From NCBI RefSeq assembly GCF_029227855.1, contig NZ_CP074356.1: a DNA stretch of 64,000 nucleotides; one strand, written 5' to 3'. This document shows positions 1 through 64,000 of the stretch, in pieces (within the stretch, counting starts at the first letter, position 1; each line of letters starts with the position of its first letter). Source of the DNA: Escherichia coli (lineage in GTDB: Bacteria > Pseudomonadota > Gammaproteobacteria > Enterobacterales > Enterobacteriaceae). The translations under genes and the position numbers were made by a program. The notes under the pieces are model-generated. The model made no database searches, was not told the origin of the DNA, and was given only the letters and a program-made list of their open reading frames with translations.

Positions 1-408
1 TCCGCGCCCATCATTATATTGATGCTCATTGCCGCCGCCTTACTGGTACGCCGGATGCGCTTGCTGGAAATGGGCGATGATACCGCGTGTGCGTTGGGCG
101 TCAGCGTCGAACGTTCGCGGCTGTTAATGATGCTGGTGGCAGTGGTGCTCACCGCTGCGGCAACGGCGCTTGCCGGGCCGATTTCCTTTATTGCTTTAGT
201 CGCGCCACACATTGCCCGGCGCATTAGCGGCACCGCTCGCTGGGGGCTGACCCAGGCGGCGCTGTGCGGGGCGTTGTTACTGCTGGCGGCCGATCTCTGC
301 GCCCAACAACTGTTTATGCCGTATCAACTTCCGGTTGGCGTCGTTACCGTCAGCCTCGGTGGTATTTACCTTATCGTCTTGTTAATTCAGGAGTCTCGCA
401 AAAAATGA
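1..408 (+). CDS. fepG: Ferric enterobactin ABC transporter permease FepG, C-terminal part (5' end outside window)
   Basis: ORF 19..408 is hydrophobic permease-like and ends ...LIVLLIQESRKK; its stop overlaps the fepC start (ATGA at 405-408); operon context fepG-fepC. Confidence 0.85.
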   Translation, partial: SAPIIILMLIAAALLVRRMRLLEMGDDTACALGVSVERSRLLMMLVAVVLTAAATALAGPISFIALVAPHIARRISGTARWGLTQAALCGALLLLAADLCAQQLFMPYQLPVGVVTVSLGGIYLIVLLIQESRKK

Positions 409-1220
409 CCGAATCAGTAGCCCGTTTGCGTGGCGAACAGTTAACCCTCGGATATGGCAAATATACCGTTGCGGAAAATCTGACTGTAGAAATTCCTGAT
501 GGTCACTTCACGGCAATTATCGGGCCAAATGGCTGCGGTAAATCCACGTTACTGCGTACTTTAAGCCGCCTGATGACGCCTGCTCACGGGCATGTCTGGC
601 TGGATGGTGAGCACATTCAACATTACGCCAGTAAAGAGGTTGCACGCCGGATTGGCCTGTTGGCGCAAAATGCTACCACGCCGGGCGATATCACCGTGCA
701 GGAGCTGGTGGCGCGTGGACGTTACCCGCATCAACCGCTGTTTACCCGCTGGCGCAAAGAGGATGAAGAAGCGGTAACGAAAGCGATGCAGGCCACGGGA
801 ATCACTCATCTGGCAGATCAAAGCGTGGATACCCTTTCTGGCGGACAACGCCAGCGAGCGTGGATAGCAATGGTGCTGGCCCAGGAAACGGCAATTATGC
901 TGCTCGATGAACCAACGACCTGGCTGGATATCAGTCATCAGATTGATTTGCTGGAACTGTTAAGCGAACTGAACCGCGAGAAAGGCTATACCCTGGCGGC
1001 GGTGCTGCACGATCTTAATCAGGCCTGTCGTTACGCCAGCCATTTGATTGCATTGCGGGAAGGGAAAATTGTTGCTCAGGGAGCGCCGAAAGAGATTGTC
1101 ACTGCTGAATTGATCGAGCGCATTTATGGTCTGCGCTGCATGATAATTGACGATCCGGTTGCCGGAACGCCGCTCGTGGTGCCGCTCGGACGAACGGCAC
1201 CTTCAACCGCAAATAGTTAA
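405..1220 (+). CDS. fepC: Ferric enterobactin ABC transporter ATP-binding protein FepC
   Basis: Translation MTESVARLRGEQL... with Walker A GPNGCGKST and ABC signature LSGGQRQR; the ORF-track start at 264 is an upstream extension, ATG at 405 overlaps the fepG stop. Confidence 0.93.
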   Translation: MTESVARLRGEQLTLGYGKYTVAENLTVEIPDGHFTAIIGPNGCGKSTLLRTLSRLMTPAHGHVWLDGEHIQHYASKEVARRIGLLAQNATTPGDITVQELVARGRYPHQPLFTRWRKEDEEAVTKAMQATGITHLADQSVDTLSGGQRQRAWIAMVLAQETAIMLLDEPTTWLDISHQIDLLELLSELNREKGYTLAAVLHDLNQACRYASHLIALREGKIVAQGAPKEIVTAELIERIYGLRCMIIDDPVAGTPLVVPLGRTAPSTANS

Positions 1221-2350
1221 ACTAAGTGCTCTTCCATCACGGCATCCTGTTTTCTGGATGCCATCGCATGGCGCAACAGCACGCCACCACAAGCCACCAT
1301 CCCGCCGATCATCGCAGAAAGGATCACAATAATCGCCTTACCCGGACCGTCTTTTTTCACTGGCAATGACGGGCTTAACTGATATTTAAACGGCGTAAAA
1401 TTCACATCGTTGATATTTGCTTTTGTTAACTGCTCAACAAGATACTGACGATTACGTAATTCACCGTTCAGTTCCGCAACGTCAGTAACCGCTTTTTCAA
1501 TTTCCAGTTTGCGTTCAATACCGTCTGCGCCGAGAGAAATAGAGAAATCGGGGTCATCTTTAACGGCCTGACCATTACTGTAAACGGGCTTTTTAATTCC
1601 TGCCGCGTTAGCAATGTCGAGTGAATAATTGAGGCGCTGAATGTTTGCATCAAGTTGATTTTTCGTTTTAATGCGGTCCTGAGCCAGTTTTTCTTTTTCA
1701 AACTGGGTTTTGATCTCCAGTTTATTACGGACGTTTTCTATCGACTCTTTCACCACCAACGCAGAGATATAATCGATATACCCTCTCAAAACGGTCTGCG
1801 CCTCTTCACTGGTTGGCGCGGTAAAACTTAGCGTCCAGGAGTTATACAGTGACGGTTCATCTTTTTTCTTACTGGCATTGTCATCAACCGCTTTCATTTT
1901 TTCGCTCAATGCGACAATTGCGCGATGCAAATCCAGTTCGTCGATTTTCGCCTCTTTTAATTGGTCCATCACATAAGGTGTTGAGCGCAGGTACTCTTCC
2001 AGCAAGCTAACCGACTGAAACTTCTTGATAAACAGGTTAAATGCTTCTGTACGATCAATTTTGATATCCAGATCCAGCACACGAAGCTTAGTGAATGTTT
2101 TCTCAAGCGCCTGCCACTGAACAGGTTCTGGAGGCGTGACAACCGCCACGCTGGTCCATTTTTGCGGCAGGATGAAAGAGATCAGTAAACCTGCGCAGGC
2201 AAATGCAAAAATGACCGCCATGACCGTTTTTTTGGCCCGCCATAAAACTGCGATTAGATTAAGTAAATCAATTTCATTATTACTGGGCGACGCCAGAGGA
2301 TACTCGGGAAAATGAGCGTCACTTCCCTGTTTAATATTCAGTGATGACAT
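1217..2350 (-). CDS. fepE: Polysaccharide co-polymerase (Wzz-like) FepE
   Basis: 377-aa ORF MSSLNIKQGSDAHFPEYPLAS...; convergent with fepC, 4-bp overlap of the 3' ends. Confidence 0.92.
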   Translation of the reverse strand: MSSLNIKQGSDAHFPEYPLASPSNNEIDLLNLIAVLWRAKKTVMAVIFAFACAGLLISFILPQKWTSVAVVTPPEPVQWQALEKTFTKLRVLDLDIKIDRTEAFNLFIKKFQSVSLLEEYLRSTPYVMDQLKEAKIDELDLHRAIVALSEKMKAVDDNASKKKDEPSLYNSWTLSFTAPTSEEAQTVLRGYIDYISALVVKESIENVRNKLEIKTQFEKEKLAQDRIKTKNQLDANIQRLNYSLDIANAAGIKKPVYSNGQAVKDDPDFSISLGADGIERKLEIEKAVTDVAELNGELRNRQYLVEQLTKANINDVNFTPFKYQLSPSLPVKKDGPGKAIIVILSAMIGGMVACGGVLLRHAMASRKQDAVMEEHLV

Positions 2351-2520
2351 GGGGTATAACCTGAAAATGAGTCCAATAGGGGGAAATCTCCACGGCGCTC
2401 ACTTTACCAGTTGGTGAGAATTATCCGAAGCTGAAGTTTGTAAATTCCTTCCACTGAATGCAACATTCACTCTATTTAAGAGAAATATCCACCAAATCCA
2501 TAAATTAAATAAATGATAAA

Positions 2521-2550
2521 CCCATAATTATTTCCTGTAATTATGGGTTT
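2521..2550 (-). terminator. Candidate Rho-independent terminator downstream of entF
   Basis: Perfect 10-bp inverted repeat cccataatta/taattatggg with 7-nt loop; on the minus strand it is followed by a T-rich run, about 20 bp past the entF stop. Confidence 0.45.
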
Positions 2551-2565
2551 ATCGATAATATTAAT

Positions 2566-5500
2566 TTACCTGTTTAGCGTAGCGCGAATAATCGGCCCAA
2601 TTTTTTCAAACGCCCCTGGAGAGATAATATCCACATGCGCACAATCCTGACGATAGATATCCAGCTCCGCAATCCACGGCGACCAGGCGCGTTCGGGATT
2701 CATACCTTCCTGAAGCGTGCGTTCAGCAACAAACAGCGTCGCTTTACCGTCAAACGGTACACTATGAGCAGTCGTCAGCAGGCGCACAGCATCAGCGTAG
2801 TTGCCTTCAATGGTGGTAAACAACTCCGTTGAAGTACTTCCCTGCTGTGCCGCCAGGAAGGCCTCGCGCTCGCGGTTAATCTCCGCCAGCACTTCCGGGT
2901 CCAGGCCATTAGCCTCTTTTTCCTGCCAGTTTTGCGTTTCTGGCGGCCAGGTATCCAGCAAGCCAAAAAATGCCACCTGTTCGCCACGGGCACGCAGCCG
3001 CGCCGCAATACCCTGCGCCAGCGTACCGCCCAGCGAATAACCCAGCAGGTAATAAGGGCCGTGCGGTTGATGCTCAAGTAACGTTGCCAGATGCGCTTCG
3101 CAGACTTCATCCAGATTTGCCGCGGTCTGCATGGGGCCATTGGGGCGCGGCGACTGAATGCCGATAATCGACCATTGTGGATCGAGATAACGCGAGAGCA
3201 CGCTGAACTGCCAGGCAAAACCGGACGCAGGATGGAAACAAAACAGCGTCGGGCCATTACCTTCACGCAACGGCAGAATGGTTTCGAATCCCATGCGCCG
3301 GGAGCTGTCTTCTTCACCATCAATAATCGTTGCCAGTTTGGCGACAGTTGACGCGACCATCACCTGCCCCGGCGTCACCTGGCGGGTAAACTGCCGACTT
3401 AACTGCGCAGCCAGTTTCATTGCCAGTAGCGAATGACCGCCAAGCGCGAAGAAATCAGCATCGGCATCCTGCACGTCACAACCCAGCAACGACGAGAATG
3501 CCGCGGCGATAATCGTTTCACTGCCCGCTTTCGGCGCACGCCCCGGCGCTTGTGCCTTCAGTTCAGGCAACGGTAAGGCTTTGCGATCCAGCTTGCCGTT
3601 GGCGCTAAGCGGCAACTGCGGAAGTTGCAGCAGAACCACGGGCACCATATGCGGTGGCAATGTTTCGCGCAACTGCGCCTGCAATGCAGTGGTATCCAAC
3701 GGCAGGCCTGATTGCGACACCAGATACCCAACCAACTGACGCGCATCGCCTCCCGTTGCGGCAGCCTGGTTAATAACGCAGGCGTGGGTCACGGCCTGTT
3801 CAACGTCCGGCAGCGCCTGCATCACGCGGTCGATTTCGCCCAGTTCGATACGCTGCCCGCGAATTTTTAGCTGATCGTCACTGCGCCCGAGGTACTCCAC
3901 CGCGCCGTTATCCAGCCAGCGGGCAACGTCTCCGGTACGGTACATCCGTTCACCTGGGGCAAAAGGATCGGCAATAAAGCGGCTGGCGGTCAGATCGGGG
4001 CGTCCGAGATAGCCCTGCGCCAGTTGTATGCCAGTGAGATAGAGATCACCCGCCACACCTGGCGGCACCGGATGCATCATCGCATCAAGAATACGCAGGC
4101 CCGTATTCCACACCGGATAACCAATCGGCACACTACTGCCGCGCACCTGTGCCAGTTCCTCGCCAAAAGCCGGATACCAGCTGACATCTACCGCCGCTTC
4201 CGTCGGGCCATATAGATTATGCAACGGCACGCTGGTTAACTGTTGCCATTCGCGGCATAAATCAGCGGGTAAGGCCTCACCACTACAGAAAACCTGTTTC
4301 AACGTCGCGCAATTCTGGCGAGCGGTTTGCGGCGTCAGCGATGCAACAAATGCCGCCAGCATCGACGGCACAAAGTGCGTAGTCGTTACGCCATATTCGG
4401 CAAAGAATTGCTGCATAGCGAGCGGGTCGCGGTGCGCTTCCGGTTCAGCCATCACCAGTTTAGCCCCGGCAATAAACGGCCAGAAAAACTCCCACACCGA
4501 GACATCAAAACTGCACGGCGTTTTTTGGGCAACGACATCTTCGCCTGTAAGCGGGTAGTGGTTTTGCATCCAAAGCAGGCGGTTAACGATAGCCGTCTGC
4601 CCGACCATTACCCCTTTCGGCCTGCCGGTGGAGCCAGAGGTAAAGATGATATAAGCCGTGTGGTGCGGTTGTGAAAGTTTCAGCGGCGCACTGCCCTGCG
4701 GTGTAAGCGGGGCGTTATAGCAAAGGCTGGTTAAATCTGGAACATCGGCAAAGCGCGGCAGTTGATCGTCGGTGGTGATTAACAGCGACGGACGCGCATC
4801 TTCCAGCATCATTTTCAGGCGATCGTCCGGATAGCCGGTATCCAGCGGTAACCAGGCCGCACCAGCCTCAACAATTGCATGTAGCGCCAGAGTCAAAAAG
4901 ACCGAGCGCGGTAGCGCCACCGCCACGCTGTCGCCTGGTTTAACGCCGCGCTCACGCAGCAGATTCGCCAGCGCCACCACCTGCTCGCGCATTTCCCGAT
5001 AGCTAAACTGGTAACTCGCATCAACCAGCGCCGGAGCATGCGGTGTTTTTGCCGCTTGTTCTGCCACCAGCGCGCTCAGCGTGGTTTCTGGAATCTCAAC
5101 CTGAGTGGCGTTGATCTGCGCCAGCTGCACATATTCACCTGGCAGCATAATATCGACATCGCCGCACAACAGCGCCGGATCCGCGGCGAACTGGGCAATC
5201 AGCATTTTCAGGCGTTCAGCATGCTGGATTAACGTTGGCTCATCGTAACGCTGTTTATTGGCGAGGATCTCAATACTCAAATCACCGTGTTCATCCGGGA
5301 ACAGGGCCAGTTCAAGGTCATTAACCGGACCGGTTGCCAGGGTATGGGTTTGCGTCTGAACACCAGGAATATCCAGTTGGTAATCAAATACCTTGATATT
5401 GAGTACCGGACCGAACAGCGGTTCCTCTCCTGCCGCTCGCCCGCTGTCACGGACAATTTGTTCGGCATCGTAACGTTGATAACGACGCATTTTTTTCAGT

Positions 5501-6447
5501 TGTGCTGCCAGTCGGGTTGCCAGTTCCGGCAGCGTTTCTTGTGCCGCAATGTGAATCCCCAACGGCAAAACGTTGAGCACGGGTCCGGTAGCCGTCAGCG
5601 CCGCCGAGCCCAGTCGACGCATAAAGATAAATCCGGCGGCGTAGTCCATGCGATTGCACAATCGCCCCAGCCACAAGGCTGCCAACGCAAGTGCTAAATC
5701 GGTACGCTGCACACCTGAAAGTTGCGTAGCCAGCTGGCGGAATTCCCCGTCGGTAAACTCCAGTTTCAGGCGCAGAATATCTGCCGAGACGCTGCGCCCC
5801 GGTAAAGGTGCCGGAGAAAGTGACGCGGGCGGCGGCAGTTGACGACGCTGTTCCGTCCAGAATGCCGCATCACGCTGCCAGGCTTCGCTTTCGCGGTATT
5901 GCTGGTACTCTTCCACGACATCAGCGAAAGGCGTAAACGGCGAAGCAGGCGTTGGTTCGCCACGCAGCCATGCGCAGTAAATATTGGCGATCTGGCGGGT
6001 AATGGCCGGGAAACTGAAGCCATCGACCAGCAAATGGTGATAACGCTGATACCAGTACCAGCGGTTATCTGCCACCTGAATGAGCTGATGAAAGACCAGC
6101 GGTTTGCCGCTGTCGGCACGTAGATTTTGCTGTAAATCCGCCTGCATTAATGCCCGCGCAGTACCGTGCGGATCAATGTTGGTTCGCAGGTCGATAATTT
6201 CTGGCAGTTCGAACGTCAGCGCATCATCGACCCACTGCCAGACTTCGCCGTTATCTTCCGTAAAACGCATCCGCAGCGTATCTGCTTGCGCTATTCCGGC
6301 AACCACCGCGCGGGCCAGTAGTGGCGCATCAACCTCTCCGGTTAACTCAACGTAATGCGCCACGCTCCAGGCGGAGGGTAAATCCGACAGTTTTTCTGCC
6401 ATCCAGATGCCGGGCTGTGCGGCGACCAAAGGTAAATGCTGGCTCAT
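2566..6447 (-). CDS. entF: Enterobactin nonribosomal peptide synthetase EntF (C-A-PCP-TE)
   Basis: 1293-aa ORF; adenylation motifs (FTSGSTGRPKG), PCP serine (GGHSLLAMK), thioesterase GYSLGG; matches remembered EntF length and N-terminus MSQHLPLVAAQPGIW. Confidence 0.96.
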   Translation of the reverse strand: MSQHLPLVAAQPGIWMAEKLSDLPSAWSVAHYVELTGEVDAPLLARAVVAGIAQADTLRMRFTEDNGEVWQWVDDALTFELPEIIDLRTNIDPHGTARALMQADLQQNLRADSGKPLVFHQLIQVADNRWYWYQRYHHLLVDGFSFPAITRQIANIYCAWLRGEPTPASPFTPFADVVEEYQQYRESEAWQRDAAFWTEQRRQLPPPASLSPAPLPGRSVSADILRLKLEFTDGEFRQLATQLSGVQRTDLALALAALWLGRLCNRMDYAAGFIFMRRLGSAALTATGPVLNVLPLGIHIAAQETLPELATRLAAQLKKMRRYQRYDAEQIVRDSGRAAGEEPLFGPVLNIKVFDYQLDIPGVQTQTHTLATGPVNDLELALFPDEHGDLSIEILANKQRYDEPTLIQHAERLKMLIAQFAADPALLCGDVDIMLPGEYVQLAQINATQVEIPETTLSALVAEQAAKTPHAPALVDASYQFSYREMREQVVALANLLRERGVKPGDSVAVALPRSVFLTLALHAIVEAGAAWLPLDTGYPDDRLKMMLEDARPSLLITTDDQLPRFADVPDLTSLCYNAPLTPQGSAPLKLSQPHHTAYIIFTSGSTGRPKGVMVGQTAIVNRLLWMQNHYPLTGEDVVAQKTPCSFDVSVWEFFWPFIAGAKLVMAEPEAHRDPLAMQQFFAEYGVTTTHFVPSMLAAFVASLTPQTARQNCATLKQVFCSGEALPADLCREWQQLTSVPLHNLYGPTEAAVDVSWYPAFGEELAQVRGSSVPIGYPVWNTGLRILDAMMHPVPPGVAGDLYLTGIQLAQGYLGRPDLTASRFIADPFAPGERMYRTGDVARWLDNGAVEYLGRSDDQLKIRGQRIELGEIDRVMQALPDVEQAVTHACVINQAAATGGDARQLVGYLVSQSGLPLDTTALQAQLRETLPPHMVPVVLLQLPQLPLSANGKLDRKALPLPELKAQAPGRAPKAGSETIIAAAFSSLLGCDVQDADADFFALGGHSLLAMKLAAQLSRQFTRQVTPGQVMVASTVAKLATIIDGEEDSSRRMGFETILPLREGNGPTLFCFHPASGFAWQFSVLSRYLDPQWSIIGIQSPRPNGPMQTAANLDEVCEAHLATLLEHQPHGPYYLLGYSLGGTLAQGIAARLRARGEQVAFFGLLDTWPPETQNWQEKEANGLDPEVLAEINREREAFLAAQQGSTSTELFTTIEGNYADAVRLLTTAHSVPFDGKATLFVAERTLQEGMNPERAWSPWIAELDIYRQDCAHVDIISPGAFEKIGPIIRATLNR

Positions 6448-6662
6448 TGTGCCTCCTGCAACTGGGTGAAATTCGCCGGTGTCAGAGTACGCCAGTGGGC
6501 TTCAAGCCACTGCTGGCAGGACGCCTGTGACTGCGGCTGACACACAACGACCCAGCCTGCCGGTAAGGCGCATTGTTGCGGCCACAGACTGAATTGCCCC
6601 TGCGCATTGCGCAAAATGTTAAACGCTCCCTGCGGATCATCGAAGGGATTACTGAATGCCAT
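6444..6662 (-). CDS. ybdZ: MbtH-like protein YbdZ
   Basis: 72-aa product MAFSNPFDDPQGAF...SLWPQ...; ATG at 6660-6662 (the ORF track begins two codons upstream at a TTG); 4-bp overlap with the entF start. Confidence 0.88.
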   Translation of the reverse strand: MAFSNPFDDPQGAFNILRNAQGQFSLWPQQCALPAGWVVVCQPQSQASCQQWLEAHWRTLTPANFTQLQEAQ

Positions 6663-6664
6663 AT

Positions 6665-7867
6665 TCAACTCCTGTCATGGAAAAGTGGTTGCCAGAGGTC
6701 GATTAGCCCCTGCATCAAGCCACCGCGCCAACAAAGCGCATCATGTCCGCCGTCAACCTGACGCCAGAAAATGGATTCTTTTATGGGGTGTAATTGCGCA
6801 TACAGCGCCTGATTGGCCCGCATGATCATCGGCTCGCGAATACCCGCTTCCAGCATAATGCGCAGACCTTCGGCGCTAACTTCACCAGCTTTAAGTTGCT
6901 CAAGTAAAACACCTTCTTGCTGCCCGCCCCGATGAGGCCACCAGTACGATCCTGACTGGCTTAATACACAGCCAAAGCGTTCAGGCCAGTGCAGTCCGGC
7001 ATACAGCGCGGAAAGTCCACCAAAACTCTGCCCGGCGACCACGGTGCGATCGGCGCGATCGCTAAAAGGGGCAATAGCTTTCACCAGGGGTAATAACTCT
7101 TGCTGTACTGCCAGCCAGAAATCCGCATTACACGGCAGTTCGTGGGCGCGGTGCGTGGTGTCAATAGCGTCGATCAACACATACACGGCGGGAGGAAGTT
7201 GCTGACGATGGGTCAACGAAGTCAGCACAGGCCAGACAGGCATACTCTGCGCCCAAAATTCGCCATCGAGCAAAACTGCCAGCGGGCGTTCTCCTGCTGT
7301 TGCATCGCCGGTGGTAAAAATCCATACACGGCGTGAATTTTTCAACCGCTCACTTTTCCAGATAATTTCTTTGGCAGGCGTTTCTGGCGCTTGCGGACAA
7401 TCCCATCCCGGTTGTAGGGGCGCTTGCGGCATTTCGAGTGCAGAAACAGCGTGCCCTCGCCCGCCTTTCCAGCTTTGTGGATTCAGCGGATCGGCTATCG
7501 CCTGGGGCAATAGTTTTCGCCAGCCTTCACGTAATTCGAGGCGATCGGGGGATGGTGCAGAAAAAATGTCATCGCGTTCGGTGGGAATAAAACAGTAGCT
7601 GCCGCGCCAGTTGGCATTAAGTTGTGTCGTCCACTGCCAGACGTTGGTACCTGCAATTCGCTGCATCGACTGGGGCTGGCTGTTCTGATGGTGATCGGTC
7701 ACACCAGTGATGTAGACCCATACGCGCTTTATCGTCGAGTATTCTTCAGAACCTTGGGGATCACGCCACCAGAAAGTGACCTCAAACATTTCGTCATTCA
7801 GACGCTGCCATTCCGGGCCATGTTTCGACTGCCACCAGCTCTCACTTCCTACTTTTAACGCCGTCAC
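6665..7867 (-). CDS. fes: Enterochelin esterase Fes
   Basis: 400-aa ORF MTALKVGSESWWQSKHGPEWQRL... with esterase GQSFGG motif; the first codon appears to be GTG. Confidence 0.93.
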   Translation of the reverse strand: MTALKVGSESWWQSKHGPEWQRLNDEMFEVTFWWRDPQGSEEYSTIKRVWVYITGVTDHHQNSQPQSMQRIAGTNVWQWTTQLNANWRGSYCFIPTERDDIFSAPSPDRLELREGWRKLLPQAIADPLNPQSWKGGRGHAVSALEMPQAPLQPGWDCPQAPETPAKEIIWKSERLKNSRRVWIFTTGDATAGERPLAVLLDGEFWAQSMPVWPVLTSLTHRQQLPPAVYVLIDAIDTTHRAHELPCNADFWLAVQQELLPLVKAIAPFSDRADRTVVAGQSFGGLSALYAGLHWPERFGCVLSQSGSYWWPHRGGQQEGVLLEQLKAGEVSAEGLRIMLEAGIREPMIMRANQALYAQLHPIKESIFWRQVDGGHDALCWRGGLMQGLIDLWQPLFHDRS

Positions 7868-7916
7868 ACCATAACCCCATGTTTACTGTGAAATTTTTCA
7901 TTGATTGCAGAAATAT

Positions 7917-7939
7917 ATTGATAATATTATTGATAACTA
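7917..7939. promoter_or_regulatory. Fur box-like site in the fes-fepA divergent promoter region
   Basis: attgataatattattgataacta contains GATAAT-type hexamer repeats resembling the Fur consensus; located between divergent iron-regulated genes. Confidence 0.55.
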
Positions 7940-8109
7940 TTTGCATTTGCAATAGCGTAATGGCGCGCCGTGGGAAGCGCGGACATTAATTAACCAACTG
8001 CACTGCGTGTCTTTCAGGATCAAAGGTTTTCGCGGTAGCGGGATGCGTCGTGTTGATGACGACCATGCCCGACAGTTGCAATTCGTGGCAAAAATGCAGG
8101 AATAAAACA

Positions 8110-10350
8110 ATGAACAAGAAGATTCATTCCCTGGCCTTGTTGGTCAATCTGGGGATTTATGGGGTAGCACAGGCACAAGAGCCAACCGATACTCCTGTTT
8201 CACATGACGATACCATTGTCGTTACCGCCGCCGAGCAGAACTTGCAGGCACCTGGCGTTTCGACCATCACCGCAGATGAAATCCGCAAAAACCCGGTTGC
8301 CCGCGATGTGTCGGAGATCATCCGTACCATGCCAGGCGTTAACCTGACCGGTAACTCCACCAGTGGTCAGCGTGGGAATAACCGACAGATTGATATTCGC
8401 GGCATGGGTCCGGAAAACACGCTGATTTTGATTGACGGCAAGCCGGTAAGCAGCCGTAACTCGGTGCGTCAGGGCTGGCGTGGCGAGCGCGATACCCGTG
8501 GTGATACCTCCTGGGTGCCACCTGAAATGATTGAACGTATTGAAGTTCTGCGTGGTCCGGCAGCTGCGCGTTATGGCAACGGCGCGGCGGGCGGCGTGGT
8601 TAACATCATTACCAAAAAAGGCAGTGGTGAGTGGCACGGCTCGTGGGACGCATATTTCAATGCGCCAGAACATAAAGAGGAAGGTGCCACCAAACGCACT
8701 AACTTTAGCCTCACCGGTCCGCTGGGCGACGAATTCAGCTTCCGCTTGTATGGCAACCTCGACAAAACTCAGGCTGACGCGTGGGATATCAACCAGGGCC
8801 ATCAGTCCGCGCGTGCCGGAACGTATGCCACGACGTTACCAGCCGGGCGCGAAGGGGTGATCAATAAAGATATTAACGGCGTGGTGCGCTGGGACTTCGC
8901 ACCATTACAATCGCTGGAACTGGAAGCAGGTTACAGCCGCCAGGGTAACCTGTATGCGGGCGATACCCAGAACACCAACTCTGACTCCTATACCCGCTCG
9001 AAATATGGCGATGAAACCAACCGTCTGTATCGCCAGAACTACTCGCTGACCTGGAACGGCGGCTGGGATAACGGCGTGACCACCAGCAACTGGGTGCAGT
9101 ACGAACACACCCGTAACTCGCGTATTCCGGAAGGTCTGGCGGGCGGTACCGAAGGGAAATTTAACGAAAAAGCGACACAGGATTTCGTCGATATCGATCT
9201 CGATGACGTGATGCTGCACAGCGAAGTTAACCTGCCGATTGATTTCCTCGTTAACCAGACGCTGACGCTGGGTACGGAGTGGAATCAGCAGCGGATGAAG
9301 GACTTGAGTTCCAACACCCAGGCGCTCACCGGGACGAATACCGGCGGCGCTATTGATGGCGTGAGTGCCACCGACCGTAGCCCGTATTCAAAAGCAGAAA
9401 TTTTCTCGCTGTTTGCCGAAAACAATATGGAGCTGACTGACAGCACCATCGTAACGCCGGGGCTGCGTTTCGATCATCACAGCATTGTTGGCAATAACTG
9501 GAGTCCGGCTCTAAACATATCGCAAGGTTTAGGCGATGACTTCACGCTGAAAATGGGCATTGCCCGTGCTTATAAAGCGCCGAGTCTGTACCAGACTAAC
9601 CCAAACTACATTCTCTACAGTAAAGGTCAGGGCTGCTATGCCAGCGCGGGCGGCTGCTATCTGCAAGGTAATGATGACCTGAAAGCGGAAACCAGCATCA
9701 ACAAAGAGATTGGTCTGGAGTTCAAACGCGACGGCTGGCTGGCGGGTGTGACCTGGTTCCGTAACGATTATCGCAATAAGATTGAAGCGGGCTATGTGGC
9801 TGTAGGGCAAAACGCAGTCGGCACCGATCTCTATCAGTGGGATAACGTACCGAAAGCGGTGGTTGAAGGTCTGGAAGGATCGTTAAACGTACCGGTTAGC
9901 GAAACGGTGATGTGGACCAATAACATCACTTATATGCTGAAGAGTGAAAACAAAACCACGGGCGACCGTTTGTCGATCATCCCGGAGTATACGTTGAACT
10001 CAACGCTGAGCTGGCAGGCACGGGAAGATTTGTCGATGCAAACAACCTTCACCTGGTACGGCAAGCAGCAGCCGAAGAAGTACAACTATAAAGGTCAGCC
10101 AGCGGTTGGACCGGAAACCAAAGAAATCAGTCCGTACAGCATTGTGGGTCTGAGCGCGACCTGGGATGTGACGAAGAATGTCAGTCTGACCGGCGGCGTG
10201 GACAACCTGTTCGACAAACGTTTGTGGCGTGCAGGTAATGCCCAGACCACGGGCGATCTGGCAGGAGCCAACTATATCGCCGGTGCCGGGGCGTATACCT
10301 ATAACGAGCCGGGACGTACGTGGTATATGAGCATTAATACTCACTTCTGA
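8110..10350 (+). CDS. fepA: TonB-dependent ferric enterobactin outer-membrane receptor FepA
   Basis: 746-aa product MNKKIHSLALLVNLGIYGVAQA..., TonB box DTIVVTA, C-terminal ...YMSINTHF; the ORF-track start at 8050 is an upstream extension. Confidence 0.96.
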   Translation: MNKKIHSLALLVNLGIYGVAQAQEPTDTPVSHDDTIVVTAAEQNLQAPGVSTITADEIRKNPVARDVSEIIRTMPGVNLTGNSTSGQRGNNRQIDIRGMGPENTLILIDGKPVSSRNSVRQGWRGERDTRGDTSWVPPEMIERIEVLRGPAAARYGNGAAGGVVNIITKKGSGEWHGSWDAYFNAPEHKEEGATKRTNFSLTGPLGDEFSFRLYGNLDKTQADAWDINQGHQSARAGTYATTLPAGREGVINKDINGVVRWDFAPLQSLELEAGYSRQGNLYAGDTQNTNSDSYTRSKYGDETNRLYRQNYSLTWNGGWDNGVTTSNWVQYEHTRNSRIPEGLAGGTEGKFNEKATQDFVDIDLDDVMLHSEVNLPIDFLVNQTLTLGTEWNQQRMKDLSSNTQALTGTNTGGAIDGVSATDRSPYSKAEIFSLFAENNMELTDSTIVTPGLRFDHHSIVGNNWSPALNISQGLGDDFTLKMGIARAYKAPSLYQTNPNYILYSKGQGCYASAGGCYLQGNDDLKAETSINKEIGLEFKRDGWLAGVTWFRNDYRNKIEAGYVAVGQNAVGTDLYQWDNVPKAVVEGLEGSLNVPVSETVMWTNNITYMLKSENKTTGDRLSIIPEYTLNSTLSWQAREDLSMQTTFTWYGKQQPKKYNYKGQPAVGPETKEISPYSIVGLSATWDVTKNVSLTGGVDNLFDKRLWRAGNAQTTGDLAGANYIAGAGAYTYNEPGRTWYMSINTHF

Positions 10351-10389
10351 TGCTAACGTCAGATTGTTGACAAAGTGCGCGTAGTTCAT

Positions 10390-10487
10390 GCCGGATGCGG
10401 CGTGAACGCCTTATCCGGCCTACAAAAATCTTGCCAATTCAATATATTGCAGGACCACGTAGGCCTGATAAGCGTAGCGCATCAGGC
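10390..10487. repeat. REP/BIME elements (two REP palindromes) between fepA and entD
   Basis: gccggatgcggcgtgaacgccttatccggcctac and gtaggcctgataagcgtagcgcatcaggc are typical E. coli REP sequences. Confidence 0.8.
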
Positions 10488-10515
10488 AGTTTTGCGTTTG
10501 TCATCAGTCTCTAAT

Positions 10516-11145
10516 ATGGTCGACATGAAAACTACGCATACCGCCCTCCCCTTTGCCGGAAATACGCTGCATTTTGTTAAGTTCGATCCGGCGAGTTTTT
10601 GTGAGCAGGATTTACTCTGGCTGCCACACTACGCGCAACTGCAACACGCTGGACGTAAACGTAAAACAGAGCATTTAGCCGGACGGATCGCTGCAGTTTA
10701 TGCGCTGCGGGAATATGGCTATAAATGTGTGCCCGCAATCGGCGAGCTACGCCAACCTGTGTGGCCTGCGGGGGTATACGGCAGTATTAGCCACTGTGGG
10801 GCTACGGCATTAGCCGTGGTATCTCGTCAACCGATTGGCATTGATATTGAAGAAATTTTTTCTGCGCAAACAGCGGCAGAATTGACAGACAACATTATTA
10901 CACCAGCAGAACACGAGCGACTCGCAGAATGCGGTTTAACCTTTTCTCTGGCGCTGACACTGGCATTTTCCGCCAAAGAGAGCGCATTTAAGGCAAGCAA
11001 GATACAGGCCGCTCAAGGTTTTCTGGATTATCAGATAATTAGCTGGAATAAACAGCAGATCATCATTCGACTAGAGGATGAGCAGTTTGCTGTGCACTGG
11101 CAGATAAAAGAAAAAATAGTCATAACGCTGTGCCAACACGATTAA
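10516..11145 (+). CDS. entD: Phosphopantetheinyl transferase EntD
   Basis: 209-aa product MVDMKTTHTALPFAGNTLHFVKFDP...; the ORF-track start at 10375 runs through the REP element and is rejected. Confidence 0.92.
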   Translation: MVDMKTTHTALPFAGNTLHFVKFDPASFCEQDLLWLPHYAQLQHAGRKRKTEHLAGRIAAVYALREYGYKCVPAIGELRQPVWPAGVYGSISHCGATALAVVSRQPIGIDIEEIFSAQTAAELTDNIITPAEHERLAECGLTFSLALTLAFSAKESAFKASKIQAAQGFLDYQIISWNKQQIIIRLEDEQFAVHWQIKEKIVITLCQHD

Positions 11146-11164
11146 TTGACAACATCTGGTACGA

Positions 11165-11635
11165 TTCGCCCGCAGCCATTACTGACCGCGGGCGAAAGTG
11201 TAAAGCAGGTGCCTTACCATCCTGACCTGACAACCGGATATGCGGGGATTGCTCCCCGCACAACGGCTACTTCTTCGGTTCGTAAGCGAGAACAGCCTTA
11301 AACTCAATATTACGTTCCTTCACCGTAAACTCACACAGCGAGTCGCGGACCAGAAGCGTAAATCCCAGCACCGTTAAACACAGCACTATGACTGCCACAA
11401 GGGCATATTTCGTCAGCATGTTTATATTGCCTCCATGCGAAGAAGGGACTACCATCCGAGTTGTTCAGGTTTGGGTAGGTAGCCCCAGGGTTGATAGAAA
11501 TATCGTCCTGGGGCTTCATCTTTCCAGACCTCAGAGTTAACCTGAAACCGGAAAGCTTCAGGCACCCGCCGTTATCTTACCCTTCCTCAGCAAAATAGCT
11601 GTTTATTTATACAGTGAATCCTGTTTCGGACTTCT
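11165..11635. repeat. Tandem repeat unit 1 carrying a hok/sok-type type I toxin-antitoxin locus
   Basis: About 470 bp that realigns with 11670-12137 at roughly 95% identity by eye; contains hok copy 1. Confidence 0.85.
11267..11419 (-). CDS. hokE: Hok-family small membrane toxin (HokE-like), copy 1
   Basis: 50-aa product [50 protein letters not shown]; an overlapping mok-frame ORF is present (11331..11519). Confidence 0.85.
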
Positions 11636-11669
11636 GTTGGCAAAACTGATCATTGCCCTTAAAACGACA

Positions 11670-12137
11670 TCGCCCGCAGCCATTGCTGACCGCGGGCGAA
11701 AGTGTAAAGCAGGTGCCTTACCACCCTGACCTGACAACCGGATATGCGGGGATTACTCCCCGCACAACGGCTACTTCTTCGGTTCGTAAGCGAGAACAGC
11801 CTTAAACTCAATATTACGTTCCTTCACCGTAAACTCACACAGCGAGTCTCCGACCAGAAGCGTAAATCCCAGTACCGTCAAACACAGCACTATGACTGCC
11901 ACAAGGGCATATTTCGTCAGCATGTTTATATTGCCTCCATGCGAAGAAGGGACTACCATCCAAATTGTCTGGTTTGGAGTGGCAGCCCCAGGGTTGATAG
12001 AAATATCTCCTGGGGCTTCATCTTTCCAGACCTCAGAGTAAACCTGAAACCGGAAAGCTTCAGGCACCCGCCGTTATCTTACCCTTCCTCAGCAAAATGG
12101 CTGTTTATTTATACAGTGAGTCCTGTTTCGGACTTCT
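11670..12137. repeat. Tandem repeat unit 2 carrying a second hok/sok-type locus
   Basis: Direct repeat of 11165-11635 with scattered substitutions. Confidence 0.85.
11771..11923 (-). CDS. Hok-family small membrane toxin, copy 2
   Basis: 50-aa product identical to copy 1 except G for R at the LLV(G/R)DSL position. Confidence 0.8.
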
Positions 12138-12354
12138 CACTCCTAATTTGATCAACTGAAGCTGAACCCGTTTTTTTCTGCATGCCTCAATCGTCAAAAT
12201 TCTTCGCCACCAGCCAGCTCTGCCATAACTTGTCACATTGCAAAAGTAGCCAAATTGCTTCAGTCACCATCACCAAAAAAAAGAAACATTCCAGAACTTC
12301 CGCATCTCGCCCAGCCGCTCCGACTTCTATACTGAATAGAAAACGCCAACATAA

Positions 12355-13482
<1,128 letters not shown>

Positions 13483-13547
13483 GCCGGGAATTGCCTTACA
13501 GAAGAATATCCCTGACAATGGTGTTTTAACTTACATTTAACAATGTT

Positions 13548-13796
13548 ATGAAACACCCTTTAGAAACCTTGACCACCGCAGCAGGCATTTTGCTGATGGC
13601 TTTCCTTTCTTGCCTGCTGCTGCCCGCCCCCGCACTGGGGCTGACGCTGGCACAAAAACTGGTGACCATGTTCCATCTGATGGATCTTAGCCAGCTTTAC
13701 ACTTTATTGTTTTGTCTGTGGTTTTTAGTGCTGGGCGCTATTGAGTATTTTGTTCTGCGCTTTATCTGGCGACGCTGGTTCTCGCTGGCGGATTAA
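13548..13796 (+). CDS. ybdJ: Small inner membrane protein YbdJ
   Basis: 82-aa hydrophobic ORF between ybdK and ybdF. Confidence 0.75.
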
Positions 13797-13860
13797 ACGT
13801 CGATTATCGCCGAACTTCGCGGCATACTTTGCTTATTCTCCTTCGCCTAAAGGAACGTTT

Positions 13861-14229
13861 ATGGATAAGCAATCACTGCACGAAACGGCGAAACGCCTGG
13901 CCCTTGAGTTACCCTTTGTCGAGCTTTGCTGGCCTTTTGGCCCGGAGTTCGATGTTTTTAAAATTGGCGGCAAGATTTTTATGCTGTCGTCGGAGCTGCG
14001 CGGCGTCCCCTTTATCAATCTGAAGTCCGATCCACAAAAATCCCTGTTAAATCAGCAGATATACCCGAGCATTAAACCAGGATATCACATGAATAAAAAG
14101 CACTGGATTTCGGTTTATCCCGGCGAGGAAATCTCCGAAGCGTTACTTAGCGATCTGATCAACGATTCGTGGAATCTGGTGGTTGATGGTCTGGCTAAAC
14201 GCGATCAAAAAAGAGTGCGTCCAGGCTAA
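13861..14229 (+). CDS. ybdF: Uncharacterized protein YbdF
   Basis: 122-aa product [21 protein letters not shown]...; the ORF-track start at 13741 is an upstream extension. Confidence 0.8.
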
Positions 14230-14322
14230 AGCGGAAATCTATAGCGCATTTTTCTCGCTTACCATTTCTCGTTGAACCTTGTAATCTGCTGGCACGCAAA
14301 ATTACTTTCACATGGAGTCTTT

Positions 14323-14976
14323 ATGGATATCATTTCTGTCGCCTTAAAGCGTCATTCCACTAAGGCATTTGATGCCAGCAAAAAACTTACCCCGGAACAG
14401 GCCGAGCAGATCAAAACGCTACTGCAATACAGCCCATCCAGCACTAACTCCCAGCCGTGGCATTTTATTGTTGCCAGCACGGAAGAAGGTAAAGCGCGTG
14501 TTGCCAAATCCGCTGCCGGTAATTACGTGTTCAACGAGCGTAAAATACTTGATGCCTCGCACGTCGTGGTGTTCTGTGCAAAAACCGCGATGGACGATGC
14601 CTGGCTGAAGCTGGTTGTTGACCAGGAAGATGCCGATGGCCGCTTTGCCACGCCGGAAGCGAAAGCCGCGAACGATAAAGGTCGCAAGTTCTTCGCCGAT
14701 ATACACCGTAAAGATCTGCATGATGATGCGCAGTGGATGGCAAAACAGGTTTATCTCAACGTCGGTAACTTCCTGCTCGGCGTGGCGGCGCTGGGTCTGG
14801 ACGCGGTGCCCATCGAAGGTTTTGACGCCGCCATCCTCGATGCAGAATTTGGTCTGAAAGAGAAAGGCTACACCAGTCTGGTGGTTGTTCCGGTAGGTCA
14901 TCACAGCGTTGAAGATTTTAACGCTACGCTGCCGAAATCTCGTCTGCCGCAAAACATCACCTTAACCGAAGTGTAA
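14323..14976 (+). CDS. nfsB: Oxygen-insensitive NAD(P)H nitroreductase NfsB
   Basis: 217-aa product [31 protein letters not shown]... Confidence 0.95.
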
Positions 14977-14985
14977 TTCTCTCTT

Positions 14986-15010
14986 GCCGGGCATCTGCCC
15001 GGCTATTTCC
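14986..15010 (+). terminator. Candidate terminator after nfsB
   Basis: gccggg-catctg-cccggc hairpin followed by tatttcc. Confidence 0.4.
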
Positions 15011-15035
15011 CCTCAGATTCTCCTGATTTGCATAA

Positions 15036-16331
<1,296 letters not shown>

Positions 16332-16342
16332 TTAATAAATAT

Positions 16343-16367
16343 CCTCCGGCATAGCCGGAGGTTTTTC
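16343..16367 (+). terminator. Rho-independent terminator after ybdG (or subterminal hairpin of IS200)
   Basis: cctccggc-ata-gccggagg stem-loop followed by TTTTT. Confidence 0.6.
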
Positions 16368-16442
16368 AAATGCGCCTATAAGGCTCTCTTACCAGCCGCG
16401 CCCTAACAGGCGCACACGATCTGACATTTGCATCCAACTTCG

Positions 16443-16901
16443 TTACTTACGGCCCGTAAACGGGCTGCCCGGATAGGGAATCGATAACTGCTCTCCCATT
16501 TTATCCTCTTCAAGCTGGTGCTTTATGTAATCCTGTATCTTCGCCGTGTTCTTACCCACTGTATCGACGTAGTACCCTCTGCACCAGAACTCCCTGTTCC
16601 TGTATTTGAATTTCAAATCACCAAACTGCTCGTAAAGCATCAGACTGCTTTTCCCTTTCAGATATCCCATAAACCCGGATACGCTCATTTTGGGCGGGAT
16701 CTCCACAAGCATATGGATATGATCTGCACAGCATTCAGCTTCCAGAATCCGTACGCTTTTCCACTCACACAGCTTTCTCAAAATACTGCCTATTGCTCTA
16801 CGCTTCTCTCTGTAGAACACCTGTCTTCGGTATTTTGGCGCAAAAACTATGTGATATTTACAGTTCCATCGGGTGTGCGCTAAGCTCTTTTCGTTCCCCA
16901 T
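16443..16901 (-). CDS. tnpA: IS200 transposase TnpA (HUH Y1 transposase)
   Basis: Product MGNEKSLAHTRWNCKYHIVFAPKYRRQVFY...HIHMLVEIPPKMSVS...; HxH motif and catalytic Tyr context. Confidence 0.9.
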   Translation of the reverse strand: MGNEKSLAHTRWNCKYHIVFAPKYRRQVFYREKRRAIGSILRKLCEWKSVRILEAECCADHIHMLVEIPPKMSVSGFMGYLKGKSSLMLYEQFGDLKFKYRNREFWCRGYYVDTVGKNTAKIQDYIKHQLEEDKMGEQLSIPYPGSPFTGRK

Positions 16902-17043
16902 TGGGACCCCCTTTTGATTTCTTGTTTGACACTTGCAGTTGCCAGACCGCAAAGTGTTTTAACAAATCAAAAGGGGTTTTAATAACTGGCTCAAAGCTGA
17001 AAGCTTTCCGGAACCCCCAGCCTAGCTGGGGGTTTTCTGTGCA

Positions 17044-17078
17044 CAAAAAAACCGCTCTCATCGAATGGATGAGAGCGG
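17044..17078 (-). terminator. Rho-independent terminator of pheP
   Basis: ccgctctcatc-gaat-ggatgagagcgg hairpin, followed on the minus strand by TTTTTTT. Confidence 0.7.
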
Positions 17079-17109
17079 ACATCGTTTTGTCGGATGTAGC
17101 GTGAATGCC

Positions 17110-18486
17110 TTATTTCCGACGCAGCGTTTTAAATGCCACAAACAGGAATACAATCCACACCGGCAGCAGGATCGCTGACAAGCGCATATCATCCATCGTG
17201 CACATCAGCAGCAAAATCATGCCGAGGAAGGCAATACAAAGATAGTTGCCGAACGGATAAAGCAGCGCCTTAAACTGTGTTTCACGTCCCTGACGTCGCA
17301 TCGCCGCGCGAAAACGCAGATGCGCCAGGCAGATCATAATCCAGTTCAACAGCAGCGTTGCTACCACCAGCGCCATCAGCAGACCAAACGCTTTTTGCGG
17401 CAGCAGATAGTTGATTAACACCACCAGCGAAGTGATCGCTCCGGAAAGCATCAGCGAGTTAATCGGCACGCCGCGACGGCTGACGCGAGTCAAAAACTTC
17501 GGCGCATTACCCTGCACAGAAAGGCCAAACAGCATGCGGCTGTTAGAGTAAACCCCGCTGTTATACACCGACAACGATGCCACCAGAATGACGAAGTTCA
17601 GCGCAGAAGCCACTACGTTGCTGTCGAGATTATGGAAAATCATCACAAACGGGCTACTGTTAGATTTCACTTCCACCCACGGATAGAGTGCCAGTAAAAC
17701 CACCAGTGAACCGATGTAAAACAGCAGGATGCGATACACCACCTGATTCACTGCTTTAGGGATGCTTTTTTCCGGATCGCGCGCTTCAGCGGCAGTAATC
17801 CCAATCAGTTCCAGACCGCCGAAGGAGAACATAATCACCGCCAGCGATAAAATCAGCCCATTCCAGCCGGTGGCAAAGAAACCACCGTAGCGCCAGAGGT
17901 TGTCGATACTGGCTTTCTCGCCGCCGTGACCAGAAAACAGCAGCCACAGGCCAAAGCCGATCATGCCGATGATCGCCAGCACTTTAATCAGCGCAAACCA
18001 GAACTCGGTTTCGCCATATAAGCGCACGTTCACCAGGTTAACAGCGTTGATGATAATAAAGAAGGCGGCAGCCCAGATCCAGGTAGGAACATCCGGGAAC
18101 CAGTACTGCATATAAATGCCCGCAGCCGTTAGCTCTGCCATCCCCACCAGCACGAACATCACCCAGTAGTTCCAGCCAGAGAGGAAGCCCGCAAACGGTC
18201 CCCAGTATTTATAGGCAAAGTGGGCAAATGAACCGGATACCGGCTCTTCGACCACCATCTCGCCGAGCTGGCGCATAATCAGGAAAGCGATGATCCCGGC
18301 GACGCCGTAGCCCAGCAATACAGCCGGACCCGCCATCTGAATCGCCGGGCCAATGCCAAGAAACAGACCAGTACCAATTGCGCCACCCAGCGCAATCAGT
18401 TGAATATGACGGTTATGTAATCCGCGATGAAGCGTCGGCTCTTGATTCGACGCAGTATCTTCCGATACGGTTGACGCGTTTTTCAC
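17110..18486 (-). CDS. pheP: Phenylalanine-specific permease PheP (APC family)
   Basis: 458-aa product MKNASTVSEDTASNQEPTLHRGLHNRHIQLIALGGAIGTGLF... Confidence 0.95.
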   Translation of the reverse strand: MKNASTVSEDTASNQEPTLHRGLHNRHIQLIALGGAIGTGLFLGIGPAIQMAGPAVLLGYGVAGIIAFLIMRQLGEMVVEEPVSGSFAHFAYKYWGPFAGFLSGWNYWVMFVLVGMAELTAAGIYMQYWFPDVPTWIWAAAFFIIINAVNLVNVRLYGETEFWFALIKVLAIIGMIGFGLWLLFSGHGGEKASIDNLWRYGGFFATGWNGLILSLAVIMFSFGGLELIGITAAEARDPEKSIPKAVNQVVYRILLFYIGSLVVLLALYPWVEVKSNSSPFVMIFHNLDSNVVASALNFVILVASLSVYNSGVYSNSRMLFGLSVQGNAPKFLTRVSRRGVPINSLMLSGAITSLVVLINYLLPQKAFGLLMALVVATLLLNWIMICLAHLRFRAAMRRQGRETQFKALLYPFGNYLCIAFLGMILLLMCTMDDMRLSAILLPVWIVFLFVAFKTLRRK

Positions 18487-18587
18487 GCCTTTCCCCTGTG
18501 TGTCTTTTTTGTTGAGGGGCACCTTTTAACATTTAGTGCCCATCGTCGCAAGACACAATCCACACGGTTAAACGGGGTATCCTGCTT

Positions 18588-21500
18588 TTATTTCCGTACC
18601 CGATGTCGGTGCAGCCACATCAGCTTATACGCCGCCGGGATAATAAACAGCGACAGCAAAGGCGCGGTGATCATGCCGCCAATCATCGGTGCGGCAATCC
18701 GGCTCATCACCTCTGAACCAGCCCCCGTTCCCCACAGAATCGGCAGCAGACCGGCGATAATCACCGCCACCGTCATCGCTTTCGGGCGCACGCGCAGTAC
18801 CGCGCCGTGATACAACGCCTCATCCAGCTTCTGCTCACTGAATGTTTGCGGATTATTCAACGACGGCTCGGCCTCTATGGCGTGACGTAAATACATCAGC
18901 ATCACCACGCCAAATTCGGCGGCGACCCCGGCAAGGGCAATAAAGCCAGTACCCGTCGCCACGGAAAGATGAAAGCCCATCCACCACAGCAACCAGATGC
19001 CGCCCACCAGCGCAAACGGTACGCTGCTGATAATCAGCAACGCTTCGCCCACCCGACGGAATGCCAGATACAACAGCACGAAGATGATCATCAGTGTCAT
19101 CGGCACCATGAGTTTCAGCTTATGGTTGGCGCGCTCCAGTAGCTCGAACTGCCCGGAGAATGCCACGCTGGTGCCCGGTTTTAACTGCACTTTTTCATCT
19201 ATCGCTTTTTGCAAATCGTGAACCACCGACACCATGTCACGATCGCGGGCATCGATATAAATCCAGCTCGTCGGGCGCGCATTCTCGGTTTTCAGCATCG
19301 ACGGTCCGGTAGAGACTTTAATGTCGGCCACGTCTGCCAGGGTGATTTGCTGCTTCATCGGCGTCAGGATCGGCAACTGGCGCAGTGCCTGCGGACTATC
19401 GCGCCAGCTTTGCGGATAACGCAGATTAATTGGATAACGGGCAATCCCTTCCACCGTTTCGCCAACCATCGCCCCGCCCACCGCAGAAGTCACAAACAAC
19501 TGCACATCCGCCACCGTCATACCGTAACGCGCGGCTTTTTCACGGTTAATCTCAACGTTGATATAGCGCCCACCTTCCAGACGCTCGGCAAGCGCAGAAG
19601 CCACGCCTGGTACCGTTCGTGCCACCTCTTCAATTTGCTCCGCCATCGCGTCGATATCCGCCAGCACAGTGCCGGAAACTTTAATGCCGATGGGGCTTTT
19701 AATGCCAGTCGAGAGCATATCGATACGGTTACGAATTGGCGGCACCCACAGATTCGCCAGCCCCGGCAGCCGCACGGTGTTATCCAGTTCCTCAATGATT
19801 TTGTCCATCGTCATGCCAGGCCGCCACTGATCCTGCGGCTTAAGCTGGATGGTCGTTTCAACCATCTCGAGCGGAGCAGAATCGGTGGCGGTTTCCGCTT
19901 TCCCGGTTTTGCCAAATACCCGCGCCACTTCAGGTACGCTCATAATTAGCTTGTCGGTTTTTTGCAGCATACTCGCCGCCTCTGCTGCGGAAATCCCCGG
20001 CAGCGTCGATGGCATATACAACAAGTCGCCTTCATTGATCTGCGGTAAAAATTCCCCGCCAACTTTATTGAGCGGCCAGAGAACCGTCAGCACCGAAAGC
20101 GCTGCCACCAGCAGCGTGGTTTTTGGCCAGTGCAGTACTTTCAGCAACAGCGGATGATAAGCACGAATCAAAAAGCGATTGAGCGGGTTACTGCTTTCTG
20201 GCGGAATTTTGCCACGGATCCAGTAACCCATCAGGATAGGGATCACTATGATCGCCAGCAGCGCCGCACCCGCCATCGCATAAGTTTTGGTGAACGCCAG
20301 CGGGCCAAACAGACGCCCTTCCTGCCCTTCCAGGGTGAAGATCGGGATAAACGACAACGTGATAATCAGCAGACTGATAAACAGCGCCGGCCCCACTTCA
20401 ACAGACGCATCGGTGATCACCTGCCAGCGCGTTTTATTATCCAGCGTGGCGTCAGGATGCTGGTGCTGCCACTCTTCCAGTCGTTTATGCGCATTCTCGA
20501 TCATGACGATAGCGGCATCGACCATCGCCCCGACGGCAATCGCAATGCCGCCCAGCGACATAATATTGGCATTCAGCCCCTGGAAGTGCATGACAATAAA
20601 AGCAATACACAACCCCAGCGGCAACGAAATAATCGCCACCAGCGCCGAGCGCACATGCCAGAGAAACAGCGCACAGACTACCGCCACCACAATAAACTCT
20701 TCCAGCAACTTGCCGCTGAGGTTGTCGATGGCGCGGTCAATGAGCTGGCTGCGATCGTATGTTGTAACTATCTCCACGCCTTCCGGCAGACTGCTTTTCA
20801 GCGTTTCCAGTTTGTCTTTCACGGCGGCGATCACTTCTCGGGCGTTTTTGCCGGAGCGCAGGATCACCACCCCGCCCGCCACTTCGCCTTCGCCGTTCAG
20901 TTCGGCAATGCCCCGGCGCATCTCCGGGCCAATCTGGACCTTCGCAACATCGCGCAGATAAACGGGCACGCCATTTTCACTGGCTTTTAAAACGATGTGA
21001 TTAAAGTCGTCGAGCGTTTGCAGATAGCCGCTGGCGCGCACCATATATTCCGCTTCCGCCAGTTCGATCGACGAACCGCCCGCTTCCTGGTTTGAAGCAT
21101 CCAGCGCGCTTTTTACTTCGGCGAGACTGATGCCATATTGCGCCAGGCGCTGGGGATCGATAACCACCTGATACTCTTTCACCACACCGCCCACCGACGC
21201 CACTTCCGCAACGTCAGGGATGGTTTTTAGCTCATATTTGAGAAACCAGTCCTGCAATGAGCGTAAATCGGCCAGATCGTGCTTACCGCTGCGATCCACC
21301 AGTGCATATTCATAGATCCAGCCAACACCCGTGGCATCTGGCCCCAGCTCAGCGCTGACTCCCGCAGGCAGCTTACCCTGTACCTGGTTGAGGTACTCCA
21401 GCACCCGCGAGCGCGCCCAGTATGGATCGGTGCCATCTTCGAAAATGACATACACATAAGAGTCGCCAAACTGCGAGAAACCGCGCACAGTCTTCGCGCC

Positions 21501-21731
21501 AGGCACCGACAACATAGTGGTGGTTAGCGGATAAGTCACCTGATTTTCAACGATTTGCGGTGCCTGACCGGGATAGCTGGTTTTAATAATCACCTGCACA
21601 TCAGAGAGATCCGGCAGTGCATCCACTGGCGTGTTAATGATGGTCCAGGTGCCCCAGATACTCAGAAACAACGCGCCCATCAGCACCAGAAAACGGTTCG
21701 CCACCGAGCGACGAATAATCCATTCAATCAT
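18588..21731 (-). CDS. cusA: Cu(I)/Ag(I) efflux RND transporter CusA
   Basis: 1047-aa RND permease [27 protein letters not shown]...; cusCFBA operon context. Confidence 0.96.
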
Positions 21732-21742
21732 TGGTTATTCCC

Positions 21743-22966
21743 TCAATGCGCATGGGTAGCACTTTCAGAGCGCATCCGCTCCAGTGCGCCAGAAATATTG
21801 GCTTCGGAATCAATCAGGAACAGGCCGCTGGAAACCACCTTTTCACCTTCCGCCAGACCAGAGCGTAATGCGGTGACGCCTTGCGATGCCTGGAAAACGG
21901 CAACGCGTTTCGGTACAAAGCGCCCGTCGGCATCAACGGTAATCACCCGCTGTTCGCTGCCGGTATCAATCAGCGCTTGTGACGGAATGAGCAGCATCGG
22001 TTCGCTGGCGGTGTTGAGTTGCAACCAGGCGTTCATTCCCGGCTTTAGCGCCTCGTCGGTGTTGTCGACTTCCAGGCGCAGCTGCAGCGTGCGGGTTGCG
22101 GCATCCACGCCGGGTAGCAGCGTCCATTTGCGGATGGTGAGTGTTTTATCAGGTCGTGCCGGAACGGTGAGCGTAAACTGCGAGGCATCTTTCACCAGCC
22201 AGGCGATGGACTCCGGGATCGCGGCAGTGATCCACACCGGATCCATACCCTGAATTTTCGCGACCACGTTATCTTTGGCGATATTCATTCCCGCGCGCAG
22301 ATCAAACGCGGTGATCACGCCATCAATGGGCGCTTTGAGCGTAAAGCGAGTCTGGATTTTTTGCGTGGCGATCAGGCGGCGAATATCCGCCTCCGGCATT
22401 CCCGCCAGTCTCAGCCGCTCAAGAATGCCTTCAGTCTGGGTCGCCGTACCGCCAGTTTCGCGCAGCAGTAAATACTCACTCTGCGCTTCCACCCAGTCGG
22501 GAATGGTCAGGTCGAGAAGCGGCGCGCCCTTTTGTACTTTATCGCCCACGGTAAGCGGATACACCTTGTCGATAAACCCGGCGGCGCGGGCCTGCACAAT
22601 GGCATACTGATACTCGTTGTAACTGACATTCGCCGGGAAACTTTGGGCAAAAGTCAGCGGCCCGCGCGTGACGGTCGCCGTTTTCACCCCCAGATTCTGC
22701 GTCTGAGTCGGGTCAATGCGCACACCAGACGCAGAACTCTCTTCATCGGCATATTTCGGCACCAGATCCATATCCATAAACGGCGATTTACCTGGTTTAT
22801 CGAACCGCGTATTGGGATACATCGGGTCGTACCAGAATAAGATTTTACGTTCTGCGGTCGACGTTTTTTCTGCGGGCGGTTCCGCCTTTGCAAACCAGGT
22901 AAAACCTGCCGCAGAAATAATACCGCCCGCGATCATGCTGCCGATAATAAGCGCGATTTTTTTCAT
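21743..22966 (-). CDS. cusB: Cu(I)/Ag(I) efflux membrane fusion protein CusB
   Basis: 407-aa ORF MKKIALIIGSMIAGGIISAAGFTWF... Confidence 0.95.
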   Translation of the reverse strand: MKKIALIIGSMIAGGIISAAGFTWFAKAEPPAEKTSTAERKILFWYDPMYPNTRFDKPGKSPFMDMDLVPKYADEESSASGVRIDPTQTQNLGVKTATVTRGPLTFAQSFPANVSYNEYQYAIVQARAAGFIDKVYPLTVGDKVQKGAPLLDLTIPDWVEAQSEYLLLRETGGTATQTEGILERLRLAGMPEADIRRLIATQKIQTRFTLKAPIDGVITAFDLRAGMNIAKDNVVAKIQGMDPVWITAAIPESIAWLVKDASQFTLTVPARPDKTLTIRKWTLLPGVDAATRTLQLRLEVDNTDEALKPGMNAWLQLNTASEPMLLIPSQALIDTGSEQRVITVDADGRFVPKRVAVFQASQGVTALRSGLAEGEKVVSSGLFLIDSEANISGALERMRSESATHAH

Positions 22967-22981
22967 CTCATTAAACCTGGG

Positions 22982-23314
22982 TTACTGGCTGACTTTAATA
23001 TCCTGTAATAAAGAAAGGTTGCCCTGCTGGACAAAATTAAACGCCACTTTGTCGCCGGTTTTTATTTCGCCCATCTTCGTCTGCGGGGTGATGGTAAAGC
23101 GCATGGTCATCTCCGGCCAGTTCACGGCAGCAATCGGATCGTGATGGATAGTGATTTTTTTGCTTTCCAGATCAATACCTTTTACCACCCCTGTGGCACT
23201 AATGACCTGCGGTTGTGCTTCGCTCATGGTTTCATGATGATGTTCGTTAGCCTGGGCATTAAAGCCAATAACGGTAAACAGACTGAACATTGCGACTTGC
23301 AGTGCTTTTTTCAT
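22982..23314 (-). CDS. cusF: Periplasmic copper/silver chaperone CusF
   Basis: 110-aa ORF with signal peptide and a His/Met-rich segment. Confidence 0.93.
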   Translation of the reverse strand: MKKALQVAMFSLFTVIGFNAQANEHHHETMSEAQPQVISATGVVKGIDLESKKITIHHDPIAAVNWPEMTMRFTITPQTKMGEIKTGDKVAFNFVQQGNLSLLQDIKVSQ

Positions 23315-23337
23315 TTATTCTCTCCTGGAGTTAAAAA

Positions 23338-24720
23338 TTATTGCTGCCAACCGCCACCAAGTGCGGTATATAAAGAAATTTCGTTAACCTGACGGGCATA
23401 ATTCAGGTCAAGTAAAGTTTGTCGGGTTGCAAATAAAGAACGTTCGGCATCCAGCACTTCCAGATAACTGATTGCGCCGTGCTGATATAATGCCCGCGCC
23501 CGTTGCAAAGTAATTTGCAGCGATGCCAGATAACGCTGCTGGGCGCTAATTTGATCGTTCAGGCTTTGACGTAATGCCAGCGCATCTGCCACTTCTTTAA
23601 AGGCATTCTGGATTTTCTGTTCATAATTCACCACCGACTGCTGCTGGCGAATTTCGGCGATATCCAGATTGGCCTGGTTGCGTCCGGCATTAAAAATGGG
23701 GATCTCAATTTTGGGAATAAAATTCCACATCCCGCTGCTGGCGTTAAATAAGGACGACAGATCGCTGCTGGCGGTCGATATTCCGCTGGTCAGACTGATA
23801 GACGGGAAAAATGCCGCGCGTGCAGCGCCAATATTGGCATTAGCCGCCATCAACGCGTGTTCAGCTTCCATAATATCCGGGCGCTGCAATAAGATTTGCG
23901 ACGACAAGCCCGCCGGTAATTTAACGCTTTGCAGGCTGTCGCTGTTTACTGTTTGCGCTTGCGGCAGCTTGCCGTAGCTTCCCAGCAACAGTTGCAATGC
24001 ATTATTCGCCTGCGCCAGTTCCCCCTGACGTTTAGCGATGTCGCTGCGGGTACTTTCTATCACCCCGCGAGCCTGTTCCAGCGCCAGAACATTGCTGCTA
24101 CCGGTCAACAGTTGTTTTTCGACAAACGCATATGACTGCTGATAATTACGCAGCGTTTCTTCGGCTATTTGCAATTGCGCATACGCCAGTTGCTGATTGA
24201 AATAGCTTTGCGCGACATTAGAAACCAGCAGAATATGCACCGCGCGCTGGGCTTCCTCAGTGGCTAAATAATTTTGGCGCTCGGCTTCGCTCATGTTCTT
24301 TAAGCGACCGAAAAAATCGAGATCAAAGCTGGCGTTAAGGCCGGTCGAAAACTCCCGTGTCGTGGCGGTATTCCCTTTAAGATTACCGCTCCAGCTGCCG
24401 CTGCCCTCGCCATTGAGCTGTGGGTAGCGGTCGGCATCGGTCAGACGATATTGCGCCCGTGCCTCCTGCACTTTCAGCGTCGCCATGCGCAAATCCCGGT
24501 TATTCACCAGCGCCTCGCTAATCAGCGTCTTCACCTGATTATCAATAAAAAAGGTGCGCCAGCCCGCGTTCTGGTAGTTATCTGCTGCGTTAACCAGGCC
24601 GTTCTGGCTGAGTGAGAACTGCTTCGGTACGGGCATTGCCGGACGCTGATAATCCGGTGCCAATGAACAACCGGTTAGCGCAAGGGCCACACAAAATGGC
24701 AGAAGTTTACAAGGAGACAT
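23338..24720 (-). CDS. cusC: Outer membrane efflux channel CusC
   Basis: Product MSPCKLLPFCVALALTGCSLAPDYQRP... with lipoprotein signal; the ORF track begins two codons upstream at a GTG. Confidence 0.94.
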   Translation of the reverse strand: MSPCKLLPFCVALALTGCSLAPDYQRPAMPVPKQFSLSQNGLVNAADNYQNAGWRTFFIDNQVKTLISEALVNNRDLRMATLKVQEARAQYRLTDADRYPQLNGEGSGSWSGNLKGNTATTREFSTGLNASFDLDFFGRLKNMSEAERQNYLATEEAQRAVHILLVSNVAQSYFNQQLAYAQLQIAEETLRNYQQSYAFVEKQLLTGSSNVLALEQARGVIESTRSDIAKRQGELAQANNALQLLLGSYGKLPQAQTVNSDSLQSVKLPAGLSSQILLQRPDIMEAEHALMAANANIGAARAAFFPSISLTSGISTASSDLSSLFNASSGMWNFIPKIEIPIFNAGRNQANLDIAEIRQQQSVVNYEQKIQNAFKEVADALALRQSLNDQISAQQRYLASLQITLQRARALYQHGAISYLEVLDAERSLFATRQTLLDLNYARQVNEISLYTALGGGWQQ

Positions 24721-24789
24721 AGGCACATAATTTCTGGTGATTTTATGCCGCCAACTTTACCCGCCAGGCTCTGATTTTCCGGTGACAGG

Positions 24790-24811
24790 AAAATGACAAA
24801 ATTGTCATTTT
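24790..24811. promoter_or_regulatory. CusR box in the cusC-cusR divergent promoter region
   Basis: Palindrome AAAATGACAAAATTGTCATTTT, matching the remembered CusR operator (AAAATGACAAnnTTGTCATTTT). Confidence 0.8.
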
Positions 24812-24876
24812 ACCAATAAGCGATTGCCATCTGATCCCGCTACTCTAGAATTGCCCGGGCAACATGTGGAGGAAAT

Positions 24877-25560
24877 ATGAAACTGTTGATTGTCGAAGAT
24901 GAAAAGAAAACCGGAGAATACTTGACCAAAGGGTTAACCGAAGCCGGTTTTGTGGTCGATTTGGCCGACAACGGGCTGAATGGCTACCATCTGGCGATGA
25001 CCGGAGATTATGATCTGATAATCCTCGATATTATGCTGCCGGACGTGAACGGCTGGGATATCGTGCGCATGTTGCGTTCCGCCAATAAAGGGATGCCGAT
25101 TCTGTTGCTTACCGCGCTTGGTACCATTGAACATCGCGTCAAGGGGCTGGAGTTGGGGGCGGATGACTATCTGGTGAAGCCGTTCGCTTTTGCTGAACTG
25201 CTGGCGCGGGTGCGCACTCTACTGCGGCGCGGGGCGGCGGTAATTATCGAAAGTCAGTTTCAGGTTGCCGATCTGATGGTCGATCTCGTCAGCCGCAAAG
25301 TCACCCGCAGCGGCACGCGCATCACTCTGACCAGTAAAGAATTTACTCTGCTGGAGTTTTTCCTCCGCCATCAAGGCGAAGTGCTGCCCCGCTCGCTTAT
25401 CGCCTCGCAGGTGTGGGACATGAATTTCGACAGCGATACCAACGCCATTGATGTGGCAGTGAAGCGGCTGCGCGGCAAAATCGACAACGACTTTGAGCCG
25501 AAGCTGATTCAAACCGTGCGCGGCGTGGGTTACATGCTTGAGGTGCCGGATGGTCAGTAA
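24877..25560 (+). CDS. cusR: Copper-responsive response regulator CusR (OmpR family)
   Basis: 227-aa [28 protein letters not shown]... Confidence 0.96.
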
Positions 25561-26998
25561 GCCATTTCAGCGCCCGTTTTCGCTGGCAACCCGCCTGACC
25601 TTTTTTATCAGCCTGGCCACCATCGCGGCGTTTTTCGCCTTTGCCTGGATCATGATTCACTCGGTAAAAGTGCATTTTGCTGAGCAGGATATTAATGATT
25701 TAAAAGAGATTAGCGCCACACTCAAGCGCGTTCTTAATCATCCCGAAGAGACACAAGCCCGACGCTTAATGACGCTGGAAGATATCGTCAGTGGTTATTC
25801 CAATGTGTTGATTTCCCTGGCAGATAGCCAGGGTAAAACGGTGTATCACTCCCCCGGTGCGCCGGATATCCGCGAGTTTACGCGTGACGCCATACCCGAT
25901 AAAGACACGCGGGGCGGCGAGGTGTATCTCCTTTCCGGCCCGACGATTATGATGCCGGGCCACGGTCACGGGCATATGGAACACAGCAACTGGCGGATGA
26001 TTAACTTGCCGGTTGGCCCGTTGGTGGACGGCAAACCGATTTATACGCTCTACATCGCGCTTTCGATCGATTTTCATCTTCATTACATAAATGATTTGAT
26101 GAATAAACTTATTATGACCGCATCGATCATCAGCATCCTGATCGTCTTTATCGTGCTGTTGGCGGTACATAAAGGTCACGCACCGATCCGCAGCGTCAGC
26201 CGTCAAATCCAGAACATTACCTCGAAAGATCTCGACGTTCGCCTTGACCCGCAGACCGTGCCGATTGAGCTGGAACAGCTGGTACTGTCGTTCAACCATA
26301 TGATCGAGCGTATTGAGGATGTCTTTACTCGCCAGTCCAATTTCTCAGCGGATATCGCTCACGAAATTCGTACACCAATTACGAATCTCATCACGCAAAC
26401 GGAAATCGCCCTCAGCCAGTCGCGCAGCCAGAAGGAGCTGGAAGATGTGCTCTACTCTAATCTCGAAGAGCTGACGCGAATGGCGAAAATGGTCAGCGAT
26501 ATGCTGTTTCTCGCCCAGGCCGATAACAACCAGTTAATCCCCGAAAAGAAAATGCTCAACCTGGCGGATGAAGTCGGCAAAGTGTTCGATTTTTTCGAGG
26601 CATTAGCGGAAGATCGCGGCGTGGAGTTGCGGTTTGTTGGTGACGAGTGTCAGGTTGCGGGCGATCCGCTGATGCTGCGTCGGGCGTTAAGCAACCTGCT
26701 TTCGAACGCCCTGCGTTATACGCCGCCCGGAGAGGCAATTGTTGTGCGCTGCCAGACGGTCGATCACCAGGTGCAAGTTACCGTCGAAAACCCCGGTACG
26801 CCCATTGCGCCCGAGCACTTACCGCGATTGTTTGACCGTTTCTATCGCGTTGACCCTTCCCGCCAGCGAAAAGGTGAAGGTAGCGGTATTGGGCTGGCGA
26901 TAGTGAAATCGATTGTTGTCGCGCATAAAGGCACGGTTGCGGTAACGTCAGATGCGCGGGGGACAAGGTTTGTGATTATGCTGCCGGAGAGAGAGTGA
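25550..26998 (+). CDS. cusS: Copper-sensing histidine kinase CusS
   Basis: Product [23 protein letters not shown]... with H-box [13 protein letters not shown]; overlaps the cusR stop by 11 bp. Confidence 0.94.
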
Positions 26999-27734
26999 TT
27001 ATTAAGTTCAAATTCAGGGCGTGGTGCATCACCTCCTGGTATTGTTGATCAACAAATTAGAGAAAAACTTATTAAACATATGAAATATCGAAGGCTTTTA
27101 TTTTTCAAAGTTTCACGAGATGTTTGTATATGAAACTTAGTTAAATCTGTGTTTCTTCCAATTGTAGATCACAATGCCCTTTCTAAATTTTCATCGTTAT
27201 AAACAAGCCATCTATCATATAAAGCAATGAATAATTTAATCGCGATTAATCATCATTAATTGTTATATTATTCACTCAATCTATTTATCAAGTGAATTTG
27301 ATAAATTCCTAATTTAAAATATCCACTATTGAGCCAGTATTTAACAACGTTAAGATGTGCAATGTGCAGATCATGTTATCAGGGTGGAGCGGTAGCATAT
27401 ATTTCTTATGCAATCATTCATTTTAATAATGTTAATTGGATTATTTATTGCTGTGAATAAAAATATATTATGAATATTGGTTTAACTTTGCGTTTTTGTT
27501 ACTCGTTGTGATATGCGTACCTGTCCTGAATAACGCCAAGAAACAAGAGGTTGAGCTTGTGATTATTTTTTTGACTGAACAGACACCCGTTTCTGTAAAG
27601 TAATATTTAAACAAAATTCTCACATAACCATAGCATTTTCTGTTCCTTCCCTAATAACGTCTGAAGTCGTCCCGCTTATCACATTATCCGCAGTTGTACG
27701 GTACGGATCATTATTCATTTTACTGGAGGTTGCT

Positions 27735-29636
27735 ATGTCAACCGGATTACGTTTCACACTGGAAGTGGACGGCCTGCCGCCGGATGCTTTTGCGGTGGTT
27801 TCCTTTCATCTGAACCAGTCACTCTCTTCGCTCTTTTCCCTCGATCTCTCCCTGGTCAGCCAGCAGTTTCTCTCCCTTGAATTTGCGCAGGTGCTGGACA
27901 AAATGGCCTACCTGACGATATGGCAGGGCGATGAAGTACAGCGCCGGGTGAAAGGCGTGGTGACCTGGTTTGAACTCGGGGAGAACGACAAAAACCAGAT
28001 GCTGTACAGCATGAAGGTGCACCCGCCGCTGTGGCGTGCCGGTCTGCGCCAGAACTTCCGTATCTTCCAGAACGAGGACATCAAAAGCATCCTCGGCACG
28101 ATGTTGCAGGAAAACGGGGTGACCGAATGGAGTCCGCTGTTCAGCGAGCCGCATCCTTCCCGTGAGTTTTGTGTCCAGTACGGTGAGACTGATTACGATT
28201 TCCTGTGCCGGATGGCGGCGGAGGAAGGCATCTTCTTTTATGAGGAGCATGCTTACAAAAGTACCGACCAGAGCCTGGTGCTGTGCGACACAGTCCGCCA
28301 TCTGCCCGAATCTTTTGAAATCCCATGGAACCCGAACACCCGTACCGAGGTGAGCACCCTCTGCATCAGCCAGTTCCGCTACAGCGCACAAATCCGCCCT
28401 TCTTCCGTGGTGACCAAAGACTACACCTTTAAACGCCCCGGCTGGGCCGGACGTTTTGAACAGGAAGGCCAGCACCAGGACTACCAGCGCACGCAGTATG
28501 AAGTGTATGACTACCCCGGACGTTTCAAGGGTGCCCACGGGCAGAACTTTGCCCGCTGGCAGATGGACGGCTGGCGAAACAATGCAGAAACCGCGCGGGG
28601 AATGAGTCGCTCGCCGGAGATATGGCCGGGACGACGAATTGTGCTGACGGGGCATCCGCAGGCGAACCTGAACCGGGAATGGCAGGTGGTGGCAAGTGAA
28701 CTGCACGGCGAACAGCCACAGGCGGTGCCAGGACGGCAGGGAGCGGGGACGGCGCTGGAGAACCATTTTGCGGTGATCCCGGCAGACAGAACATGGCGAC
28801 CACAGCCGTTGCTGAAACCGCTGGTCGACGGCCCGCAGAGCGCTGTCGTGACAGGACCGGCAGGCGAGGAAATCTTCTGCGACGAACATGGTCGCGTGCG
28901 GGTGAAGTTCAACTGGGACCGCTATAACCCGTCAAACCAGGACAGTTCGTGCTGGATCCGTGTGGCACAGGCGTGGGCAGGCACCGGTTTTGGCCACCTG
29001 GCGATACCGCGTGTGGGTCAGGAGGTGATTGTAGACTTCCTCAACGGCGATCCGGACCAGCCGATCATTATGGGGCGCACCTACCACCAGGAAAACCGCA
29101 CCCCCGGCAGCCTGCCGGGAACAAAGACGCAGATGACCATCCGCTCCAAAACGTACATGGGCAGCGGATTTAATGAGCTGAAGTTTGATGATGCGACAGG
29201 GAGAGAACAGGTCTACATCCACGCGCAGAAGAACATGGATACCGAAGTGCTCAACGACCGTACCACCACCGTAAAACACGATCACCACGAAACCGTAAAA
29301 AATGACCAGACGGTCACGATCCAGGAAGGTAACCGCCTTCTTACGGTGGAAAAAGGCCACAAGATCACCGGAGTACTGAAAGGGTCTTTATCTGAGGATG
29401 TCTTTCAGGACAGAGGCACGATTGCCGGTTCGGTGCATGTTGACGCTGTAAACAATGGTGGCGAAGGCGACGGTATACAGGCTTATACGGCGATTAAGGA
29501 AATTTTGCTGGCCGTGGAGGAAAGCAAAATTGCGCTGACGCCGGATGGCATTCAGCTACAGGTCGGGGAATCGACGGTAATCAGGCTGTCGAAGGATGGC
29601 ATCACCATCGTGGGCGGTTCTGTTTTCATCAACTGA
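27735..29636 (+). CDS. vgrG: Type VI secretion spike protein VgrG (Rhs-element Vgr protein)
   Basis: 633-aa ORF MSTGLRFTLEVDGLPPDAFAVVSFHLNQSLSSLFSLDLSL...; gp27/gp5-like organisation, immediately upstream of Eag/PAAR-Rhs genes. Confidence 0.88.
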   Translation: MSTGLRFTLEVDGLPPDAFAVVSFHLNQSLSSLFSLDLSLVSQQFLSLEFAQVLDKMAYLTIWQGDEVQRRVKGVVTWFELGENDKNQMLYSMKVHPPLWRAGLRQNFRIFQNEDIKSILGTMLQENGVTEWSPLFSEPHPSREFCVQYGETDYDFLCRMAAEEGIFFYEEHAYKSTDQSLVLCDTVRHLPESFEIPWNPNTRTEVSTLCISQFRYSAQIRPSSVVTKDYTFKRPGWAGRFEQEGQHQDYQRTQYEVYDYPGRFKGAHGQNFARWQMDGWRNNAETARGMSRSPEIWPGRRIVLTGHPQANLNREWQVVASELHGEQPQAVPGRQGAGTALENHFAVIPADRTWRPQPLLKPLVDGPQSAVVTGPAGEEIFCDEHGRVRVKFNWDRYNPSNQDSSCWIRVAQAWAGTGFGHLAIPRVGQEVIVDFLNGDPDQPIIMGRTYHQENRTPGSLPGTKTQMTIRSKTYMGSGFNELKFDDATGREQVYIHAQKNMDTEVLNDRTTTVKHDHHETVKNDQTVTIQEGNRLLTVEKGHKITGVLKGSLSEDVFQDRGTIAGSVHVDAVNNGGEGDGIQAYTAIKEILLAVEESKIALTPDGIQLQVGESTVIRLSKDGITIVGGSVFIN

Positions 29637-29663
29637 TTCACTCAGATTATCAGGGAGTATTTT

Positions 29664-30125
29664 ATGCAGTTCACTTTTAATGAAGGCCACATTCAACTGC
29701 CGTCTCAATGGCAGGATCAGTCAATGCAGGTCCTGGTGTCCACAGATAACAGTGGCATCAACCTGGTCATTACCCGCGAAGCCGTTCCACAGGGAACCCT
29801 GACACCAGAGCTGTACCAGGAAACGCTGGCGCTGTACCAGGGCAAACTTGATGGGTACACCGAACATGCCTGCCGGGAAATCACTCTGGCAGAGGCCCCG
29901 GCCTGGCTGCTGGATTATTCCTGGAACGGTCCGGAAGATGAGGGGAATCAGGGGCGGATTAGCCAGATAGCCGTATTCCAGCGGCGTGGAGATACGCTGC
30001 TGACCTTCACTTTCAGCACCTCCTTATCCCTGAAGAACAGTCAAAAGACGATGCTGCTGGAGGTGATAAAGAGCTTCACCCCGTTGCCACCGGAGAATGA
30101 CATCCAAAAGGACCAGCCGCGCTGA
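29664..30125 (+). CDS. DUF1795/Eag-family T6SS effector chaperone (EagR-like)
   Basis: 153-aa ORF placed between vgrG and a prePAAR-Rhs gene, the canonical position of Eag chaperones; assignment from context and overall similarity, no HMM run. Confidence 0.7.
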   Translation: MQFTFNEGHIQLPSQWQDQSMQVLVSTDNSGINLVITREAVPQGTLTPELYQETLALYQGKLDGYTEHACREITLAEAPAWLLDYSWNGPEDEGNQGRISQIAVFQRRGDTLLTFTFSTSLSLKNSQKTMLLEVIKSFTPLPPENDIQKDQPR

Positions 30126-30144
30126 CATAAACGAGGGATAACAC

Positions 30145-33100
30145 ATGAGTGAAGGACCAGGCGGGCCACAGGGAGCGACCGCAGGCGGTACGCTGGCAAT
30201 GCGAATGCTGTCACAGCAGGCGATGGTCGCCAGCCAGATGAAACGGGCAGCCAACGACAAAGCCATTGCACAGATGCTGGCATCAAAAAAGTCCGGCCCC
30301 CCCGCCGCCAGGCTGGGCGATGAAATTCAGCACAAGAGTTTTTTGGGGGCGCTGGCAGGGGCCGTGCTGGGGGCGATAGTGACCATCGCAGAAGGTTGCC
30401 TGATTATGGCCGCCTGTGCCACCGGCCCTTATGCGCTGGTTCTGGTGCCTGCGCTGATGTATGCCAGCTATAAGGCGAGTGATTATGTGGAGGAGAAACA
30501 GAACCAGCTTGAATCATGGATAAACAGCTTTTGTGACACGGACGGCGCCATCAATACCGGTTCTGAAAATGTAAACATTAACGGAAAGCCCGCTGCCAGG
30601 GCCGCCGTCACCCTTCCCCCTCCTCCCCCACCTGGAGCAATACCTGAAATCCCACAGGGGGAACCCTCATGGGGTGATATTGCCACTGACCTGCTTGAAT
30701 CGGCAGCGGAAAAAGCAGTACCACTGGCGAAGGCCTGGGGGAACGCTGTTATCACCCTGACGGACAGCAATGCCGGTTTTATGGATCGCGTCAGCGCCGG
30801 CGCATCGCTTCTGTTTCCCGCCGGTCCGGTATTAATGGAGTTTGCCACCATGGTGGGCGGGCGTGGCGAAATCAAAAAAGATGTGGATTTCCCGGAAGCC
30901 GGTGAGGACACGGCGCTCTGCGACAAGGAGAACAAACCACCGAGGATAGCCCAGGGCAGCAGCAACGTCTTTATCAACAATCAGCCCGCCGCGCGCAAGG
31001 GCGACAAACTGGAGTGCAGCGCGGCAATCGTGGAAGGTTCGCCGGACGTCTTTATTGGCGGTGAACAGGTGACCTATCTGGATATCCAGCCAGAGTTCCC
31101 GCCGTGGCAGAGAATGATCCTGGGGGGAATAACGATAGCCAGCTATCTTCTGCCGCCAGCGGGACTGCTGGGAAAACTGAAGAATCTGGCGAGACTCGGC
31201 AAACTGGGGAACCTGCTGGGGAAAAGCGGGAAGCTGCTGGGGGCAAAGCTCGGCGCGTTGCTGGGAAAAACAGATAAGTCGTTAAAAAGTATTGCCAATA
31301 AAGTCATCAGATGGGTAACAGATCCTGTCGATCCGGTAACCGGCGCGTACTGCGACGAACGTACCGACTTTACGCTGGGCCAGACCCTCCCCCTCTCCTT
31401 CACCCGTTTCCACAGTTCTGTACTGCCGCTGCATGGCCTGACCGGCGTGGGCTGGAGCGACTCCTGGAGCGAATACGCCTGGGTGCGTGAACAGGGAAAC
31501 CGGGTGGATATCATCAGCCAGGGAGCCACGCTGAACTTCGCCTTCGACGGTGACAGTGATACGGCGGTTAACCCGTATCACGCCCAGTACATTCTGCGCC
31601 GCCGCGATGATTATCTGGAGCTGTTCGACAGGGATGCACTGAGCAGCCGCTTCTTTTATGACGCCTTTCCGGGAATGCGTCTGCGCCACCCGGTGACTGA
31701 CGATACCAGCGATGACCGCCTGGCACACAGCCCCAATGACCGGATGTACATGCTGGGCGGGATGAGCGACACCGCCAGCAACCGCATCACGTTTGAGCGC
31801 GACAGCCAGTACCGGATCACAGGTGTCAGTCACACCGACGGGATCCGGCTTAAACTGACGTACCACGCCAGCGGCTACCTGAAAGCCATTCACCGCACGG
31901 ATAACGGCATACAGACGCTGGCGACCTACGAACAGGATGCGCGGGGGCGGCTGACAGAAGCGGATGCGCGGCTGGACTACCACCTGTTTTATGAGTACGA
32001 CGCTGCGGACCGGATCATCCGCTGGTCCGATAACGACCAGACGTGGAGCCGTTTCACCTACGATGAACAGGGCCGGTGCGTGAATGTCACCGGGGCGGAG
32101 GGCTATTACAACGCCACGCTGGACTATGGTGACGGCTGCACCACCGTGACGGACGGCAAGGGCATTCACCGTTATTACTATGATCCTGACGGCAATATTC
32201 TGCGGGAAGCAGCGCCGGACGGCAGCACCACCACGTATGAATGGGATGAATTCCATCACCTGCTGGCCCGTCACTCCCCTGCCGGGCGGGTGGAGAAATT
32301 TGAATACAACGCCGCACACGGTCAGTTAAGCCGTTACACGGCGGCAGACGGCGCGGAGTGGCAGTACCGCTATGATGAGCGCGGCCTGCTCAGCAACATC
32401 ACCGACCCTGCCGGGCAGACGTGGACACAGCAGTGTGATGAACGCGGCCTGCCGGTAAGTCTGGTGTCGCCACAGGGCGAAGAGACCCGGCTGGCATACA
32501 CCGCTCAGGGGCTGCTGTCGGGAATATTCCGCCAGGATGAACGGCGTCTGGGCATAGAGTACGACCACCACAACCGGCCGGAAACACTCACCGACGTGAT
32601 GGGCCGTGAACACCACACCGAATACAGCGGTCACGACCTGCCGGTGAAGATGCGCGGCCCCGGCGGTCAGTCAGTGCGGTTGCAGTGGCAGCAGCACCAT
32701 AAACTGAGTGGCCTTGAGCGCACTGGCACCGGCGCGGAAGGGTTCAGCTATGACCGCCACGGCAACCTGCTGGCCTGGACGGACGGCAATGGTGTTGTCT
32801 GGACAATGGAGTACGGCCCGTTCGATTTGCCGGTGGCGCGAACGGACGGTGAAGGCCACCGCTGGCAGTACCGCTATGATAAAGACACGCTGCAACTGAC
32901 AGAAGTCATTAACCCGCAGGGTGAGTCATATCTTTATGTTCTGGATAACTGCGGCCGGGTGACGGAAGAGCATGACTGGGGCGGCGTGGTCTGGCGTTAC
33001 CGCTATGACGCCGATGGCCTGTGTACCGCCAGGGTCAACGGCCTGGAGGAAACCATCCTCTACAGCCGGGACGACGCAGGCCGCCTGGCAGAAGTCATCA

Positions 33101-34974
33101 CGCCGGAAGGCAAAACGCAGTATGCGTATGACAAATCCGGCAGGCTGACGGGTATCTTCAGCCCGGACGGCACATCACAGCGCACCGGCTATGACGAACG
33201 CGGGCGGGTGAATGTCACCACTCAGGGCCGACGGGCCATTGAATACCACTACCCCGATGAACACACCGTCATCCGCTGTATCCTGCCACCGGAAGATGAA
33301 CGCGACAGACACCCCGGTGAATCCCTGCTGAAAACCACGTACCGCTACAACGCAGCCGGAGAACTGGCAGAGGTCATCCTGCCGGAGGATGAGACGCTGA
33401 CGTTCAGCCGTGATGAGGCAGGACGTGAAGTGCTCCGGCACAGTAACCGGGGTTTTGCCTGTGAGCAGGGCTGGAATGCAGCCGGTCAGCTTACCAGCCA
33501 GCGCGCCGGACTTTTCCCGGCAGAAGCCACATGGGGCGGGCTGCTCCCCTCACTGGTACGGGAGTACCGTTACGACAGCGCGGGCAATGTGTCGGCTGTC
33601 ACCAGCCGGGAAGATTACGGACGGGAAACTCGCCGGGAGTACCGGCTGGACCGGAACGGCCAGGTCACGGCGGTGACAGCCTCAGGCACCGGGCTGGGCT
33701 ATGGCGAAGGCGATGAGTCCTATGGCTATGACAGTTGTGGCTACCTGAAGGCGCAGTCTGCGGGCAGGCACCGGATAAGTGAAGAGACTGAGCGGTATGC
33801 CGGAGGCCACCGGCTGAAACAGGCCGGAAACACGCAGTATGACTATGACGCCGCAGGCCGGATGGTCAGCCGCACCAGACACCGTAACGGCTATCGCCCG
33901 GAAACAGAGCGGTTCCGGTGGGACAGCCGGGACCAGCTGACCGGGTATTGCAGCGCACAGGGTGAACAGTGGGAATACCGCCACGACGCCAGCGGCAGAC
34001 GGACGGAAAAACGCTGCGACCGGAAGAAAATCCGCTTCACGTACCTGTGGGACGGCGACAGTATTGCGGAAATCCGGGAATACCGCGATGATAAACTGTA
34101 CAGCGTAAGGCACCTGGTGTTTAACGGCTTTGAGCTGATAAGCCAGCAGTTTAGCCGGGTACGGCAGCCGCACCCGTCCGTGGCCCCGCAGTGGGTGACG
34201 CGGACGAATCATGCGGTGAGCGATCTGACGGGCCGTCCGCTGATGCTCTTTAACAGTGAAGGTAAAACCGTCTGGCGACCGGGACAGACCAGCCTGTGGG
34301 GGCTGGCACTCAGCCTGCCCGCGGACACCGGCTACCCGGACCCGCGCGGGGAACTGGACGCGGAAGCCGACCCCGGCCTGCTGTATGCAGGACAGTGGCA
34401 GGATGCGGAATCCGGGCTGTGCTATAACCGGTTCCGGTATTACGAGCCGGAAACAGGGATGTACCTGGTGAGTGATCCGCTGGGGTTGCTGGGGGGTGAG
34501 CAGACTTACCGGTATGTGCCGAATCCGTGTGGGTATGTTGATCCTTTGGGATTAGCAACATGTCCCATAATCAGACAACGGGTGCTGGCTAACCTTGAAG
34601 CCAGTCGGGCAGCAAGGGCTGCATCTAATTTTGGTAAGAAAAATATCTATGATTTTATCAAGGCAACTCAATCTGCTATCCCTGGCACCTCTATCCCAAA
34701 ATCTTTTGAGATTATAACTGCTAATGGTACTTTCTGGGTACACCCAAATGCTACAAAACATATGGCTGAATATTTGACTCGGAACGGTCTCTCACATTCA
34801 ACTTCTGTAGAGAGCCAAATAATGTTAACAAGTTTTCACGAAGCTGTAAGTTTGGCTAGTGCTCAAGGTATAAAGTATGAAGAAATGATGAATGTTGGCG
34901 GCTGGGAACTAGTATTTAGTCAAGCTAAATCTGACTCGGCTTTATCAGTTATTAAACATGCTCTTTATAAATGA
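30145..34974 (+). CDS. prePAAR/PAAR-domain Rhs polymorphic toxin (T6SS effector) with variable C-terminal toxin domain
   Basis: 1609 aa; prePAAR motif AARLGDEIQH near the N-terminus with hydrophobic helices; PAAR-like segment (GDKLECSAAIVEGSPDVFIGGE); many YD/RHS repeats; PxxxxDPxGL core-end motif (NPCGYVDPLGL) followed by about 150 aa of divergent C-terminus. Confidence 0.9.
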   Translation: MSEGPGGPQGATAGGTLAMRMLSQQAMVASQMKRAANDKAIAQMLASKKSGPPAARLGDEIQHKSFLGALAGAVLGAIVTIAEGCLIMAACATGPYALVLVPALMYASYKASDYVEEKQNQLESWINSFCDTDGAINTGSENVNINGKPAARAAVTLPPPPPPGAIPEIPQGEPSWGDIATDLLESAAEKAVPLAKAWGNAVITLTDSNAGFMDRVSAGASLLFPAGPVLMEFATMVGGRGEIKKDVDFPEAGEDTALCDKENKPPRIAQGSSNVFINNQPAARKGDKLECSAAIVEGSPDVFIGGEQVTYLDIQPEFPPWQRMILGGITIASYLLPPAGLLGKLKNLARLGKLGNLLGKSGKLLGAKLGALLGKTDKSLKSIANKVIRWVTDPVDPVTGAYCDERTDFTLGQTLPLSFTRFHSSVLPLHGLTGVGWSDSWSEYAWVREQGNRVDIISQGATLNFAFDGDSDTAVNPYHAQYILRRRDDYLELFDRDALSSRFFYDAFPGMRLRHPVTDDTSDDRLAHSPNDRMYMLGGMSDTASNRITFERDSQYRITGVSHTDGIRLKLTYHASGYLKAIHRTDNGIQTLATYEQDARGRLTEADARLDYHLFYEYDAADRIIRWSDNDQTWSRFTYDEQGRCVNVTGAEGYYNATLDYGDGCTTVTDGKGIHRYYYDPDGNILREAAPDGSTTTYEWDEFHHLLARHSPAGRVEKFEYNAAHGQLSRYTAADGAEWQYRYDERGLLSNITDPAGQTWTQQCDERGLPVSLVSPQGEETRLAYTAQGLLSGIFRQDERRLGIEYDHHNRPETLTDVMGREHHTEYSGHDLPVKMRGPGGQSVRLQWQQHHKLSGLERTGTGAEGFSYDRHGNLLAWTDGNGVVWTMEYGPFDLPVARTDGEGHRWQYRYDKDTLQLTEVINPQGESYLYVLDNCGRVTEEHDWGGVVWRYRYDADGLCTARVNGLEETILYSRDDAGRLAEVITPEGKTQYAYDKSGRLTGIFSPDGTSQRTGYDERGRVNVTTQGRRAIEYHYPDEHTVIRCILPPEDERDRHPGESLLKTTYRYNAAGELAEVILPEDETLTFSRDEAGREVLRHSNRGFACEQGWNAAGQLTSQRAGLFPAEATWGGLLPSLVREYRYDSAGNVSAVTSREDYGRETRREYRLDRNGQVTAVTASGTGLGYGEGDESYGYDSCGYLKAQSAGRHRISEETERYAGGHRLKQAGNTQYDYDAAGRMVSRTRHRNGYRPETERFRWDSRDQLTGYCSAQGEQWEYRHDASGRRTEKRCDRKKIRFTYLWDGDSIAEIREYRDDKLYSVRHLVFNGFELISQQFSRVRQPHPSVAPQWVTRTNHAVSDLTGRPLMLFNSEGKTVWRPGQTSLWGLALSLPADTGYPDPRGELDAEADPGLLYAGQWQDAESGLCYNRFRYYEPETGMYLVSDPLGLLGGEQTYRYVPNPCGYVDPLGLATCPIIRQRVLANLEASRAARAASNFGKKNIYDFIKATQSAIPGTSIPKSFEIITANGTFWVHPNATKHMAEYLTRNGLSHSTSVESQIMLTSFHEAVSLASAQGIKYEEMMNVGGWELVFSQAKSDSALSVIKHALYK

Positions 34975-35504
34975 CGATTATGCTTACATTAGAAAATGAA
35001 ACAAACTACAAAGATGTTGTTGTTAATATAGATGAATTTGTACCTTTTGATATAACTTTTGGAAAGGGGAGCGAACAGTGTTTGTACTGGAGAGGCGGCA
35101 ATGGTAAAAGTTCTTTGGTTGAAGTTGGGTTAAATATGTACAGCGGAGAAGTAAGTAACATCACACTAGCAAATATCGATTCAGGTGAAATTAACATTAC
35201 AGATGAGATGTTAGCCAACAACCTTCCTGAAATACAAGGGTCTGTTATATTTCAGACAAGCGAGTGGCTTAATAAAGACATTTCCGAATACTCAAACAGA
35301 TTTATTGATGATTTTGATTGCAATATCAAGTTAATAATTGGTAGTAATTACATTAAATTATTATTTAAAAAAGCAACAAATCCCATTTGTTATATCATTA
35401 ATAGGAATATAAGATTTGGTTTTTCTTTGAGTAGGGAACTTTCGACATTGGAAATATTAGACCTCAATCAAGAAAAATTAGATATTCTAAAGTTATTTAA
35501 ATAG
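34971..35504 (+). CDS. Putative cognate immunity protein for the Rhs C-terminal toxin
   Basis: 177-aa ORF whose ATG overlaps the rhs stop (ATGA); markedly AT-rich; position typical of rhsI genes. Confidence 0.7.
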   Translation: MTIMLTLENETNYKDVVVNIDEFVPFDITFGKGSEQCLYWRGGNGKSSLVEVGLNMYSGEVSNITLANIDSGEINITDEMLANNLPEIQGSVIFQTSEWLNKDISEYSNRFIDDFDCNIKLIIGSNYIKLLFKKATNPICYIINRNIRFGFSLSRELSTLEILDLNQEKLDILKLFK

Positions 35505-35983
35505 TTTTAGTGTTTGAAACTTACCGAGAGATGATAGCTATGAATGAATACAAAAACATCCATCTTGGAGGAAACAATGGAATGTTAATCCATTAAAAAA
35601 CATACTTCAATATCTTTAGTGAAGAAAGAGTTGTATGAAAGAAATATATCTTATGTGAGCGACATGATGCATGCTAATTATATTATTGGCCGGAAATTTT
35701 ATGATGATAGCAAAAAGGAGGGGTTATTTCTGTAAGAATGGATATACCCGCAGGGTTTGAACCAGACATTTATTTGTTGAAGTCTAAGATCCAAATGGAA
35801 GCATTTATATCCCTCAGATATTATGCGTTGACGGGTTGATAAAGATACTTTTAGAGGGTTAATAAATGGAGAACGTATAATAAATCTCTTAAACAAACTA
35901 TAACCTGTACTAATGAAAAAAATGGGAATAGATAAGTTAATAGCCTATTCTAAAAATGGTAAAGTGGTTTTACTTCCAAAATA

Positions 35984-36427
35984 ATGGAGTTTAGTATGAA
36001 AATCGAAGCTAATTCCCTTACTCATCCCTATGACTACAACGCCTCACTGAACAATTATTTACATTATTTTGAGAATTTCTCTCGTAATGACTGGAATAAA
36101 GATTCATGTGGAGGATATTTTACTTTTAGAGATGATGACAGAGAGTGTGTTTTGTTTTTTGTGAATTATGGTGATAATTTTTCATTGCGCTATGATTGTA
36201 CACAAAGTTCTGATGGAATAGTGTCATGCTGGTATAGTAACCATGAAGATGATAAAATGAATATCATCGTCGATGCTGATACAGAACAATTTATCCCTTT
36301 AGGTTCTTGCTTACCTCCTGATATTACTTTATCAGTAATAAAAGATTTTTTCAAAAATCCTTTAGAGAAATCAAAAAAAGTAAAATGGATGAATGCAGAT
36401 GACATTGACTGGTCATCTGTGTATTAA
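35984..36427 (+). CDS. Hypothetical protein, possible orphan immunity gene
   Basis: 147-aa ORF in AT-rich DNA downstream of the toxin/immunity pair; no recognisable motif. Confidence 0.4.
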   Translation: MEFSMKIEANSLTHPYDYNASLNNYLHYFENFSRNDWNKDSCGGYFTFRDDDRECVLFFVNYGDNFSLRYDCTQSSDGIVSCWYSNHEDDKMNIIVDADTEQFIPLGSCLPPDITLSVIKDFFKNPLEKSKKVKWMNADDIDWSSVY

Positions 36428-37318
36428 AGTTGGATTGGATAATTATCTGTTTCAAAAATCATTAAATTTAGAACCTATCTGTTCAACAGAGCTGCCTTGA
36501 ACAGCAGGTTCTTTTATGATGTCCAGGAGCGAATATGCCTGTGATGTCTGGCACTCAGCATCTGACTGACCTGGACTACTGATCCTACTCACACAGGGAG
36601 CTAGACCTGGAAGCAACCTACTGTAAGCAGTGCAGTAGCAGCCCACCTCACATCAGTCCTTGCAAGGTGTGGGCCTTTGTGATCTTGCTCTGTATTGCTG
36701 AGATCCTCAGGAAGGACTCGAAATTTAATCAGGAAGGCCGTTGCTAAAAATCAAAAAATAAATTCAAGAGCAATTTCTAAAACTTTTGAATCTACTGTAT
36801 CGGATGAGGTTTTCACTCCTTTCCAAAAGGTGAGTTTTCAAGCATTCAAGTTTCTGTTATGACCAAAACTTCACCATTTAACACTAATCCGAGTATTATG
36901 TTACCATGAAGAAAAAAGATATTAGATTTGCAATATCCATTAACTCCAACTCAAGTAAGATAGAATTAATGGAAAAATTAAAAACATAATCCCAGGGCTT
37001 ATTGAAATAACTCCCAGTGCATTAAGAGAAGAAAAAACATGGTAGTTATTGAAGATAATGATCTTTATGACTCTATAAAAGCAGAGGGAGTTGATGGATG
37101 GATGTATTATAAATTCATATTATCCATATTCCCATTAAAGGGAGTAGACACAACATTAGAATATCAACGGAAATTATCTTTTCTTTTCTTAAAGAAATTA
37201 AAAGATGCGGGTCTGTTAGGTGAACTTATATGCGAGGATGATTTTCATGACTGATGACCTCTACATATATCCTCAGTTCGTGGCTGGTATTACATGATCT
37301 GACAGGGAAAGATCGTAG

Positions 37319-37613
37319 CGAAATCAAAAAAGACGTGGATTTCCCGGAAGCCGGTGAAGACACGGCGCTCTGCGACAAGGAGACTAAACCGCCGAGGATA
37401 GCCCAGGGCAGCAGCAACGTTTTTATCAACAATCAGCCTGCCGCACGCCAGGGAGACAAACTGGAGTGCAGTGCGGCGATCGTGGAAGGTTCGCCGGACG
37501 TCTTTATTGGGGGTGAGCAGGTCACCTATCTGGATATCCAGCCGGAGTTCCCGCCGTGGCAGAGAATGATCCTGGGGGGAATAACGATAGCCAGCTATCT
37601 TCTGCCGCCAGCG
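37319..37613 (+). pseudogene. Duplicated fragment of the Rhs PAAR-domain region
   Basis: 295 bp nearly identical to 30867-31161 of the full-length rhs gene; encodes EIKKDVDFPEAGEDTALCDK...ITIASYLLPPA inside ORF 37254..37631; lacks the N-terminus and core. Confidence 0.85.
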
Positions 37614-37750
37614 CAGGGAAAGATCACGTAACGCTGCTTTTTTGTACTAAATAATTCGCACTAAATGTTCAATAATTGAGATATTCCTTATTACCTAAAT
37701 ACAGTTCCACCAAGATTACCTAAACCCAAATGAGGTAAAAGATAGTGGGT

Positions 37751-38112
37751 ATGAATAAAAATGAAATCCATTTCCCTATAGGATATGGTTGGTTGAATGA
37801 AAAAAAATTATTGGCACCAGTGAATTTAGCCAATTAGAACCATGGTTTTATCTAGATGAGAACAGGTGTTTTTTTGCGAATAAAAAATGGCCAAATGTCA
37901 TAGGTGAACAATTATTCGCTTTTGCTAAACGTCAAGATAATGATGAATTGGCTTGTTTCAAAATTAATGAATCTGGAGTCTGTGAGGGTGTTTATTTAAT
38001 TAATGGGTGGACTCCTAACGGGTTTGATATTATACAATTTTACCCTGATTTTTGGGAATGGGTACATTTGGTTATACAAGATGTCTCGGAGTGGATTGAT
38101 AATAAAGGATAA
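37751..38112 (+). pseudogene. Frameshifted small gene (immunity-protein-like) with an A8 tract at the frame switch
   Basis: ATG at 37751 reads 27 codons to a stop; a shifted frame from about 37813 continues for 99 codons to TAA at 38110-38112; the shift coincides with gaaaaaaaatt at 37798-37808. Confidence 0.45.
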
Positions 38113-38141
38113 TTTGAAACAAAAGTAAAAAACCGCCTTCA

Positions 38142-38840
38142 TTGAAGGTAACGTGGAGTGGTGGGCGGAGCAGCCTGCCCGCAGACACAGACTACCCGGA
38201 CCCGCGCGGGGAGCGGGACGCGGAAGCCGACCCCGGCCTGCTGTATGCAGGACAGTGGCAGGATGCGGAATCCGGACTGTGCTATAACCGGTTCCGGTAT
38301 TACGAGCCGGAAACCGGGATGTACCTGGTGAGTGATCCCCTGGGGTTGCTGGGGGGTGAGCAGACTTACCGGTATGTGCCTAATCCTAGTGGGTATGTTG
38401 ATCCTCTGGGATTAGCAACGTGTCCTATACTCAGACAGTGGGCGCTGACTAACCTTGAAGCCAGTCGGGCAGCAAGGGCTGCATCTAATTTTGGTAAGCC
38501 TCTGGTCCAGCGAAATAAAACGATTGGCGATAAAGTAAGGGATATGATTGCCAAAGAGAGGGGAACCACTCTAATTGAACAAAATTATAGAGTGACAGGA
38601 GGATTAAAGCGTATTGACGTTGTTGATGGAGTAACGGGTATAGAATCTAAAGTCGATCGAACAGGGTTAACAACCCGAGTACGGCAAGAGGTAGCGCGGG
38701 ATATTAAGATTTTGAGAAGTGAGCAACTTGATCAAATTGAATGGGTGTTTACAAGAAGTTCAACTACAGGGAAGATTGGGCCAACTAAACCACTTGAAGA
38801 TCTTTTAAATAAACATGGTATACCGATTATTTATCGATAA
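38142..38840 (+). CDS. Orphan Rhs C-terminal fragment: core end (DPxGL) plus alternative C-terminal toxin domain, candidate PD-(D/E)xK nuclease
   Basis: 38171-38498 nearly identical to 34311-34638 of the full rhs; the C-terminal domain diverges after ...AASNFGK; contains RIDVVDG...GIESK; the ORF begins at TTG and has no PAAR or core of its own. Confidence 0.7.
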   Translation: MKVTWSGGRSSLPADTDYPDPRGERDAEADPGLLYAGQWQDAESGLCYNRFRYYEPETGMYLVSDPLGLLGGEQTYRYVPNPSGYVDPLGLATCPILRQWALTNLEASRAARAASNFGKPLVQRNKTIGDKVRDMIAKERGTTLIEQNYRVTGGLKRIDVVDGVTGIESKVDRTGLTTRVRQEVARDIKILRSEQLDQIEWVFTRSSTTGKIGPTKPLEDLLNKHGIPIIYR

Positions 38841-38851
38841 GGAGTGATAGT

Positions 38852-39409
38852 GTGAAACTCAAACCGATTGGTGACTTTTTAAACAAAAATGGGTTTATAA
38901 AAAATGGTAACAATGATTTTTATAAAGTTCATGATAAGTTTGTAAATTGTATAAATTTTCAAAAAAAGAGTACAGGTGATATTTTTTTTATAAACACAGG
39001 TGTTCATCCTGTGTTCGAAAATTTTTGCAATGAACCACCGAAAAAAGAAATAGATTGTTACATCCGTAACCGTGTGTGTGATGGACTAAGTATATCTTTG
39101 CTGCATTCTTTTGAAGGTAGTGAGTTTGTTATCAGTGAGATAAAAAACAAAGCGTTTTGTTTTTTTGAATACTTTGATTCATTGAATAAAATATTCGATG
39201 CTATTCGTGTTGTAGATATTGAAGAGAGAAATATTTGCGATGAGCTAAGTGGTGTAAGCAGCGTAAGATTAGCTTTGATGTGTATGAACTACCAGTATGA
39301 GAAAAAAAAATTTAGCCTTGTTTCTGATTTTGCGAACTATGGTCTTGCTATATCTAGAGGCCCGGTACCGAAAAAAGCATTTAAGGATATGATAAAAATA
39401 ACAGAGTGA
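38852..39409 (+). CDS. Putative immunity protein for the orphan Rhs C-terminal toxin
   Basis: 185-aa AT-rich ORF with GTG start 11 bp after the orphan toxin stop and GGAG upstream. Confidence 0.6.
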   Translation: MKLKPIGDFLNKNGFIKNGNNDFYKVHDKFVNCINFQKKSTGDIFFINTGVHPVFENFCNEPPKKEIDCYIRNRVCDGLSISLLHSFEGSEFVISEIKNKAFCFFEYFDSLNKIFDAIRVVDIEERNICDELSGVSSVRLALMCMNYQYEKKKFSLVSDFANYGLAISRGPVPKKAFKDMIKITE

Positions 39410-39434
39410 TACCTAATCCGGTGTAATACTTGCT

Positions 39435-39646
39435 GCCTGTGTACCGCGAAGATTAACGGCCGGGAGGAAACTATTCTCTACAACCGGGACGCCACAGGCC
39501 GCCTGGCAGAAGTCATCACGCCGGAAGGCAAAACGCAGTATGCGTATGACAAATCCGGCAGGCTGACGGGTATCTTCAGCCCGGACGACACATCACAGCG
39601 CACCGGCTATGAAGAACGCGGGCGGGTGAATGTCACCACTCAGGGC
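39435..39646 (+). pseudogene. Internal Rhs core fragment
   Basis: About 210 bp at roughly 90% identity to 33018-33228 of the full-length rhs; truncated at both ends, abutting the ISAs1 left end. Confidence 0.8.
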
Positions 39647-40936
39647 AGGGAAAGATCATCCAAAGTACACTTTTTGTACTAAATAATTCGCATTTTATGT
39701 TTAAAAATGGAGATATTCCTCATTACCTAAAGCTGTTTTTTATTGCTTATACATGATCAAATACTCCTTACATAATTAAGGAGAACAAAATGGAACTTAA
39801 AAAATTGATGGAACATATTTCTATTATCCCCGATTACAGACAAGCCTGGAAAGTGGAACATAAATTATCGGATATTCTGCTGTTGACTATTTGTGCCGTT
39901 ATTTCGGGTGCAGAAGGCTGGGAAGATATAGAGGATTTTGGGGAAACACATCTCGATTTTTTGAAGCAATATGGTGATTTTGATAATGGTATTCCTGTTC
40001 ACGATACCATCGCCAGAGTTATATCCTGTATCAGTCCTTCAAAATTTCACGAGTGTTTTATTAACTGGATGCGAGATTGCCATACTTCAGATGATAAAGA
40101 CGTCATCGCAATTGATGGAAAAACACTCCGGCATTCTTATGACAAGAGTCGCCGCAAGGGAGCGATTCATGTCATTAGTGCGTTCTCAACAATGCACAGT
40201 CTGGTCATCGGACAGATCAGGACGGATGAGAAATCCAATGAAATTACAGCTATCCCTGAACTTCTTAACATGCTGGATATTAAAGGAAAAATCATCACAA
40301 CTGATGCGATGGGTTGCCAGAAAGATATTGCAGAGAAGATACAAAAACAGGGCGGTGATTATTTATTCGCTGTAAAAGGAAACCAGGGGCGGCTAAATAA
40401 AGCCTTCGAGGAAAAATTTCCGCTGAAAGAATTAAATAATCCAGAGCATGACAGTTACGCCATTAGTGAAAAGAGTCACGGCAGAGAAGAAATCCGTCTT
40501 CATATTGTTTGCGATGTCCCTGATGAACTTATTGATTTCACGTTTGAATGGAAAGGACTGAAGAAATTATGCGTGGCAGTCTCTTTTCGGTCAATAATAG
40601 CAGAACAAAAGAAAGAGCCAGAAATGACGGTCAGATATTATATCAGTTCTGCTGATTTAACCGCAGAGAAGTTCGCCACAGCAATCCGAAACCACTGGCG
40701 CGTGGAGAATAAGCTGCACTGGCGTCTGGACGTGGTAATGAATGAAGACGACTGCAAAATAAGAAGAGGAAACGCCGCAGAATTATTTTCAGGGATACGG
40801 CACATCGCTATTAATATTTTAACGAATGATAAGGTATTCAAGGCAGGGTTAAGACGTAAGATGCGAAAAGCAGCCATGGACAGAAACTATCTCGCGTCAG
40901 TCCTTGCGGGGAGCGGGCTTTCGTAATCTTGCCCTG
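39646..40936 (+). mobile_element. ISAs1-family insertion sequence (H-repeat element), about 1.29 kb
   Basis: Imperfect terminal inverted repeats CAGGGAAAGATCA (39646-39658) and TAATCTTGCCCTG (40924-40936); single transposase ORF; inserted in rhs-derived sequence. Confidence 0.75.
39790..40926 (+). CDS. ISAs1-family transposase (H-repeat-associated protein, YhhI/YdcC-like)
   Basis: 378-aa [55 protein letters not shown]...; the stop codon lies inside the right inverted repeat. Confidence 0.88.
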
Positions 40937-41123
40937 CGTTAACCGCCCCTCCTTGACACCACGCTTTTGTCTACATTCTACACAAACGGCAACTTTTATA
41001 ACCAGTGTAAAAATAACGTGCCGCAATAGTCATACCTATTAATGGTAAAAAGCTGTCACAATTCATAAAAAACCTTAATATACGCCACCCTAAACATAAC
41101 CAGCGTTAATGTAAGGTTTTTGT

Positions 41124-43361
41124 GTGGACTGGCTTCTTGATGTTTTTGCTACCTGGCTCTACGGCTTAAAAGTAATCGCGATAACGTTAGCGGTCATCAT
41201 GTTCATCAGCGGGCTGGACGATTTTTTTATTGATGTCGTCTACTGGGTACGCCGCATTAAACGCAAGTTGAGTGTTTATCGCCGCTACCCGCGAATGAGT
41301 TACCGCGAACTGTATAAACCAGATGAAAAACCGTTAGCGATTATGGTTCCGGCGTGGAATGAAACGGGCGTCATCGGCAATATGGCCGAGCTGGCGGCGA
41401 CCACGCTCGACTATGAAAACTATCATATCTTTGTTGGCACCTACCCCAACGACCCCGATACACAGCGTGATGTTGACGAAGTGTGCGCTCGCTTCCCGAA
41501 CGTGCATAAGGTAGTCTGCGCGCGTCCTGGCCCCACCAGCAAAGCCGACTGCCTGAACAACGTGCTGGACGCCATCACCCAGTTTGAGCGTAGCGCCAAT
41601 TTCGCTTTTGCTGGTTTTATTCTGCATGACGCCGAAGACGTAATTTCACCGATGGAATTGCGTCTGTTCAACTATCTGGTCGAGCGTAAAGATCTGATTC
41701 AGATCCCGGTGTATCCGTTCGAACGCGAATGGACGCACTTCACCAGCATGACTTACATTGATGAGTTTTCAGAACTGCATGGCAAAGATGTTCCGGTGCG
41801 TGAAGCCCTCGCCGGACAAGTGCCCAGCGCAGGCGTCGGTACCTGTTTCAGCCGCCGCGCCGTGACCGCACTGTTAGCTGACGGTGACGGTATTGCTTTC
41901 GACGTGCAGAGTCTTACTGAAGATTACGACATTGGTTTCCGCCTGAAAGAAAAAGGTATGACGGAAATTTTTGTCCGTTTTCCGGTGGTGGACGAAGCCA
42001 AAGAACGCGAGCAGCGTAAATTTTTACAGCACGCGCGGACGTCAAACATGATCTGCGTGCGCGAATATTTCCCTGATACCTTTTCGACTGCGGTTCGACA
42101 AAAATCTCGCTGGATCATCGGCATTGTTTTCCAGGGCTTTAAAACCCACAAATGGACCTCCAGCCTGACGCTGAACTACTTTCTCTGGCGCGACCGCAAA
42201 GGGGCAATCAGTAACTTTGTCAGCTTTCTCGCGATGCTGGTGATGATCCAGCTTCTGCTGTTACTGGCGTATGAAAGTTTGTGGCCCGATGCCTGGCATT
42301 TCCTTTCTATTTTCAGCGGCAGCGCATGGTTAATGACCCTGCTGTGGCTAAACTTTGGTTTGATGGTTAACCGCATCGTGCAGCGGGTGATTTTTGTCAC
42401 TGGCTACTACGGTCTGACGCAGGGGCTGCTATCTGTCCTGCGTCTTTTCTGGGGCAACCTGATTAACTTCATGGCCAACTGGCGCGCGTTAAAACAGGTA
42501 CTTCAACACGGCGATCCACGTCGTGTCGCGTGGGATAAAACAACGCATGACTTCCCCAGCGTGACTGGCGATACCCGCTCGTTGCGCCCGTTAGGCCAAA
42601 TTCTGCTGGAAAATCAGGTCATCACTGAAGAACAACTCGATACAGCACTGCGTAATCGCGTCGAAGGTCTACGCCTGGGCGGTTCAATGCTGATGCAGGG
42701 GCTGATTAGCGCCGAACAGCTGGCACAGGCGCTGGCAGAGCAAAACGGCGTGGCGTGGGAATCCATCGACGCCTGGCAGATCCCGTCCTCGCTGATTGCC
42801 GAAATGCCGGCCTCCGTGGCGCTGCATTATGCAGTGCTGCCGCTGCGTCTGGAAAATGATGAGTTAATTGTCGGCAGTGAAGATGGTATTGACCCGGTTT
42901 CGCTGGCGGCCCTGACGCGTAAAGTCGGACGCAAAGTGCGTTACGTCATTGTTCTGCGGGGACAAATTGTCACGGGGTTACGCCACTGGTATGCGCGCCG
43001 ACGCGGTCACGATCCGCGGGCAATGTTGTACAATGCGGTTCAGCATCAGTGGCTCACGGAACAGCAGGCCGGTGAAATCTGGCGGCAATATGTGCCGCAT
43101 CAGTTCCTGTTCGCCGAAATACTGACCACGCTCGGTCATATTAATCGTTCAGCAATTAACGTGTTGTTATTGCGCCATGAACGCAGTTCTCTGCCGCTCG
43201 GCAAGTTTTTGGTCACCGAAGGCGTTATCAGCCAGGAAACGTTGGATCGCGTCCTGACAATTCAACGCGAATTACAAGTTTCGATGCAATCACTATTACT
43301 CAAAGCAGGTTTAAATACAGAACAGGTTGCGCAACTGGAGTCCGAAAATGAAGGAGAATAA
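41124..43361 (+). CDS. nfrB: NfrB, phage N4 adsorption protein B (family-2 glycosyltransferase with C-terminal c-di-GMP-binding domain)
   Basis: 745-aa product MDWLLDVFATWLYGLKVIAITLAVIMF...; GTG start. Confidence 0.93.
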   Translation: MDWLLDVFATWLYGLKVIAITLAVIMFISGLDDFFIDVVYWVRRIKRKLSVYRRYPRMSYRELYKPDEKPLAIMVPAWNETGVIGNMAELAATTLDYENYHIFVGTYPNDPDTQRDVDEVCARFPNVHKVVCARPGPTSKADCLNNVLDAITQFERSANFAFAGFILHDAEDVISPMELRLFNYLVERKDLIQIPVYPFEREWTHFTSMTYIDEFSELHGKDVPVREALAGQVPSAGVGTCFSRRAVTALLADGDGIAFDVQSLTEDYDIGFRLKEKGMTEIFVRFPVVDEAKEREQRKFLQHARTSNMICVREYFPDTFSTAVRQKSRWIIGIVFQGFKTHKWTSSLTLNYFLWRDRKGAISNFVSFLAMLVMIQLLLLLAYESLWPDAWHFLSIFSGSAWLMTLLWLNFGLMVNRIVQRVIFVTGYYGLTQGLLSVLRLFWGNLINFMANWRALKQVLQHGDPRRVAWDKTTHDFPSVTGDTRSLRPLGQILLENQVITEEQLDTALRNRVEGLRLGGSMLMQGLISAEQLAQALAEQNGVAWESIDAWQIPSSLIAEMPASVALHYAVLPLRLENDELIVGSEDGIDPVSLAALTRKVGRKVRYVIVLRGQIVTGLRHWYARRRGHDPRAMLYNAVQHQWLTEQQAGEIWRQYVPHQFLFAEILTTLGHINRSAINVLLLRHERSSLPLGKFLVTEGVISQETLDRVLTIQRELQVSMQSLLLKAGLNTEQVAQLESENEGE

Positions 43362-46320
43362 CCTTAATCGCGTCATCGGATGGTCTGGTTTACTGCTGAC
43401 GTCTTTATTGAGTACCAGCGCACTCGCAGACAATATCGGCACCAGCGCAGAAGAGCTGGGGCTGAGCGATTATCGCCATTTTGTTATTTATCCCCGTCTC
43501 GACAAGGCGCTGAAGGCACAGAAAAATAACGACGAAGCAACCGCCATCCGCGAATTTGAATATATACACCAGCAGGTGCCGGATAATATTCCGCTAACTT
43601 TATACCTTGCGGAAGCCTATCGCCATTTTGGTCATGATGACCGGGCGCGGCTGTTGCTTGAGGATCAACTGAAACGTCACCCAGGAGATGCCCGACTTGA
43701 GCGCAGTCTGGCGGCTATTCCAGTTGAAGTGAAAAGCGTTACGACTGTTGAAGAACTGCTTGCCCAGCAAAAAGCGTGCGATGCTGCGCCGACCCTGCGT
43801 TGTCGCAGTGAAGTTGGGCAGAATGCCCTGCGGCTGGCACAATTACCTGTCGCCAGAGCGCAACTGAACGATGCGACGTTTGCTGCATCGCCGGAAGGAA
43901 AAACGCTGCGAACCGATCTGCTGCAACGGGCAATCTACCTGAAGCAATGGTCCCAGGCAGATACGCTATACAATGAAGCACGCCAGCAGAACACATTAAG
44001 CGCGGCAGAACGCCGCCAGTGGTTTGATGTGCTTCTTGCCGGGCAGCTGGACGATCGGATCCTGGCGCTGCAATCACAGGGGATCTTCACCGATCCGCAG
44101 TCATATATTACTTACGCGACCGCGCTGGCTTATCGTGACGAAAAAGCACGCCTCCAGCGTTATCTCATTGAAAATACGCCGCTATTTACCACGGACGCAC
44201 AAGAGAAAAGTTGGCTCTATCTGTTATCTAAATACAGCGGCAACCCCGTTCAGGCGTTGGCGAATTATACGGTACAGTTTGCCGATAACCGCCAGTATGT
44301 TGTTGGCGCGACGCTACCGGTGCTGTTAAAAGAAGGTCAGTACGACGCAGCGCAAAAACTGCTCGCCACCCTCCCCGCCAATGAAATGCTTGAGGAGCGT
44401 TATACCGTTAGCGTGGCGACCCGTAACAAGGCTGAAGCTCTGCGTCTGGCACGATTGCTGTATCAGCAAGAACCGGCAAATCTTACCCGCCTGGATCAAC
44501 TGACCTGGCAACTGATGCAGAACGAGCAGTCACGCGAAGTTGCCGATTTATTGCTGCAACGCTATCCTTTCCAGGGCGATGCGCGTGTCAGCCAGACTTT
44601 AATGGCGCGACTGGCGTCTCTGCTGGAAAGTCATCCTTACCTGGCAACTCCGGCGAAGGTGGCGATTTTATCGAAACCCTTACCGCTGGCGGAGCAACGT
44701 CAGTGGCAAAGTCAGTTGCCGGGTATTGCAGATAATTGCCCGGCAATAGTTCGCTTGCTGGGCGATATGTCGCCTTCCTACGATGCCACCGCCTGGAACC
44801 GTCTGGCAAAGTGTTATCGGGACACGCTACCCGGTGTGGCGTTGTATGCATGGCTTCAGGCCGAACAACGACAACCGAACGCCTGGCAACATCGTGCGGT
44901 AGCCTATCAGGCGTATCAGGTTGAGGACTACGCCACCGCACTGGCGGCCTGGCAGAAAATCAGTCTTCACGACATGAGCAATGAGGATCTGCTTGCTGCT
45001 GCCAATACCGCCCAGGCGGCAGGAAATGGTGCGGCTCGCGATCGCTGGCTTCAGCAGGCAGAACAACGTGGGCTGGGAAACAATGCCCTCTACTGGTGGC
45101 TGCATGCGCAACGTTACATTCCTGGTCAGCCGGAACTCGCACTGAACGATCTCACGCGCTCAATCAATATTGAGCCTTCTGCCAACGCTTACGTTGCGCG
45201 GGCGACAATTTATCGCCAACGTCATAATGTCCCGGCGGCGGTGAGTGATTTGCGCGCCGCGCTGGAACTGGAACCGAATAATAGCAACACCCAGGCAGCG
45301 CTCGGTTACGCCTTGTGGGATAGCGGTGATATCGCACAGTCGCGGGAAATGCTCGAACAGGCGCATAAAGGGCTACCGGACGATCCGGCACTTATCCGAC
45401 AACTGGCCTACGTGAACCAGCGTCTGGATGACATGCCTGCGACGCAGCACTACGCCCGGCTGGTGATTGATGACATTGATAATCAGGCGCTGATAACCCC
45501 ACTGACCCCAGAGCAAAATCAGCAACGCTTCAATTTCCGCCGTCTGCATGAGGAGGTCGGTCGCCGCTGGACGTTCAGTTTCGATTCTTCTATCGGCTTG
45601 CGTTCCGGCGCAATGAGTACCGCTAACAATAATGTCGGCGGCGCAGCGCCAGGGAAAAGCTATCGTAGCTATGGGCAACTGGAAGCCGAGTACCGCATCG
45701 GACGCAATATGCTGCTGGAAGGCGACCTGCTCTCAGTTTATAGCCGCGTCTTTGCCGATACCGGAGAAAACGGGGTGATGATGCCGGTGAAAAATCCGAT
45801 GTCCGGCACCGGTCTGCGCTGGAAGCCGCTGCGCGATCAGATCTTTTTCCTCGCCGTCGAACAGCAGTTGCCGCTGAACGGGCAAAATGGCGCATCCGAT
45901 ACCATGCTGCGCGCCAGCGCCTCATTCTTTAATGGCGGCAAATACAGCGACGAATGGCACCCGAACGGTTCAGGCTGGTTTGCCCAAAACCTGTACCTCG
46001 ATGCGGCGCAATATGTCCGCCAGGATATTCAGGCGTGGACGGCAGATTATCGCGTAAGCTGGCATCAGAAGGTGGCGAACGGACAGACTATTGAGCCTTA
46101 CGCTCACGTTCAGGACAACGGTTATCGTGATAAAGGCACTCAGGGCGCGCAGCTTGGCGGTGTCGGGGTCCGCTGGAATATCTGGACCGGCGAGACGCAC
46201 TACGACGCCTGGCCGCACAAAGTCAGTCTCGGCGTCGAATATCAACATACCTTTAAGGCGATTAATCAACGTAACGGAGAGCGCAACAACGCGTTTCTCA
46301 CCATTGGAGTGCACTGGTAA
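43348..46320 (+). CDS. nfrA: NfrA, outer-membrane phage N4 receptor (TPR plus beta-barrel)
   Basis: 990-aa product MKENNLNRVIGWSGLLLTSLLSTSALA...; overlaps the nfrB 3' end by 14 bp. Confidence 0.93.
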   Translation: MKENNLNRVIGWSGLLLTSLLSTSALADNIGTSAEELGLSDYRHFVIYPRLDKALKAQKNNDEATAIREFEYIHQQVPDNIPLTLYLAEAYRHFGHDDRARLLLEDQLKRHPGDARLERSLAAIPVEVKSVTTVEELLAQQKACDAAPTLRCRSEVGQNALRLAQLPVARAQLNDATFAASPEGKTLRTDLLQRAIYLKQWSQADTLYNEARQQNTLSAAERRQWFDVLLAGQLDDRILALQSQGIFTDPQSYITYATALAYRDEKARLQRYLIENTPLFTTDAQEKSWLYLLSKYSGNPVQALANYTVQFADNRQYVVGATLPVLLKEGQYDAAQKLLATLPANEMLEERYTVSVATRNKAEALRLARLLYQQEPANLTRLDQLTWQLMQNEQSREVADLLLQRYPFQGDARVSQTLMARLASLLESHPYLATPAKVAILSKPLPLAEQRQWQSQLPGIADNCPAIVRLLGDMSPSYDATAWNRLAKCYRDTLPGVALYAWLQAEQRQPNAWQHRAVAYQAYQVEDYATALAAWQKISLHDMSNEDLLAAANTAQAAGNGAARDRWLQQAEQRGLGNNALYWWLHAQRYIPGQPELALNDLTRSINIEPSANAYVARATIYRQRHNVPAAVSDLRAALELEPNNSNTQAALGYALWDSGDIAQSREMLEQAHKGLPDDPALIRQLAYVNQRLDDMPATQHYARLVIDDIDNQALITPLTPEQNQQRFNFRRLHEEVGRRWTFSFDSSIGLRSGAMSTANNNVGGAAPGKSYRSYGQLEAEYRIGRNMLLEGDLLSVYSRVFADTGENGVMMPVKNPMSGTGLRWKPLRDQIFFLAVEQQLPLNGQNGASDTMLRASASFFNGGKYSDEWHPNGSGWFAQNLYLDAAQYVRQDIQAWTADYRVSWHQKVANGQTIEPYAHVQDNGYRDKGTQGAQLGGVGVRWNIWTGETHYDAWPHKVSLGVEYQHTFKAINQRNGERNNAFLTIGVHW

Positions 46321-47211
46321 ATGCGTAAGTTCATTTTCGTATTGCTGACACTGCTTTTGGTCAGCCCTTTTTCCTTTGCGATGAAAGGTATTATCTGGCA
46401 ACCACAAAACCGTGATAGTCAGGTTACCGATACCCAGTGGCAGGGGCTGATGAGTCAGTTACGTTTGCAAGGCTTCGATACCCTGGTTTTGCAATGGACC
46501 CGTTACGGCGATGCATTCACCCAGCCAGAACAGCGCGCGTTATTGTTTAAGCGTGCAGCAGCTGCGCAACAGACTGGCCTGAAGCTGATTGTCGGGCTGA
46601 ATGCCGATCCGGAATTTTTTATGCACCAGAAACAGTCATCCGCGGCGCTGGAAAGCTATCTTAATCGCCTGCTGGCTGCCGATCTCCAGCAAGCCAGATT
46701 ATGGAGCGCCGCGCCTGGCGTAACGCCGGATGGCTGGTACATCAGCGCGGAAATTGACGACCTGAACTGGCGCAGCGAAGCCGCCCGTCAACCGTTGCTG
46801 ACATGGTTAAACAACGCGCAGCGGTTGATTAGCGATGTTTCAGCAAAACCGGTTTATATCAGTAGTTTTTTCGCCGGAAACATGTCGCCAGATGGCTATC
46901 GCCAACTGCTGGAACAAGTTAAAACAACCGGCGTTAATGTCTGGGTACAGGATGGCAGCGGCGTGAATAAACTTACCGCTGAACAGCGTGAACGTTATCT
47001 ACAGGCCAGCGCCGATTGCCAAAGTTCCGCCCCTGCCAGCGGCATTGTTTATGAACTGTTTGTCGCCGGCAAAGGCAAAACCTTTACAGCGAAACCGAAA
47101 CCGAATGCAGAGATCGCCTCGCTGTTAGCGAAACGTTCCTCTTGCGGTAAAGACACGCTCTATTTCTCTCTGCGCTATTTGCCCGTCGCACACGGCATTC
47201 TCGAGTATTAA
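46321..47211 (+). CDS. ybcH: YbcH, uncharacterized secreted protein co-transcribed with nfrA
   Basis: 296-aa ORF with signal peptide MRKFIFVLLTLLLVSPFSFA; starts at the base after the nfrA stop. Confidence 0.88.
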   Translation: MRKFIFVLLTLLLVSPFSFAMKGIIWQPQNRDSQVTDTQWQGLMSQLRLQGFDTLVLQWTRYGDAFTQPEQRALLFKRAAAAQQTGLKLIVGLNADPEFFMHQKQSSAALESYLNRLLAADLQQARLWSAAPGVTPDGWYISAEIDDLNWRSEAARQPLLTWLNNAQRLISDVSAKPVYISSFFAGNMSPDGYRQLLEQVKTTGVNVWVQDGSGVNKLTAEQRERYLQASADCQSSAPASGIVYELFVAGKGKTFTAKPKPNAEIASLLAKRSSCGKDTLYFSLRYLPVAHGILEY

Positions 47212-47393
47212 ATCCCCTCCAGGTAAGTCGGGTACGACCTGGCTTACCTCTTTCGCTCTCGTCAGAATTCCATCAAGATTAATTGCTAAAAAGCGTGCTA
47301 AAGAAAGAAGATCGTTATCGGCGAACGGGCCGATCACTCATGCAGGAAGCATAGATCCTTTGAGCGGAGTTTCTGATATCTGAGGAGTGCGAA

Positions 47394-48155
47394 ATGCAAT
47401 TGAGCAGCAGTGAACCTTGCGTGGTGATCCTGACCGAAAAAGAGGTAGAGGTAAGCGTTAATAACCATGCCACGTTTACCCTTCCGAAAAATTACCTGGC
47501 CGCCTTCGCGTGCAACAATAACGTCATTGAACTCTCAACGTTAAATCACGTATTAATCACCCACATCAACCGCAACATCATCAACGATTATCTGTTGTTT
47601 TTAAATAAGAACTTAACCTGCGTAAAGCCCTGGTCGCGGCTGGCTACCCCGGTTATCGCTTGTCATAGCCGTACACCGGAAGTGTTCCGGCTAGCCGCCA
47701 ACCACAGCAAGCAGCAACCCAGCAAACCCTGCGAAGCGGAGTTGACGCGCGCATTGCTTTTTACCGTATTGTCTAACTTTCTTGAGCAATCGCGGTTTAT
47801 TGCCCTACTGATGTATATCTTACGCAGCAGCGTCCGCGACAGCGTCTGCCGCATTATTCAAAGCGATATTCAGCATTACTGGAATCTGCGAATTGTCGCC
47901 AGTTCGCTATGTTTAAGCCCCAGCCTGCTCAAAAAGAAATTAAAAAACGAAAATACCAGCTATAGCCAGATTGTCACAGAGTGTCGTATGCGTTACGCCG
48001 TACAGATGTTATTGATGGATAACAAAAATATCACTCAGGTAGCGCAATTATGTGGCTATAGCAGCACGTCGTACTTTATCTCTGTTTTTAAGGCGTTTTA
48101 CGGCCTGACACCGTTGAATTATCTCGCCAAACAGCGACAAAAAGTGATGTGGTGA
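47394..48155 (+). CDS. envY: AraC-family transcriptional regulator EnvY
   Basis: 253-aa ORF MQLSSSEPCVVILTEKEVE... with C-terminal AraC-type helix-turn-helix. Confidence 0.9.
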   Translation: MQLSSSEPCVVILTEKEVEVSVNNHATFTLPKNYLAAFACNNNVIELSTLNHVLITHINRNIINDYLLFLNKNLTCVKPWSRLATPVIACHSRTPEVFRLAANHSKQQPSKPCEAELTRALLFTVLSNFLEQSRFIALLMYILRSSVRDSVCRIIQSDIQHYWNLRIVASSLCLSPSLLKKKLKNENTSYSQIVTECRMRYAVQMLLMDNKNITQVAQLCGYSSTSYFISVFKAFYGLTPLNYLAKQRQKVMW

Positions 48156-48200
48156 AGGGCAAAGCGGAAACGGATAAGACGGGGATAAATGAAGAAGAAA

Positions 48201-48277
48201 TGGCGCGCCCTGCAGGATTCGAACCTGCGGCCCACGACTTAGAAGGTCGTTGCTCTATCCAACTGAGCTAAGGGCGC
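48201..48277 (-). tRNA. argU: tRNA-Arg (anticodon UCU), argU
   Basis: Reverse complement reads GCGCCCTTAGCTCAGTTGGATAGAGCAACGACCTTCTAAGTCGTGGGCCGCAGGTTCGAATCCTGCAGGGCGCGCCA; cloverleaf with TCT anticodon and CCA end. Confidence 0.95.
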
Positions 48278-48519
48278 GTTGATACCGCAATGCGGTGTAA
48301 TCGCGTGAATTATACGGTCAACCCTTGCTGAGTCAATGGCTTTTGATCTGGTTGCTGAACAAGTGAACGACCGCGTCTGATTTTCTGATTTATTTCGCTA
48401 TAGCGGCAAACAAACGCACATTGCTGCGCGTCTGAATCAAGAAAACCCGTATTTTTATGTATCAAAGTACAATTTCCCGCCCTAACGGAAAATTGTCCGA
48501 TCCAATGAGACTGGTAACT

Positions 48520-49152
48520 ATGAAACCAACGTCGGTGATCATTATGGATACTCATCCTATCATCAGAATGTCTATTGAAGTTCTGTTGCAAAAAAACAAT
48601 GAATTGCAAATTGTCCTGAAAACGGATGATTATCGCATAACCATCGATTATCTCCGAACCCGTCCTGTTGATTTAATCATTATGGATATAGACTTGCCCG
48701 GAACAGACGGTTTTACCTTCCTGAAAAGGATCAAACAAATCCAGAGCACAGTGAAAGTATTATTTTTATCATCGAAATCAGAATGCTTTTATGCTGGCAG
48801 AGCGATACAAGCTGGTGCTAACGGTTTTGTCAGTAAATGCAATGATCAGAATGATATTTTTCATGCCGTTCAGATGATCCTCTCCGGATACACTTTTTTT
48901 CCCAGCGAAACGCTCAACTATATAAAAAGCAATAAATGCAGTACGAATAGTTCAACGGTCACGGTGCTATCTAATCGTGAAGTGACCATATTACGTTATC
49001 TGGTTAGCGGATTATCCAATAAAGAAATTGCCGATAAGTTATTACTTAGCAATAAAACAGTTAGTGCGCATAAATATAATATTTATGGCAAGCTAGGTTT
49101 GCATTCAATTGTAGAGCTTATCGACTACGCCAAATTATATGAATTAATATAA
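48520..49152 (+). CDS. fimZ: Fimbrial response regulator FimZ (LuxR/NarL family)
   Basis: 210-aa product MKPTSVIIMDTHPIIRMSIEVLL...; the ORF-track start at 48457 is an upstream extension. Confidence 0.92.
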   Translation: MKPTSVIIMDTHPIIRMSIEVLLQKNNELQIVLKTDDYRITIDYLRTRPVDLIIMDIDLPGTDGFTFLKRIKQIQSTVKVLFLSSKSECFYAGRAIQAGANGFVSKCNDQNDIFHAVQMILSGYTFFPSETLNYIKSNKCSTNSSTVTVLSNREVTILRYLVSGLSNKEIADKLLLSNKTVSAHKYNIYGKLGLHSIVELIDYAKLYELI

Positions 49153-49154
49153 TA

Positions 49155-49670
49155 TTAATTGTAATTGATCATAAATATCGCATCCGCTTTCGCCACACCT
49201 GGCTGAACACCGCTGGCTAACGCTCGATAATTGGCAAAAAAGTTTAGTGTGACATTGCCATTTGCATCTACTTCCTCAGTCGGACTCGCCTCCCCCAGTG
49301 CGAGCCGGGAGCGATCGCTATTACGTAATTCGATGGCGACGGTTTGTGCCATTGCGGGATCATCCAGAGCCAGCAGATTGGTATCGGATGCCGGCGTTCC
49401 CGTAAATAAAATCGCGACTGAACCCGGAGGACATCCCTCCAGCCGCAGGCTAAAAGGGACGAGTGCCGTGGTATCGCCAGCGGTCAGTAGTTGTGTCGTA
49501 GGCCATCTGCCTAAATCTACCGTCTTATCAATATCCGCTGTGTTTACGGTACAGGAGAAATCAACAACGTTACCGTGCAAATTGATATTAATCGTTCCTA
49601 AAGGGTCAACTGCCCATCCACTGGAACTCCACAGTAGCCCGCAGAAACAGCTAAAGAGCACTCTTCTCAT
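49155..49670 (-). CDS. sfmF: Fimbrial-like minor subunit SfmF
   Basis: 171-aa product MRRVLFSCFCGLLWSSSGWA...; convergent with fimZ. Confidence 0.88.
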   Translation of the reverse strand: MRRVLFSCFCGLLWSSSGWAVDPLGTININLHGNVVDFSCTVNTADIDKTVDLGRWPTTQLLTAGDTTALVPFSLRLEGCPPGSVAILFTGTPASDTNLLALDDPAMAQTVAIELRNSDRSRLALGEASPTEEVDANGNVTLNFFANYRALASGVQPGVAKADAIFMINYN

Positions 49671-49680
49671 TCTCCGTACC

Positions 49681-50688
49681 TCATTGATAATCGACGCGTA
49701 AATACCCCAGCGCGCTAAACGGCCCTTCGGTCGGTTTTTGACCGGTAATACTGATAGGCCAGGCGCGAAGTGTGACATTGGCTGCCGCAGCTGCATCCAG
49801 ACGGAAAGGAATAACGCTATTGAGATCGTTAGGCGTGATCGGCGTATCGTTCTGATCGGCCACAATAAAACCTAAATCCTGATTGTCCGACACCATCGCC
49901 TGACCAGAAACGGCACTGGCTTCCAGACGCATTGTTAAATAAGCCTGCGCAGCAACATTCGTACATTTGATCGCAATGCTCTTGGTTTGCGGCATGACAC
50001 CAGCTGGTCGATTCCCCGGCCCTGCCGCACTAAATAACGATGCGCCGATATCACCAAAATCAAATTCAACAATTTGCCCGGCATTTAATTCGCAGTTTTG
50101 CGGTACTTCAACCCGGCCACCAAAACTAATGGTATAAACAGGTGTAACCAACGGATCGTTAGGCGTTGATGTCACATACACGGTAAACATCACCTGTCTG
50201 GGGATCTCCACCATGTTAATAAAGGGACGAATAACCTTTAAACGAAATATCAAACGAGAATCCATCACCCCGAACGGAAGGTTTTGCGAAACGTTAGGAT
50301 CTGTTCCCATACGAATATAATTTTGCGGAGGGAATTGAATATCCATCACGCTATCAACCAGACTCATCGCACCTAATAGATAATCATTTAATTGCATATA
50401 TTTATAATTATCGATAGTTTCCTGAACAATAAAGTTAGTGACATAACTACGGTATGTATAATTCACCAGCGTGCCGGGTGGACAAATTGCTGACACACCT
50501 ACCCAGCCGGATTTTTCCGGTAAAACAACAATCTGGCCTGGCTGGTTATTGGTGCTATTAAAGACATTTGAGAGATCATAGTGTTCATCTTCTGCTACGC
50601 CAGTACTATTTGCACAAACAGTAGCCCAGGATATGTTTGCCAGACACAAACATGCCATTGCCAATAATAATCTGCAGATTATCTTCAT
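49681..50688 (-). CDS. sfmH: Fimbrial adhesin-like protein SfmH
   Basis: 335-aa ORF MKIICRLLLAMACLCLANISWA... Confidence 0.88.
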   Translation of the reverse strand: MKIICRLLLAMACLCLANISWATVCANSTGVAEDEHYDLSNVFNSTNNQPGQIVVLPEKSGWVGVSAICPPGTLVNYTYRSYVTNFIVQETIDNYKYMQLNDYLLGAMSLVDSVMDIQFPPQNYIRMGTDPNVSQNLPFGVMDSRLIFRLKVIRPFINMVEIPRQVMFTVYVTSTPNDPLVTPVYTISFGGRVEVPQNCELNAGQIVEFDFGDIGASLFSAAGPGNRPAGVMPQTKSIAIKCTNVAAQAYLTMRLEASAVSGQAMVSDNQDLGFIVADQNDTPITPNDLNSVIPFRLDAAAAANVTLRAWPISITGQKPTEGPFSALGYLRVDYQ

Positions 50689-50700
50689 TGATAATTTCCT

Positions 50701-53310
50701 TTATGAGCCAGGATGTGTGCAAACTGCCGAAATAACAGTGACGGCTTGCTGTAAGCTTTGCTTCGGCAATACATAGTGCGCAATGCAGCGTGAGTTCGCG
50801 CCGTCTCCCCACTGAACCAGTAATTCACCAGACAATGGCGCACCACTTAAATAAACTTGCCCGTCATCACCCACCATACTGGTTATTCCGGTACTGTTTT
50901 CCCGTACCAGTGATCCAAACGGCACCGGTTTTCCGCCCTGGGTAACGGTAATGAGCGCCCGCACGCCTATGCGGGTATCAAAATTGGCACGAACCAACGC
51001 GCCTTGCGTCGGCACAACGCTGCTAATATTTTTTTCAACATCGATGGAATTCCCCATCGTATTGGTATCAAGCGCGATACGGTTATATCGATAAACCGTG
51101 GCATACGGCATTACCGCATAGCCGCGCCAGTCGGTTAAAATTCCAGTTTGATTTTCAATGCGTACACCGCCTGCGCCTGGCGCTTTAATCAAAACATTGG
51201 TATCCCCTAAAGGCTGGCTCAGCGTTATACCATTTTCATGCCCGACCACACCGCCAGACAGCTGCCAGTTAACGTCATGTTGATCGCGGTCGTAGTTATA
51301 CCCGACCCCCAGCGTACCGTAAGCGGCCTGCCAGTTTGCCGTGGCGCTGCCCGTATACCCATTATTCGAGGTATCGCCCTGGCTTACGTGATAACTCAGG
51401 TTGTGGCCTTCCAGTAAGGTCCCACCAACGCCTGCCAGCCAGCTATTTTGCCCGTTGCTGTTACGGTTGGCGTTAAAAGAGGCATAAGCGCGGTCGAGCG
51501 CATTTTCCCGGGTGTAGCGACGTTTGGTCAGAACATTGAAAGGCACTGAAACATTAAGTCCGACAATACGTTCGTTATCGGGGATCCCTACAGATTCATT
51601 CCACGAAAATGAGAGTGAATAACTGATGCCAACCCAGCTGCTGGTATACCCCACCTGATACCAGGTATCTGAATCCGAAGTATTCCAGTATTTTTGATGG
51701 GTACCAGAGATATAAAGCGAGCCAAAGTCATTAAGTGATTGTGAAATATTTAACTGCAAACGGTCTTTACGGCTAAAGCGTAAATTGTGGTAATTCACGA
51801 TTATCGGTTCATCGCGATGCTCACCGTCATAATCGTAATCATATTCGTACCCCTCCATTCGACGATACGCAACATCATCAAGGGTATAAAAACCTTGTGT
51901 CGAATAGCGGTAACCCATTAACTGAAAATTGGTGCCGAAAGTGTTCATTGATTTCGCATAGAGGAAGCGAATGGAATCCCCCTCATGACGACTGTCGTCG
52001 GCTAACTGACTGCGCGCATGCGTTACATCCAGCGACACTGCGCCCCAGTTCCCGAGATTGCGCCCCAGCCCTAATAAAAAGGCGGTGTAATTTGCAGATA
52101 ATTGCGTCCCGCCGTAGGCAGTAAATTCCTGTGGTAAACCGCCGAGTGCCGTGCCCTGAAAAAAGAAAGGCGACGATTGCTGACTATTACCGCTACGAAA
52201 ATCACCCGCCGTCAGGTCAAATTTGAAACGCCCTTCGCGTTGTAAAATTGGCACTGTTGAATACGGAATCGTGTAATTCTGCTGATTACCATCGCGCTCG
52301 TCGATGGTGACGTCCAGATCGCCATTTGAAGATGTCGGGTGCAAATCTGTAATTTCAAAAGCGCCGGGGGAAACATAGCTTTGATAGATAATAAAACCAT
52401 TTTGCCGAATCGTTAGCTGGGCCGCCGTACGGGCAATCCCACGTACCGTTGGGGCAAACCCTTGCTGGCTATCAGGATACATATTATCGGAAGAGTAAAG
52501 CCGTACACCACGAAATCCAACGCCATCGAAAATATCACTTCCTGTATTGCCGTCTCCCATTACCAGTTCACTTTTCAGCGGAATAATGGCGCGCTGTACC
52601 CAGGTGCCAATATTATTCCACTGTTCTGAATGATATCCATTTCCGCGAAAATAGTTCCAGGAACCATTGTTGCGTAAACGCCACGGGCCAATATTAATCC
52701 CGCTGAGTTCACTAAAAAAATAGCTATCGTTACCATTACCTCTGTTACCGGTGAAATTATAATTCAGGAGTAAAGCAGGAATACCTTCATCCCACTCTTC
52801 AGGCGGAATGTAACCGTGAGCGCTACTCAACAACGCTATCTGAGGAATAGTGATGTTCAGGCGCATCGCTGCAAAATCAAAGTTAATTGTGGCATCAGGT
52901 ACAGCTTTCAGTAAATTAATGCATTTATTATTTTGCTGCTGGGCTAACTCGGGGAATGCACTGCTATTAAGGCCAATTCGTTCAAGGAGTGCCTGATTAA
53001 AACAAGGCATTAACCCACCTGATTTATCACCTGTATTTACTGTCGTCGATTCAAATACGATATCCTGTGAACCAATGAACTCATCATTACGCCAGAGATC
53101 CACCCGATACACACCCGCAGGTTGATGATTACCTCTCTCAAAGCGCGATAAATCAGCAACGGATGTGCCATTCTCTAATAAAAATGCCGGGTTGAAATAA
53201 CTTTCCGCATAGCTTAAAAAGGAGGGTAAAATGGCAAGAGATGAATAACAAATTCCGGCCAGACACCAGGTATACCTCTGCGGAATATCCGTAGTAGTGG
53301 GTATTTTCAT
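50701..53310 (-). CDS. sfmD: Fimbrial outer-membrane usher SfmD
   Basis: 869-aa usher-family ORF. Confidence 0.92.
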
Positions 53311-53340
53311 AATTAGCTCTGATATTGTCAGATGATTCGG

Positions 53341-54033
53341 TTAGTTTAAGTTCACTTCTCTGACCGGGGTTACTGAACCATAATCATTAACGGTCTGAAA
53401 TTTCAGCTTTCCCTGCACTCCTGAGGGTAAGGGAATTTGTGAATTAACTCTGGGTGCAGCCATAGCATTCCCCAGTTTTTGGCTGCCCACTTGCAAGTTA
53501 ACCAGGGTGACATAAAAAGGTGATGGATTATGAACATTGATATAGTTACCGGATCGCGAAAACTTGAGTGTGTCCGGCGCTTCTGCGGGTAATTCTTGTA
53601 ATTGAATTGGACGGAGAAATAATTTCATGCGCGATAAAATCGCCAGTTGCAAAACATTCCTGCCGTTCAATGCATTTTTATCTACCGAAGGGATCGTCTT
53701 AACATTCATCCAGAACAAAGACTCACGATCTGCCGCCAGCGGTGGACCGGTGTAAATAATACGCAAAGTATTTTCGCTTTTGGGTTCACTAACAAACAGT
53801 GGCGGTGTAATGATGAATGACTTTTCTTTTACACCGCTGCTGTTTTCAATCCACGAATTGACCAGAAAGCGCTCATTGGTATGGCTATTTCTAATCCATA
53901 CCGCAGTCTGTTTAGCATCAGCGGGATAAATAATACGCGTGGCACCTAATGCGATCCCTCCGGCAGCATGGGCGCTGGCCGAAATGATTAAATAAAATAT
54001 AATGAGCATCAATAACTTTATTTTAGTCATCAT
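53341..54033 (-). CDS. sfmC: Fimbrial periplasmic chaperone SfmC
   Basis: 230-aa PapD-like chaperone [23 protein letters not shown]... Confidence 0.92.
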
Positions 54034-54252
54034 AGTTAATACGCCTTGTGTATTCCTGACGGCAAAAATAAGGAGTATAAAGAAATGATTGCTTTGGTTT
54101 CTTACAACACATCATTCCCTTTTCATTTAATAAAGCGGCATGATACAAAGTGAGCGTGATTTCGATTTACATTGCCACCATACCGCTTCAGACAACCGGT
54201 ACATTACTTTGTTATAAGACGTGATATATAATTCAAAACAACGTGGTTTTGA

Positions 54253-54795
54253 TTATTCGTATCTCATAATAAAAGTCGCGTCAGCATTTGCTTGCCCTGC
54301 TGATGCACTTGTACCGGTGCCTTTATAACGTGCAGAAAAATGAAGAACGTTGGTCCCGGGGATCAAGTTCTGGTTGGTTGAGAAGCTATTCCCATCAGGT
54401 TTGAGAATTGCGGATGTATTATCAAGTATTTCAATACCGACACCCGTTGCTGTTGTTGTATTAGTACTGGATGCAATGGCCAATAAATTATCATTGATTG
54501 CATCCGCCTGACCAGAAAATGCAACGGCAGCATTAGCGGCAACGACAGGATCGCAGTCGTTCAACTGTATAGTGAATGGAATTAATGCAGAGGTATTACC
54601 AACAGCATTGAAAATATCGGTACGATATTGACCGAGTGTGACAACCTGGTCTGCCGAGTCAGTATTCACTGAACAGGCAGCATTCACCAGTTCGCCTTCA
54701 AAGTGAATTGTACCGCCATCTACAACGGCAGCATAACTACCCGTAGCGGCGAATAGTGCGGCGGCCAGCGCAGACGAAATAAATCTTAATTTCAT
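54253..54795 (-). CDS. sfmA: Type 1-like fimbrial major subunit SfmA
   Basis: 180-aa product [22 protein letters not shown]...; the ORF-track start at 54828 is an upstream extension. Confidence 0.9.
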
Positions 54796-55265
54796 ATATA
54801 TTCCTTCAATCTCATTTATCGACTCCACATCCGTATATAACCGATTACTTTATTTAAGACACTGATAGTAGTAAATTCCTTTTTATCCTCTAAGAATGTC
54901 TTAATTGAAAATATGCACTCTATTCTAAAAAATAGAGAGCCCCGTTAGATGAATACTTCCGCGCAAAATATATTCAACACAAATATAGACCTGAAGCGGT
55001 AAATTACCAGGCTGAAAATTCTTTTTATATTGTCAGGTATTTCTTAAATTATCTTAATCCTTTGACAAGGAAATAAGTCAGTTCCAGATTTACAACGCCA
55101 TCATGGACGAAAAATGAAGCTTTCAATCTCAGCGACAGTGCGCCTCACCTTCGCACGAGGTCGCTTCACGCGATAAATCTGAAACGAAACCTGACAGCGC
55201 GCCCCGCTTCTGACAAAATAGGCGCATCCCCTTCGACCTACGTAACAGATGGAATCCTCTCTCTG

Positions 55266-56132
55266 ATGGCAGCAAAGATTATTGACGGTAAAACGATTGC
55301 GCAGCAGGTGCGCTCTGAAGTTGCTCAAAAAGTTCAGGCGCGTATTGCAGCCGGACTGCGGGCACCAGGACTGGCCGTTGTGCTGGTGGGTAGTAACCCT
55401 GCATCGCAAATTTATGTCGCAAGCAAACGCAAGGCTTGTGAAGAAGTCGGGTTCGTCTCCCGCTCTTACGACCTCCCGGAAACCACCAGCGAAGCGGAGC
55501 TGCTGGAGCTTATCGATACGCTGAATGCCGACAACACCATCGATGGCATTCTGGTTCAACTGCCGTTACCGGCGGGTATTGATAACGTCAAAGTGCTGGA
55601 ACGTATACACCCGGACAAAGACGTAGACGGTTTCCATCCTTATAACGTCGGTCGCCTGTGCCAGCGCGCGCCGCGTCTGCGTCCCTGCACCCCGCGCGGT
55701 ATTGTCACGCTGCTTGAGCGTTACAACATTGATACCTTCGGCCTCAACGCCGTGGTGATTGGCGCATCGAATATCGTTGGCCGCCCGATGAGCATGGAAC
55801 TGCTACTGGCAGGTTGCACCACCACCGTGACTCACCGTTTCACTAAAAATCTGCGTCACCACGTAGAAAATGCCGATCTATTGATCGTTGCCGTCGGTAA
55901 GCCAGGCTTTATTCCCGGTGACTGGATCAAAGAAGGCGCAATTGTGATTGATGTCGGCATCAACCGTCTGGAAAATGGCAAAGTTGTGGGCGACGTCGTG
56001 TTTGAAGACGCGGCTAAACGCGCCTCATACATTACGCCTGTTCCCGGCGGCGTTGGCCCGATGACGGTTGCCACGCTGATTGAAAACACGCTACAGGCGT
56101 GCGTTGAATATCATGATCCACAGGGTGAGTAA
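55266..56132 (+). CDS. folD: Bifunctional methylenetetrahydrofolate dehydrogenase/cyclohydrolase FolD
   Basis: 288-aa [26 protein letters not shown]... Confidence 0.96.
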
Positions 56133-56133
56133 C

Positions 56134-56346
56134 ATGGCGACATTTTCTTTAGGTAAACATCCGCACGTTGAGCTGTGCGACTTGCTGAAACTGGAAGGCT
56201 GGAGCGAAAGCGGCGCGCAGGCGAAAATCGCGATTGCCGAAGGCCAGGTGAAAGTCGACGGTGCGGTTGAAACGCGCAAACGCTGCAAAATCGTCGCCGG
56301 GCAGACAGTGAGTTTTGCAGGTCACAGCGTACAGGTTGTTGCCTGA
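56134..56346 (+). CDS. ybcJ: S4-domain RNA-binding protein YbcJ
   Basis: 70-aa product MATFSLGKHPHVELCDLLKLEGW...; ATG 2 bp after the folD stop. Confidence 0.88.
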   Translation: MATFSLGKHPHVELCDLLKLEGWSESGAQAKIAIAEGQVKVDGAVETRKRCKIVAGQTVSFAGHSVQVVA

Positions 56347-56453
56347 TCCCTTTCCCGGCCTGTAACAACAGGCCGGTTCTCTTTTCAGACTTTTGCCCTC
56401 TACGCCCCATTCATCCATGCTGATAGCATCGACATTTTGCCGAAGCGATCATC

Positions 56454-56975
56454 ATGCCAACCGTTATTACGCACGCCGCCGTTCCCCTTTGCATTGGTTT
56501 AGGGTTGGGTTCGAAAGTCATCCCTCCGCGTCTTTTATTTGCCGGAATCGTCCTGGCGATGCTGCCTGATGCCGACGTATTGTCGTTTAAATTTGGCGTT
56601 GCTTACGGCAATGTTTTTGGTCATCGCGGGTTTACCCATTCGCTGGTGTTTGCGTTTGTTGTCCCGCTGTTATGTGTGCTGATTGGACGTCGATGGTTCA
56701 GGGCTGGGCTGATTCGCTGCTGGCTGTTTTTAACCGTCTCGTTGTTATCGCACAGCTTGCTGGATTCGGTAACCACTGGCGGTAAGGGCGTTGGCTGGCT
56801 GTGGCCGTGGTCAGATGAACGCTTTTTCGCTCCCTGGCAGGTGATTAAAGTCGCGCCGTTTGCATTGTCTCGTTACACCACGCCGTACGGACATCAGGTG
56901 ATTATTTCTGAATTGATGTGGGTGTGGTTGCCGGGGATGCTACTGATGGGAATGTTGTGGTGGTGCAGGCGATAA
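56454..56975 (+). CDS. ybcI: Inner membrane protein YbcI (DUF457)
   Basis: 173-aa hydrophobic ORF MPTVITHAAVPLCIGLGLGS... Confidence 0.88.
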   Translation: MPTVITHAAVPLCIGLGLGSKVIPPRLLFAGIVLAMLPDADVLSFKFGVAYGNVFGHRGFTHSLVFAFVVPLLCVLIGRRWFRAGLIRCWLFLTVSLLSHSLLDSVTTGGKGVGWLWPWSDERFFAPWQVIKVAPFALSRYTTPYGHQVIISELMWVWLPGMLLMGMLWWCRR

Positions 56976-57010
56976 CCGGATGCGAAAACTCGCATCCGGC
57001 AATAGCGCAA

Positions 57011-58396
57011 TTACTTACGACGCCAGGTGGTCCCTTGCGGGCCATCTTCCAGCACGATCCCCATCTCGTTAAGACGGTCACGCGCCGCATCTGCCGCCGC
57101 CCAGTCTTTCGCTTTACGGGCATCCAGACGCTGTTGAATTAACGCTTCAATCTCAGCCACTTCACTGTCGTCTGCCTGCGCGCCGCTTTGCAGGAACGCT
57201 TCCGGTTCTTGCTCCAGCAGGCCCAATACAGCGGAAAGTTTACGCAGATGAGACGCCATTGCATTCGCCGCTGCCATATCTTCTGCTTTCAGACGGTTCA
57301 CTTCACGGGCCATATCAAACAGCACGGAATAGGCTTCCGGGGTGTTGAAATCGTCGTCCATCGCTTCAATAAAGCGCGCTTCAAACGCTTCCCCACCGGC
57401 AGGCGCAACGGTTTTATCTGTGCCGCGCAGCGCAGTGTAGAGACGCTCCAGCGCCGCACGCGCCTGCTTCAGGTTCTCTTCGCTGTAGTTCAACTGGCTG
57501 CGATAGTGCCCCGACATCAGGAAGTAACGCACGGTTTCGGCATCGTAGTATTTCAGCACATCGCGCACGGTGAAGAAGTTACCCAGCGATTTGGACATCT
57601 TCTCGCGGTCAACCATTACCATCCCGGAGTGCATCCAGTAGTTCACATACTGACCATCATGCGCACAGGTGGACTGAGCGATTTCGTTTTCGTGGTGCGG
57701 GAACATCAGGTCTGAACCGCCGCCGTGAATATCAAAGTGGTTACCCAGCTGCTTGCAGTTCATTGCCGAACATTCAATGTGCCAGCCTGGACGGCCCGCG
57801 CCCCACGGCGACGGCCAGCTCGGTTCGCCCTCTTTCGACATCTTCCACAGAACGAAATCCATCGGGTTGCGTTTGTCGTCGACCACGTCAACGCGCGCGC
57901 CTGCCTGCAGCTGGTCGAGATCCTGACGCGACAGCACGCCATATGTCGGATCGGTCGGTACGTCAAACATCACGTCGCCGTTGTCCGCCACATAAGCGTG
58001 ACCTTTGGCGATCAGTTGTTCAGTGAGTTCAATAATTTCTGCGATATGGTGCGTCGCGCGCGGCTCCATATCCGGGCGCAGAATGTTCAAAGCATCAAAA
58101 TCTTTGTGCATTTCGGCGATCATGCGATCCACCAGCGCCACAAAGCTTTCGCCATTTTCATTGGCGCGTTTGATGATTTTGTCATCGATATCAGTAATGT
58201 TGCGCACATACTTCAGCTTATAGCCGAGGAAACGCAGATAGCGCGCAACCACGTCAAAGGCAACAAAGGTACGCCCGTGACCGATATGACAGAGATCGTA
58301 AACGGTGATTCCACACACGTACATGCCGACTTCCCCGGCGTGAATAGGCTTAAATTCCTCTTTTTGGCGTGTCAGAGTATTGAAGATTTTTAGCAT
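57011..58396 (-). CDS. cysS: Cysteine--tRNA ligase CysS
   Basis: 461-aa [46 protein letters not shown]... with HIGH and KMSKS motifs. Confidence 0.97.
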
Positions 58397-58569
58397 CGAA
58401 GATTCCGTTTAGACATGTGTGGGTAATTGAGTTGCGTATAATACCCATATTTCCCGCGCGAATCAGCATACATTGCGTGATGATCCGATCGTGCGGTTAT
58501 GCTATAACACCACCCTATATATGACCCGAACCGGGTTGAAGCACCAATCAAACGGAACAGGATGCAAAA

Positions 58570-59064
58570 ATGGTTACTTTCCACACCAATCACGGCGATA
58601 TTGTCATCAAAACTTTTGACGATAAAGCACCTGAAACAGTTAAAAACTTCCTGGACTACTGCCGCGAAGGTTTTTACAACAACACCATTTTCCACCGTGT
58701 AATCAACGGCTTTATGATTCAGGGCGGCGGTTTTGAGCCGGGCATGAAGCAAAAAACCACCAAAGACCCGATCAAAAACGAAGCCAACAACGGTCTGAAA
58801 AATACCCGTGGTACGCTGGCAATGGCCCGTACTCAGGCACCGCACTCTGCAACTGCACAGTTCTTCATCAACGTGGTTGATAACGACTTCCTGAACTTCT
58901 CTGGCGAAAGCCTGCAAGGTTGGGGTTACTGCGTGTTTGCTGAAGTGGTTGAAGGCATGGACGTGGTAGACAAAATCAAAGGTGTGGCAACCGGTCGTAG
59001 CGGTATGCACCAGGACGTGCCAAAAGAAGACGTTATCATTGAAAGCGTGACCGTTAGCGAGTAA
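58570..59064 (+). CDS. ppiB: Peptidyl-prolyl cis-trans isomerase B (cyclophilin) PpiB
   Basis: 164-aa [30 protein letters not shown]... Confidence 0.96.
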
Positions 59065-59066
59065 TC

Positions 59067-59789
59067 GTGGCGACACTCTTTATTGCAGATCTTCATCTCT
59101 GCGCGGAAGAACCGGCGATCACCGCCGGTTTTCTGCGTTTTTTAGCGGGGGAAGCCCGCAAGGCCGACGCGCTGTATATTCTTGGCGATCTGTTTGAAGC
59201 GTGGATTGGCGACGACGATCCCAACCCACTCCATCGCCAGATGGCGGCAGCGATCAAAGCGGTGTCCGATTCCGGTGTTCCCTGTTATTTCATTCATGGC
59301 AACCGTGATTTTCTGCTCGGCAAACGCTTTGCCCGTGAAAGCGGCATGACGTTATTGCCGGAAGAAAAGGTGCTCGAACTGTATGGTCGCCGGGTATTGA
59401 TTATGCATGGCGACACGCTGTGCACCGATGACGCCGGTTATCAGGCTTTTCGCGCCAAAGTCCACAAACCCTGGCTGCAAACGCTATTCCTCGCCCTGCC
59501 GTTGTTTGTGCGCAAACGCATTGCCGCGCGAATGCGAGCGAACAGCAAAGAAGCCAACAGCAGTAAATCGCTGGCGATCATGGACGTTAACCAAAACGCG
59601 GTGGTCAGTGCGATGGAAAAACATCAGGTGCAATGGCTGATTCACGGGCATACCCATCGCCCGGCAGTACATGAACTTATCGCCAATCAGCAACCTGCTT
59701 TCCGCGTCGTGCTGGGTGCCTGGCATACTGAAGGTTCAATGGTGAAAGTCACGGCAGATGACGTTGAGCTGATTCATTTTCCGTTTTAA
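59067..59789 (+). CDS. lpxH: UDP-2,3-diacylglucosamine pyrophosphatase LpxH
   Basis: 240-aa calcineurin-like phosphoesterase [22 protein letters not shown]... Confidence 0.95.
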
Positions 59790-59905
59790 ATACCCGCAAC
59801 TTTGCTGATTTCACAGCCACGCAACCGTTTTCCTTGCTCTCTTTCCGTGCTATTCTCTGTGCCCTCTAAAGCCGAGAGTTGTGCACCACAGGAGTTTTAA
59901 GACGC

Positions 59906-60415
59906 ATGTCTTCCCGCAATAATCCGGCGCGTGTCGCCATCGTGATGGGGTCCAAAAGCGACTGGGCTACCATGCAGTTCGCCGCCGAAATCTTCGAAAT
60001 CCTGAATGTCCCACACCACGTTGAAGTGGTTTCTGCTCACCGCACCCCCGATAAACTGTTCAGCTTCGCCGAAAGTGCCGAAGAGAACGGTTATCAGGTG
60101 ATTATTGCGGGCGCAGGCGGCGCAGCGCACCTGCCAGGCATGATTGCCGCCAAAACGCTGGTGCCAGTGCTGGGCGTGCCAGTACAGAGCGCCGCACTGA
60201 GCGGTGTCGATAGCCTCTACTCCATCGTACAAATGCCGCGCGGCATTCCGGTGGGTACACTGGCGATTGGTAAAGCTGGCGCGGCAAACGCGGCGTTACT
60301 GGCAGCACAAATTCTTGCAACTCATGATAAAGAGCTACACCAGCGTCTGAATGACTGGCGCAAAGCCCAAACTGACGAAGTGCTGGAAAACCCGGACCCG
60401 CGAGGTGCGGCATGA
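59906..60415 (+). CDS. purE: N5-carboxyaminoimidazole ribonucleotide mutase PurE
   Basis: 169-aa product [24 protein letters not shown]...; the ORF-track start at 59879 is an upstream extension. Confidence 0.96.
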
Positions 60416-61479
60416 AACAGGTTTGCGTCCTCGGTAACGGGCAGTTAGGCCGTATGCTGCGTCAGGCAGGCGAACCGTTAGGCATTGCTGTCTGGCCAGT
60501 CGGGCTGGACGCTGAACCGGCGGCGGTGCCTTTTCAACAAAGTGTGATTACCGCTGAGATCGAACGCTGGCCGGAAACCGCATTAACCCGCGAGCTGGCG
60601 CGCCATCCGGCCTTTGTGAACCGCGATGTATTCCCGATTATTGCTGACCGTCTGACTCAGAAGCAGCTTTTCGATAAGCTCCACCTGCCGACCGCACCGT
60701 GGCAGTTACTTGCCGATCGCAGCGAGTGGCCTGCGGTGTTTGATCGTTTAGGTGAGCTGGCGATTGTTAAGCGTCGCACTGGTGGCTATGACGGACGCGG
60801 TCAATGGCGTTTACGCGCCGATGAAACCGAACAGTTACCGGCTGAATCCTACGGCGAATGTATTGTCGAGCAGGGCATAAACTTCTCTGGTGAAGTGTCG
60901 CTGGTTGGTGCGCGCGGCTTTGATGGCAGCACCGTATTTTATCCGCTGACGCATAACCTGCATCAGGACGGTATTTTACGCACCAGCGTCGCTTTCCCGC
61001 AGGCCAACGCGCAGCAACAGGCACAAGCTGAAGAGATGTTGTCGGCGATTATGCAGGAGCTGGGCTATGTGGGCGTGATGGCGATGGAGTGTTTTGTCAC
61101 CCCGCAAGGTCTGCTGATCAACGAACTGGCTCCGCGTGTGCATAACAGCGGTCACTGGACACAAAACGGTGCCAGCATCAGCCAGTTTGAGCTGCATCTG
61201 CGGGCGATTACCGATCTGCCGTTACCGCAACCGGTAGTGAATAGCCCGTCGGTGATGATCAACCTGATTGGTAGCGATGTGAATTATGACTGGCTGAAAC
61301 TGCCGCTAGTGCATCTGCACTGGTACGACAAAGAAGTCCGTCCGGGGCGTAAAGTGGGGCATCTGAATTTGACCGACAGCGACACATCGCGTCTGACCGC
61401 GACGCTGGAAGCCTTAATCCCGCTGCTGCCGCCGGAGTATGCCAGTGGCGTGATTTGGGCGCAGAGTAAGTTCAGTTAA
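60412..61479 (+). CDS. purK: N5-carboxyaminoimidazole ribonucleotide synthase PurK
   Basis: 355-aa ATP-grasp ORF; start overlaps the purE stop (ATGA). Confidence 0.96.
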
Positions 61480-61498
61480 CCTGGTGCACATATTCTTA

Positions 61499-61586
61499 CC
61501 GGATTCGGCGTGAACGCCTTATCCGGCTTAACGCTCCGGTACCCATTGTAGGCCTGATAAGACGCGTCAAGCGTCGCATCAGGCAC
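61499..61586. repeat. REP/BIME elements downstream of purK
   Basis: ggattcggcgtgaacgccttatccggc and gtaggcctgataagacgcgtcaagcgtcgcatcaggc REP palindromes. Confidence 0.8.
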
Positions 61587-61605
61587 AAATGTCTAATGCC
61601 TACGA

Positions 61606-62499
61606 CTACAGCGAAATACAGGTCCCCGCTTCGCCCGCCAGCGTCTCTTCAATCCGCGATAACGCCCCAATCCACGCAGGTTTGCCACGGCTTCTGACAT
61701 AGCCACTCACCGCCGTTACCTTCGGCCCCATCGAACCATCGGCTTTGGCAAATGGCGCTAACTCATCCGGTGTGGCACGGCGAATGGCGCGTTGCTGCGG
61801 CGTTCCCCAGTTTTCATAAACCGCGTCAGCATCGGTGAGGATCACCAGCCCATCGGCGTTAATCTGCTCAGCGAGCAACGCAGCGGCGAGATCTTTATCA
61901 ATCACTGCTTCACTCCCTGCTCCGTCATCCGTCACAGGCACACCGCCGCCGCCACTGCAAATCACCACATGCCCCTCTTTGAGCAACAACTCGATGGCTT
62001 CGCTGTCGAGAATTTTACGCGGTTGCGGAGACGCCACCACCCGGCGCAAATATTTACCATCACGTTTCATCTGCCAGCCGTAAGCCGCTTCCAGTGCCTC
62101 TTGTTCTTCTGGCTGATAAACCGGACCGATAAACTTCTCTGGCTGCAAAAACGCCGGATCATCAGGCGAAATCTCAATGCGCGTCAGCACCGTCGTCACG
62201 GGCGGCATCTGCGGCTGTGCGCTCAAGCTCTGCGCCAGCATATAGCCAATCATCCCCTGGCTTTCCGCCACCAGCACATCCAGCGGATACGGTTCTACCT
62301 CTTTCCACGCCAGATTCTGTAACGCCAGCAGCCCCACCTGCGGCCCGTTGCCGTGAACAATCGCCAGCCGATAAGAACGGGCCAGGCGCGCCAGCGCAGG
62401 TACAGCGCTGGCGATATTGCGATATTGATTTTCTGCCGTCAGCGCCTCACCGCGCTGAAGCAAGGCATTGCCCCCAAGAGCTACAACCAGTGTTTTCAT
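61606..62499 (-). CDS. ybcF: Carbamate kinase-like protein YbcF (ArcC paralogue)
   Basis: 297-aa [28 protein letters not shown]..., carbamate kinase fold signature. Confidence 0.9.
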
Positions 62500-63311
62500 G
62501 GTTTTCCTTGTAATAATTGTTGACCAAGCCAGAACCCCAGCAGCGTATCGGCCCCTGACGTGTGCCCCAGCGCCAGCAGCGAATCAATCGCAACAGCGGT
62601 ACGTTTCGGGCAACTCAGAGCATGGACAAAGTGCAGGAGTGGCGAGGCGAAATATCCTTGCGCGGCATAACGTAAATAACTGACGCTCACCGCTGTGGTA
62701 ACGAGTTGAAGATTGTCGGAACAGACAAAAAATGGGCGACCGGAGCGCGCATCTAAAGCGCCATAATACCAGGCCGCCAGCAGCATTCCGCTCAGCGTGT
62801 CATCATGACTCGGCGTTAATCCCGGACCTTTGCCCAGCCAGTGCCGCCAGTCGGTCTTCACGCCATTGAGCGCGGCCTGAAAACAGTGGCGAAACTGGCG
62901 TAATTCAGCAGGAAGCGGATCGCCTGCCGCCAACGCCAGTGGCCCGAAAAGCCCGGTTTCCTCCGCGCGTTGCATCCATGCAGCTGCAAGCGGTTGAGGA
63001 TGCGCAGGCGGCGTAATACGCAGCAAACAATAACGCTGTGGCTGTTTAACCGTGAAACGTCCGAGGCGAATCCCTTGAGCCACTACCTTCGGTCGTTCAT
63101 TGCCGCATAATCCACCGCATAACGCATCGAATTGCGCGCGTCGAAGCACCCATCCTCCGGGGCCGAAACCACTACCCTGACGATGCAGCGTTAACAGTTC
63201 GCCGCTTTCCGTCATCAGGTTAATCGCCCGCCGCCACACGCCCGCTAACCGCCAGGACTGGCGATAATTCGGTGCGCTACGGCTGGCAAGCAGAGGATGG
63301 ATGATTGTCAT
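62496..63311 (-). CDS. ylbF: DUF2877-family protein YlbF
   Basis: 271-aa product [24 protein letters not shown]...; the ORF-track start at 63404 is an upstream extension; 4-bp overlap with the ybcF start. Confidence 0.85.
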
Positions 63312-63321
63312 TGCGTGTTCC

Positions 63322-64000
63322 TCAAGCAATACCCATGCTTGCAGCCAGTGCTTCCAGCGCCTGTTCAAAGCACGCCAGCGGTGCCCGCACGGTGCCTGCG
63401 CCAATCTGCCCGATCCCCTCCTCTTTATGGGCGATACCGGTATTGATGAGTGGCGTAATGCCGGTTTCTACCACGCGACGAATGTCCAGCCCCAGGCACG
63501 CGCCCTGGAAATCCCAGCCGGGGATCTGCAACTGCATATTGCGTTCAAGGTAAATTTCCGCCATTTCTTCAGATACCGCTCTGGCCGCTTCCATGCCACC
63601 CGCACCGACAAAGCGTGTTACGCCAGGTGCGGCGATCATTGCCGCACCACCGATACCAAAGGTTTCGGTAATCGCGCTATCGCCCATATCCGGGTTCGCC
63701 TGCTCCTGCGAGAAGCCGGTGAAAAACAGACCTTGCGGAGTGTTTACAGGCGCAGTAAACCAGCGTTCACCCAGCCCGCTTACCCGAATCCCGAACATAT
63801 TGCCGTTGCGGGTCATAGCCGTAACGATGCTGCCTGCGCGGATCATCGCGCCTGCATCCATCGCCGCCTTGCAGTAAGCCATCGCGAGGTTGAGGAAGAA
63901 CTGATCGGTCACGCTGAGAAAATCCATCACTTCCGCGATGTGCTGTTTATCATGATCGAGGCGAGCAATTTGTGGGGCCAGCGCACGCATTAACAGTGCA
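63322..64000 (-). CDS. ylbE: DUF1116-family protein YlbE, C-terminal part (5' end beyond window)
   Basis: Open minus-strand frame running to the window edge; conserved fdrA-ylbE-ylbF-ybcF neighbourhood. Confidence 0.75.

What the first reader, a model, noticed from the sequence alone, without database searches (positions are those of the whole stretch)
6444..6662. MbtH-like ybdZ translationally coupled to entF
The 72-aa MbtH-like ORF ends with TGA overlapping the entF ATG (ATGA), consistent with stoichiometric co-expression of the MbtH partner with the NRPS adenylation domain.
Basis: partly seen in the sequence, partly recalled or inferred. Interest (0 to 1): 0.25.

Follow-up and report, generated by a model that had tools for sequence, protein, structure and literature searches.

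The report
Known E. coli ybdZ–entF gene overlap
This is the already annotated and well-studied E. coli gene ybdZ, a small MbtH-like helper protein for the enterobactin synthetase EntF, and its 4-base ATGA overlap with entF is real but ordinary for bacterial operons.

Summary
On the minus strand, a 72-aa ORF (6662..6444) ends in a TGA that shares three bases with the entF ATG, giving ATGA at 6447..6444. The ORF passes the Pfam MbtH model (E=3.6e-21) and is 93% identical to YbdZ in the solved EntF–YbdZ complex, PDB 5JA1.

The window differs at 4 of 64,000 bases from E. coli JNEC-KY178. RefSeq annotates fes, ybdZ and entF at exactly these coordinates, and K-12 MG1655 has the same layout. This is the published Fur-regulated fes-ybdZ-entF-fepE operon.

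- The ATGA overlap is common. 4 of the 40 same-strand gene pairs in this window have it.
- entF has its own strong Shine-Dalgarno (AGGAGG) in unstructured RNA, so it could initiate independently.
- In 38 other Enterobacteriaceae species the ybdZ–entF distance is always small (−8 to +10 nt), but the exact geometry varies: −4 in 22, −8 in 7, +1 in 1, +9/+10 in 8.

Close linkage therefore looks selected, but the ATGA itself does not. Neither dependence of entF translation on ybdZ translation nor 1:1 output has been shown, here or in any paper I found. Verdict: already known, low interest.

The parts
6444..6662 (-). ybdZ CDS, 72 aa, a stand-alone MbtH-like protein that partners the EntF adenylation domain
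   Evidence: Translation. Pfam PF03621 E=3.6e-21. PDB 5JA1_B YbdZ E=3.7e-44, 67/72 residues identical. RefSeq annotation at identical coordinates.
6444..6447 (-). ATGA: the entF start codon ATG (6447-6445) overlapping the ybdZ stop codon TGA (6446-6444)
   Evidence: Read directly from the sequence. Same in K-12. Found in 22 of 38 orthologous loci, 21 as ATGA and 1 as GTGA.
6452..6457 (-). Shine-Dalgarno AGGAGG for entF, lying inside the last codons of ybdZ (..Q E A Q*) and 4 nt upstream of the entF ATG
   Evidence: Sequence. Duplex energy with the 16S anti-SD is -10.3 kcal/mol, against a coding background median of -2.6 with 1% of 20-mers at or below -8.
2566..6447 (-). entF CDS, 1293 aa, the enterobactin NRPS termination module (C-A-PCP-TE)
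   Evidence: Pfam Condensation, AMP-binding, PP-binding and Thioesterase domains. NCBIfam NF007605 equivalog 2798.5 bits, cut-off 2400. RefSeq annotation.
6665..7867 (-). fes CDS, 400 aa, enterochelin esterase and first gene of the operon. Its TGA (6667-6665) lies 2 nt before the ybdZ ATG.
   Evidence: Pfam Enterochelin_N plus Esterase. NCBIfam NF007758, 706 bits. Sequence. RefSeq annotation.
6669..6673 (-). Shine-Dalgarno AGGAG for ybdZ, inside the 3' end of fes and 6 nt upstream of the ybdZ ATG
   Evidence: Sequence. -6.9 kcal/mol against the anti-SD. A GGAG core is conserved in all 38 orthologues.
7908..7950 (.). AT-rich stretch with GATAAT / ATTATT / GATAAC hexamers in the fes-fepA divergent intergenic region. 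This is the likely Fur operator of the operon's promoter.
   Evidence: Best match to the 19-bp Fur consensus has only 13 of 19 positions, so it is weak by that measure. Fur regulation of fes-ybdZ-entF-fepE is taken from the literature (PMC4145685; PMC8910356) and was not tested here.
2515..2553 (-). 16-bp-stem hairpin followed by a T-rich tail, just downstream of the entF stop and before fepE. Possible partial terminator.
   Evidence: Terminator-like hit. The published mRNA fold-change falls off along the operon (-5.04, -4.96, -3.10, -1.69 for fes, ybdZ, entF, fepE; PMC8910356). Any link between the two is inference.

Best explanation
The window carries the canonical Escherichia coli enterobactin operon fes-ybdZ-entF-fepE on its minus strand. 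ybdZ encodes a 72-aa MbtH-like protein. According to the literature on the K-12/BL21 orthologue, this protein binds the adenylation domain of EntF 1:1, enhances EntF solubility and catalytic activity, and is required for enterobactin production. The three genes fes, ybdZ and entF are packed head to tail, with a 2-nt gap and then a 4-nt ATGA overlap. Each downstream start has a Shine-Dalgarno embedded in the end of the preceding gene. Shown here: gene identity, geometry, Shine-Dalgarno sites, lack of occluding RNA structure, and conservation of tight spacing across 38 species. Inferred: ribosomes terminating ybdZ are released on top of the entF start and can re-initiate there. Fresh 30S subunits probably also initiate at the strong AGGAGG, so the two proteins are made from the same mRNA, at the same time and place. 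The overlap guarantees co-expression. It does not by itself set a 1:1 ratio.
For: Sequence and translations. MbtH Pfam hit E=3.6e-21 and EntF/Fes equivalog hits. 5JA1_B YbdZ E=3.7e-44. The 701-nt query spanning the locus (window 6200-6900) matches 5414 of 5426 complete E. coli genomes, and the features annotated under the listed hits are fes, ybdZ and entF. The window has 4 mismatches in 64 kb against NZ_AP045174.1, with identical CDS coordinates. K-12 has the same geometry. In 38 of 38 species loci a full EntF orthologue starts -8 to +10 nt from the YbdZ stop, with fes upstream. SD strength at entF starts has a median of -8.4 kcal/mol against -2.6 for the coding background. Literature: operon and Fur regulation, 1:1 stoichiometry and ybdZ requirement, complex structure.
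Against: Nothing contradicts the identity. Against obligatory coupling or a ratio set by the overlap: entF has an independent strong SD. The junction RNA is slightly less structured than shuffles (z=+1.15; 177 of 200 shuffles fold at least as well), so nothing has to be unmasked by upstream translation. The -4 overlap is shared by 10% of same-strand pairs in this window, including pairs with no known stoichiometric relationship. The geometry changed several times among genera. No experimental test was found.
Confidence: 0.9

Rival explanations
1. The ATGA overlap is only operon compaction and has no regulatory role. entF is translated essentially by independent initiation at its own AGGAGG Shine-Dalgarno. 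The YbdZ:EntF ratio is set by the two initiation rates, not by coupling.
For: entF has a strong SD (-10.3 kcal/mol). The junction is unstructured. The -4 overlap is the commonest overlap class in the window, 4 of 40 pairs. The exact geometry is not conserved: -4, -8, +1 and +9/+10 all occur.
Against: Spacing stays within -8..+10 nt in all 38 species loci despite several changes of geometry and YbdZ identity down to 57%. Only 11 of 40 same-strand pairs in the window are that close. This suggests constraint on proximity, although the species are phylogenetically related and are not independent samples.
Confidence: 0.35
2. Coupling works by structure unmasking. The entF ribosome-binding site is sequestered in an mRNA hairpin that only ribosomes translating ybdZ can open, so entF translation depends strictly on ybdZ translation.
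For: This is a known mechanism for some coupled pairs (general knowledge). Nothing specific here supports it.
Against: Folding 101 nt around the junction gives -24.5 kcal/mol against a shuffle mean of -28.1 (z=+1.15). 177 of 200 shuffles fold at least as well.
Confidence: 0.04
3. The 72-aa ORF is a chance ORF or is not an MbtH-like protein.
For: None.
Against: Pfam score is 74.8 bits against a cut-off of 27. It is 93% identical to the crystallised YbdZ. It is conserved with intact W27, W37, W52, W57, P28, P34 and G36 in 39 sequences. It is annotated in RefSeq and in K-12.
Confidence: 0.01

Closest known systems
E. coli K-12 YbdZ (b4511) in the fes-ybdZ-entF-fepE operon; EntF-YbdZ complex PDB 5JA1
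   Same: Same gene, length (72 aa), neighbours and junctions: a 2-nt gap after fes and a 4-nt ATGA overlap with entF. 67 of 72 residues are identical, and every residue invariant across the 39 aligned YbdZ sequences is retained.
   Different: Five substitutions relative to K-12 (Y15N, V32A, D38V, I39V, T63A), all at positions that vary among orthologues. N15 and V38 are unique among the 39 sequences compared. Any functional consequence is untested.
MbtH-like proteins in general (MbtH, PA2412, CmnN/VioN, PacJ, TioT; Pfam PF03621)
   Same: A stand-alone protein of about 70 aa encoded in an NRPS cluster. It has the conserved Trp residues and the S-x-W-P and P-x-G-W motifs, and it binds an adenylation domain.
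   Different: The YbdZ lineage has degenerate signature positions: Q instead of E in NxExQ, and WRTLTP instead of WTDxRP. The literature notes both for YbdZ (PMC7593251), and both are seen here.
Natural MLP-adenylation fusions (SlgN1 N-terminal MLP; ObiF1 C-terminal MLP)
   Same: These achieve obligatory 1:1 co-production of an MLP and its adenylation domain.
   Different: Here the two are separate polypeptides with a stop and a restart. In EntF a condensation domain of about 450 aa precedes the adenylation domain.
Generic translationally coupled, 4-nt-overlapping operon gene pairs in E. coli (in this window: fepG-fepC, purE-purK, ylbF-ybcF)
   Same: Identical -4 spacing of stop and start on one strand.
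   Different: Nothing distinctive. For the ybdZ-entF pair, dependence of downstream translation on upstream translation has not been demonstrated.

Membership tests
MbtH-like protein family (Pfam PF03621) | Sequence matches the family profile above the curated cut-off | tested here: met
   74.8 bits against a cut-off of 27, E=3.6e-21, profile positions 2-52 of 53.
MbtH-like protein family (Pfam PF03621) | Small (about 70 aa) protein with the conserved tryptophans and the SxWP / PxGW motifs that form the Trp pocket | tested here: met
   72 aa with S25-L-W27-P28, P34-A-G36-W37, W52 and W57. W27, P28, P34, G36, W37, W52 and W57 are invariant in 39 orthologues. The Trp pocket is described in PMC10510592.
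MbtH-like protein family (Pfam PF03621) | Encoded within or next to an NRPS gene cluster that has an adenylation domain | tested here: met
   Immediately upstream of entF, which has a C-A-PCP-TE architecture.
MbtH-like protein family (Pfam PF03621) | Physically binds the adenylation domain and enhances adenylation or solubility | not testable with these tools
   Documented for the 93%-identical K-12/BL21 protein: the 5JA1 complex and the biochemistry summarised in PMC7593251. Not tested for this allele.
YbdZ orthologue group (enterobactin fes-ybdZ-entF context) | Conserved synteny: fes upstream and entF downstream, all on the same strand | tested here: met
   Window, K-12, and the species loci with enough flanking sequence.
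Translationally coupled gene pair | Same transcript, with the downstream start overlapping or within a few nt of the upstream stop | tested here: met
   ATGA at 6447-6444. Operon membership is from the literature.
Translationally coupled gene pair | Translation of the downstream gene depends on translation of the upstream gene | not testable with these tools
   Needs nonsense-mutant or reporter experiments. No published test was found.
Translationally coupled gene pair | Downstream RBS weak or occluded, so that independent initiation is inefficient. This is typical of strict coupling but is not obligatory. | tested here: not met
   Strong AGGAGG SD at -10.3 kcal/mol. The junction is unstructured, z=+1.15.
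Translationally coupled gene pair | Juxtaposition conserved among orthologues | tested here: met
   38 of 38 loci lie within -8..+10 nt. The exact -4 spacing occurs in 22 of 38.

The most novel reading that the evidence does not exclude
The ybdZ-entF junction was rebuilt several times in Enterobacteriaceae (-4, -8, +1, +9/+10) but never loosened. This might reflect selection for cis, co-translational assembly. YbdZ would be finished on the same mRNA moments before the EntF adenylation domain emerges and would load onto the nascent NRPS. Under this reading, gene order and proximity would matter for EntF folding and activity, rather than just the protein ratio.
Probability: 0.15. Interest if true: 0.35.

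Novelty: already known. Interest (0 to 1): 0.06.

Why it matters
It matters little as a discovery. ybdZ, its MbtH fold, its complex with EntF and its place in the Fur-regulated fes-ybdZ-entF-fepE operon are all annotated and published. The finding is useful mainly as a positive control showing that the first-stage reader recognises genes and junctions correctly.

One modest open point remains. Nobody appears to have tested whether the tight ybdZ-entF junction actually couples translation or sets the MLP:NRPS ratio. That question has some practical relevance for heterologous NRPS expression, where MLP co-expression is often limiting.

Tried and rejected
- **Occluding RNA structure at the junction.** None found (z=+1.15), so the structure-unmasking model of coupling was rejected.
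- **Rfam scan of the whole window.** No RNA family lies in or near 6444-6662, so a hidden RNA element was rejected.
- **19-bp Fur consensus, up to 3 mismatches.** No hits. A looser scan finds only a 13/19 match plus GATAAT-type hexamers at 7908-7950. Fur control is therefore taken from the literature, not from my scan.
- **Promoter-like sites inside fes or ybdZ that could drive entF separately.** None on the minus strand between 6447 and 7867. The total number of promoter-like hits in the scanned region (7) is within the shuffle expectation (5.5 ± 2.6).
- **Published quantitative data on YbdZ versus EntF synthesis.** Searches for 'ybdZ' with 'translational coupling' or 'ribosome profiling', and for 'MbtH-like' with 'translationally coupled', gave nothing relevant. 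The supplements of PMC10746267 do not contain ybdZ.
- **Papers I could not read.** My guessed PMC id for Li et al. 2014 is not held, nor is my guessed id for Miller et al. 2016. Felnagle et al. 2010 (PMC2974439, id confirmed) is not held either. Their content is cited only through reviews.
- **The alternative 74-aa TTG start at 6668.** Rejected in favour of ATG 6662.
- **NCBIfam.** It has no model that hits YbdZ. That is a gap in the library, not evidence against the identification.

Full report
**1. Observation**

The feature lies on the minus strand. Read as reverse complement, the sequence around 6680-6440 is ...CCATGACAGGAGTTGAATATGGCATTC...CAGTTGCAGGAGGCACAATGAGCCAGCAT....

- ybdZ starts at ATG 6662-6660 and ends at TGA 6446-6444. 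It encodes 72 aa: MAFSNPFDDPQGAFNILRNAQGQFSLWPQQCALPAGWVVVCQPQSQASCQQWLEAHWRTLTPANFTQLQEAQ.
- The next ORF starts at ATG 6447-6445 and runs to 2566, encoding 1293 aa.
- Upstream, a 400-aa ORF (7867..6665) ends in TGA 6667-6665, only 2 nt before the ybdZ ATG.
- The mechanical ORF list extends ybdZ to a TTG at 6668 (74 aa). The ATG is the supported start. AGGAG at 6673-6669 sits 6 nt before it, the N-terminus is conserved from that Met in orthologues, and RefSeq annotates 6444..6662.

**2. Identity**

- The 72-aa protein hits Pfam MbtH (PF03621) at 74.8 bits against a cut-off of 27, E=3.6e-21.
- Its best solved-structure match is 5JA1 chain B, 'Enterobactin biosynthesis protein YbdZ', at E=3.7e-44 with 67 of 72 residues identical. 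Other MbtH-like proteins follow.
- The downstream protein has Condensation, AMP-binding, PP-binding and Thioesterase domains. It passes the NCBIfam EntF equivalog (2798.5 bits, cut-off 2400).
- The upstream protein is enterochelin esterase Fes.
- The 701-nt stretch 6200-6900 is found in 5414 of 5426 complete E. coli genomes, and the features under the listed hits are annotated fes / ybdZ / entF.
- The whole 64-kb window aligns without gaps to NZ_AP045174.1 (E. coli JNEC-KY178) 3573834-3637833 with 4 mismatches. The RefSeq annotation therefore transfers base for base: entF 2566..6447, ybdZ 6444..6662, fes 6665..7867, all minus strand.
- K-12 MG1655 has the same layout: fes, a 2-nt gap, ybdZ b4511, then a 4-nt overlap with entF b0586.
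- No Rfam family lies in or near the region.

**3. What is known**

- The literature treats fes-ybdZ-entF-fepE as one Fur-regulated operon (PMC4145685; PMC8910356).
- MbtH-like proteins bind NRPS adenylation domains through a tryptophan pocket, co-purify with them, and raise substrate affinity. Some adenylation domains are active only with stoichiometric MLP (PMC10510592).
- A 1:1 MLP:A-domain stoichiometry is reported. Deleting ybdZ abolishes enterobactin production, although EntF remains soluble without it (PMC7593251, citing Felnagle 2010 and Schomer 2017/2018).
- EntF has been crystallised with YbdZ (5JA1).
- The primary papers (Felnagle 2010, Miller 2016) are not held in the library, so I cite them only through these secondary sources.

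**4. Is the overlap special?**

No. From the RefSeq CDS table of the window, 4 of the 40 same-strand adjacent CDS pairs have exactly a -4 overlap: fepG-fepC, ybdZ-entF, purE-purK and ylbF-ybcF. Eleven of the 40 lie within -8..+10 nt. It is the standard compact junction of E. coli operons.

**5. Does it couple translation?**

Three tests bear on this.

(a) RNA structure. The 101 nt around the junction fold to -24.5 kcal/mol, against a shuffle mean of -28.1 (z=+1.15). 177 of 200 shuffles fold at least as well. Nothing occludes the entF start, so upstream ribosomes have nothing to melt.

(b) Shine-Dalgarno. entF has AGGAGG at 6457-6452, 4 nt upstream of its ATG and encoded within the last ybdZ codons (..CAG GAG GCA CAA TGA). 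Its duplex energy with the anti-SD is -10.3 kcal/mol. The background for 20-mers in coding sequence has a median of -2.6, and 1% reach -8 or lower. entF is therefore well equipped to initiate on its own.

(c) Comparative. A scan of one genome per species with YbdZ returned 39 loci. In the 38 that contain both genes, the YbdZ orthologue (57-92% identity) is followed by an EntF orthologue, full-length wherever the flanking sequence allows, and fes lies upstream wherever the flank reaches it. The stop-to-start distances were as follows:

| Distance | Loci | Notes |
|---|---|---|
| -4 | 22 | 21 ATGA, 1 GTGA. Escherichia, Citrobacter, Leclercia, Lelliottia, Silvania, several Enterobacter, Mangrovibacter |
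| -8 (ATGAnTRA) | 7 | |
| +1 | 1 | |
| +9/+10 | 8 | The stop TAA or TGA runs straight into the entF Shine-Dalgarno (TAAGGAG or TGAGGAA) |

Nearly all of these loci have an SD-like element before entF (median -8.4 kcal/mol). The fes-ybdZ gap is 2 nt only in Escherichia and 10-30 nt elsewhere.

My reading is that proximity of ybdZ and entF is maintained while the precise geometry drifts. This is what one expects if close linkage is favoured but ATGA itself is not the selected feature. Close linkage could mean co-expression, termination-reinitiation, or simply a lack of any spacer requirement. The species are related, so the 38 loci are not independent samples.

**6. Mechanism, with status of each step**

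- Shown: gene identities, junction geometry, SD sites, an unstructured junction, and conserved tight spacing.
- From the literature: a single Fur-controlled transcript, a 1:1 YbdZ-EntF complex, and the requirement for YbdZ.
- Inferred: ribosomes finishing ybdZ terminate with the entF ATG in or next to the P/A sites, and a fraction re-initiate. Fresh 30S subunits also load at AGGAGG. YbdZ and EntF therefore appear together from the same mRNA.
- Not shown: that entF translation depends on ybdZ translation, or that the output ratio is about 1.

As general background from my own knowledge, not from a tool: overlapping start and stop codons do not by themselves equalise synthesis rates within operons. 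Proportional synthesis is usually attributed to tuned initiation rates.

**7. Comparison and membership**

The protein is a member of the MbtH-like family. Four checks support this: the profile score, its size, the Trp/SxWP/PxGW motifs, and the NRPS context. It is specifically the YbdZ orthologue.

It shows the known YbdZ peculiarities of Q for E in NxExQ and WRTLTP for WTDxRP. Binding and activation could not be tested here.

As a translationally coupled pair it meets the geometric and conservation criteria. The functional criterion is untestable with these tools. The optional criterion of a weak or occluded RBS is not met.

**8. Novelty and verdict**

This is already known. The functional gloss of translational coupling leading to stoichiometry is plausible but unproven, and the geometry it rests on is commonplace. 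Interest is low (0.06).

The most novel reading not excluded is that conserved proximity serves cis co-translational loading of YbdZ onto nascent EntF. I give this a probability of about 0.15 and modest interest.

**9. Side observations**

These are listed in the noticed-in-passing section of this report.

Noticed in passing
window 6444-6662 (-): This ybdZ allele differs from K-12 at 8 nt, 5 of them amino-acid-changing (Y15N, V32A, D38V, I39V, T63A). For fes plus entF the figures are 42 aa changes for 181 nt differences (Fisher p=0.024). N15 and V38 are unique among 39 orthologues. Only 41 of 5414 E. coli genomes are at least 99% identical over 6200-6900. This could be relaxed or shifted constraint on the helper protein, or a small-number effect.
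   Followed up: partly
window 2515-2553 (-): A long hairpin (16-bp stem, GATAAACCCATAATTACAGGAAATAATTATGGGTTTATC) with an A/T-rich tail lies 13 nt after the entF stop and about 165 nt before fepE. It may be a partial terminator. That would fit the weaker regulation of fepE than of fes, ybdZ and entF in published RNA data.
   Followed up: no
window 1217-1220: fepC (+, ends 1220) and wzz(fepE) (-, ends 1217) are convergent, and their 3' ends overlap by 4 nt.
   Followed up: no
window 11267-12069: A tandem duplication of the hokE/sok type I toxin-antitoxin module. There are two hokE CDSs (11267-11419, 11771-11923), two sok RNAs (11411-11567, 11915-12069) and two degraded overlapping ORFs. In K-12 the region downstream of entD instead carries IS186.
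   Followed up: no
window 10425-10466 (+): An Rfam ES036 (CssrF) sRNA hit just above the gathering score (42.2 against 37.6 bits), in the 174-nt fepA-entD spacer.
   Followed up: no
window 16443-17034 (-): An IS200C transposase gene with the adjacent STnc490 Hfq-binding RNA (144.6 bits), inserted between ybdG and pheP.
   Followed up: no
window 27735-39673 (+): A type VI secretion vgr - DcrB-like - Rhs core gene. It is followed by a trail of orphan Rhs and PAAR fragments and small ORFs (putative immunity or toxin-tip cassettes), then an ISAs1 transposase at 39790-40926.
   Followed up: no
L007 (NZ_GG670150.1, 223 nt): A 223-nt scaffold filed under Lactobacillus johnsonii ATCC 33200 encodes an E. 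coli-type YbdZ (91% aa identity to the query) with an Escherichia-type ATGA junction into entF. It is almost certainly E. coli contamination of that assembly.
   Followed up: no
L028 (CACSKA010000002.1) vs L029: A 647-kb contig labelled Chryseobacterium sp. 18061 carries an enterobacterial fes-ybdZ-entF locus. Its junction and identities closely match Citrobacter sp. 18056 from the same project. A sample mislabel or mix-up is likely.
   Followed up: no
L039 (LR590464.1, Leclercia adecarboxylata NCTC13032) 5210 onward: The entF ORF stops after 662 aa, although tblastn similarity to EntF continues to residue 1284. This is a frameshift, a pseudogene or a sequencing error.
   Followed up: no

What the first reader, a model, noticed from the sequence alone, without database searches (positions are those of the whole stretch)
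7868..8109. Fur-box-like repeats in the fes-fepA bidirectional control region
The 242-bp divergent region contains attgataatattattgataacta, a close match to GATAAT-hexamer Fur sites, as expected for iron-repressed enterobactin genes.
Basis: partly seen in the sequence, partly recalled or inferred. Interest (0 to 1): 0.25.

Follow-up and report, generated by a model that had tools for sequence, protein, structure and literature searches.

The report
Known Fur operator between fes and fepA
This is the long-known binding site of the iron-sensing repressor Fur in the shared control region of the E. coli enterobactin genes fes and fepA; it is real, strongly conserved and entirely ordinary.

Summary
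The observation and its interpretation both hold, and the feature is textbook. The window is E. coli. The 242-bp gap 7868-8109 lies between fes (minus strand) and fepA (plus strand) and matches K-12 MG1655 at 241 of 242 bases. The quoted string sits at 7917-7939.

A Fur matrix built from 16 other K-12 sites, with fepA-fes left out, puts its best hit of the whole 64-kb window at 7929-7947 (ATTGATAACTATTTGCATT, 17.5 bits). The next best hit anywhere scores 10.6. A weaker phased site lies at 7917-7935 (7.0 bits). The three-hexamer reading GATAAT-ATTATT-GATAAC (16/18) is also the window's best.

The published DNase I footprint of Fur on K-12 maps to 7912-7959. In 70 of 73 loci from other Enterobacterales, found through a fepA coding pattern, the orthologous 19-mer is the top hit. 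A block at about 7917-7960 is nearly invariant even where Fes is only about 50% identical.

The operator lies over my inferred, overlapping fes and fepA promoter hexamers. One refinement: the strongest dimer site extends 8 bp past the quoted string. The rest of the gap is the characterised 146-nt fepA 5' UTR.

Novelty: already known. Interest: low.

The parts
6665..7867 (-). fes (enterochelin esterase) coding sequence, GTG start at 7867, 400 aa
   Evidence: ORF list; RefSeq annotation of identical or near-identical genomes and of K-12
7868..8109 (.). fes-fepA divergent intergenic control region, 242 bp
   Evidence: 241/242 identical to MG1655
7875..7878 (-). GGGG, likely Shine-Dalgarno of fes, 7 nt before the GTG; conserved across genera
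   Evidence: sequence; conservation profile and alignment; assignment is inference
7901..7930 (+). Upstream fepA promoter-like site: -35 TTGATT 7901-7906, 18-bp spacer, -10 TATTAT 7925-7930; predicted start near 7937
   Evidence: consensus scan; consistent with two mapped starts 19 bp apart (PMC4469952 citing Pettis 1988)
7924..7952 (-). fes promoter, inferred: -35 TTGCAA 7947-7952, 17-bp spacer, -10 TAATAT (reverse complement of 7924-7929); predicted start near 7917
   Evidence: read from the sequence. It is 8/12 to consensus, so below the scan threshold. The predicted start spacing fits PMC4469952. Inference.
7917..7939 (.).
7916..7936 (.). Direct repeat TATTGATAA x2 (7916-7924 and 7928-7936), 12 bp start to start
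7929..7947 (.). Strongest predicted Fur dimer site (9-1-9 inverted repeat) ATTGATAACTATTTGCATT, 17.5 bits, centre 7938. It equals the strongest K-12 site of Chen et al. at 611889 (U00096.2).
   Evidence: PMC2189734 Table 4
7917..7935 (.). Second, weaker Fur site ATTGATAATATTATTGATA, 7.0 bits, centre 7926 (12 bp from the strong site). A 0.7-bit site is centred at 7932.
7912..7959 (.). Published DNase I footprint of Fur on K-12 (611868-611915 in U00096.2), converted to window coordinates
   Evidence: PMC2189734 Table 3, citing Hunt et al. 1994. The conversion was checked by recovering 16 other palindromic sites with the same offsets. The 48 bp are identical in 4951 of 5389 E. coli genomes.
7917..7960 (.). 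Block nearly invariant across Enterobacterales (phylogenetic footprint)
   Evidence: 59 intergenic regions from loci found through a fepA coding pattern
7964..8109 (+). fepA 5' UTR; the predominant mRNA 5' end is at -146 from the ATG
   Evidence: PMC11979758; the coordinate is computed from the ATG at 8110
7964..7981 (+). Stem-loop I at the very 5' end of fepA mRNA: CGCGC 7964-7968 pairs with GCGCG 7977-7981
   Evidence: MFE fold; described as a 5-bp stem-loop in PMC11979758; kept with different stem sequences in other genera
8098..8101 (+). AGGA, Shine-Dalgarno of fepA
   Evidence: sequence; inference
8110..10350 (+). fepA (ferric enterobactin outer-membrane receptor) coding sequence

Best explanation
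The AT-rich repeats are the operator at which iron-loaded Fur represses the two divergent enterobactin operons, fes-ybdZ-entF-fepE and fepA-entD. A high-affinity 19-bp inverted repeat (7929-7947) and weaker overlapping sites phased 6 and 12 bp away (centres 7932 and 7926) let several Fur dimers occupy about 48 bp (7912-7959). That stretch holds the two nearly coincident -10 hexamers of the opposed promoters (7924-7930), the fes -35 (7947-7952), both start points about 20 bp apart, and the DNA just upstream of the main fepA mRNA 5' end (7964). When iron is plentiful, bound Fur keeps RNA polymerase off all of these at once; when iron is scarce, Fur leaves and both operons are transcribed. Shown here: the sequence match, its rank, its phasing and its conservation. 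Taken from the literature on the identical K-12 sequence: Fur binding and iron- and Fur-dependent repression. Inferred from the sequence: the exact promoter hexamers.
For: The gap is 241/242 identical to K-12 and the operator is 100% identical. A leave-one-out Fur matrix from 16 other K-12 sites places its top hit of the 64-kb window at 7929-7947, at 17.5 bits against a next best of 10.6. Further sites are centred 6 and 12 bp away. Expected hits at that score are 0.027 per window, and 4 of 2000 shuffles of the gap reach it. The hexamer array is unique in the window. [quoted passage not shown] A fepA promoter fusion is Fur-repressed (PMC4676285). The two start points are 19 bp apart and the promoters overlap almost completely (PMC4469952). 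In 70 of 73 loci from other Enterobacterales, anchored in fepA coding sequence, the orthologous site is the best matrix hit in up to 2.5 kb (14.0-27.2 bits). A block at about 7917-7960 is nearly invariant although Fes falls to 43-53% identity. The 48-bp footprint is identical in 4951 of 5389 E. coli genomes.
Against: Nothing substantive. The strong site has 4 mismatches to the 9-1-9 consensus. Its 17.5 bits lies below every one of the 16 training sites (19.5-29.5 bits). The classical 19-mer count is an undistinguished 12/19 by my hand count. 5% of whole-window shuffles reach 17.5 bits somewhere. Binding and repression were not measured for this strain, and the original footprinting papers (Hunt 1994, Escolar 1998) could not be read here. 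The conserved block runs about 10 bp beyond what the matrix explains.
Confidence: 0.97

Rival explanations
1. The repeats are only AT-rich promoter architecture (overlapping -10 and -35 hexamers of two back-to-back promoters), and their likeness to Fur boxes is incidental.
For: The -10 hexamers of both inferred promoters lie inside the repeats (7924-7930; and the sequence). Fur-box and -10 consensus sequences are both AT-rich. The classical consensus count is only 12/19 by my hand count.
Against: The independent matrix ranks the site first in 64 kb. A published Fur footprint covers exactly this stretch of identical K-12 DNA. Conservation covers positions that matter for the Fur palindrome but not for any promoter hexamer, such as ATTTGCATT. 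Promoter function and operator function are not exclusive here; they coincide by design.
Confidence: 0.01
2. A different or additional regulator (for example CRP, OmpR or H-NS, or an unidentified factor) is what the conserved block mainly serves, with Fur binding only part of it.
For: The invariant block extends to about 7960, about 10 bp past the matrix cluster. A CRP-like TGTGA-N6-TCATT lies at 7887-7902. OmpR is reported to control fepA directly in Yersinia (abstract of PMC10342277). From memory, unverified: the Hunt 1994 abstract reports mutations outside the promoter determinants that lowered both fes and fepA expression.
Against: The extension lies inside the published Fur footprint (7912-7959). 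It also holds the inferred fes -35 and a candidate -10 for the 7964 start, which would explain its conservation without another factor. The CRP-like element is poorly conserved, at 30-60% per position, and polymorphic at 7891 within Escherichia. No tool result here shows another factor.
Confidence: 0.05

Closest known systems
E. coli K-12 fepA-fes bidirectional Fur operator (Pettis et al. 1988; Hunt et al. 1994; Escolar et al. 1998; re-analysed in Chen et al. 2007, PMC2189734)
   Same: It is the same locus. The gene order is the same, the gap is 242 bp in both, 241/242 bases are identical, and the footprinted 48 bp are 100% identical.
   Different: One base differs (7891 A in the window, C in K-12), 21 bp outside the footprint. 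The window comes from a non-K-12 strain that is nearly identical to JNEC-KY178.
The other enterobactin-cluster Fur operators (fepB-entC, fepD-entS)
   Same: They are also divergent, iron-repressed promoter pairs with clusters of overlapping 19-bp Fur sites at 6-bp spacing (PMC2189734). Their strongest sites have the same 9-1-9 form.
   Different: fepB-entC has two separate protected regions. Here one cluster serves both directions because the two promoters overlap almost completely.
fepA 5' UTR regulatory hub (stem-loop I and the II-a/b/c junction; PMC11979758)
   Same: The right-hand 146 nt of the reported interval (7964-8109) is this UTR. The predicted fold reproduces the 5-bp 5'-terminal hairpin and the three-way junction.

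Membership tests
Fur operator (E. coli Fur box cluster) | Sequence match to the Fur motif (19-bp 9-1-9 inverted repeat, or three or more NATWAT hexamers) well above background | tested here: met
   17.5 bits at 7929-7947 with a leave-one-out matrix, rank 1 in the window. The hexamer array scores 16/18 and is unique in the window.
Fur operator (E. coli Fur box cluster) | Several overlapping sites phased by 6 bp (or 3 bp) | tested here: met
   Positive-scoring sites are centred at 7926, 7932 and 7938. Chen et al. count 4 sites in 37 bp for K-12.
Fur operator (E. coli Fur box cluster) | Overlap with the -35, -10 or start point of the regulated promoter(s) | tested here: met
   The cluster covers the predicted -10 of both promoters, the fes -35 and both predicted starts (and the sequence). 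Promoter overlap and the 19-bp start spacing come from PMC4469952. The hexamer assignments are inferred.
Fur operator (E. coli Fur box cluster) | Direct, metal-dependent binding of Fur (footprint, gel shift or ChIP) | not testable with these tools
   Published for the identical K-12 sequence: footprint 611868-611915 (PMC2189734 Table 3 citing Hunt 1994).
Fur operator (E. coli Fur box cluster) | Iron- and Fur-dependent repression of the flanking genes | not testable with these tools
   [quoted passage not shown] A fepA-lacZ fusion is Fur-repressed (PMC4676285).
Fur operator (E. coli Fur box cluster) | Conservation of the site at orthologous loci | tested here: met
   It is the top matrix hit at the orthologous position in 70 of 73 loci across Enterobacterales. 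The block at about 7917-7960 is nearly invariant.
Bidirectional overlapping promoter pair | Divergent genes with back-to-back promoters whose core elements overlap | tested here: inconclusive
   The sequence supports -10 hexamers offset by 1 bp on opposite strands. Only the fepA-direction promoter passes the consensus scan. The start points were not measured here; the literature gives 19 bp between them.
fepA 5' UTR stem-loop I | A 5-bp hairpin at the very 5' end of the -146 transcript | tested here: met
   The MFE fold pairs 7964-7968 with 7977-7981. The hairpin is present at the orthologous position in 44 of 65 distinct sequences, against 2.2 in shuffles, in 13 stem versions.

The most novel reading that the evidence does not exclude
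The roughly 13 invariant bases on the fepA side of the Fur matrix cluster (7948-7960, TTGCAATAGCGTA), together with the covarying 5'-terminal hairpin (7964-7981), might mark an extra conserved control step not explained by Fur alone. One possibility is a second DNA-binding factor. Another is a deliberately weak, invariant -10 (TAGCGT) for the main fepA start at 7964, whose use depends on the state of the overlapping promoters. This would echo the unexplained promoter-external mutations that, from memory, Hunt et al. reported in 1994.
Probability: 0.1. Interest if true: 0.3.

Novelty: already known. Interest (0 to 1): 0.07.

Why it matters
It matters little beyond confirmation. The site is one of the founding examples of Fur operators and of a shared operator for divergent promoters. 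The small added value is a leave-one-out check showing the site stands out without circularity. A cross-family comparison also shows the operator is almost invariant from Escherichia to Serratia, Rahnella, Pantoea and Hafnia. That makes it a good positive control for regulatory-site scans.

Tried and rejected
A plain match count to the classical 19-mer GATAATGATAATCATTATC does not single the site out. By my hand count it scores 12/19, it is absent from the listed 13-14/19 hits, and 162 window positions score 12 or more. I rejected that count as a test because its register and weighting are wrong for overlapping 9-1-9 sites.

An Rfam scan of 7500-8500 found nothing at E <= 1. The terminator scan found none, and the promoter scan found only the fepA-direction promoter. 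The 15-mer pattern TGATAAYNATTDNCA is unique in the window but not significant on its own, since 38 of 100 shuffles have a match.

The original papers, Hunt 1994 (PMC205592) and Escolar 1998 (PMC107206), are not held. The footprint coordinates therefore come second-hand from Chen 2007. That paper has no supplementary files held.

RNAalifold on a MAFFT alignment of the hairpin region predicted no pairs, because loop-length differences put the 3' arms out of register. I replaced it with a per-sequence hairpin search with shuffles.

I considered a CRP site at 7887-7902. It is poorly conserved and polymorphic, so I did not pursue it. The short out-of-frame ATG ORF before the fes GTG was rejected because the ATG is not conserved while the GGGG is.

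Full report
**1. What is there**

The window is Escherichia coli. A 601-bp query around the finding matches 5414 of 5426 complete E. coli genomes, always annotated fes | fepA. The window differs from strain JNEC-KY178 at only 2 positions over about 61 kb.

Around the finding the gene order is entF 2566-6447(-), ybdZ 6444-6668(-), fes 6665-7867(-, GTG start), fepA 8110-10350(+) and entD (+). This is the K-12 enterobactin cluster read on the opposite strand.

The gap 7868-8109 is exactly 242 bp, as in K-12, and 241/242 identical to MG1655. The single difference is 7891 A versus C. The quoted string attgataatattattgataacta occurs once, at 7917-7939. It holds a perfect 9-bp direct repeat, TATTGATAA, at 7916-7924 and 7928-7936, set in a 40-bp imperfect palindrome at 7906-7945.

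**2. Is it a Fur site by score?**

A simple match count to the classical 19-mer is not informative. By my hand count the best register scores 12/19, the site is absent from the listed 13-14/19 hits, and 108 positions in the window score exactly 12.

I therefore built a matrix that does not contain this site. I took the strongest-site coordinates at 16 other experimentally supported K-12 Fur loci from Chen et al. 2007 (PMC2189734, Table 4). These were fepD-entS, entC, fecA, fecI, fhuF, sodA, cir, ryhB, gpmA, fhuA, exbB, sufA, bfd, mntH, fiu and yoeA. I converted the coordinates to NC_000913.3, fetched the DNA and confirmed that every 19-mer is a 9-1-9 palindrome of the AATGATAATnATTATCATT type.

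Scanning the window with this matrix gives the following:
- The best hit of all about 64,000 positions is 7929-7947, ATTGATAACTATTTGCATT, at 17.5 bits.
- The runner-up anywhere is 10.6 bits, at 36068.
- Within the gap there are further positive sites centred at 7926 (7.0 bits) and 7932 (0.7 bits), which are 12 and 6 bp from the main centre at 7938.

The expected number of hits at 17.5 bits or more is 0.027 per window. That score is reached in 10 of 200 dinucleotide shuffles of the whole window and in 4 of 2000 shuffles of the gap alone.

GATAAT-ATTATT-GATAAC at 7920-7937 scores 16/18, the only such position in the window, with none in 30 block shuffles. One honest caveat: 17.5 bits is below all 16 training sites, which score 19.5-29.5 bits.

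**3. Published evidence on the identical K-12 sequence**

Chen et al. list the Fur DNase I footprint of Hunt et al. 1994 at 611868-611915 (U00096.2). They place the strongest predicted site at 611889, with 18.7 bits and 4 overlapping sites in 37 bp, among the strong clusters of the whole K-12 genome. With the coordinate offset validated, these map to window 7912-7959 and centre 7938, exactly the site my independent matrix picks.

Further published points:
- fepA and fes belong to a Fur-controlled gene set (Fur-1 iModulon). [quoted passage not shown]
- A fepA promoter fusion is Fur-repressed (PMC4676285).
- The two mapped start points are 19 bp apart and the promoters overlap almost completely (PMC4469952 citing Pettis et al. 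1988).

The original papers by Hunt 1994 and Escolar 1998 are not held. From memory, the Hunt abstract reports one fes promoter, two tandem fepA promoters and a single Fur site controlling all of them.

**4. Anatomy and mechanism**

On the plus strand a promoter-like site has -35 TTGATT (7901-7906) and -10 TATTAT (7925-7930), predicting a start near 7937. On the minus strand I read -35 TTGCAA (7947-7952), a 17-bp spacer and -10 TAATAT (complement of 7924-7929), predicting a start near 7917. The two -10 hexamers are thus offset by 1 bp on opposite strands, and the predicted starts are about 20 bp apart. That agrees with the published 19 bp. These hexamer assignments are inference.

The predominant fepA mRNA 5' end reported by primer extension is at -146 (PMC11979758), which is window 7964. 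A candidate -35 TTGATA (7930-7935) and weak -10 TAGCGT (7953-7958) would fit it; this too is inference.

The Fur cluster and footprint (7912-7959) cover all of these elements. A few Fur dimers on one operator can therefore occlude every promoter of both operons when iron is sufficient.

**5. Conservation**

I avoided selecting on the site itself. I scanned one genome per species with a degenerate pattern for the FepA peptide PGVSTITADEI, about 140 bp inside the fepA coding sequence. That returned 80 readable loci.

In 70 of the 73 loci with at least 450 nt upstream, the best matrix hit in up to 2.5 kb is the orthologous 19-mer (14.0-27.2 bits, median 17.5). The best hit elsewhere in the same stretches has a median of 1.2 bits. 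This holds in Citrobacter, Enterobacter, Klebsiella, Kosakonia and Kluyvera. It also holds in Pantoea, Erwinia, Tatumella, Serratia, Rahnella and Hafnia, where Fes is only 43-53% identical.

An alignment of 59 intergenic regions shows near-invariance from about 7917 to 7960 and rapid decay on both sides. The weaker left site is kept above 5 bits in 41 of 70 loci and degenerates outside Enterobacteriaceae. Within E. coli the 48-bp footprint is identical in 4951 of 5389 genomes. By comparison, only 1640 of 5414 genomes are at least 99% identical over the 601-bp surroundings.

**6. The rest of the interval**

Positions 7964-8109 are the 146-nt fepA 5' UTR. [quoted passage not shown] The MFE fold of 7964-8154 reproduces that architecture, although the overall energy is not unusual (z = -0.16).

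The 5'-terminal hairpin pairs CGCGC 7964-7968 with GCGCG 7977-7981. It is present at the orthologous place in 44 of 65 distinct sequences, against 2.2 +/- 1.6 in shuffles. It occurs in 13 stem versions, including CGCTC/GAGCG, CCCGT/ACGGG, GCCCA/TGGGC and TGCCCAA/TTGGGCA, so it is structurally conserved. Rfam has no family here.

**7. Verdict**

The feature is the classical fepA-fes Fur operator, already known and already footprinted, in a strain whose control region is effectively identical to K-12.

There are two refinements:
- The best single Fur dimer site extends 8 bp beyond the quoted string.
- The functional and conserved operator is about 45-48 bp long.

One small loose end remains. The invariant block runs about 10 bp beyond what the matrix explains. 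This is most simply accounted for by the footprint extent, the fes -35 and a candidate -10 for the 7964 start.

Interest is low.

Noticed in passing
window 7964-7981: A GC-rich hairpin (CGCGC/GCGCG) sits exactly at the reported predominant 5' end of fepA mRNA and equals the published stem-loop I. Across Enterobacterales it is kept with different stem sequences: 13 versions, present in 44 of 65 distinct sequences against about 2 in shuffles. It is missing in genera with short intergenic regions (Kluyvera, Pluralibacter, Yokenella, Pseudocitrobacter). I did not see this covariation described in the paper passages I read.
   Followed up: partly
window 7948-7960: TTGCAATAGCGTA is nearly invariant across families, although the Fur matrix gives no positive site centred there. 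It lies inside the published footprint. It holds the inferred fes -35 and a possible weak -10 (TAGCGT) for the 7964 start.
   Followed up: partly
window 7887-7902 (SNP at 7891): The only difference from K-12 in the gap (A here, C in K-12, T in another Escherichia) falls in a CRP-like TGTGA-N6-TCATT. The window's allele matches the CRP half-site better. The element is only 30-60% conserved across genera.
   Followed up: partly
window 7871-7885 (minus strand): The fes leader just before the GTG start is conserved (TAAACATGGGGTTAT). GGGG lies 7 nt before the GTG and looks like the ribosome-binding site, which supports the 400-aa GTG start. An out-of-frame ATG there is not conserved.
   Followed up: partly
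window 2548-2565: TTTATCGATAATATTAAT scores 15/18 as a three-hexamer Fur-like array. It lies right after the entF stop and upstream of fepE, and it is not among the top 19-mer matrix hits.
   Followed up: no
window 11267-11419 and 11771-11923: Two tandem hokE toxin genes, each with an adjacent pseudogene, lie downstream of entD. K-12 has an IS186 at this point.
   Followed up: no
window about 27735-40926, including 36068-36086: A type VI secretion vgrG / Rhs toxin island with Rhs and PAAR fragments and an ISAs1 transposase lies between cusS and nfrB. The second-best Fur matrix hit of the window (10.6 bits) falls inside a hypothetical gene of this island, probably by chance; about 0.75 such hits are expected per window.
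   Followed up: no
window 16443-16901: An IS200C-type tnpA is inserted between ybdG and pheP.
   Followed up: no

Follow-up and report, generated by a model that had tools for sequence, protein, structure and literature searches.

Between entD and ybdK, the 64-kb stretch of E. coli DNA that we analysed (the window) carries two complete hokE/sokE modules on the minus strand, which we refer to as copy 1 (entD-proximal) and copy 2 (ybdK-proximal). Copy 1 is convergent with entD and copy 2 is divergent from ybdK; the features of both units are collected in Table 1. Global alignment of the two units spans 470 columns, of which 14 are mismatched and 4 contain a gap (96.2% identity), a similarity that is far above chance. 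A direct-repeat search returns the same relationship as three collinear blocks with a start-to-start spacing of 502-504: 11166-11464 with 11670-11968 (299 nt, 97%), 11465-11504 with 11968-12007 (40 nt, 88%) and 11506-11652 with 12008-12154 (147 nt, 93%).

The first-pass annotation of this DNA had described two tandem direct repeats of about 470 bp at 11165-12137, each with a hok frame, whose toxins differ at a single residue (R versus G). Self-comparison shows both units within bounds that prove essentially exact, both 50-aa hok frames are intact in the list of open reading frames, and the differing residue is number 25, arginine in copy 1 and glycine in copy 2. The tandem layout holds in that the units lie head to tail, but they are not strictly contiguous, being separated by a 34-nt spacer. 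With a period of 504 nt, 96% identity and a common strand, the pair constitutes a hok islet in the sense of at least two units of the same type, head to tail, within 2 kb. There is no third copy of the unit elsewhere in the 64-kb window. Tandem Repeats Finder reported no repeat at the two units because the 504-nt period exceeds its 500-nt period limit, and the empty result is thus not evidence against the repeat.

Table 1. Features of the two hokE/sokE units and the genes that flank them (positions are those of the window).
Feature	Position	Strand	Basis or remark
entD	10525..11145	+	context gene, convergent with hokE copy 1
Unit copy 1, entD-proximal, complete hokE/sokE module, 470 nt	11166..11635	-	direct repeat with copy 2
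3' terminal hairpin of hok mRNA, copy 1	11166..11195	-	inverted repeat; 13-bp stem in fold; no U tract after it
fbi element (AGGCACCU)	11207..11214 (copy 1), 11711-11718 (copy 2)	-	pairs with tac in predicted fold
hokE copy 1 CDS, 50 aa, Arg25, WP_000956470.1	11267..11419	-	ORF list; RefSeq; Pfam PF01848
Candidate mok frame, copy 1, 62 aa	11267..11455	-	in-frame ATG 36 nt upstream of hok ATG
hok mRNA 5' leader, copy 1, inferred transcript start 11567	11411..11567	-	Rfam RF01794, 76.0 bits
Sok promoter, copy 1, TTGCCT-N17-TACCAT	11427..11455	+	exact motif; K-12 RpoD site
Sok-1 antisense RNA, putative, 61 nt	11463..11523	+	homology to K-12 sokE
Sok-1 5' tail, 19 nt	11463-11481	+	followed by G+C-rich hairpin and U tract
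tac element (GGGUGCCU)	11560..11567 (copy 1), 12062-12069 (copy 2)	-	pairs with fbi in predicted MFE and centroid folds
Inter-unit spacer, 34 nt	11636..11669	-	
Unit copy 2, ybdK-proximal, complete hokE/sokE module, 468 nt	11670..12137	-	direct repeat with copy 1
3' terminal hairpin of hok mRNA, copy 2, followed by UGUCGUUUUA	11670..11699	-	sole terminator-like site called by scan
hokE copy 2 CDS, 50 aa, Gly25, WP_000956465.1	11771..11923	-	ORF list; RefSeq annotation
Candidate mok frame, copy 2 equivalent	11771..11959	-	ORF list
hok mRNA 5' leader, copy 2, inferred transcript start 12069	11915..12069	-	Rfam RF01794, 83.7 bits
Sok promoter, copy 2, TTGCCT-N17-TACCAT	11931..11959	+	exact motif; K-12 RpoD site
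Sok-2 antisense RNA, putative, 59 nt	11967..12025	+	homology to K-12 sokE
Sok-2 5' tail, 18 nt	11967-11984	+	followed by hairpin and U tract
ybdK	12364..13482	+	context gene, divergent from hokE copy 2

Each hok ORF is 153 nt long, and the two coding sequences differ in three codons, two of them synonymously and the third at residue 25 (CGC in copy 1, GGA in copy 2); the copy 2 protein is otherwise the same as that of copy 1. Residues 5-46 of the copy 1 protein match the HOK_GEF family PF01848 over model positions 1-42 of 42 (E = 3.7e-10). A search of NCBIfam returned no HokE-specific model, and the scores against NF007290 (HokA equivalog; 53.9 and 49.2 bits, cut-off 89) and NF007279 (Hok family; 44.8 and 40.0 bits, cut-off 73) fall below their cut-offs. 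RefSeq names both WP_000956470.1 and WP_000956465.1 HokE in strain JNEC-KY178, which over 1.5 kb matches the window at 100% identity, and the Gly25 protein is the commonest HokE variant in our sample. Around the codon for Tyr46 (UAC, with G as the next base) both copies keep CUUACGAA, at 11279-11286 and 11783-11790 on the minus strand. A recent preprint mentions that in hokE mRNA TadA recodes this residue from tyrosine to cysteine through an A-to-I change (bioRxiv 10.1101/2025.08.07.668861).

The start of a mok frame is less clearly marked than that of hok. A long in-frame extension upstream of hok is found in copy 2 only, and indels between alleles shift the frame in this region. The ATG at -36 is the sole upstream in-frame ATG kept in all units; it coincides with the Sok -10 box, so that its conservation is confounded and gives no proof of a mok start. 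A second candidate is an out-of-frame ORF that enters from -38, with a TTG start in copy 2 and a copy 1 counterpart that is open from the ATG at 11519. This arrangement resembles that of mok in R1, which begins 59 nt upstream of hok in another frame and has a GAGG Shine-Dalgarno sequence; no equivalent start is pinned down in hokE. There is no annotation of mokE in K-12, and a literature search on mokE returned nothing relevant.

Upstream of each hok frame, the Rfam model RF01794 (gathering score 59) matches over its full length, positions 1-157, on the hok-sense strand. Because the match runs in the hok sense and spans the mRNA from its 5' end as far as the hok AUG, it marks the hok leader, and we took model position 1 as the transcript start of each hok mRNA. 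The model is labelled "sok antitoxin" yet hits the hok-sense strand, a name that is misleading for annotation; Sok itself lies antisense to about positions 45-105 of the model. Judged by its position relative to the model start, the sequence TAAGAT at 11574-11579 and 12076-12081 is a candidate -10 element of the hok promoter.

Checked in both copies, the fold-back elements are predicted to pair in each of the two ~400-nt mRNAs, in the minimum free energy and the centroid folds alike: nt 1-8 (tac) pair with nt 354-361 in copy 1 and with nt 352-359 in copy 2 (fbi). In both units fbi lies directly upstream of the 13-bp terminal hairpin, and the predicted folds are more stable than those of dinucleotide shuffles (z = -7.4 and -7.25). 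Pairing of the 5' and 3' ends is a hallmark of the hok mRNA family (PMC9841398).

The Sok promoter, also checked in both copies, is in each identical to that of K-12, and the same hexamers are given for the RpoD holoenzyme binding site ybdK/sokE of K-12 in a SELEX listing (PMC3946193). The promoter was assigned through this identity and this listing, and not through a sigma-70 consensus scan, which at a threshold of 9/12 called no promoter; the Sok promoter scores 8/12. A Sok RNA is encoded in both units. The two RNAs are homologous to the annotated 60-nt sokE of K-12, an alignment with which set their ends; on this homology they would be transcribed, and each is predicted to fold as a 5' tail and a hairpin. 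Low-scoring Rfam matches to mir-1990 at 11467-11531 (E = 0.085 and 0.83, far under the gathering score) correspond to the Sok hairpin and were dismissed.

In many genomes PGAP calls, on the strand opposite the hok leader, a "hypothetical protein" some 89 aa long (e.g. WP_009008364.1). ORFs of this kind lie at 11388-11540 and 11892-12041 on the plus strand of the window and at 3439-3702 and 3943-4210 of one compared stretch (L002); the annotation of the window's twin genome treats the two as pseudogenes with a frameshift or an internal stop. The ORF is probably spurious, riding on constrained hok/sok sequence. Elsewhere in the window, Rfam matches above gathering score mark the Hfq-binding sRNA STnc490 (16911-17034, minus strand, 144.6 bits), ES036/CssrF between fepA and entD (10425-10466, plus strand, 42.2 bits) and one tRNA (48204-48277, minus strand).

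We considered how the locus compares with that of K-12. As the first-pass annotation had stated, K-12 MG1655 (b4415/b4835) has a single hokE, with its sokE, beside an IS186 element, and the window is indeed free of IS186 at this site. The K-12 module lies between entD and ybdK as in the window, its unit is 96-97% identical, its Sok RNA is homologous, and its HokE differs from the copy 2 protein at one residue (V8A). Unlike the window, with two intact units and no IS, K-12 has IS186B in a hairpin loop, splitting the coding part from fbi and the terminator; the element begins 19 bp past the hokE stop. It occupies positions 3508-4852 of the K-12 stretch and sits in the G+C-rich hairpin loop GGGGAG-TAAT-CCCC. 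IS186/IS421-family elements also lie beside or between hokE units in O104:H4 FWSEC0009, APEC E18005 and 118C, and the hairpin past the hokE stop would be a recurrent IS186 target if these other insertions use the same hairpin. The K-12-type hokE-IS186 junction occurs in at most 1,964 genomes, an upper bound that also counts other Hok/Gef loci hit at 89% identity; this set overlaps the two-copy set.

The second copy had been read as amplification followed by divergence. It is a tandem duplication, but not one specific to this strain: the same junction, from copy 2 through the spacer to copy 1, occurs in 44% of the complete E. coli genomes searched (2,402 of 5,426), among them O157:H7, O104:H4 and APEC strains. 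This count comes from blastn with an 81-nt query across the junction and a match over at least 80% of the query. It replaces a megablast search with the same query that found 759 genomes, an undercount, as that program needs an exact 28-nt word and variant spacers do not supply one. About 90 records share the exact haplotype of the window at 99% identity or more, and PGAP annotates hokE twice in two-copy genomes.

When one genome per species was scanned for the pattern, the pair and the same junction at entD-ybdK were found in E. whittamii, in Escherichia sp. MOD1-EC7003 (where the stretch examined covers the ybdK flank only) and in the divergent representative "E. coli SCPM-O-B-8794", and one unit each in E. 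albertii and Escherichia sp. E1V33. Strain KKo009 (NZ_CP091673.1, 953-2259 of the stretch) has three tandem hokE units between entD and ybdK. In strains 4/4, AR_0089 and AVS0970 the neighbour of hokE is not entD but an island that encodes SDR oxidoreductases and an ABC permease and that meets the 3' end of copy 1 exactly; the breakpoint corresponds to window position 11165/11166.

Because the junction is common to 44% of E. coli and to other Escherichia species, the duplication is old and shared. The state of the window is one of the one-, two- and three-unit states of a copy-number polymorphism, of which K-12 shows another, and the single, IS186-disrupted copy of K-12 is not the reference state of the species for the hokE locus. 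The two-copy locus is already known and routinely annotated; it is real but ordinary. Escalera-Maurer et al. describe hok islets, clusters of 2-6 hok genes within 2 kb that hold 10% of Hok genes and form through local duplication; for the chromosomal hok genes of Escherichia the share is 13.5% (bioRxiv 10.1101/2025.08.07.668861). Two hokE genes in 44% of genomes, at a median of 6 hok per chromosome, would give about 15%, which by this rough inference is of the order of 13.5%. The entD-ybdK pair is not named in the available preprint text (bioRxiv 10.1101/2025.08.07.668861), and Faridani 2006 mentions neither hokE nor tandem copies.

The window thus very probably holds, at entD-ybdK, two complete head-to-tail hokE/sokE modules that are one state of an old Escherichia polymorphism, each working in the manner of R1 hok/sok. 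By analogy with R1 (PMC9841398), a weak promoter would give a stable hok mRNA of about 400 nt, which tac-fbi end pairing would keep translationally silent until slow 3' trimming allowed it to refold. The refolded mRNA would then have two fates: translation, through the leader frame, to give the 50-aa membrane toxin, or binding of the short, unstable antisense Sok RNA, followed by cleavage or degradation. Transcription, toxicity and antisense control would be expected in the window's strain on the same analogy. For R1 hok placed on the chromosome, knock-out of the Sok promoter has been shown to be lethal or to select hok suppressor mutations (PMC9841398).

The substitutions between the copies, described in the first-pass annotation as scattered, are instead clustered: the 19 nt to which the Sok 5' tail is complementary hold 7 of about 20 inter-copy differences (Fisher p = 3e-6). 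The same pattern holds across 14 two-copy genomes, in which paralogue divergence amounts to 69 of 266 cells (26%) in the tail and 56 of 2,142 (2.6%) in the CDS, about 10 times higher in the former. In E. whittamii the paralogues have no CDS difference and three tail differences, and KKo009 combines three identical Hok proteins with three different Sok 5' tails; tails also differ despite identical Hok in SCPM-O-B-8794 and GN05505. No tail is shared between co-resident units in any of the 21 multi-copy genomes with every unit read, which represent about 13 distinct haplotypes and, as many of them are related, are not 21 independent observations. O104:H4 FWSEC0009 and APEC E18005, with one readable unit each in the stretch, were left out of this count.

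Each of the two tail alleles of the window occurs in many other strains, and the alleles occupy different positions across strains (type B is in copy 2 in the window and in copy 1 in strain 4/4), which implies that unequal exchange or gene conversion has reshuffled them. The predicted duplex between tail and target has an energy of -35/-36 kcal/mol for cognate pairs and -17 kcal/mol for non-cognate pairs. The predicted Sok-target hairpin of copy 1 is weaker than that of copy 2 (-7.0 versus -13.1 kcal/mol), because an A-type 5' arm meets a C-type 3' arm and mismatches result; the Rfam score of copy 1 is lower as well. Within this hairpin (11445-11492), CTCGG replaces TTTGG and breaks pairs that every other sampled allele keeps. 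The mixed arms look like the product of a very short conversion tract or of two transitions.

The divergence of the tails suggests that the antitoxins are insulated from each other. Because the 5' recognition tails have diverged, the two Sok RNAs would act mainly on their own mRNA. Such specificity does exist between diverged loci, since R1 hok is repressed by none of the K-12 chromosomal Sok RNAs (PMC9841398). A tentative extension, which we rate somewhat below an even chance, is that selection keeps co-resident units orthogonal, with the toxin gene and most of the mRNA homogenised by gene conversion and the Sok tail and the target loop and stem staying different. With tails and targets kept different within every genome, each antitoxin would then control its own toxin mRNA alone, and the copy number, from one to three, would set the count of independent kill switches.

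The data fit, without proving, selection against antitoxin cross-reaction; relaxed constraint on the loop region is an alternative explanation of the divergence. The concentration of inter-copy differences in the Sok tail is a modest, mildly new point, and the available text of the preprint contains no analysis of Sok divergence between islet members (bioRxiv 10.1101/2025.08.07.668861). If the insulation holds, the entD-ybdK array would be a natural system for the avoidance of antisense-toxin cross-talk amid concerted evolution.

An unlikely alternative to two working modules is that at least one unit is an inert relic whose sequence has been preserved through hitch-hiking and gene conversion; copy 1 would be the likelier casualty. 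The mismatched, weaker target hairpin of copy 1 would fit such a history, as would the IS186/IS421 elements that lie beside or inside units in K-12, O104:H4, APEC E18005 and 118C. A point against two working modules is that no U tract follows the terminal hairpin of copy 1. Strain BS-04 offers a further parallel, with one intact ybdK-proximal unit and a visibly decayed entD-proximal one. The decayed unit survives as fragmentary 87-92% matches over about 650 bp (499-1150 of the stretch), a copy in the course of eroding. Moreover, earlier studies summarised in the preprint reported chromosomal hokA, hokB and hokC as inactive for post-segregational killing (bioRxiv 10.1101/2025.08.07.668861).

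Against relics stands the conservation of the parts that the mechanism would need. The 50-aa Hok ORF is intact in 35 of 35 units compared (24 genomes) and in every further unit read, and the low CDS divergence between paralogues, like the two synonymous and one non-synonymous codon differences in the window itself, points the same way. An alignment of 32 units shows no variation in tac or in the Sok -35 and -10 boxes, and a single variant of fbi; of the 22 distinct leaders, 7 maintain the Sok-target hairpin through a compensatory change from AU to GC. The preprint also reports that K-12 HokE is toxic on over-expression (bioRxiv 10.1101/2025.08.07.668861).

The origin of the second module may also be asked. 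It is distinctly unlikely, in our view, that it was inserted or recombined as a related hokE cassette with its own 34-nt upstream sequence, and was not duplicated in situ. The junction of a simple duplication should comprise the sequences that flank the unit, and the spacer resembles neither: its similarity to the flank upstream of copy 2 (shuffle p = 0.26) and to that downstream of copy 1 (p = 0.88) is not significant. The shift of allele types between positions from strain to strain would also suit an insertion, but unequal crossing-over through three-copy intermediates can reshuffle alleles without one. The units are moreover 96% identical over their full length, promoter and terminator included, and of the same hokE type, and 98% of hok islets consist of a single 60%-identity cluster, which the preprint takes to favour local duplication (bioRxiv 10.1101/2025.08.07.668861). 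The spacer is kept, with variants, in all multi-copy genomes examined, and its homology in all junction-positive genomes argues for a single origin.

A related proposal is that single-copy strains are recombinants of a window-like pair, joining the 5' part of copy 2 to the 3' part of copy 1. The flanks fit, as K-12 sequence left of the IS aligns with copy 2 and the ybdK-side flank and sequence right of it aligns best with the 3' end of copy 1 and the entD-side flank. The tails of K-12 and RIVM_C037794 match neither unit, and we rejected this derivation; the history of the locus is more mosaic than that of a simple chimera of the two copies.

The presence of two copies in the window and one in K-12 could in principle reflect a recent, strain-specific amplification with rapid divergence, but the breadth of the junction within E. 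coli and beyond it, the many records with the same haplotype and the occurrence of both tail alleles in other strains make this scarcely credible. That the duplication is an assembly artefact has practically no probability, as the units differ at about 20 positions and thousands of complete assemblies, made independently, show the same arrangement.

The locus is close to several described systems. Like the hok islets of Escalera-Maurer et al. (bioRxiv 10.1101/2025.08.07.668861), it represents local duplication of a single hok type. With hok/sok of plasmid R1 (parB) each unit has in common a toxin of the Hok/Gef family, an mRNA of about 400 nt that is structured and predicted to pair at its 5' and 3' ends, and a short cis-antisense RNA from within the leader that has a single-stranded 5' tail and a terminator hairpin. 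R1 hok/sok is plasmid-borne, whereas the locus in the window is chromosomal, and the sequences have diverged. The ibs/sib, ldr/rdl and zorO-orzO/zorP-orzP loci likewise repeat highly similar toxin/antisense modules in a single intergenic region, in a copy number of one or two that varies with the strain (Fozo et al. 2010, PMC2887945). They belong to other toxin families and have other regulatory architectures, with neither tac/fbi end pairing nor mok; the Sib and Orz antitoxins distinguish cognate from paralogous targets.

What the first reader, a model, noticed from the sequence alone, without database searches (positions are those of the whole stretch)
16335..17037. IS200 inserted between the ybdG and pheP terminators
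A 152-aa Y1 (HUH) transposase gene with the upstream GC hairpin characteristic of IS200 lies in the convergent ybdG/pheP intergenic region, flanked by the apparent terminators of both genes. I do not recall IS200 in K-12, so this marks the strain as carrying an active or recently active IS200. Its right end is ambiguous because the hairpin at 16343-16367 could be the ybdG terminator or the IS subterminal hairpin.
Basis: partly seen in the sequence, partly recalled or inferred. Interest (0 to 1): 0.4.

Follow-up and report, generated by a model that had tools for sequence, protein, structure and literature searches.

The report
Ordinary IS200C insertion beside pheP terminator
This is a complete, ordinary copy of the known insertion sequence IS200C, sitting directly after the transcription terminator of pheP; K-12 lacks it, and it matters only as a strain marker and as an example of IS200's habit of landing right behind terminators.

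Summary
Window 16334-17044 (711 bp, ±2 nt) is an intact IS200C on the minus strand. It carries a 152-aa Y1/HUH transposase, the IS200 left-end hairpin, the stem-loop that hides the ribosome-binding site, and a right-end hairpin.

Empty-site genomes, including K-12 MG1655 and K-12-derived EV36, read TAATT-AAAAAAA-CCGCTCTC. The insert is therefore exact, with no target duplication.

Two details need correcting:
- **Right boundary:** it is 17044-17046, not 17037.
- **Hairpins:** both GC hairpins (16343-16361 and 17012-17034) belong to the IS. ybdG and pheP share one bidirectional terminator at 17045-17078, and the IS sits directly against its T-tract.

The window is 100% identical to E. coli JNEC-KY178, whose chromosome shows 24 IS200C matches. 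IS200C occurs in 2063 of 5426 complete E. coli genomes. This particular site is occupied in 28-29 of them, with different junction registers and IS alleles, which suggests recurrent insertion.

In about 130 IS200-type insertion sites from E. coli, Yersinia, Vibrio and distant phyla, the left end almost always abuts a terminator-like hairpin plus a T-rich tail. Verdict: a known element and an ordinary finding. The terminator targeting is the only mildly interesting lead.

The parts
16334..17044 (-). Complete IS200C element, 711 bp. A 2-nt 'AA' junction ambiguity means 16335-17045 or 16336-17046 are equally possible. No target duplication and no terminal inverted repeats.
   Evidence: Empty-site alignment with strain 4 and EV36. 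MG1655 spacer. Identical 711-bp limits in 15 other copies. No inverted repeat links the two termini.
16343..16361 (-). Right-end (RE) subterminal hairpin CCTCCGGC-TAT-GCCGGAGG. In tnpA sense it is preceded by GAAAAA and followed by ATATTTATT, which is the IS terminus. On the + strand it is followed by TTTTT, so it looks like a terminator for ybdG 12 nt after the ybdG stop codon.
   Evidence: Absent from empty sites. It is a direct repeat of the LE hairpin at 78% identity (D1).
16443..16901 (-). tnpA, a 152-aa Y1 HUH transposase, coordinates including the stop codon. HUH motif = H61-I62-H63. Catalytic Tyr inferred as Y110 in RGYYV.
   Evidence: Pfam PF01797 E 3.8e-38. PDB matches to Y1 transposases 2ec2, 2f4f, IS608 2a6m/2vhg and ISDra2 2xm3, with DHIH and R/S-Y-F/Y aligned. 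95% identical to IS200F TnpA.
16908..16976 (-). [quoted passage not shown] The region is also complementary to the antisense RNA art200 described in the literature.
   Evidence: RNA fold -41.4 kcal/mol, z -3.4. Inverted repeat I1. Same position as the nt 69-138 element in PMC4513863.
16911..17034 (-). Match to Rfam RF01405 STnc490 (IS200 left-end structured RNA).
   Evidence: 144.6 bits, gathering score 56, model positions 1-124 of 124.
17012..17034 (-). Left-end (LE) hairpin AACCCCCAGC-TAG-GCTGGGGGTT (IS nt 11-33). This is the bidirectional terminator that shields tnpA from outside transcription. The AAAA just 5' of its G/C foot (window 17033-17036) is a candidate guide sequence.
   Evidence: Position matches nt 12-34 in PMC4513863. 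AAAA is conserved across species whose first 8 LE nucleotides differ.
17045..17078 (-). Insertion target, not part of the IS: the native bidirectional pheP/ybdG terminator. It is the hairpin CCGCTCTCATC-N5-GATGAGAGCGG (17052-17078) plus a T7 tract on the pheP-sense strand (17045-17051), which the IS left end abuts.
   Evidence: Terminator scan. DNA fold z -5.3. Present unchanged in empty sites.

Best explanation
The feature is a complete, apparently functional copy of the known insertion sequence IS200C (IS200/IS605 family, IS200 group). It is inserted without target duplication between the ybdG stop codon and the shared ybdG/pheP terminator, and tnpA runs in the same direction as pheP.

Shown here:
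- The 711-bp insert and its limits.
- The intact HUH/Tyr transposase.
- AAAA-hairpin modules at both ends, in direct orientation.
- The empty site in K-12 and in most other E. coli.

Inferred from the IS608/ISDra2 paradigm:
- TnpA excises the tnpA-sense strand as a single-stranded circle.
- It pastes the circle into single-stranded DNA immediately 3' of a T-rich pentanucleotide (consensus TTNTT, here the T7 tract of the pheP terminator).
- The target is read by base pairing with the AAAA guide that lies 5' of the left-end hairpin.

The terminator hairpin next to the T-tract appears to be part of what makes a site usable. About 90% of some 130 surveyed sites have one.

Expression of tnpA is kept very low by three elements: the pheP terminator, the IS's own left-end terminator, and the 5'UTR stem-loop (plus antisense art200 according to the literature). 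The effect on the host is probably neutral. pheP keeps its terminator, and ybdG now runs into the IS right-end hairpin followed by TTTTT.
For: - **Identity:**
- **Limits and absence of duplication:**
- **Anatomy matching published IS200:** terminator at nt 12-34, stem-loop at nt 69-138, SD AAGGGGGU.
- **Polymorphism and copy number:** 2063 of 5426 genomes carry a copy covering at least 80%. This site is occupied in 28-29. The identical chromosome has 24 matches. A 100%-identical copy sits downstream of yggN in another strain.
- **Target pattern in E. coli:** 15 of 15 distinct sites have a hairpin plus T-run abutting LE, against 2 of 62 intergenic T>=5 runs in the window.
- **Target pattern across species:** 96 of 116 sites pass a strict hairpin criterion and 121 of 130 a looser one. 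T is near-invariant at -5, -2 and -1.
- **Family rule:** a guide 5' of the hairpin pairs with the target (PMC5934647; PMC5027513).
- **Replication strand:** pheP is on the + strand at 0.60 Mb in MG1655. From established knowledge of the K-12 map, that puts the IS sense strand on the lagging-strand template, as the family prefers.
Against:
- 'Recently active' rests on population patterns. Gene conversion between copies, or import of the region by recombination, could mimic it.
- The guide/target pairing (AAAA with TTNTT) is by analogy and has not been shown for IS200.
- The hairpin preference could partly reflect survival of harmless insertions rather than targeting.
- An A-run 5' of the target hairpin, which would make the target a full right-end mimic, is not enriched.
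- From my unverified memory of the K-12 map, several other sites (pta, bamD, potE) are not co-directional with replication. The lagging-strand rule was not tested.
Confidence: 0.95

Rival explanations
1. The hairpin at 16343-16361 is the native ybdG terminator and the IS ends inside it. This is the first reader's alternative, with the IS sitting between two gene terminators.
For: On the + strand the hairpin is followed by TTTTT and scores as terminator-like 12 nt after the ybdG stop codon.
Against: The hairpin is absent from every empty site, where ybdG's stop TAA-TT runs straight into the A7 tract of the single shared terminator. It is present, at the same distance from tnpA, in IS200C copies at 14 other loci and in Y. 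pestis IS1541 copies.
Confidence: 0.01
2. The copy is an old, immobile relic inherited vertically, or brought in with flanking DNA by homologous recombination. On this view it says nothing about current IS200 activity in the strain.
For: IS200 transposes at around 1e-8 or less in the laboratory and is regarded as mostly dormant. The window's 5.5-kb haplotype is unique in the collection, with the next best at 98.9%, so no very close IS-free relative is available to date the event.
Against: Only 28-29 of 5426 genomes have the site occupied. Those genomes show at least three junction registers within the A7 run and several IS alleles, on backgrounds 97.7-98.8% identical to the window. Empty-site genomes are just as close (98.9%). 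The element is intact and 100% identical to a copy at another locus. The matching chromosome has 24 matches against a median of 1.
Confidence: 0.15
3. The gene is a domesticated REP-associated tyrosine transposase (RAYT/TnpA_REP) rather than an IS transposase.
For: It has the same Pfam domain (Y1_Tnp), and there are hairpins on both sides.
Against: It is 95% identical to IS200F TnpA. It is flanked by IS200 LE and RE rather than inverted REPs. It is present in multiple copies at variable loci, and the whole 711-bp unit is present or absent as a block.
Confidence: 0.01
4. The position next to a terminator is not due to targeting. IS200 needs only a T-rich pentanucleotide, and selection removes insertions everywhere except just past terminators.
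For: Family members such as IS608 need only a tetranucleotide in ssDNA. Insertions behind terminators are likely to be the least harmful.
Against: The junction falls at the end of the T-tract with single-nucleotide precision, 5-8 nt from the hairpin foot, in about 90% of 130 sites across phyla. 60 of 62 intergenic T>=5 runs in the window lack such a hairpin. In Y. pestis the same rule places copies directly behind the right-end hairpin of another copy.
Confidence: 0.25

Closest known systems
IS200C of Escherichia coli (ISfinder isoform of IS200; RefSeq tnpA product WP_000526135.1)
   Same: Identical transposase protein. The 1201-bp locus, and 25 kb around it, are 100% identical to the annotated locus in E. 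coli JNEC-KY178. It has the same 711-bp unit as copies at 14 other loci.
   Different: Nothing detectable. It is this element.
IS200 / IS200F of Salmonella enterica (707 bp; Lam & Roth; Beuzon & Casadesus; Ellis & Haniford PMC4513863)
   Same: TnpA is 95% identical. The left-end terminator hairpin is at nt ~12-34, the SD-sequestering stem-loop at nt ~69-138 and the SD is AAGGGGGU. It matches the STnc490 model, has a single ORF, no inverted repeats and no duplication, and inserts at a run of T.
   Different: 711 bp against the published 707 bp, and 8 amino-acid differences.
IS1541 of Yersinia pestis
   Same: The exact 23-nt left-end hairpin and the same right-end hairpin followed by ATATTTATT. 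The proteins share a 90% cluster. Left ends abut terminator-like hairpins with T tails in dozens of copies.
   Different: The first LE nucleotides are GTGCCCAG rather than GTGCACAG, and copy number is much higher.
IS608 (H. pylori) and ISDra2 (D. radiodurans), the mechanistic paradigms of the IS200/IS605 family
   Same: Y1 HUH transposase fold family (E 4e-19 and 2e-16 to their solved chains). Subterminal hairpins in direct orientation, with a 4-nt element 5' of each hairpin foot. Insertion 3' of a short specific sequence without duplication.
   Different: No tnpB. The hairpins are perfect rather than imperfect palindromes. The target is T-rich (TTNTT) rather than TTAC or TTGAT, and in practice it sits next to a terminator hairpin. 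The peel-and-paste chemistry has not been shown for IS200 itself.

Membership tests
IS200 (IS200 group of the IS200/IS605 family) | Single ORF of ~150 aa encoding a Y1 HUH transposase (Pfam Y1_Tnp), with no tnpB | tested here: met
   152 aa, PF01797 E 3.8e-38 covering profile positions 2-121 of 121. It is the only substantial ORF within the 711 bp apart from overlapping antisense ORFs.
IS200 (IS200 group of the IS200/IS605 family) | HUH motif and catalytic tyrosine intact | tested here: met
   DHIHML and RGYYV align with DHIHLF and RSYFV of the solved Y1 transposase 2ec2. There is no frameshift or internal stop.
IS200 (IS200 group of the IS200/IS605 family) | Length ~700-710 bp, no terminal inverted repeats, no target-site duplication | tested here: met
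   A 711-bp insert, with the A7 tract of the empty site conserved as 0+7 or 1+6 around the IS. No inverted repeat joins the termini.
IS200 (IS200 group of the IS200/IS605 family) | Left end with a terminator hairpin (nt ~12-34) and a stem-loop sequestering the SD (nt ~69-138) | tested here: met
   Hairpin at IS nt 11-33 and stem-loop at nt 69-137, compared with PMC4513863. Rfam STnc490 at 144.6 bits.
IS200 (IS200 group of the IS200/IS605 family) | High sequence identity to named IS200 isoforms | tested here: met
   Protein identical to RefSeq 'IS200C family transposase' WP_000526135.1 and 95% identical to IS200F TnpA. A direct alignment to the ISfinder reference DNA was not possible.
IS200/IS605 family mechanism (peel and paste) | Subterminal hairpins in the same orientation at both ends, each with a guide element 5' of the foot | tested here: met
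   The LE and RE hairpins are direct repeats (78% identity), each preceded by AAAA in tnpA sense. That these act as guides is inferred.
IS200/IS605 family mechanism (peel and paste) | Left end always inserted 3' of a specific tetra- or pentanucleotide | tested here: met
   Across 116 unique flanks, T occupies position -5 in 111, -2 in 114 and -1 in 103. TTTTT, TTATT and TTGTT are the commonest pentamers. All 15 E. coli sites conform.
IS200/IS605 family mechanism (peel and paste) | Single-stranded circular intermediate and TnpA-catalysed strand transfer into ssDNA | not testable with these tools
   This needs biochemistry or a genetic assay.
IS200/IS605 family mechanism (peel and paste) | Orientation bias toward the lagging-strand template | tested here: inconclusive
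   For this copy, pheP is on the + strand at 0.60 Mb in MG1655, which is consistent with the bias. The other sites were not mapped relative to oriC and dif.
RAYT / TnpA_REP (considered and rejected) | Single-copy gene flanked by inverted REP sequences and inherited vertically | tested here: not met
   It is multi-copy (up to 35 places per genome), at variable loci, and flanked by IS200 LE and RE in direct orientation.

The most novel reading that the evidence does not exclude
IS200-group elements may be dedicated 'terminator-seekers'. Their TnpA/left-end complex would select the single-stranded T-tract immediately 3' of an intrinsic-terminator hairpin (consensus hairpin-N0-3-TTNTT|LE). The hairpin would be part of the recognised target, possibly because hairpin plus T-rich tail mimics the element's own right end (hairpin + ATATTTATT). 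This would explain four things. It would account for the near-universal position behind co-oriented genes from E. coli to Bacillota and Desulfovibrionaceae. It would account for recurrent hits on the same terminator, as at ybdG-pheP, and for tandem copies in Y. pestis. It would also explain the element's harmlessness and low expression. A 2025-26 preprint reports the statistical excess of terminators upstream of IS200/IS605 elements, but I found no nucleotide-level target model or mechanism in the searchable literature.
Probability: 0.35. Interest if true: 0.5.

Novelty: already known. Interest (0 to 1): 0.2.

Why it matters
For this window, the finding serves mainly as a strain marker. It identifies the sequence as a non-K-12 E. 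coli, identical to JNEC-KY178, from a lineage with an unusually high IS200C load. It also corrects the local annotation: there is one shared terminator, and the two other hairpins belong to the IS.

More broadly, the survey prompted by this copy shows at nucleotide resolution that IS200-type elements sit directly on the T-tract of intrinsic terminators in many phyla. If that reflects targeting rather than selection, it would have three consequences:
- It would give IS200, whose target rules have rested on very few characterised empty sites, a defined target.
- It would explain why the element is so benign and so poorly expressed.
- It would offer a natural example of structure-plus-sequence target choice by an HUH transposase.

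Tried and rejected
- **Classic papers not held.** Beuzon & Casadesus 1997, Odaert 1998, He 2015 and Barabas 2008 are not in the library. I therefore could not check whether terminator targeting was described there. Two searches failed on term syntax.
- **Literature searches.** Searches for IS200/IS1541 with 'terminator' found only three relevant items: the internal left-end terminator, one report of a T3 target in an A/T-rich region (PMC1360685), and the 2025-26 preprint statistic.
- **Flank-SNP comparison.** The second half was out of register because junction offsets differ. I discarded it and used the BLAST identities instead.
- **Right-end mimic idea.** I tested whether target hairpins carry an A-run on their 5' side, like the IS right end. 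They are not enriched: only 44 of 121 have at least 3 A in the 4 nt 5' of the hairpin foot. A full right-end mimic with a cis guide is therefore not supported.
- **IS200 in MG1655.** I could not show with a tool that the whole MG1655 chromosome lacks IS200. What is shown is that its ybdG-pheP spacer is empty and that the K-12-derived EV36 chromosome has no IS200 match. Whole-genome absence rests on established knowledge (Lam & Roth 1983; Bisercic & Ochman 1993, from memory).
- **Promoter scan.** No sigma-70-like site was found in 16100-17300. This is consistent with the undefined, weak tnpA promoter reported in the literature.

Full report
**1. Observation**

The minus strand of the window between ybdG and pheP carries an ORF at 16443-16901. 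ybdG is on the + strand with its stop at 16329-16331. pheP is on the minus strand, and its CDS ends at 17110. From its ATG the ORF encodes 152 aa.

The protein matches Pfam Y1_Tnp (PF01797, 'Transposase IS200 like') over the whole profile (E 3.8e-38). It also matches the solved Y1 HUH transposases 2ec2, 2f4f, IS608 TnpA (2a6m, 2vhg) and ISDra2 TnpA (2xm3) at E 4e-23 to 1e-14. The HUH histidines (H61-I-H63) and the RGYY tyrosine motif are aligned.

Upstream of the ORF, in tnpA sense, lie two structures:
- A perfect 10-bp hairpin at 17012-17034.
- A long stem-loop at 16908-16976 that pairs with the Shine-Dalgarno sequence AAGGGGGU.

Rfam STnc490, the IS200 left-end RNA, matches 16911-17034 end to end at 144.6 bits against a gathering score of 56.

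**2. Identity**

The 1201 bp around the element, and the first 25 kb of the window, are 100% identical to E. coli JNEC-KY178 (NZ_AP045174.1). There the gene is annotated as tnpA, 'IS200/IS605-like element IS200C family transposase', WP_000526135.1.

The protein is 95% identical to Salmonella IS200F TnpA. It shares a 90% cluster with Salmonella, Yersinia pestis, Tatumella and Kosakonia proteins.

Positions within the element match the published IS200 map (PMC4513863):

| Feature | This copy (IS nt) | Published IS200 (nt) |
|---|---|---|
| Left-end terminator hairpin | 11-33 | 12-34 |
| SD-sequestering stem-loop | 69-137 | 69-138 |

**3. Ends**

Empty sites read ...GCAGTAATT-AAAAAAA-CCGCTCTCATCGAATGGATGAGAGCGG.... 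These are strain 4, the K-12-derived EV36, and MG1655, whose pheP-ybdG spacer is 80 bp.

The window reads ...GCAGTAATT[AATAAATATCC...CTGTGCAC]AAAAAAACCGCTCTC.... The insert is therefore 711 bp at 16334-17044. A 2-nt AA ambiguity allows limits up to 16336-17046. There is no target duplication.

The same 711-bp unit with the same terminal sequences occurs at 14 other chromosomal loci in other strains. Nothing links the two termini as inverted repeats. Instead, the two subterminal hairpins are direct repeats of each other (78% identity), and each is preceded by AAAA in tnpA sense.

- The hairpin at 16343-16361 is the IS right-end hairpin, not a ybdG terminator.

The only native terminator between the two genes is the bidirectional hairpin at 17052-17078 with its A7/T7 tract at 17045-17051.

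**4. Population context**

IS200C is common in E. coli. 2063 of 5426 complete genomes hold a copy covering at least 80% of the element. Places per genome have a median of 1 and a maximum of 35. JNEC-KY178 has 24 places. A copy 100% identical over 713 bp lies downstream of yggN in strain MRSN346647.

The ybdG-pheP site is occupied in only 28-29 genomes. Among these:
- The junction register within the A7 run differs. It is 0+7 in the window, 1+6 in strains 7/2, WP7 and SCU-102, and 2+6 in CE0007a and GPEC657. ECA64 has an extra AAT.
- The IS alleles differ by 1-7 substitutions from the window's copy.
- The flanking haplotypes are 97.7-98.8% identical to the window, while empty-site genomes reach 98.9%.

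This pattern fits several independent insertions into one terminator better than a single ancestral event. Homopolymer assembly errors and gene conversion cannot be excluded for individual cases.

K-12 has an empty site. The K-12-derived EV36 chromosome has no IS200 match at all. That MG1655 as a whole lacks IS200 rests on established knowledge.

**5. How it works**

Shown here is the anatomy. Inferred from the family paradigm (PMC5027513; PMC5934647) are the following steps:
- TnpA dimers bind the two subterminal hairpins on the tnpA-sense strand.
- Cleavage sites are read by pairing with a 4-nt guide 5' of each hairpin foot.
- The strand leaves as a single-stranded circle and is pasted 3' of a short specific target in single-stranded DNA.

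For IS200C the candidate guides are AAAA at both ends. The right end terminates in TTATT, and the left end is flanked by TTTTT.

I tested the target rule on independent copies. In 15 of 15 distinct E. coli sites the left end abuts the T-tract of a GC-rich hairpin. In the 14 sites with an annotated upstream gene (pheP, bamD, pta, yfeX, yggN, deoD, rplS, dsbA, csgA, lom, htpX, potE, a hypothetical gene and prophage ren), that gene is co-oriented with tnpA; at the remaining site, near ymgL, none is annotated. As a control, only 2 of 62 intergenic T>=5 runs in the 64-kb window follow such a hairpin. One of those is the pheP terminator itself and the other is the IS right end.

I then scanned species-representative genomes for the exact 23-nt left-end hairpin. 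It returned at least 120 loci from Yersinia pestis, Vibrio, Brenneria, Dickeya, Edwardsiella, Budvicia, Pluralibacter and Oxalobacter. Metagenome-assembled genomes (MAGs) of Mailhella/Desulfovibrio, Peptococcaceae and Bacillota also gave hits. In these loci:
- 96 of 116 unique flanks pass the strict hairpin-plus-T-tail test, and 121 of 130 pass a looser one.
- The junction usually lies 5-8 nt from the hairpin foot.
- T is nearly invariant at positions -5, -2 and -1.
- The AAAA next to the hairpin is conserved, while the first 8 nt of the left end vary between species.

The location of this copy is therefore not accidental, because the pheP terminator is a typical IS200 target. Whether the hairpin is recognised or only marks sites that tolerate insertion remains open. 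The single-nucleotide precision and the recurrence argue for targeting.

An A-run on the 5' side of the target hairpin is not enriched. The target is therefore not a complete mimic of the right end.

**6. Consequences for the neighbouring genes (inferred)**

- pheP keeps its own terminator.
- Any read-through then meets the IS left-end hairpin, a bidirectional terminator that stops about 85% of upstream transcripts according to PMC5435999.
- ybdG has lost direct contact with the shared terminator. It now runs, 12 nt after its stop codon, into the IS right-end hairpin followed by TTTTT, which scores as terminator-like.
- tnpA translation is blocked by the 5'UTR stem-loop and, according to the literature, by antisense art200 and Hfq.

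**7. Comparison and novelty**

This is IS200C, a known element that NCBI's pipeline annotates routinely, so the finding is ordinary. [quoted passage not shown] A T3 target in an A/T-rich region was described for one Salmonella copy, in a paper noting that few empty sites were known (PMC1360685).

I found no explicit nucleotide-level description of terminator T-tract targeting for IS200. However, the key older papers and the family review are not in the library, so I do not claim it as new.

**8. Verdict**

- The element is already known.
- Interest is low (0.2). The only lead worth following is the terminator-seeking behaviour.

Noticed in passing
window 17045-17078; loci L004-L019, L026-L145: In about 90% of some 130 independent insertion sites, in E. 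coli and in distant taxa, the IS200-type left end directly abuts an intrinsic-terminator-like hairpin plus a T-rich tail (flank consensus TTNTT). The junction usually lies 5-8 nt from the hairpin foot.
   Followed up: yes
window 16329-16336 and 17040-17052; L007, L008, L009, L020-L024: The ybdG-pheP terminator is occupied by IS200C in 28-29 genomes. These show at least three junction registers, several IS alleles and different flanking haplotypes. It looks like a recurrent insertion hot spot rather than one inherited event.
   Followed up: partly
L023 (NZ_CM149872.1, strain HCP4S3_I4) 645-1654: Here the IS200C next to ybdG is followed not by pheP but by lambdoid prophage genes ren and P, again behind a hairpin plus TTTTTATT. 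This is probably a rearrangement by recombination between two IS200C copies.
   Followed up: no
L091, L092, L094, L138 (Yersinia pestis NCTC5923): Some IS1541 copies have their left end directly behind the right-end hairpin plus ATATTTATT of another copy. These are head-to-tail tandems about 710 bp apart, and they show that the IS right end itself fits the target pattern.
   Followed up: no
L026-L054, L070-L086: The exact 23-nt IS200 left-end hairpin AACCCCCAGCTAGGCTGGGGGTT occurs in MAGs of Oxalobacter, Mailhella/Desulfovibrio, Peptococcaceae, Bacillota, Elusimicrobiaceae and Saccharibacteria, often at contig ends. This implies wide horizontal spread, or in some bins contamination.
   Followed up: no
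window 16911-17034 (minus strand): The Rfam STnc490 model aligns to the tnpA-sense strand (left-end hairpin, then 5'UTR stem-loop). The papers that named STnc490/art200 describe it as antisense to the tnpA 5'UTR. The model may therefore represent the sense 5'tnpA structure.
   Followed up: no
window 11267-12159: There are two tandem hokE/sok type I toxin-antitoxin units. Rfam sok hits lie at 11411-11567 and 11915-12069, and two hokE CDS are annotated. The ES036/CssrF sRNA lies at 10425-10466.
   Followed up: no
window 27735-40926: A Vgr-DcrB-Rhs (type VI secretion effector) cluster is followed by orphan Rhs and PAAR fragments and an ISAs1-family transposase. It lies between cusS and nfrB.
   Followed up: no
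hits H28, H29, H64-H67 (pO157-type plasmids, ~92 kb): An unannotated remnant of about 141 bp, 92% identical to the right-end side of IS200C (window 16334-16474), is carried on O157:H7 virulence plasmids. Truncated IS200C copies interrupted by IS1 occur on other plasmids.
   Followed up: no

Follow-up and report, generated by a model that had tools for sequence, protein, structure and literature searches.

The divergent cusCFBA and cusRS operons of this Escherichia coli strain are separated by a short spacer that carries an inverted repeat. This arrangement raises the question of whether the repeat is the operator of the response regulator CusR, and of what its presence reveals about the copper/silver efflux locus. 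We addressed this question within a window of 64 kb, by which we mean the whole stretch of DNA that was analysed.

The corresponding locus of K-12 provides the frame of reference. A CusR box, AAAATGACAAnnTTGTCATTTT, lies between cusRS and cusC(F)BA, as given in the part of PMC11195947 that quotes Yamamoto & Ishihama 2005. In K-12, ChIP-chip yielded a single CusR peak, located in the cusR-cusC spacer (bioRxiv 10.1101/2020.08.17.251918), and in gSELEX unphosphorylated CusR had one target, again this spacer (PMC8249747). In the accepted model, CusR~P activates both PcusC and PcusR from the box (PMC10920338, PMC12589874), and reporter work has addressed copper/silver-dependent activation in K-12 (PMC12589874). 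The same box is also recognised by HprR (PMC8249747, PMC9302797).

The inverted repeat matches the CusR box

Upon recounting the window, we found the 22-mer AAAATGACAAAATTGTCATTTT exactly where the initial annotation had placed it (Table 1). Its left arm, AAAATGACAA (24790-24799), and right arm, TTGTCATTTT (24802-24811), are 100% complementary. The earlier description of a perfect 22-bp palindrome thus holds for the 10-nt arms; it fails for the full 22 bp, because the central AA (24800-24801) is not self-complementary, and the reverse strand of the box matches with 2 mismatches. The published consensus, with its unspecified 'nn' centre, has the same form as the AA-spaced box found here. The box was also said to be centred between the divergent operons, and its position agrees: the cusC ATG (minus strand) is at 24720 and the cusR ATG (plus strand) is at 24877, which places the box in the divergent cusCFBA/cusRS spacer (24721-24876; 156 bp, the same length as in K-12), with its centre 2 bp from the spacer midpoint at 24798.5. 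The left boundary of this region had been set at 24727, next to the GTG start (24726) of the longest open reading frame; it shifts to the annotated ATG of cusC.

Table 1. Positions of the operator, promoter and gene features in the window.
Feature	Position	Strand	Remarks
CusR box	24790-24811	.	10-2-10 inverted repeat, centre 24800.5
16-bp core ATGACA-AAAT-TGTCAT	24793-24808	.	6-4-6 inverted repeat, copper-box type
Third half-site GTGACA	24782-24787	-	cusC-sense TGTCAC; predicted -40 to -35 of cusC promoter
Pho-box-like direct repeat TGTCATTTTCCTGTCACC	24781-24798	-	left arm + third half-site
ATCAG (aaCAg in 7 loci)	24771-24775	-	column conservation, 7 box-anchored loci
Candidate cusC -10 TAAAGT	24754-24759	-	predicted start ~24747, box centre -53.5
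Candidate cusR promoter	24824-24851	+	-35 TTGCCA 24824-24829, 16-nt spacer, -10 TAGAAT 24846-24851; consensus scan 10/12
cusR, response regulator, 227 aa	24877-25560	+	227/227 K-12; NF007346 equivalog 507.9 bits, cut-off 420
cusS, sensor histidine kinase, 482 aa	25550-26998	+	NF007345 985.5 bits, cut-off 423
cusC, outer-membrane channel, 460 aa	23338-24720	-	454/460 columns K-12; NF007347 901.7 bits, cut-off 598
cusF, periplasmic metallochaperone, 110 aa	22982-23314	-	109/110 K-12; NF007348 205.8 bits, cut-off 143
cusB, membrane fusion protein, 407 aa	21743-22966	-	403/407 K-12; NF007303 860.8 bits, cut-off 390
cusA, RND permease, 1047 aa	18588-21731	-	1042/1047 K-12; TIGR00914 1669.9 bits, cut-off 701
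Type VI secretion VgrG	27735-29636		island
DcrB-domain protein	29664-30125		island
PAAR/RHS-repeat protein, 1609 aa	30145-34974		island; followed by small ORFs
ISAs1-family (ISEc1-like) transposase gene	39790-40926		island
IS200-like Y1 transposase ORF	16443-16952	-	Pfam PF01797, E=5e-38

The identification as the known CusR box was likewise borne out: the 22-mer matches AAAATGACAAnnTTGTCATTTT at 20/20 specified positions and is identical to the K-12 site at 22/22. Over the 201 bp compared with K-12 MG1655, we found 5 differences and none in the box. Two of these, G for A at 24789 and A for G at 24812, directly abut the box; the other three are further SNPs. Within the box, the 16-bp core fits the copper-box consensus ATKACANNNNTGTMAT of CopR/PcoR/AgrR-type OmpR-family regulators. 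Judged by its sequence and its setting, the element is almost certainly the CusR box, at which CusR, a response regulator of the OmpR/PhoB family, acts; the box is a textbook operator that has already been characterised. Because both the site and CusR, including its DNA-binding domain, are identical in sequence to those of K-12, we infer, and consider it very safe to do so, that the K-12 function applies to the present strain as well.

We also considered that the repeat might be a chance AT-rich palindrome, or a cruciform or hairpin terminator, that has no regulatory protein partner. The sequence is indeed AT-rich, short palindromes are common, and the 16-nt specified core occurs in many unrelated genomes. 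However, a shuffled window is expected to hold only 0.01 matches to the 22-mer when up to 3 mismatches are allowed, and the box itself is the only such match in the 64-kb window. The window contains 4 perfect inverted repeats whose arms span 10 nt or more and whose spacer is 0-4 nt long, versus 0.41 in shuffles. For the 16-bp core pattern, again with up to 3 mismatches, we found 6 matches versus 3.3 expected; the five matches other than the box all have 3 mismatches and thus fit chance. The 10-bp stem could not form a normal hairpin, because a 2-nt loop is too short. An RNA hairpin or terminator was rejected: no terminator-like site was found, and the box lies upstream of both predicted transcription starts. 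Furthermore, as described below, the box is invariant in E. coli alleles and recurs in sil and in remote cusR loci with constant spacing to the promoters. A partnerless palindrome is already refuted by the conservation across species and by the binding data in the literature; we assign it a negligible probability.

In the complete genome of this strain, a second site covered by the pattern ATKACAANNTTGTMAT would be expected at hprR-hiuH. Separately, the first codons of cusC contain AAAATGGCAGAA (24693-24704), which resembles the left arm of the box at 10/12 positions, lies 97 bp away and pairs with the right arm at 8/9 positions. This likeness to the box arms is probably due to chance within coding sequence.

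The cus locus is intact

Gene names were assigned from the RefSeq annotation of strains with 100% identical DNA, together with NCBIfam scores above the curated cut-offs (Table 1). CusS aligned with K-12 CusS (480 aa) with 467 identities over 482 columns and lacked an internal stop. The initial annotation had concluded from the box that the copper/silver efflux regulon is intact. For the cus locus this conclusion is correct, because the six open reading frames are full length, without internal stops and close to K-12; as an inference from the box alone it does not stand. The window does not extend to the other CusR/HprR target, hiuH-msrPQ/hprRS.

A second strain illustrates the distinction. In E. 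coli O19:H7 strain 730V1 (locus L134, ~1476-2444), a copy of IS903B separates the CusR box from cusC, having inserted at ~24767 in the coordinates of the window, and an additional IS5-like element (ISKpn26 family) truncates cusC. In this strain the box is present and the efflux operon is disrupted; the box alone is thus no proof of an intact regulon.

The 3' end of cusC exists in two forms. K-12 CusC has 457 aa and ends in ...GGG, 3 residues shorter at the C terminus, and is followed by a 157-bp cusC-cusF spacer (locus L002, 10975-11131). Here, CusC has 460 aa and ends in ...GGGWQQ, and the cusC-cusF spacer is 23 bp (23315-23337). Strain CFSAN018748 shares both the 460-aa CusC and the 23-bp spacer, so that the K-12 form appears to stem from an insertion at the cusC 3' end.

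Conservation of the box within E. coli and in related loci

Of 5426 complete E. coli genomes, 5333 carry the spacer region, nearly all of them with an identity of at least 95%. The allele carried by the window is a minority one, reaching at least 99% identity in 133 of the 5333 genomes. We aligned seven alleles spread over the identity range, and found that the 22-mer and the adjacent GTGACA (the third half-site, discussed below) are invariant in 7/7 sampled alleles, despite SNPs directly flanking the box. The SNPs among these alleles are at 24726, in a cluster at 24747-24750, and at 24762, 24789, 24812 and 24868; at 24789 (G/A), G is present in 4/7. The cluster at 24747-24750 (TGCC, TGTC, TGCT, TGAC, TACC) coincides exactly with the predicted cusC transcription start.

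A paralogous locus, sil, is carried on plasmids. In pECL_A, one of the sil/pco plasmids, SilR shares 87% identity with CusR, and the silC-silR spacer holds TAATGACAATGTTGTCATTTTT. The SilR box shares the 16-bp core and the third half-site (GGTGACAGGATAATGACAATGTTGTCATTTTT), and its spacing is as in cus, both to TAAAGT towards silC and to TTGATA-16-TAGAAT towards silR. It differs in the central dinucleotide, which is TG rather than AA, and in its outer A-tract, which is imperfect (TAATG...). pECL_A also carries a second copper box, ATGACAAAGATGTCAT (locus L005, 20164-20179), between silS and silE and upstream of silE, which fits control of silE by SilR/CusR, as reported for pcoE (PMC11195947).

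A cross-species pattern scan with AATGACAANNTTGTCATT, using one genome per species, returned at least 120 loci, which form a control set rather than a census. Among the matches listed, none came from Escherichia, 6 were cusR-linked and 114 were not beside a cusR homologue. In the 6 cusR-linked loci the box lies 67-91 bp upstream of the cusR homologue (58-89% identity), and a divergent cusC homologue is present within the compared DNA at 4/6. The core occupies the same position in sil and in all 6 of these loci and is exact there, save for the two central bases of the 4-nt spacer. Since the 16-nt specified core also occurs in unrelated loci, it is not diagnostic of CusR by itself, and context is needed.

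Many of the other matches listed represent a palindrome of Collinsella, typically CGAAATGACAACGTTGTCATTTCG (L006 11062-11079, L010-L017 and others). At L006, the one such locus examined, it lies between genes for a LacI-family regulator and PTS EIIC/IIB; with its central CG, it fits a cre/LacI-type operator pattern unrelated to CusR. A LacI-family operator was rejected for the present box, whose spacer is AA rather than CG and whose neighbours are cusC and cusR.

A third half-site is conserved on the cusC side

We found that the left arm of the box is repeated directly 11 bp (one helical turn) nearer cusC (Table 1). At the offset of this third half-site, the pentamer TGACA is present with 0-1 mismatch on the cusC side in 6/6 cusR-linked loci; on the cusR side of the same 6 loci, there are 2-4 mismatches to TGACA. 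As a control, we evaluated 85 unrelated palindrome contexts: 2/170 sides had at most 1 mismatch, and 0 were exact. The third half-site is also found in sil, in E. coli hprR-hiuH, and in Ralstonia and Cupriavidus homologues.

The hprR-hiuH locus of E. coli, which is outside the window, carries the CusR/HprR box CATTACAAAATTGTAATG (PMC9302797). Like the cus box, it is an inverted repeat of 7-2-7 layout placed between a regulator operon and the target operon that diverges from it, and a third half-site lies in phase on the side of the target operon (CTTACA-5-ATTACAA). Its half-site is TTACA, compared with TGACA in cus, and it is reported to be a lower-affinity HprR site (PMC8249747). The same layout is known from the AgrR box of Cupriavidus metallidurans (consensus ATKACANNNNTGTMAT), where the regulator and the organism differ from those of the CusR box: a direct repeat lying in phase plays a part in binding and activation, AgrR has been suggested to be a type II activator at most promoters investigated, and its active form is the unphosphorylated protein (PMC7380067). 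The extension by a third half-site is therefore not new, since both the AgrR layout and the PhoB site of K-12, described below, have already been published. Our literature search brought up no study that directly tests whether the third half-site contributes to activation by CusR in E. coli.

A further motif, ATCAG, follows the third half-site 11 bp downstream and would occupy positions -28 to -24. It may be a degenerate fourth in-phase repeat.

Predicted promoter geometry differs between the two operons

Because our search of the literature found no published transcription starts for cusC or cusR, the start positions used here are predictions from consensus and conservation. The initial annotation had suggested promoter prediction on both strands. 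On the plus strand, prediction yielded a sigma-70 match of 10/12 for cusR; on the minus strand, none was above threshold.

For cusC, the evidence comes from spacing: a TAnnnT hexamer is found exactly 22 nt downstream of the third half-site in 7/7 box-anchored loci, corresponding to the candidate -10 of Table 1. The third half-site falls next to the poor -35 of this predicted promoter. No sigma-70-like -35/-10 pair on the cusC strand reached the threshold of the consensus scan, a result that fits activator dependence. The predicted position of the box agrees with RegulonDB, which places the CusR site at -53.5 of cusCp.

For cusR, the predicted start is ~24858, with the box centre at about -57.5. 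The arrangement core-15 nt-TTGnnA-16 nt-TAnAAT is present in 5/7 loci, including sil, two Lelliottia-type loci and Denitrificimonas. The conserved spacing suggests two different modes of action. On the cusC side, with the box at about -53.5, the layout would be class II-like and activator-dependent; on the cusR side, with the box at about -57.5 upstream of a good sigma-70 promoter, it would be class I-like with basal expression.

PhoB as a probable additional input

The left arm and the third half-site together form TGTCATTTTCCTGTCACC, in which we found two direct TGTCA-type repeats with the 11-bp periodicity of a Pho box. In K-12, a PhoB ChIP-seq site, TGTCATTTTTCTGTCACC, has been assigned at cusR/cusC and reported as conserved, and cusC was activated more than 2-fold by PhoB (PMC10294691). 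An earlier study that used ChIP-chip and EMSA also reported PhoB binding here (PMC3465305). TGTCATTTTCCTGTCACC is identical to TGTCATTTTTCTGTCACC at 17/18 positions, and the sole difference is the 24789 G/A SNP in the spacer between the repeats. This Pho box occupies the same DNA as the left arm and the third half-site and excludes the right arm; its regulator and its signal differ from those of the CusR box.

These findings raise the alternative that the element is mainly a PhoB operator with an incidental palindrome, such that PhoB~P, bound to TGTCAT-5-TGTCAC, activates cusC in phosphate starvation. The 17/18 identity to an assigned site, the PhoB-dependent activation and the agreement of the earlier study all speak for this alternative. 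However, the right arm lies outside the direct repeat and yet is equally invariant, and copper induction is CusR-dependent in the literature. The ChIP enrichment at this site, 3, is also low compared with phoA (20) and phoE/proB (14) (PMC10294691).

The position of the repeat may also speak against a PhoB operator. The 18-mer ends 22 nt from the candidate -10, a distance that depends on the predicted start position. A canonical Pho box lies about 10 nt upstream of the -10 hexamer. The degenerate ATCAG, one turn further downstream, would fill this canonical position. We consider it very unlikely that the element serves chiefly PhoB; binding of this regulator is more readily understood as an input added to the CusR box than as a rival to it.

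Other features of the window

Two further perfect inverted repeats with 10-nt arms are present in the window: AAAAAACAAAGCGTTTTGTTTTTT at 39142-39165, and CCGGATGCGAAAACTCGCATCCGG at 56976-56999, which looks REP- or terminator-like.

An island of ~13 kb (27735-40937) lies between cusS and nfrB; in K-12, nfrB ends ~150 bp from the end of cusS. Table 1 gives the genes of the island. The segment 34553-39646, which comprises the toxin C terminus and the open reading frames that follow, has no match in CFSAN018748, otherwise the closest strain examined, which fits a swapped toxin tip and immunity module.

Between ybdG and pheP, there is an insertion of ~700 bp (16339-17045) that is absent from CFSAN018748 and contains the IS200-like open reading frame of Table 1. 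Near one end of this insertion is the perfect inverted repeat AACCCCCAGCCTAGCTGGGGGTT (17012-17034), probably an IS200 end hairpin.

Discussion

Our results place a CusR box that is identical to that of K-12 between intact cusCFBA and cusRS operons. As is established in K-12, whose site is identical, Cu(I)/Ag(I) in the periplasm would lead CusS to phosphorylate CusR, and a dimer of CusR~P would then bind the inverted repeat. From this single site both divergent promoters would be switched on, resulting in expression of the cusCFBA efflux pump and in positive autoregulation of cusRS. HprR, which responds to peroxide/HOCl, and PhoB, which responds to phosphate starvation, have been reported in the literature on the same DNA. 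Because these two regulators also bind the DNA of the box, the site may act as a small integration node.

We propose, tentatively and at somewhat less than even probability, that the cusC operator is a conserved in-phase array, composed of the inverted pair at -61 to -46, the direct repeat at -40 to -35 and possibly the degenerate repeat at -29 to -24. In such an array, the promoter-proximal repeat would let CusR~P, PhoB and HprR act in a class II-type manner, and the common G/A SNP at 24789, which falls in the spacer between repeats, might tune the balance of the three inputs.

The strain carries a standard, intact chromosomal copper/silver efflux locus with a normal control region. This result can be used to check the annotation and offers a reference point for endogenous silver/copper resistance, which in the literature involves cusS mutations that act through the CusR box. 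Within about 30 bp, the control region would receive copper signals from CusRS, oxidant signals from HprRS and phosphate signals from PhoBR, all of them two-component systems, and the third half-site, which is conserved, gives an easily tested way into the question of how these three inputs may be combined.
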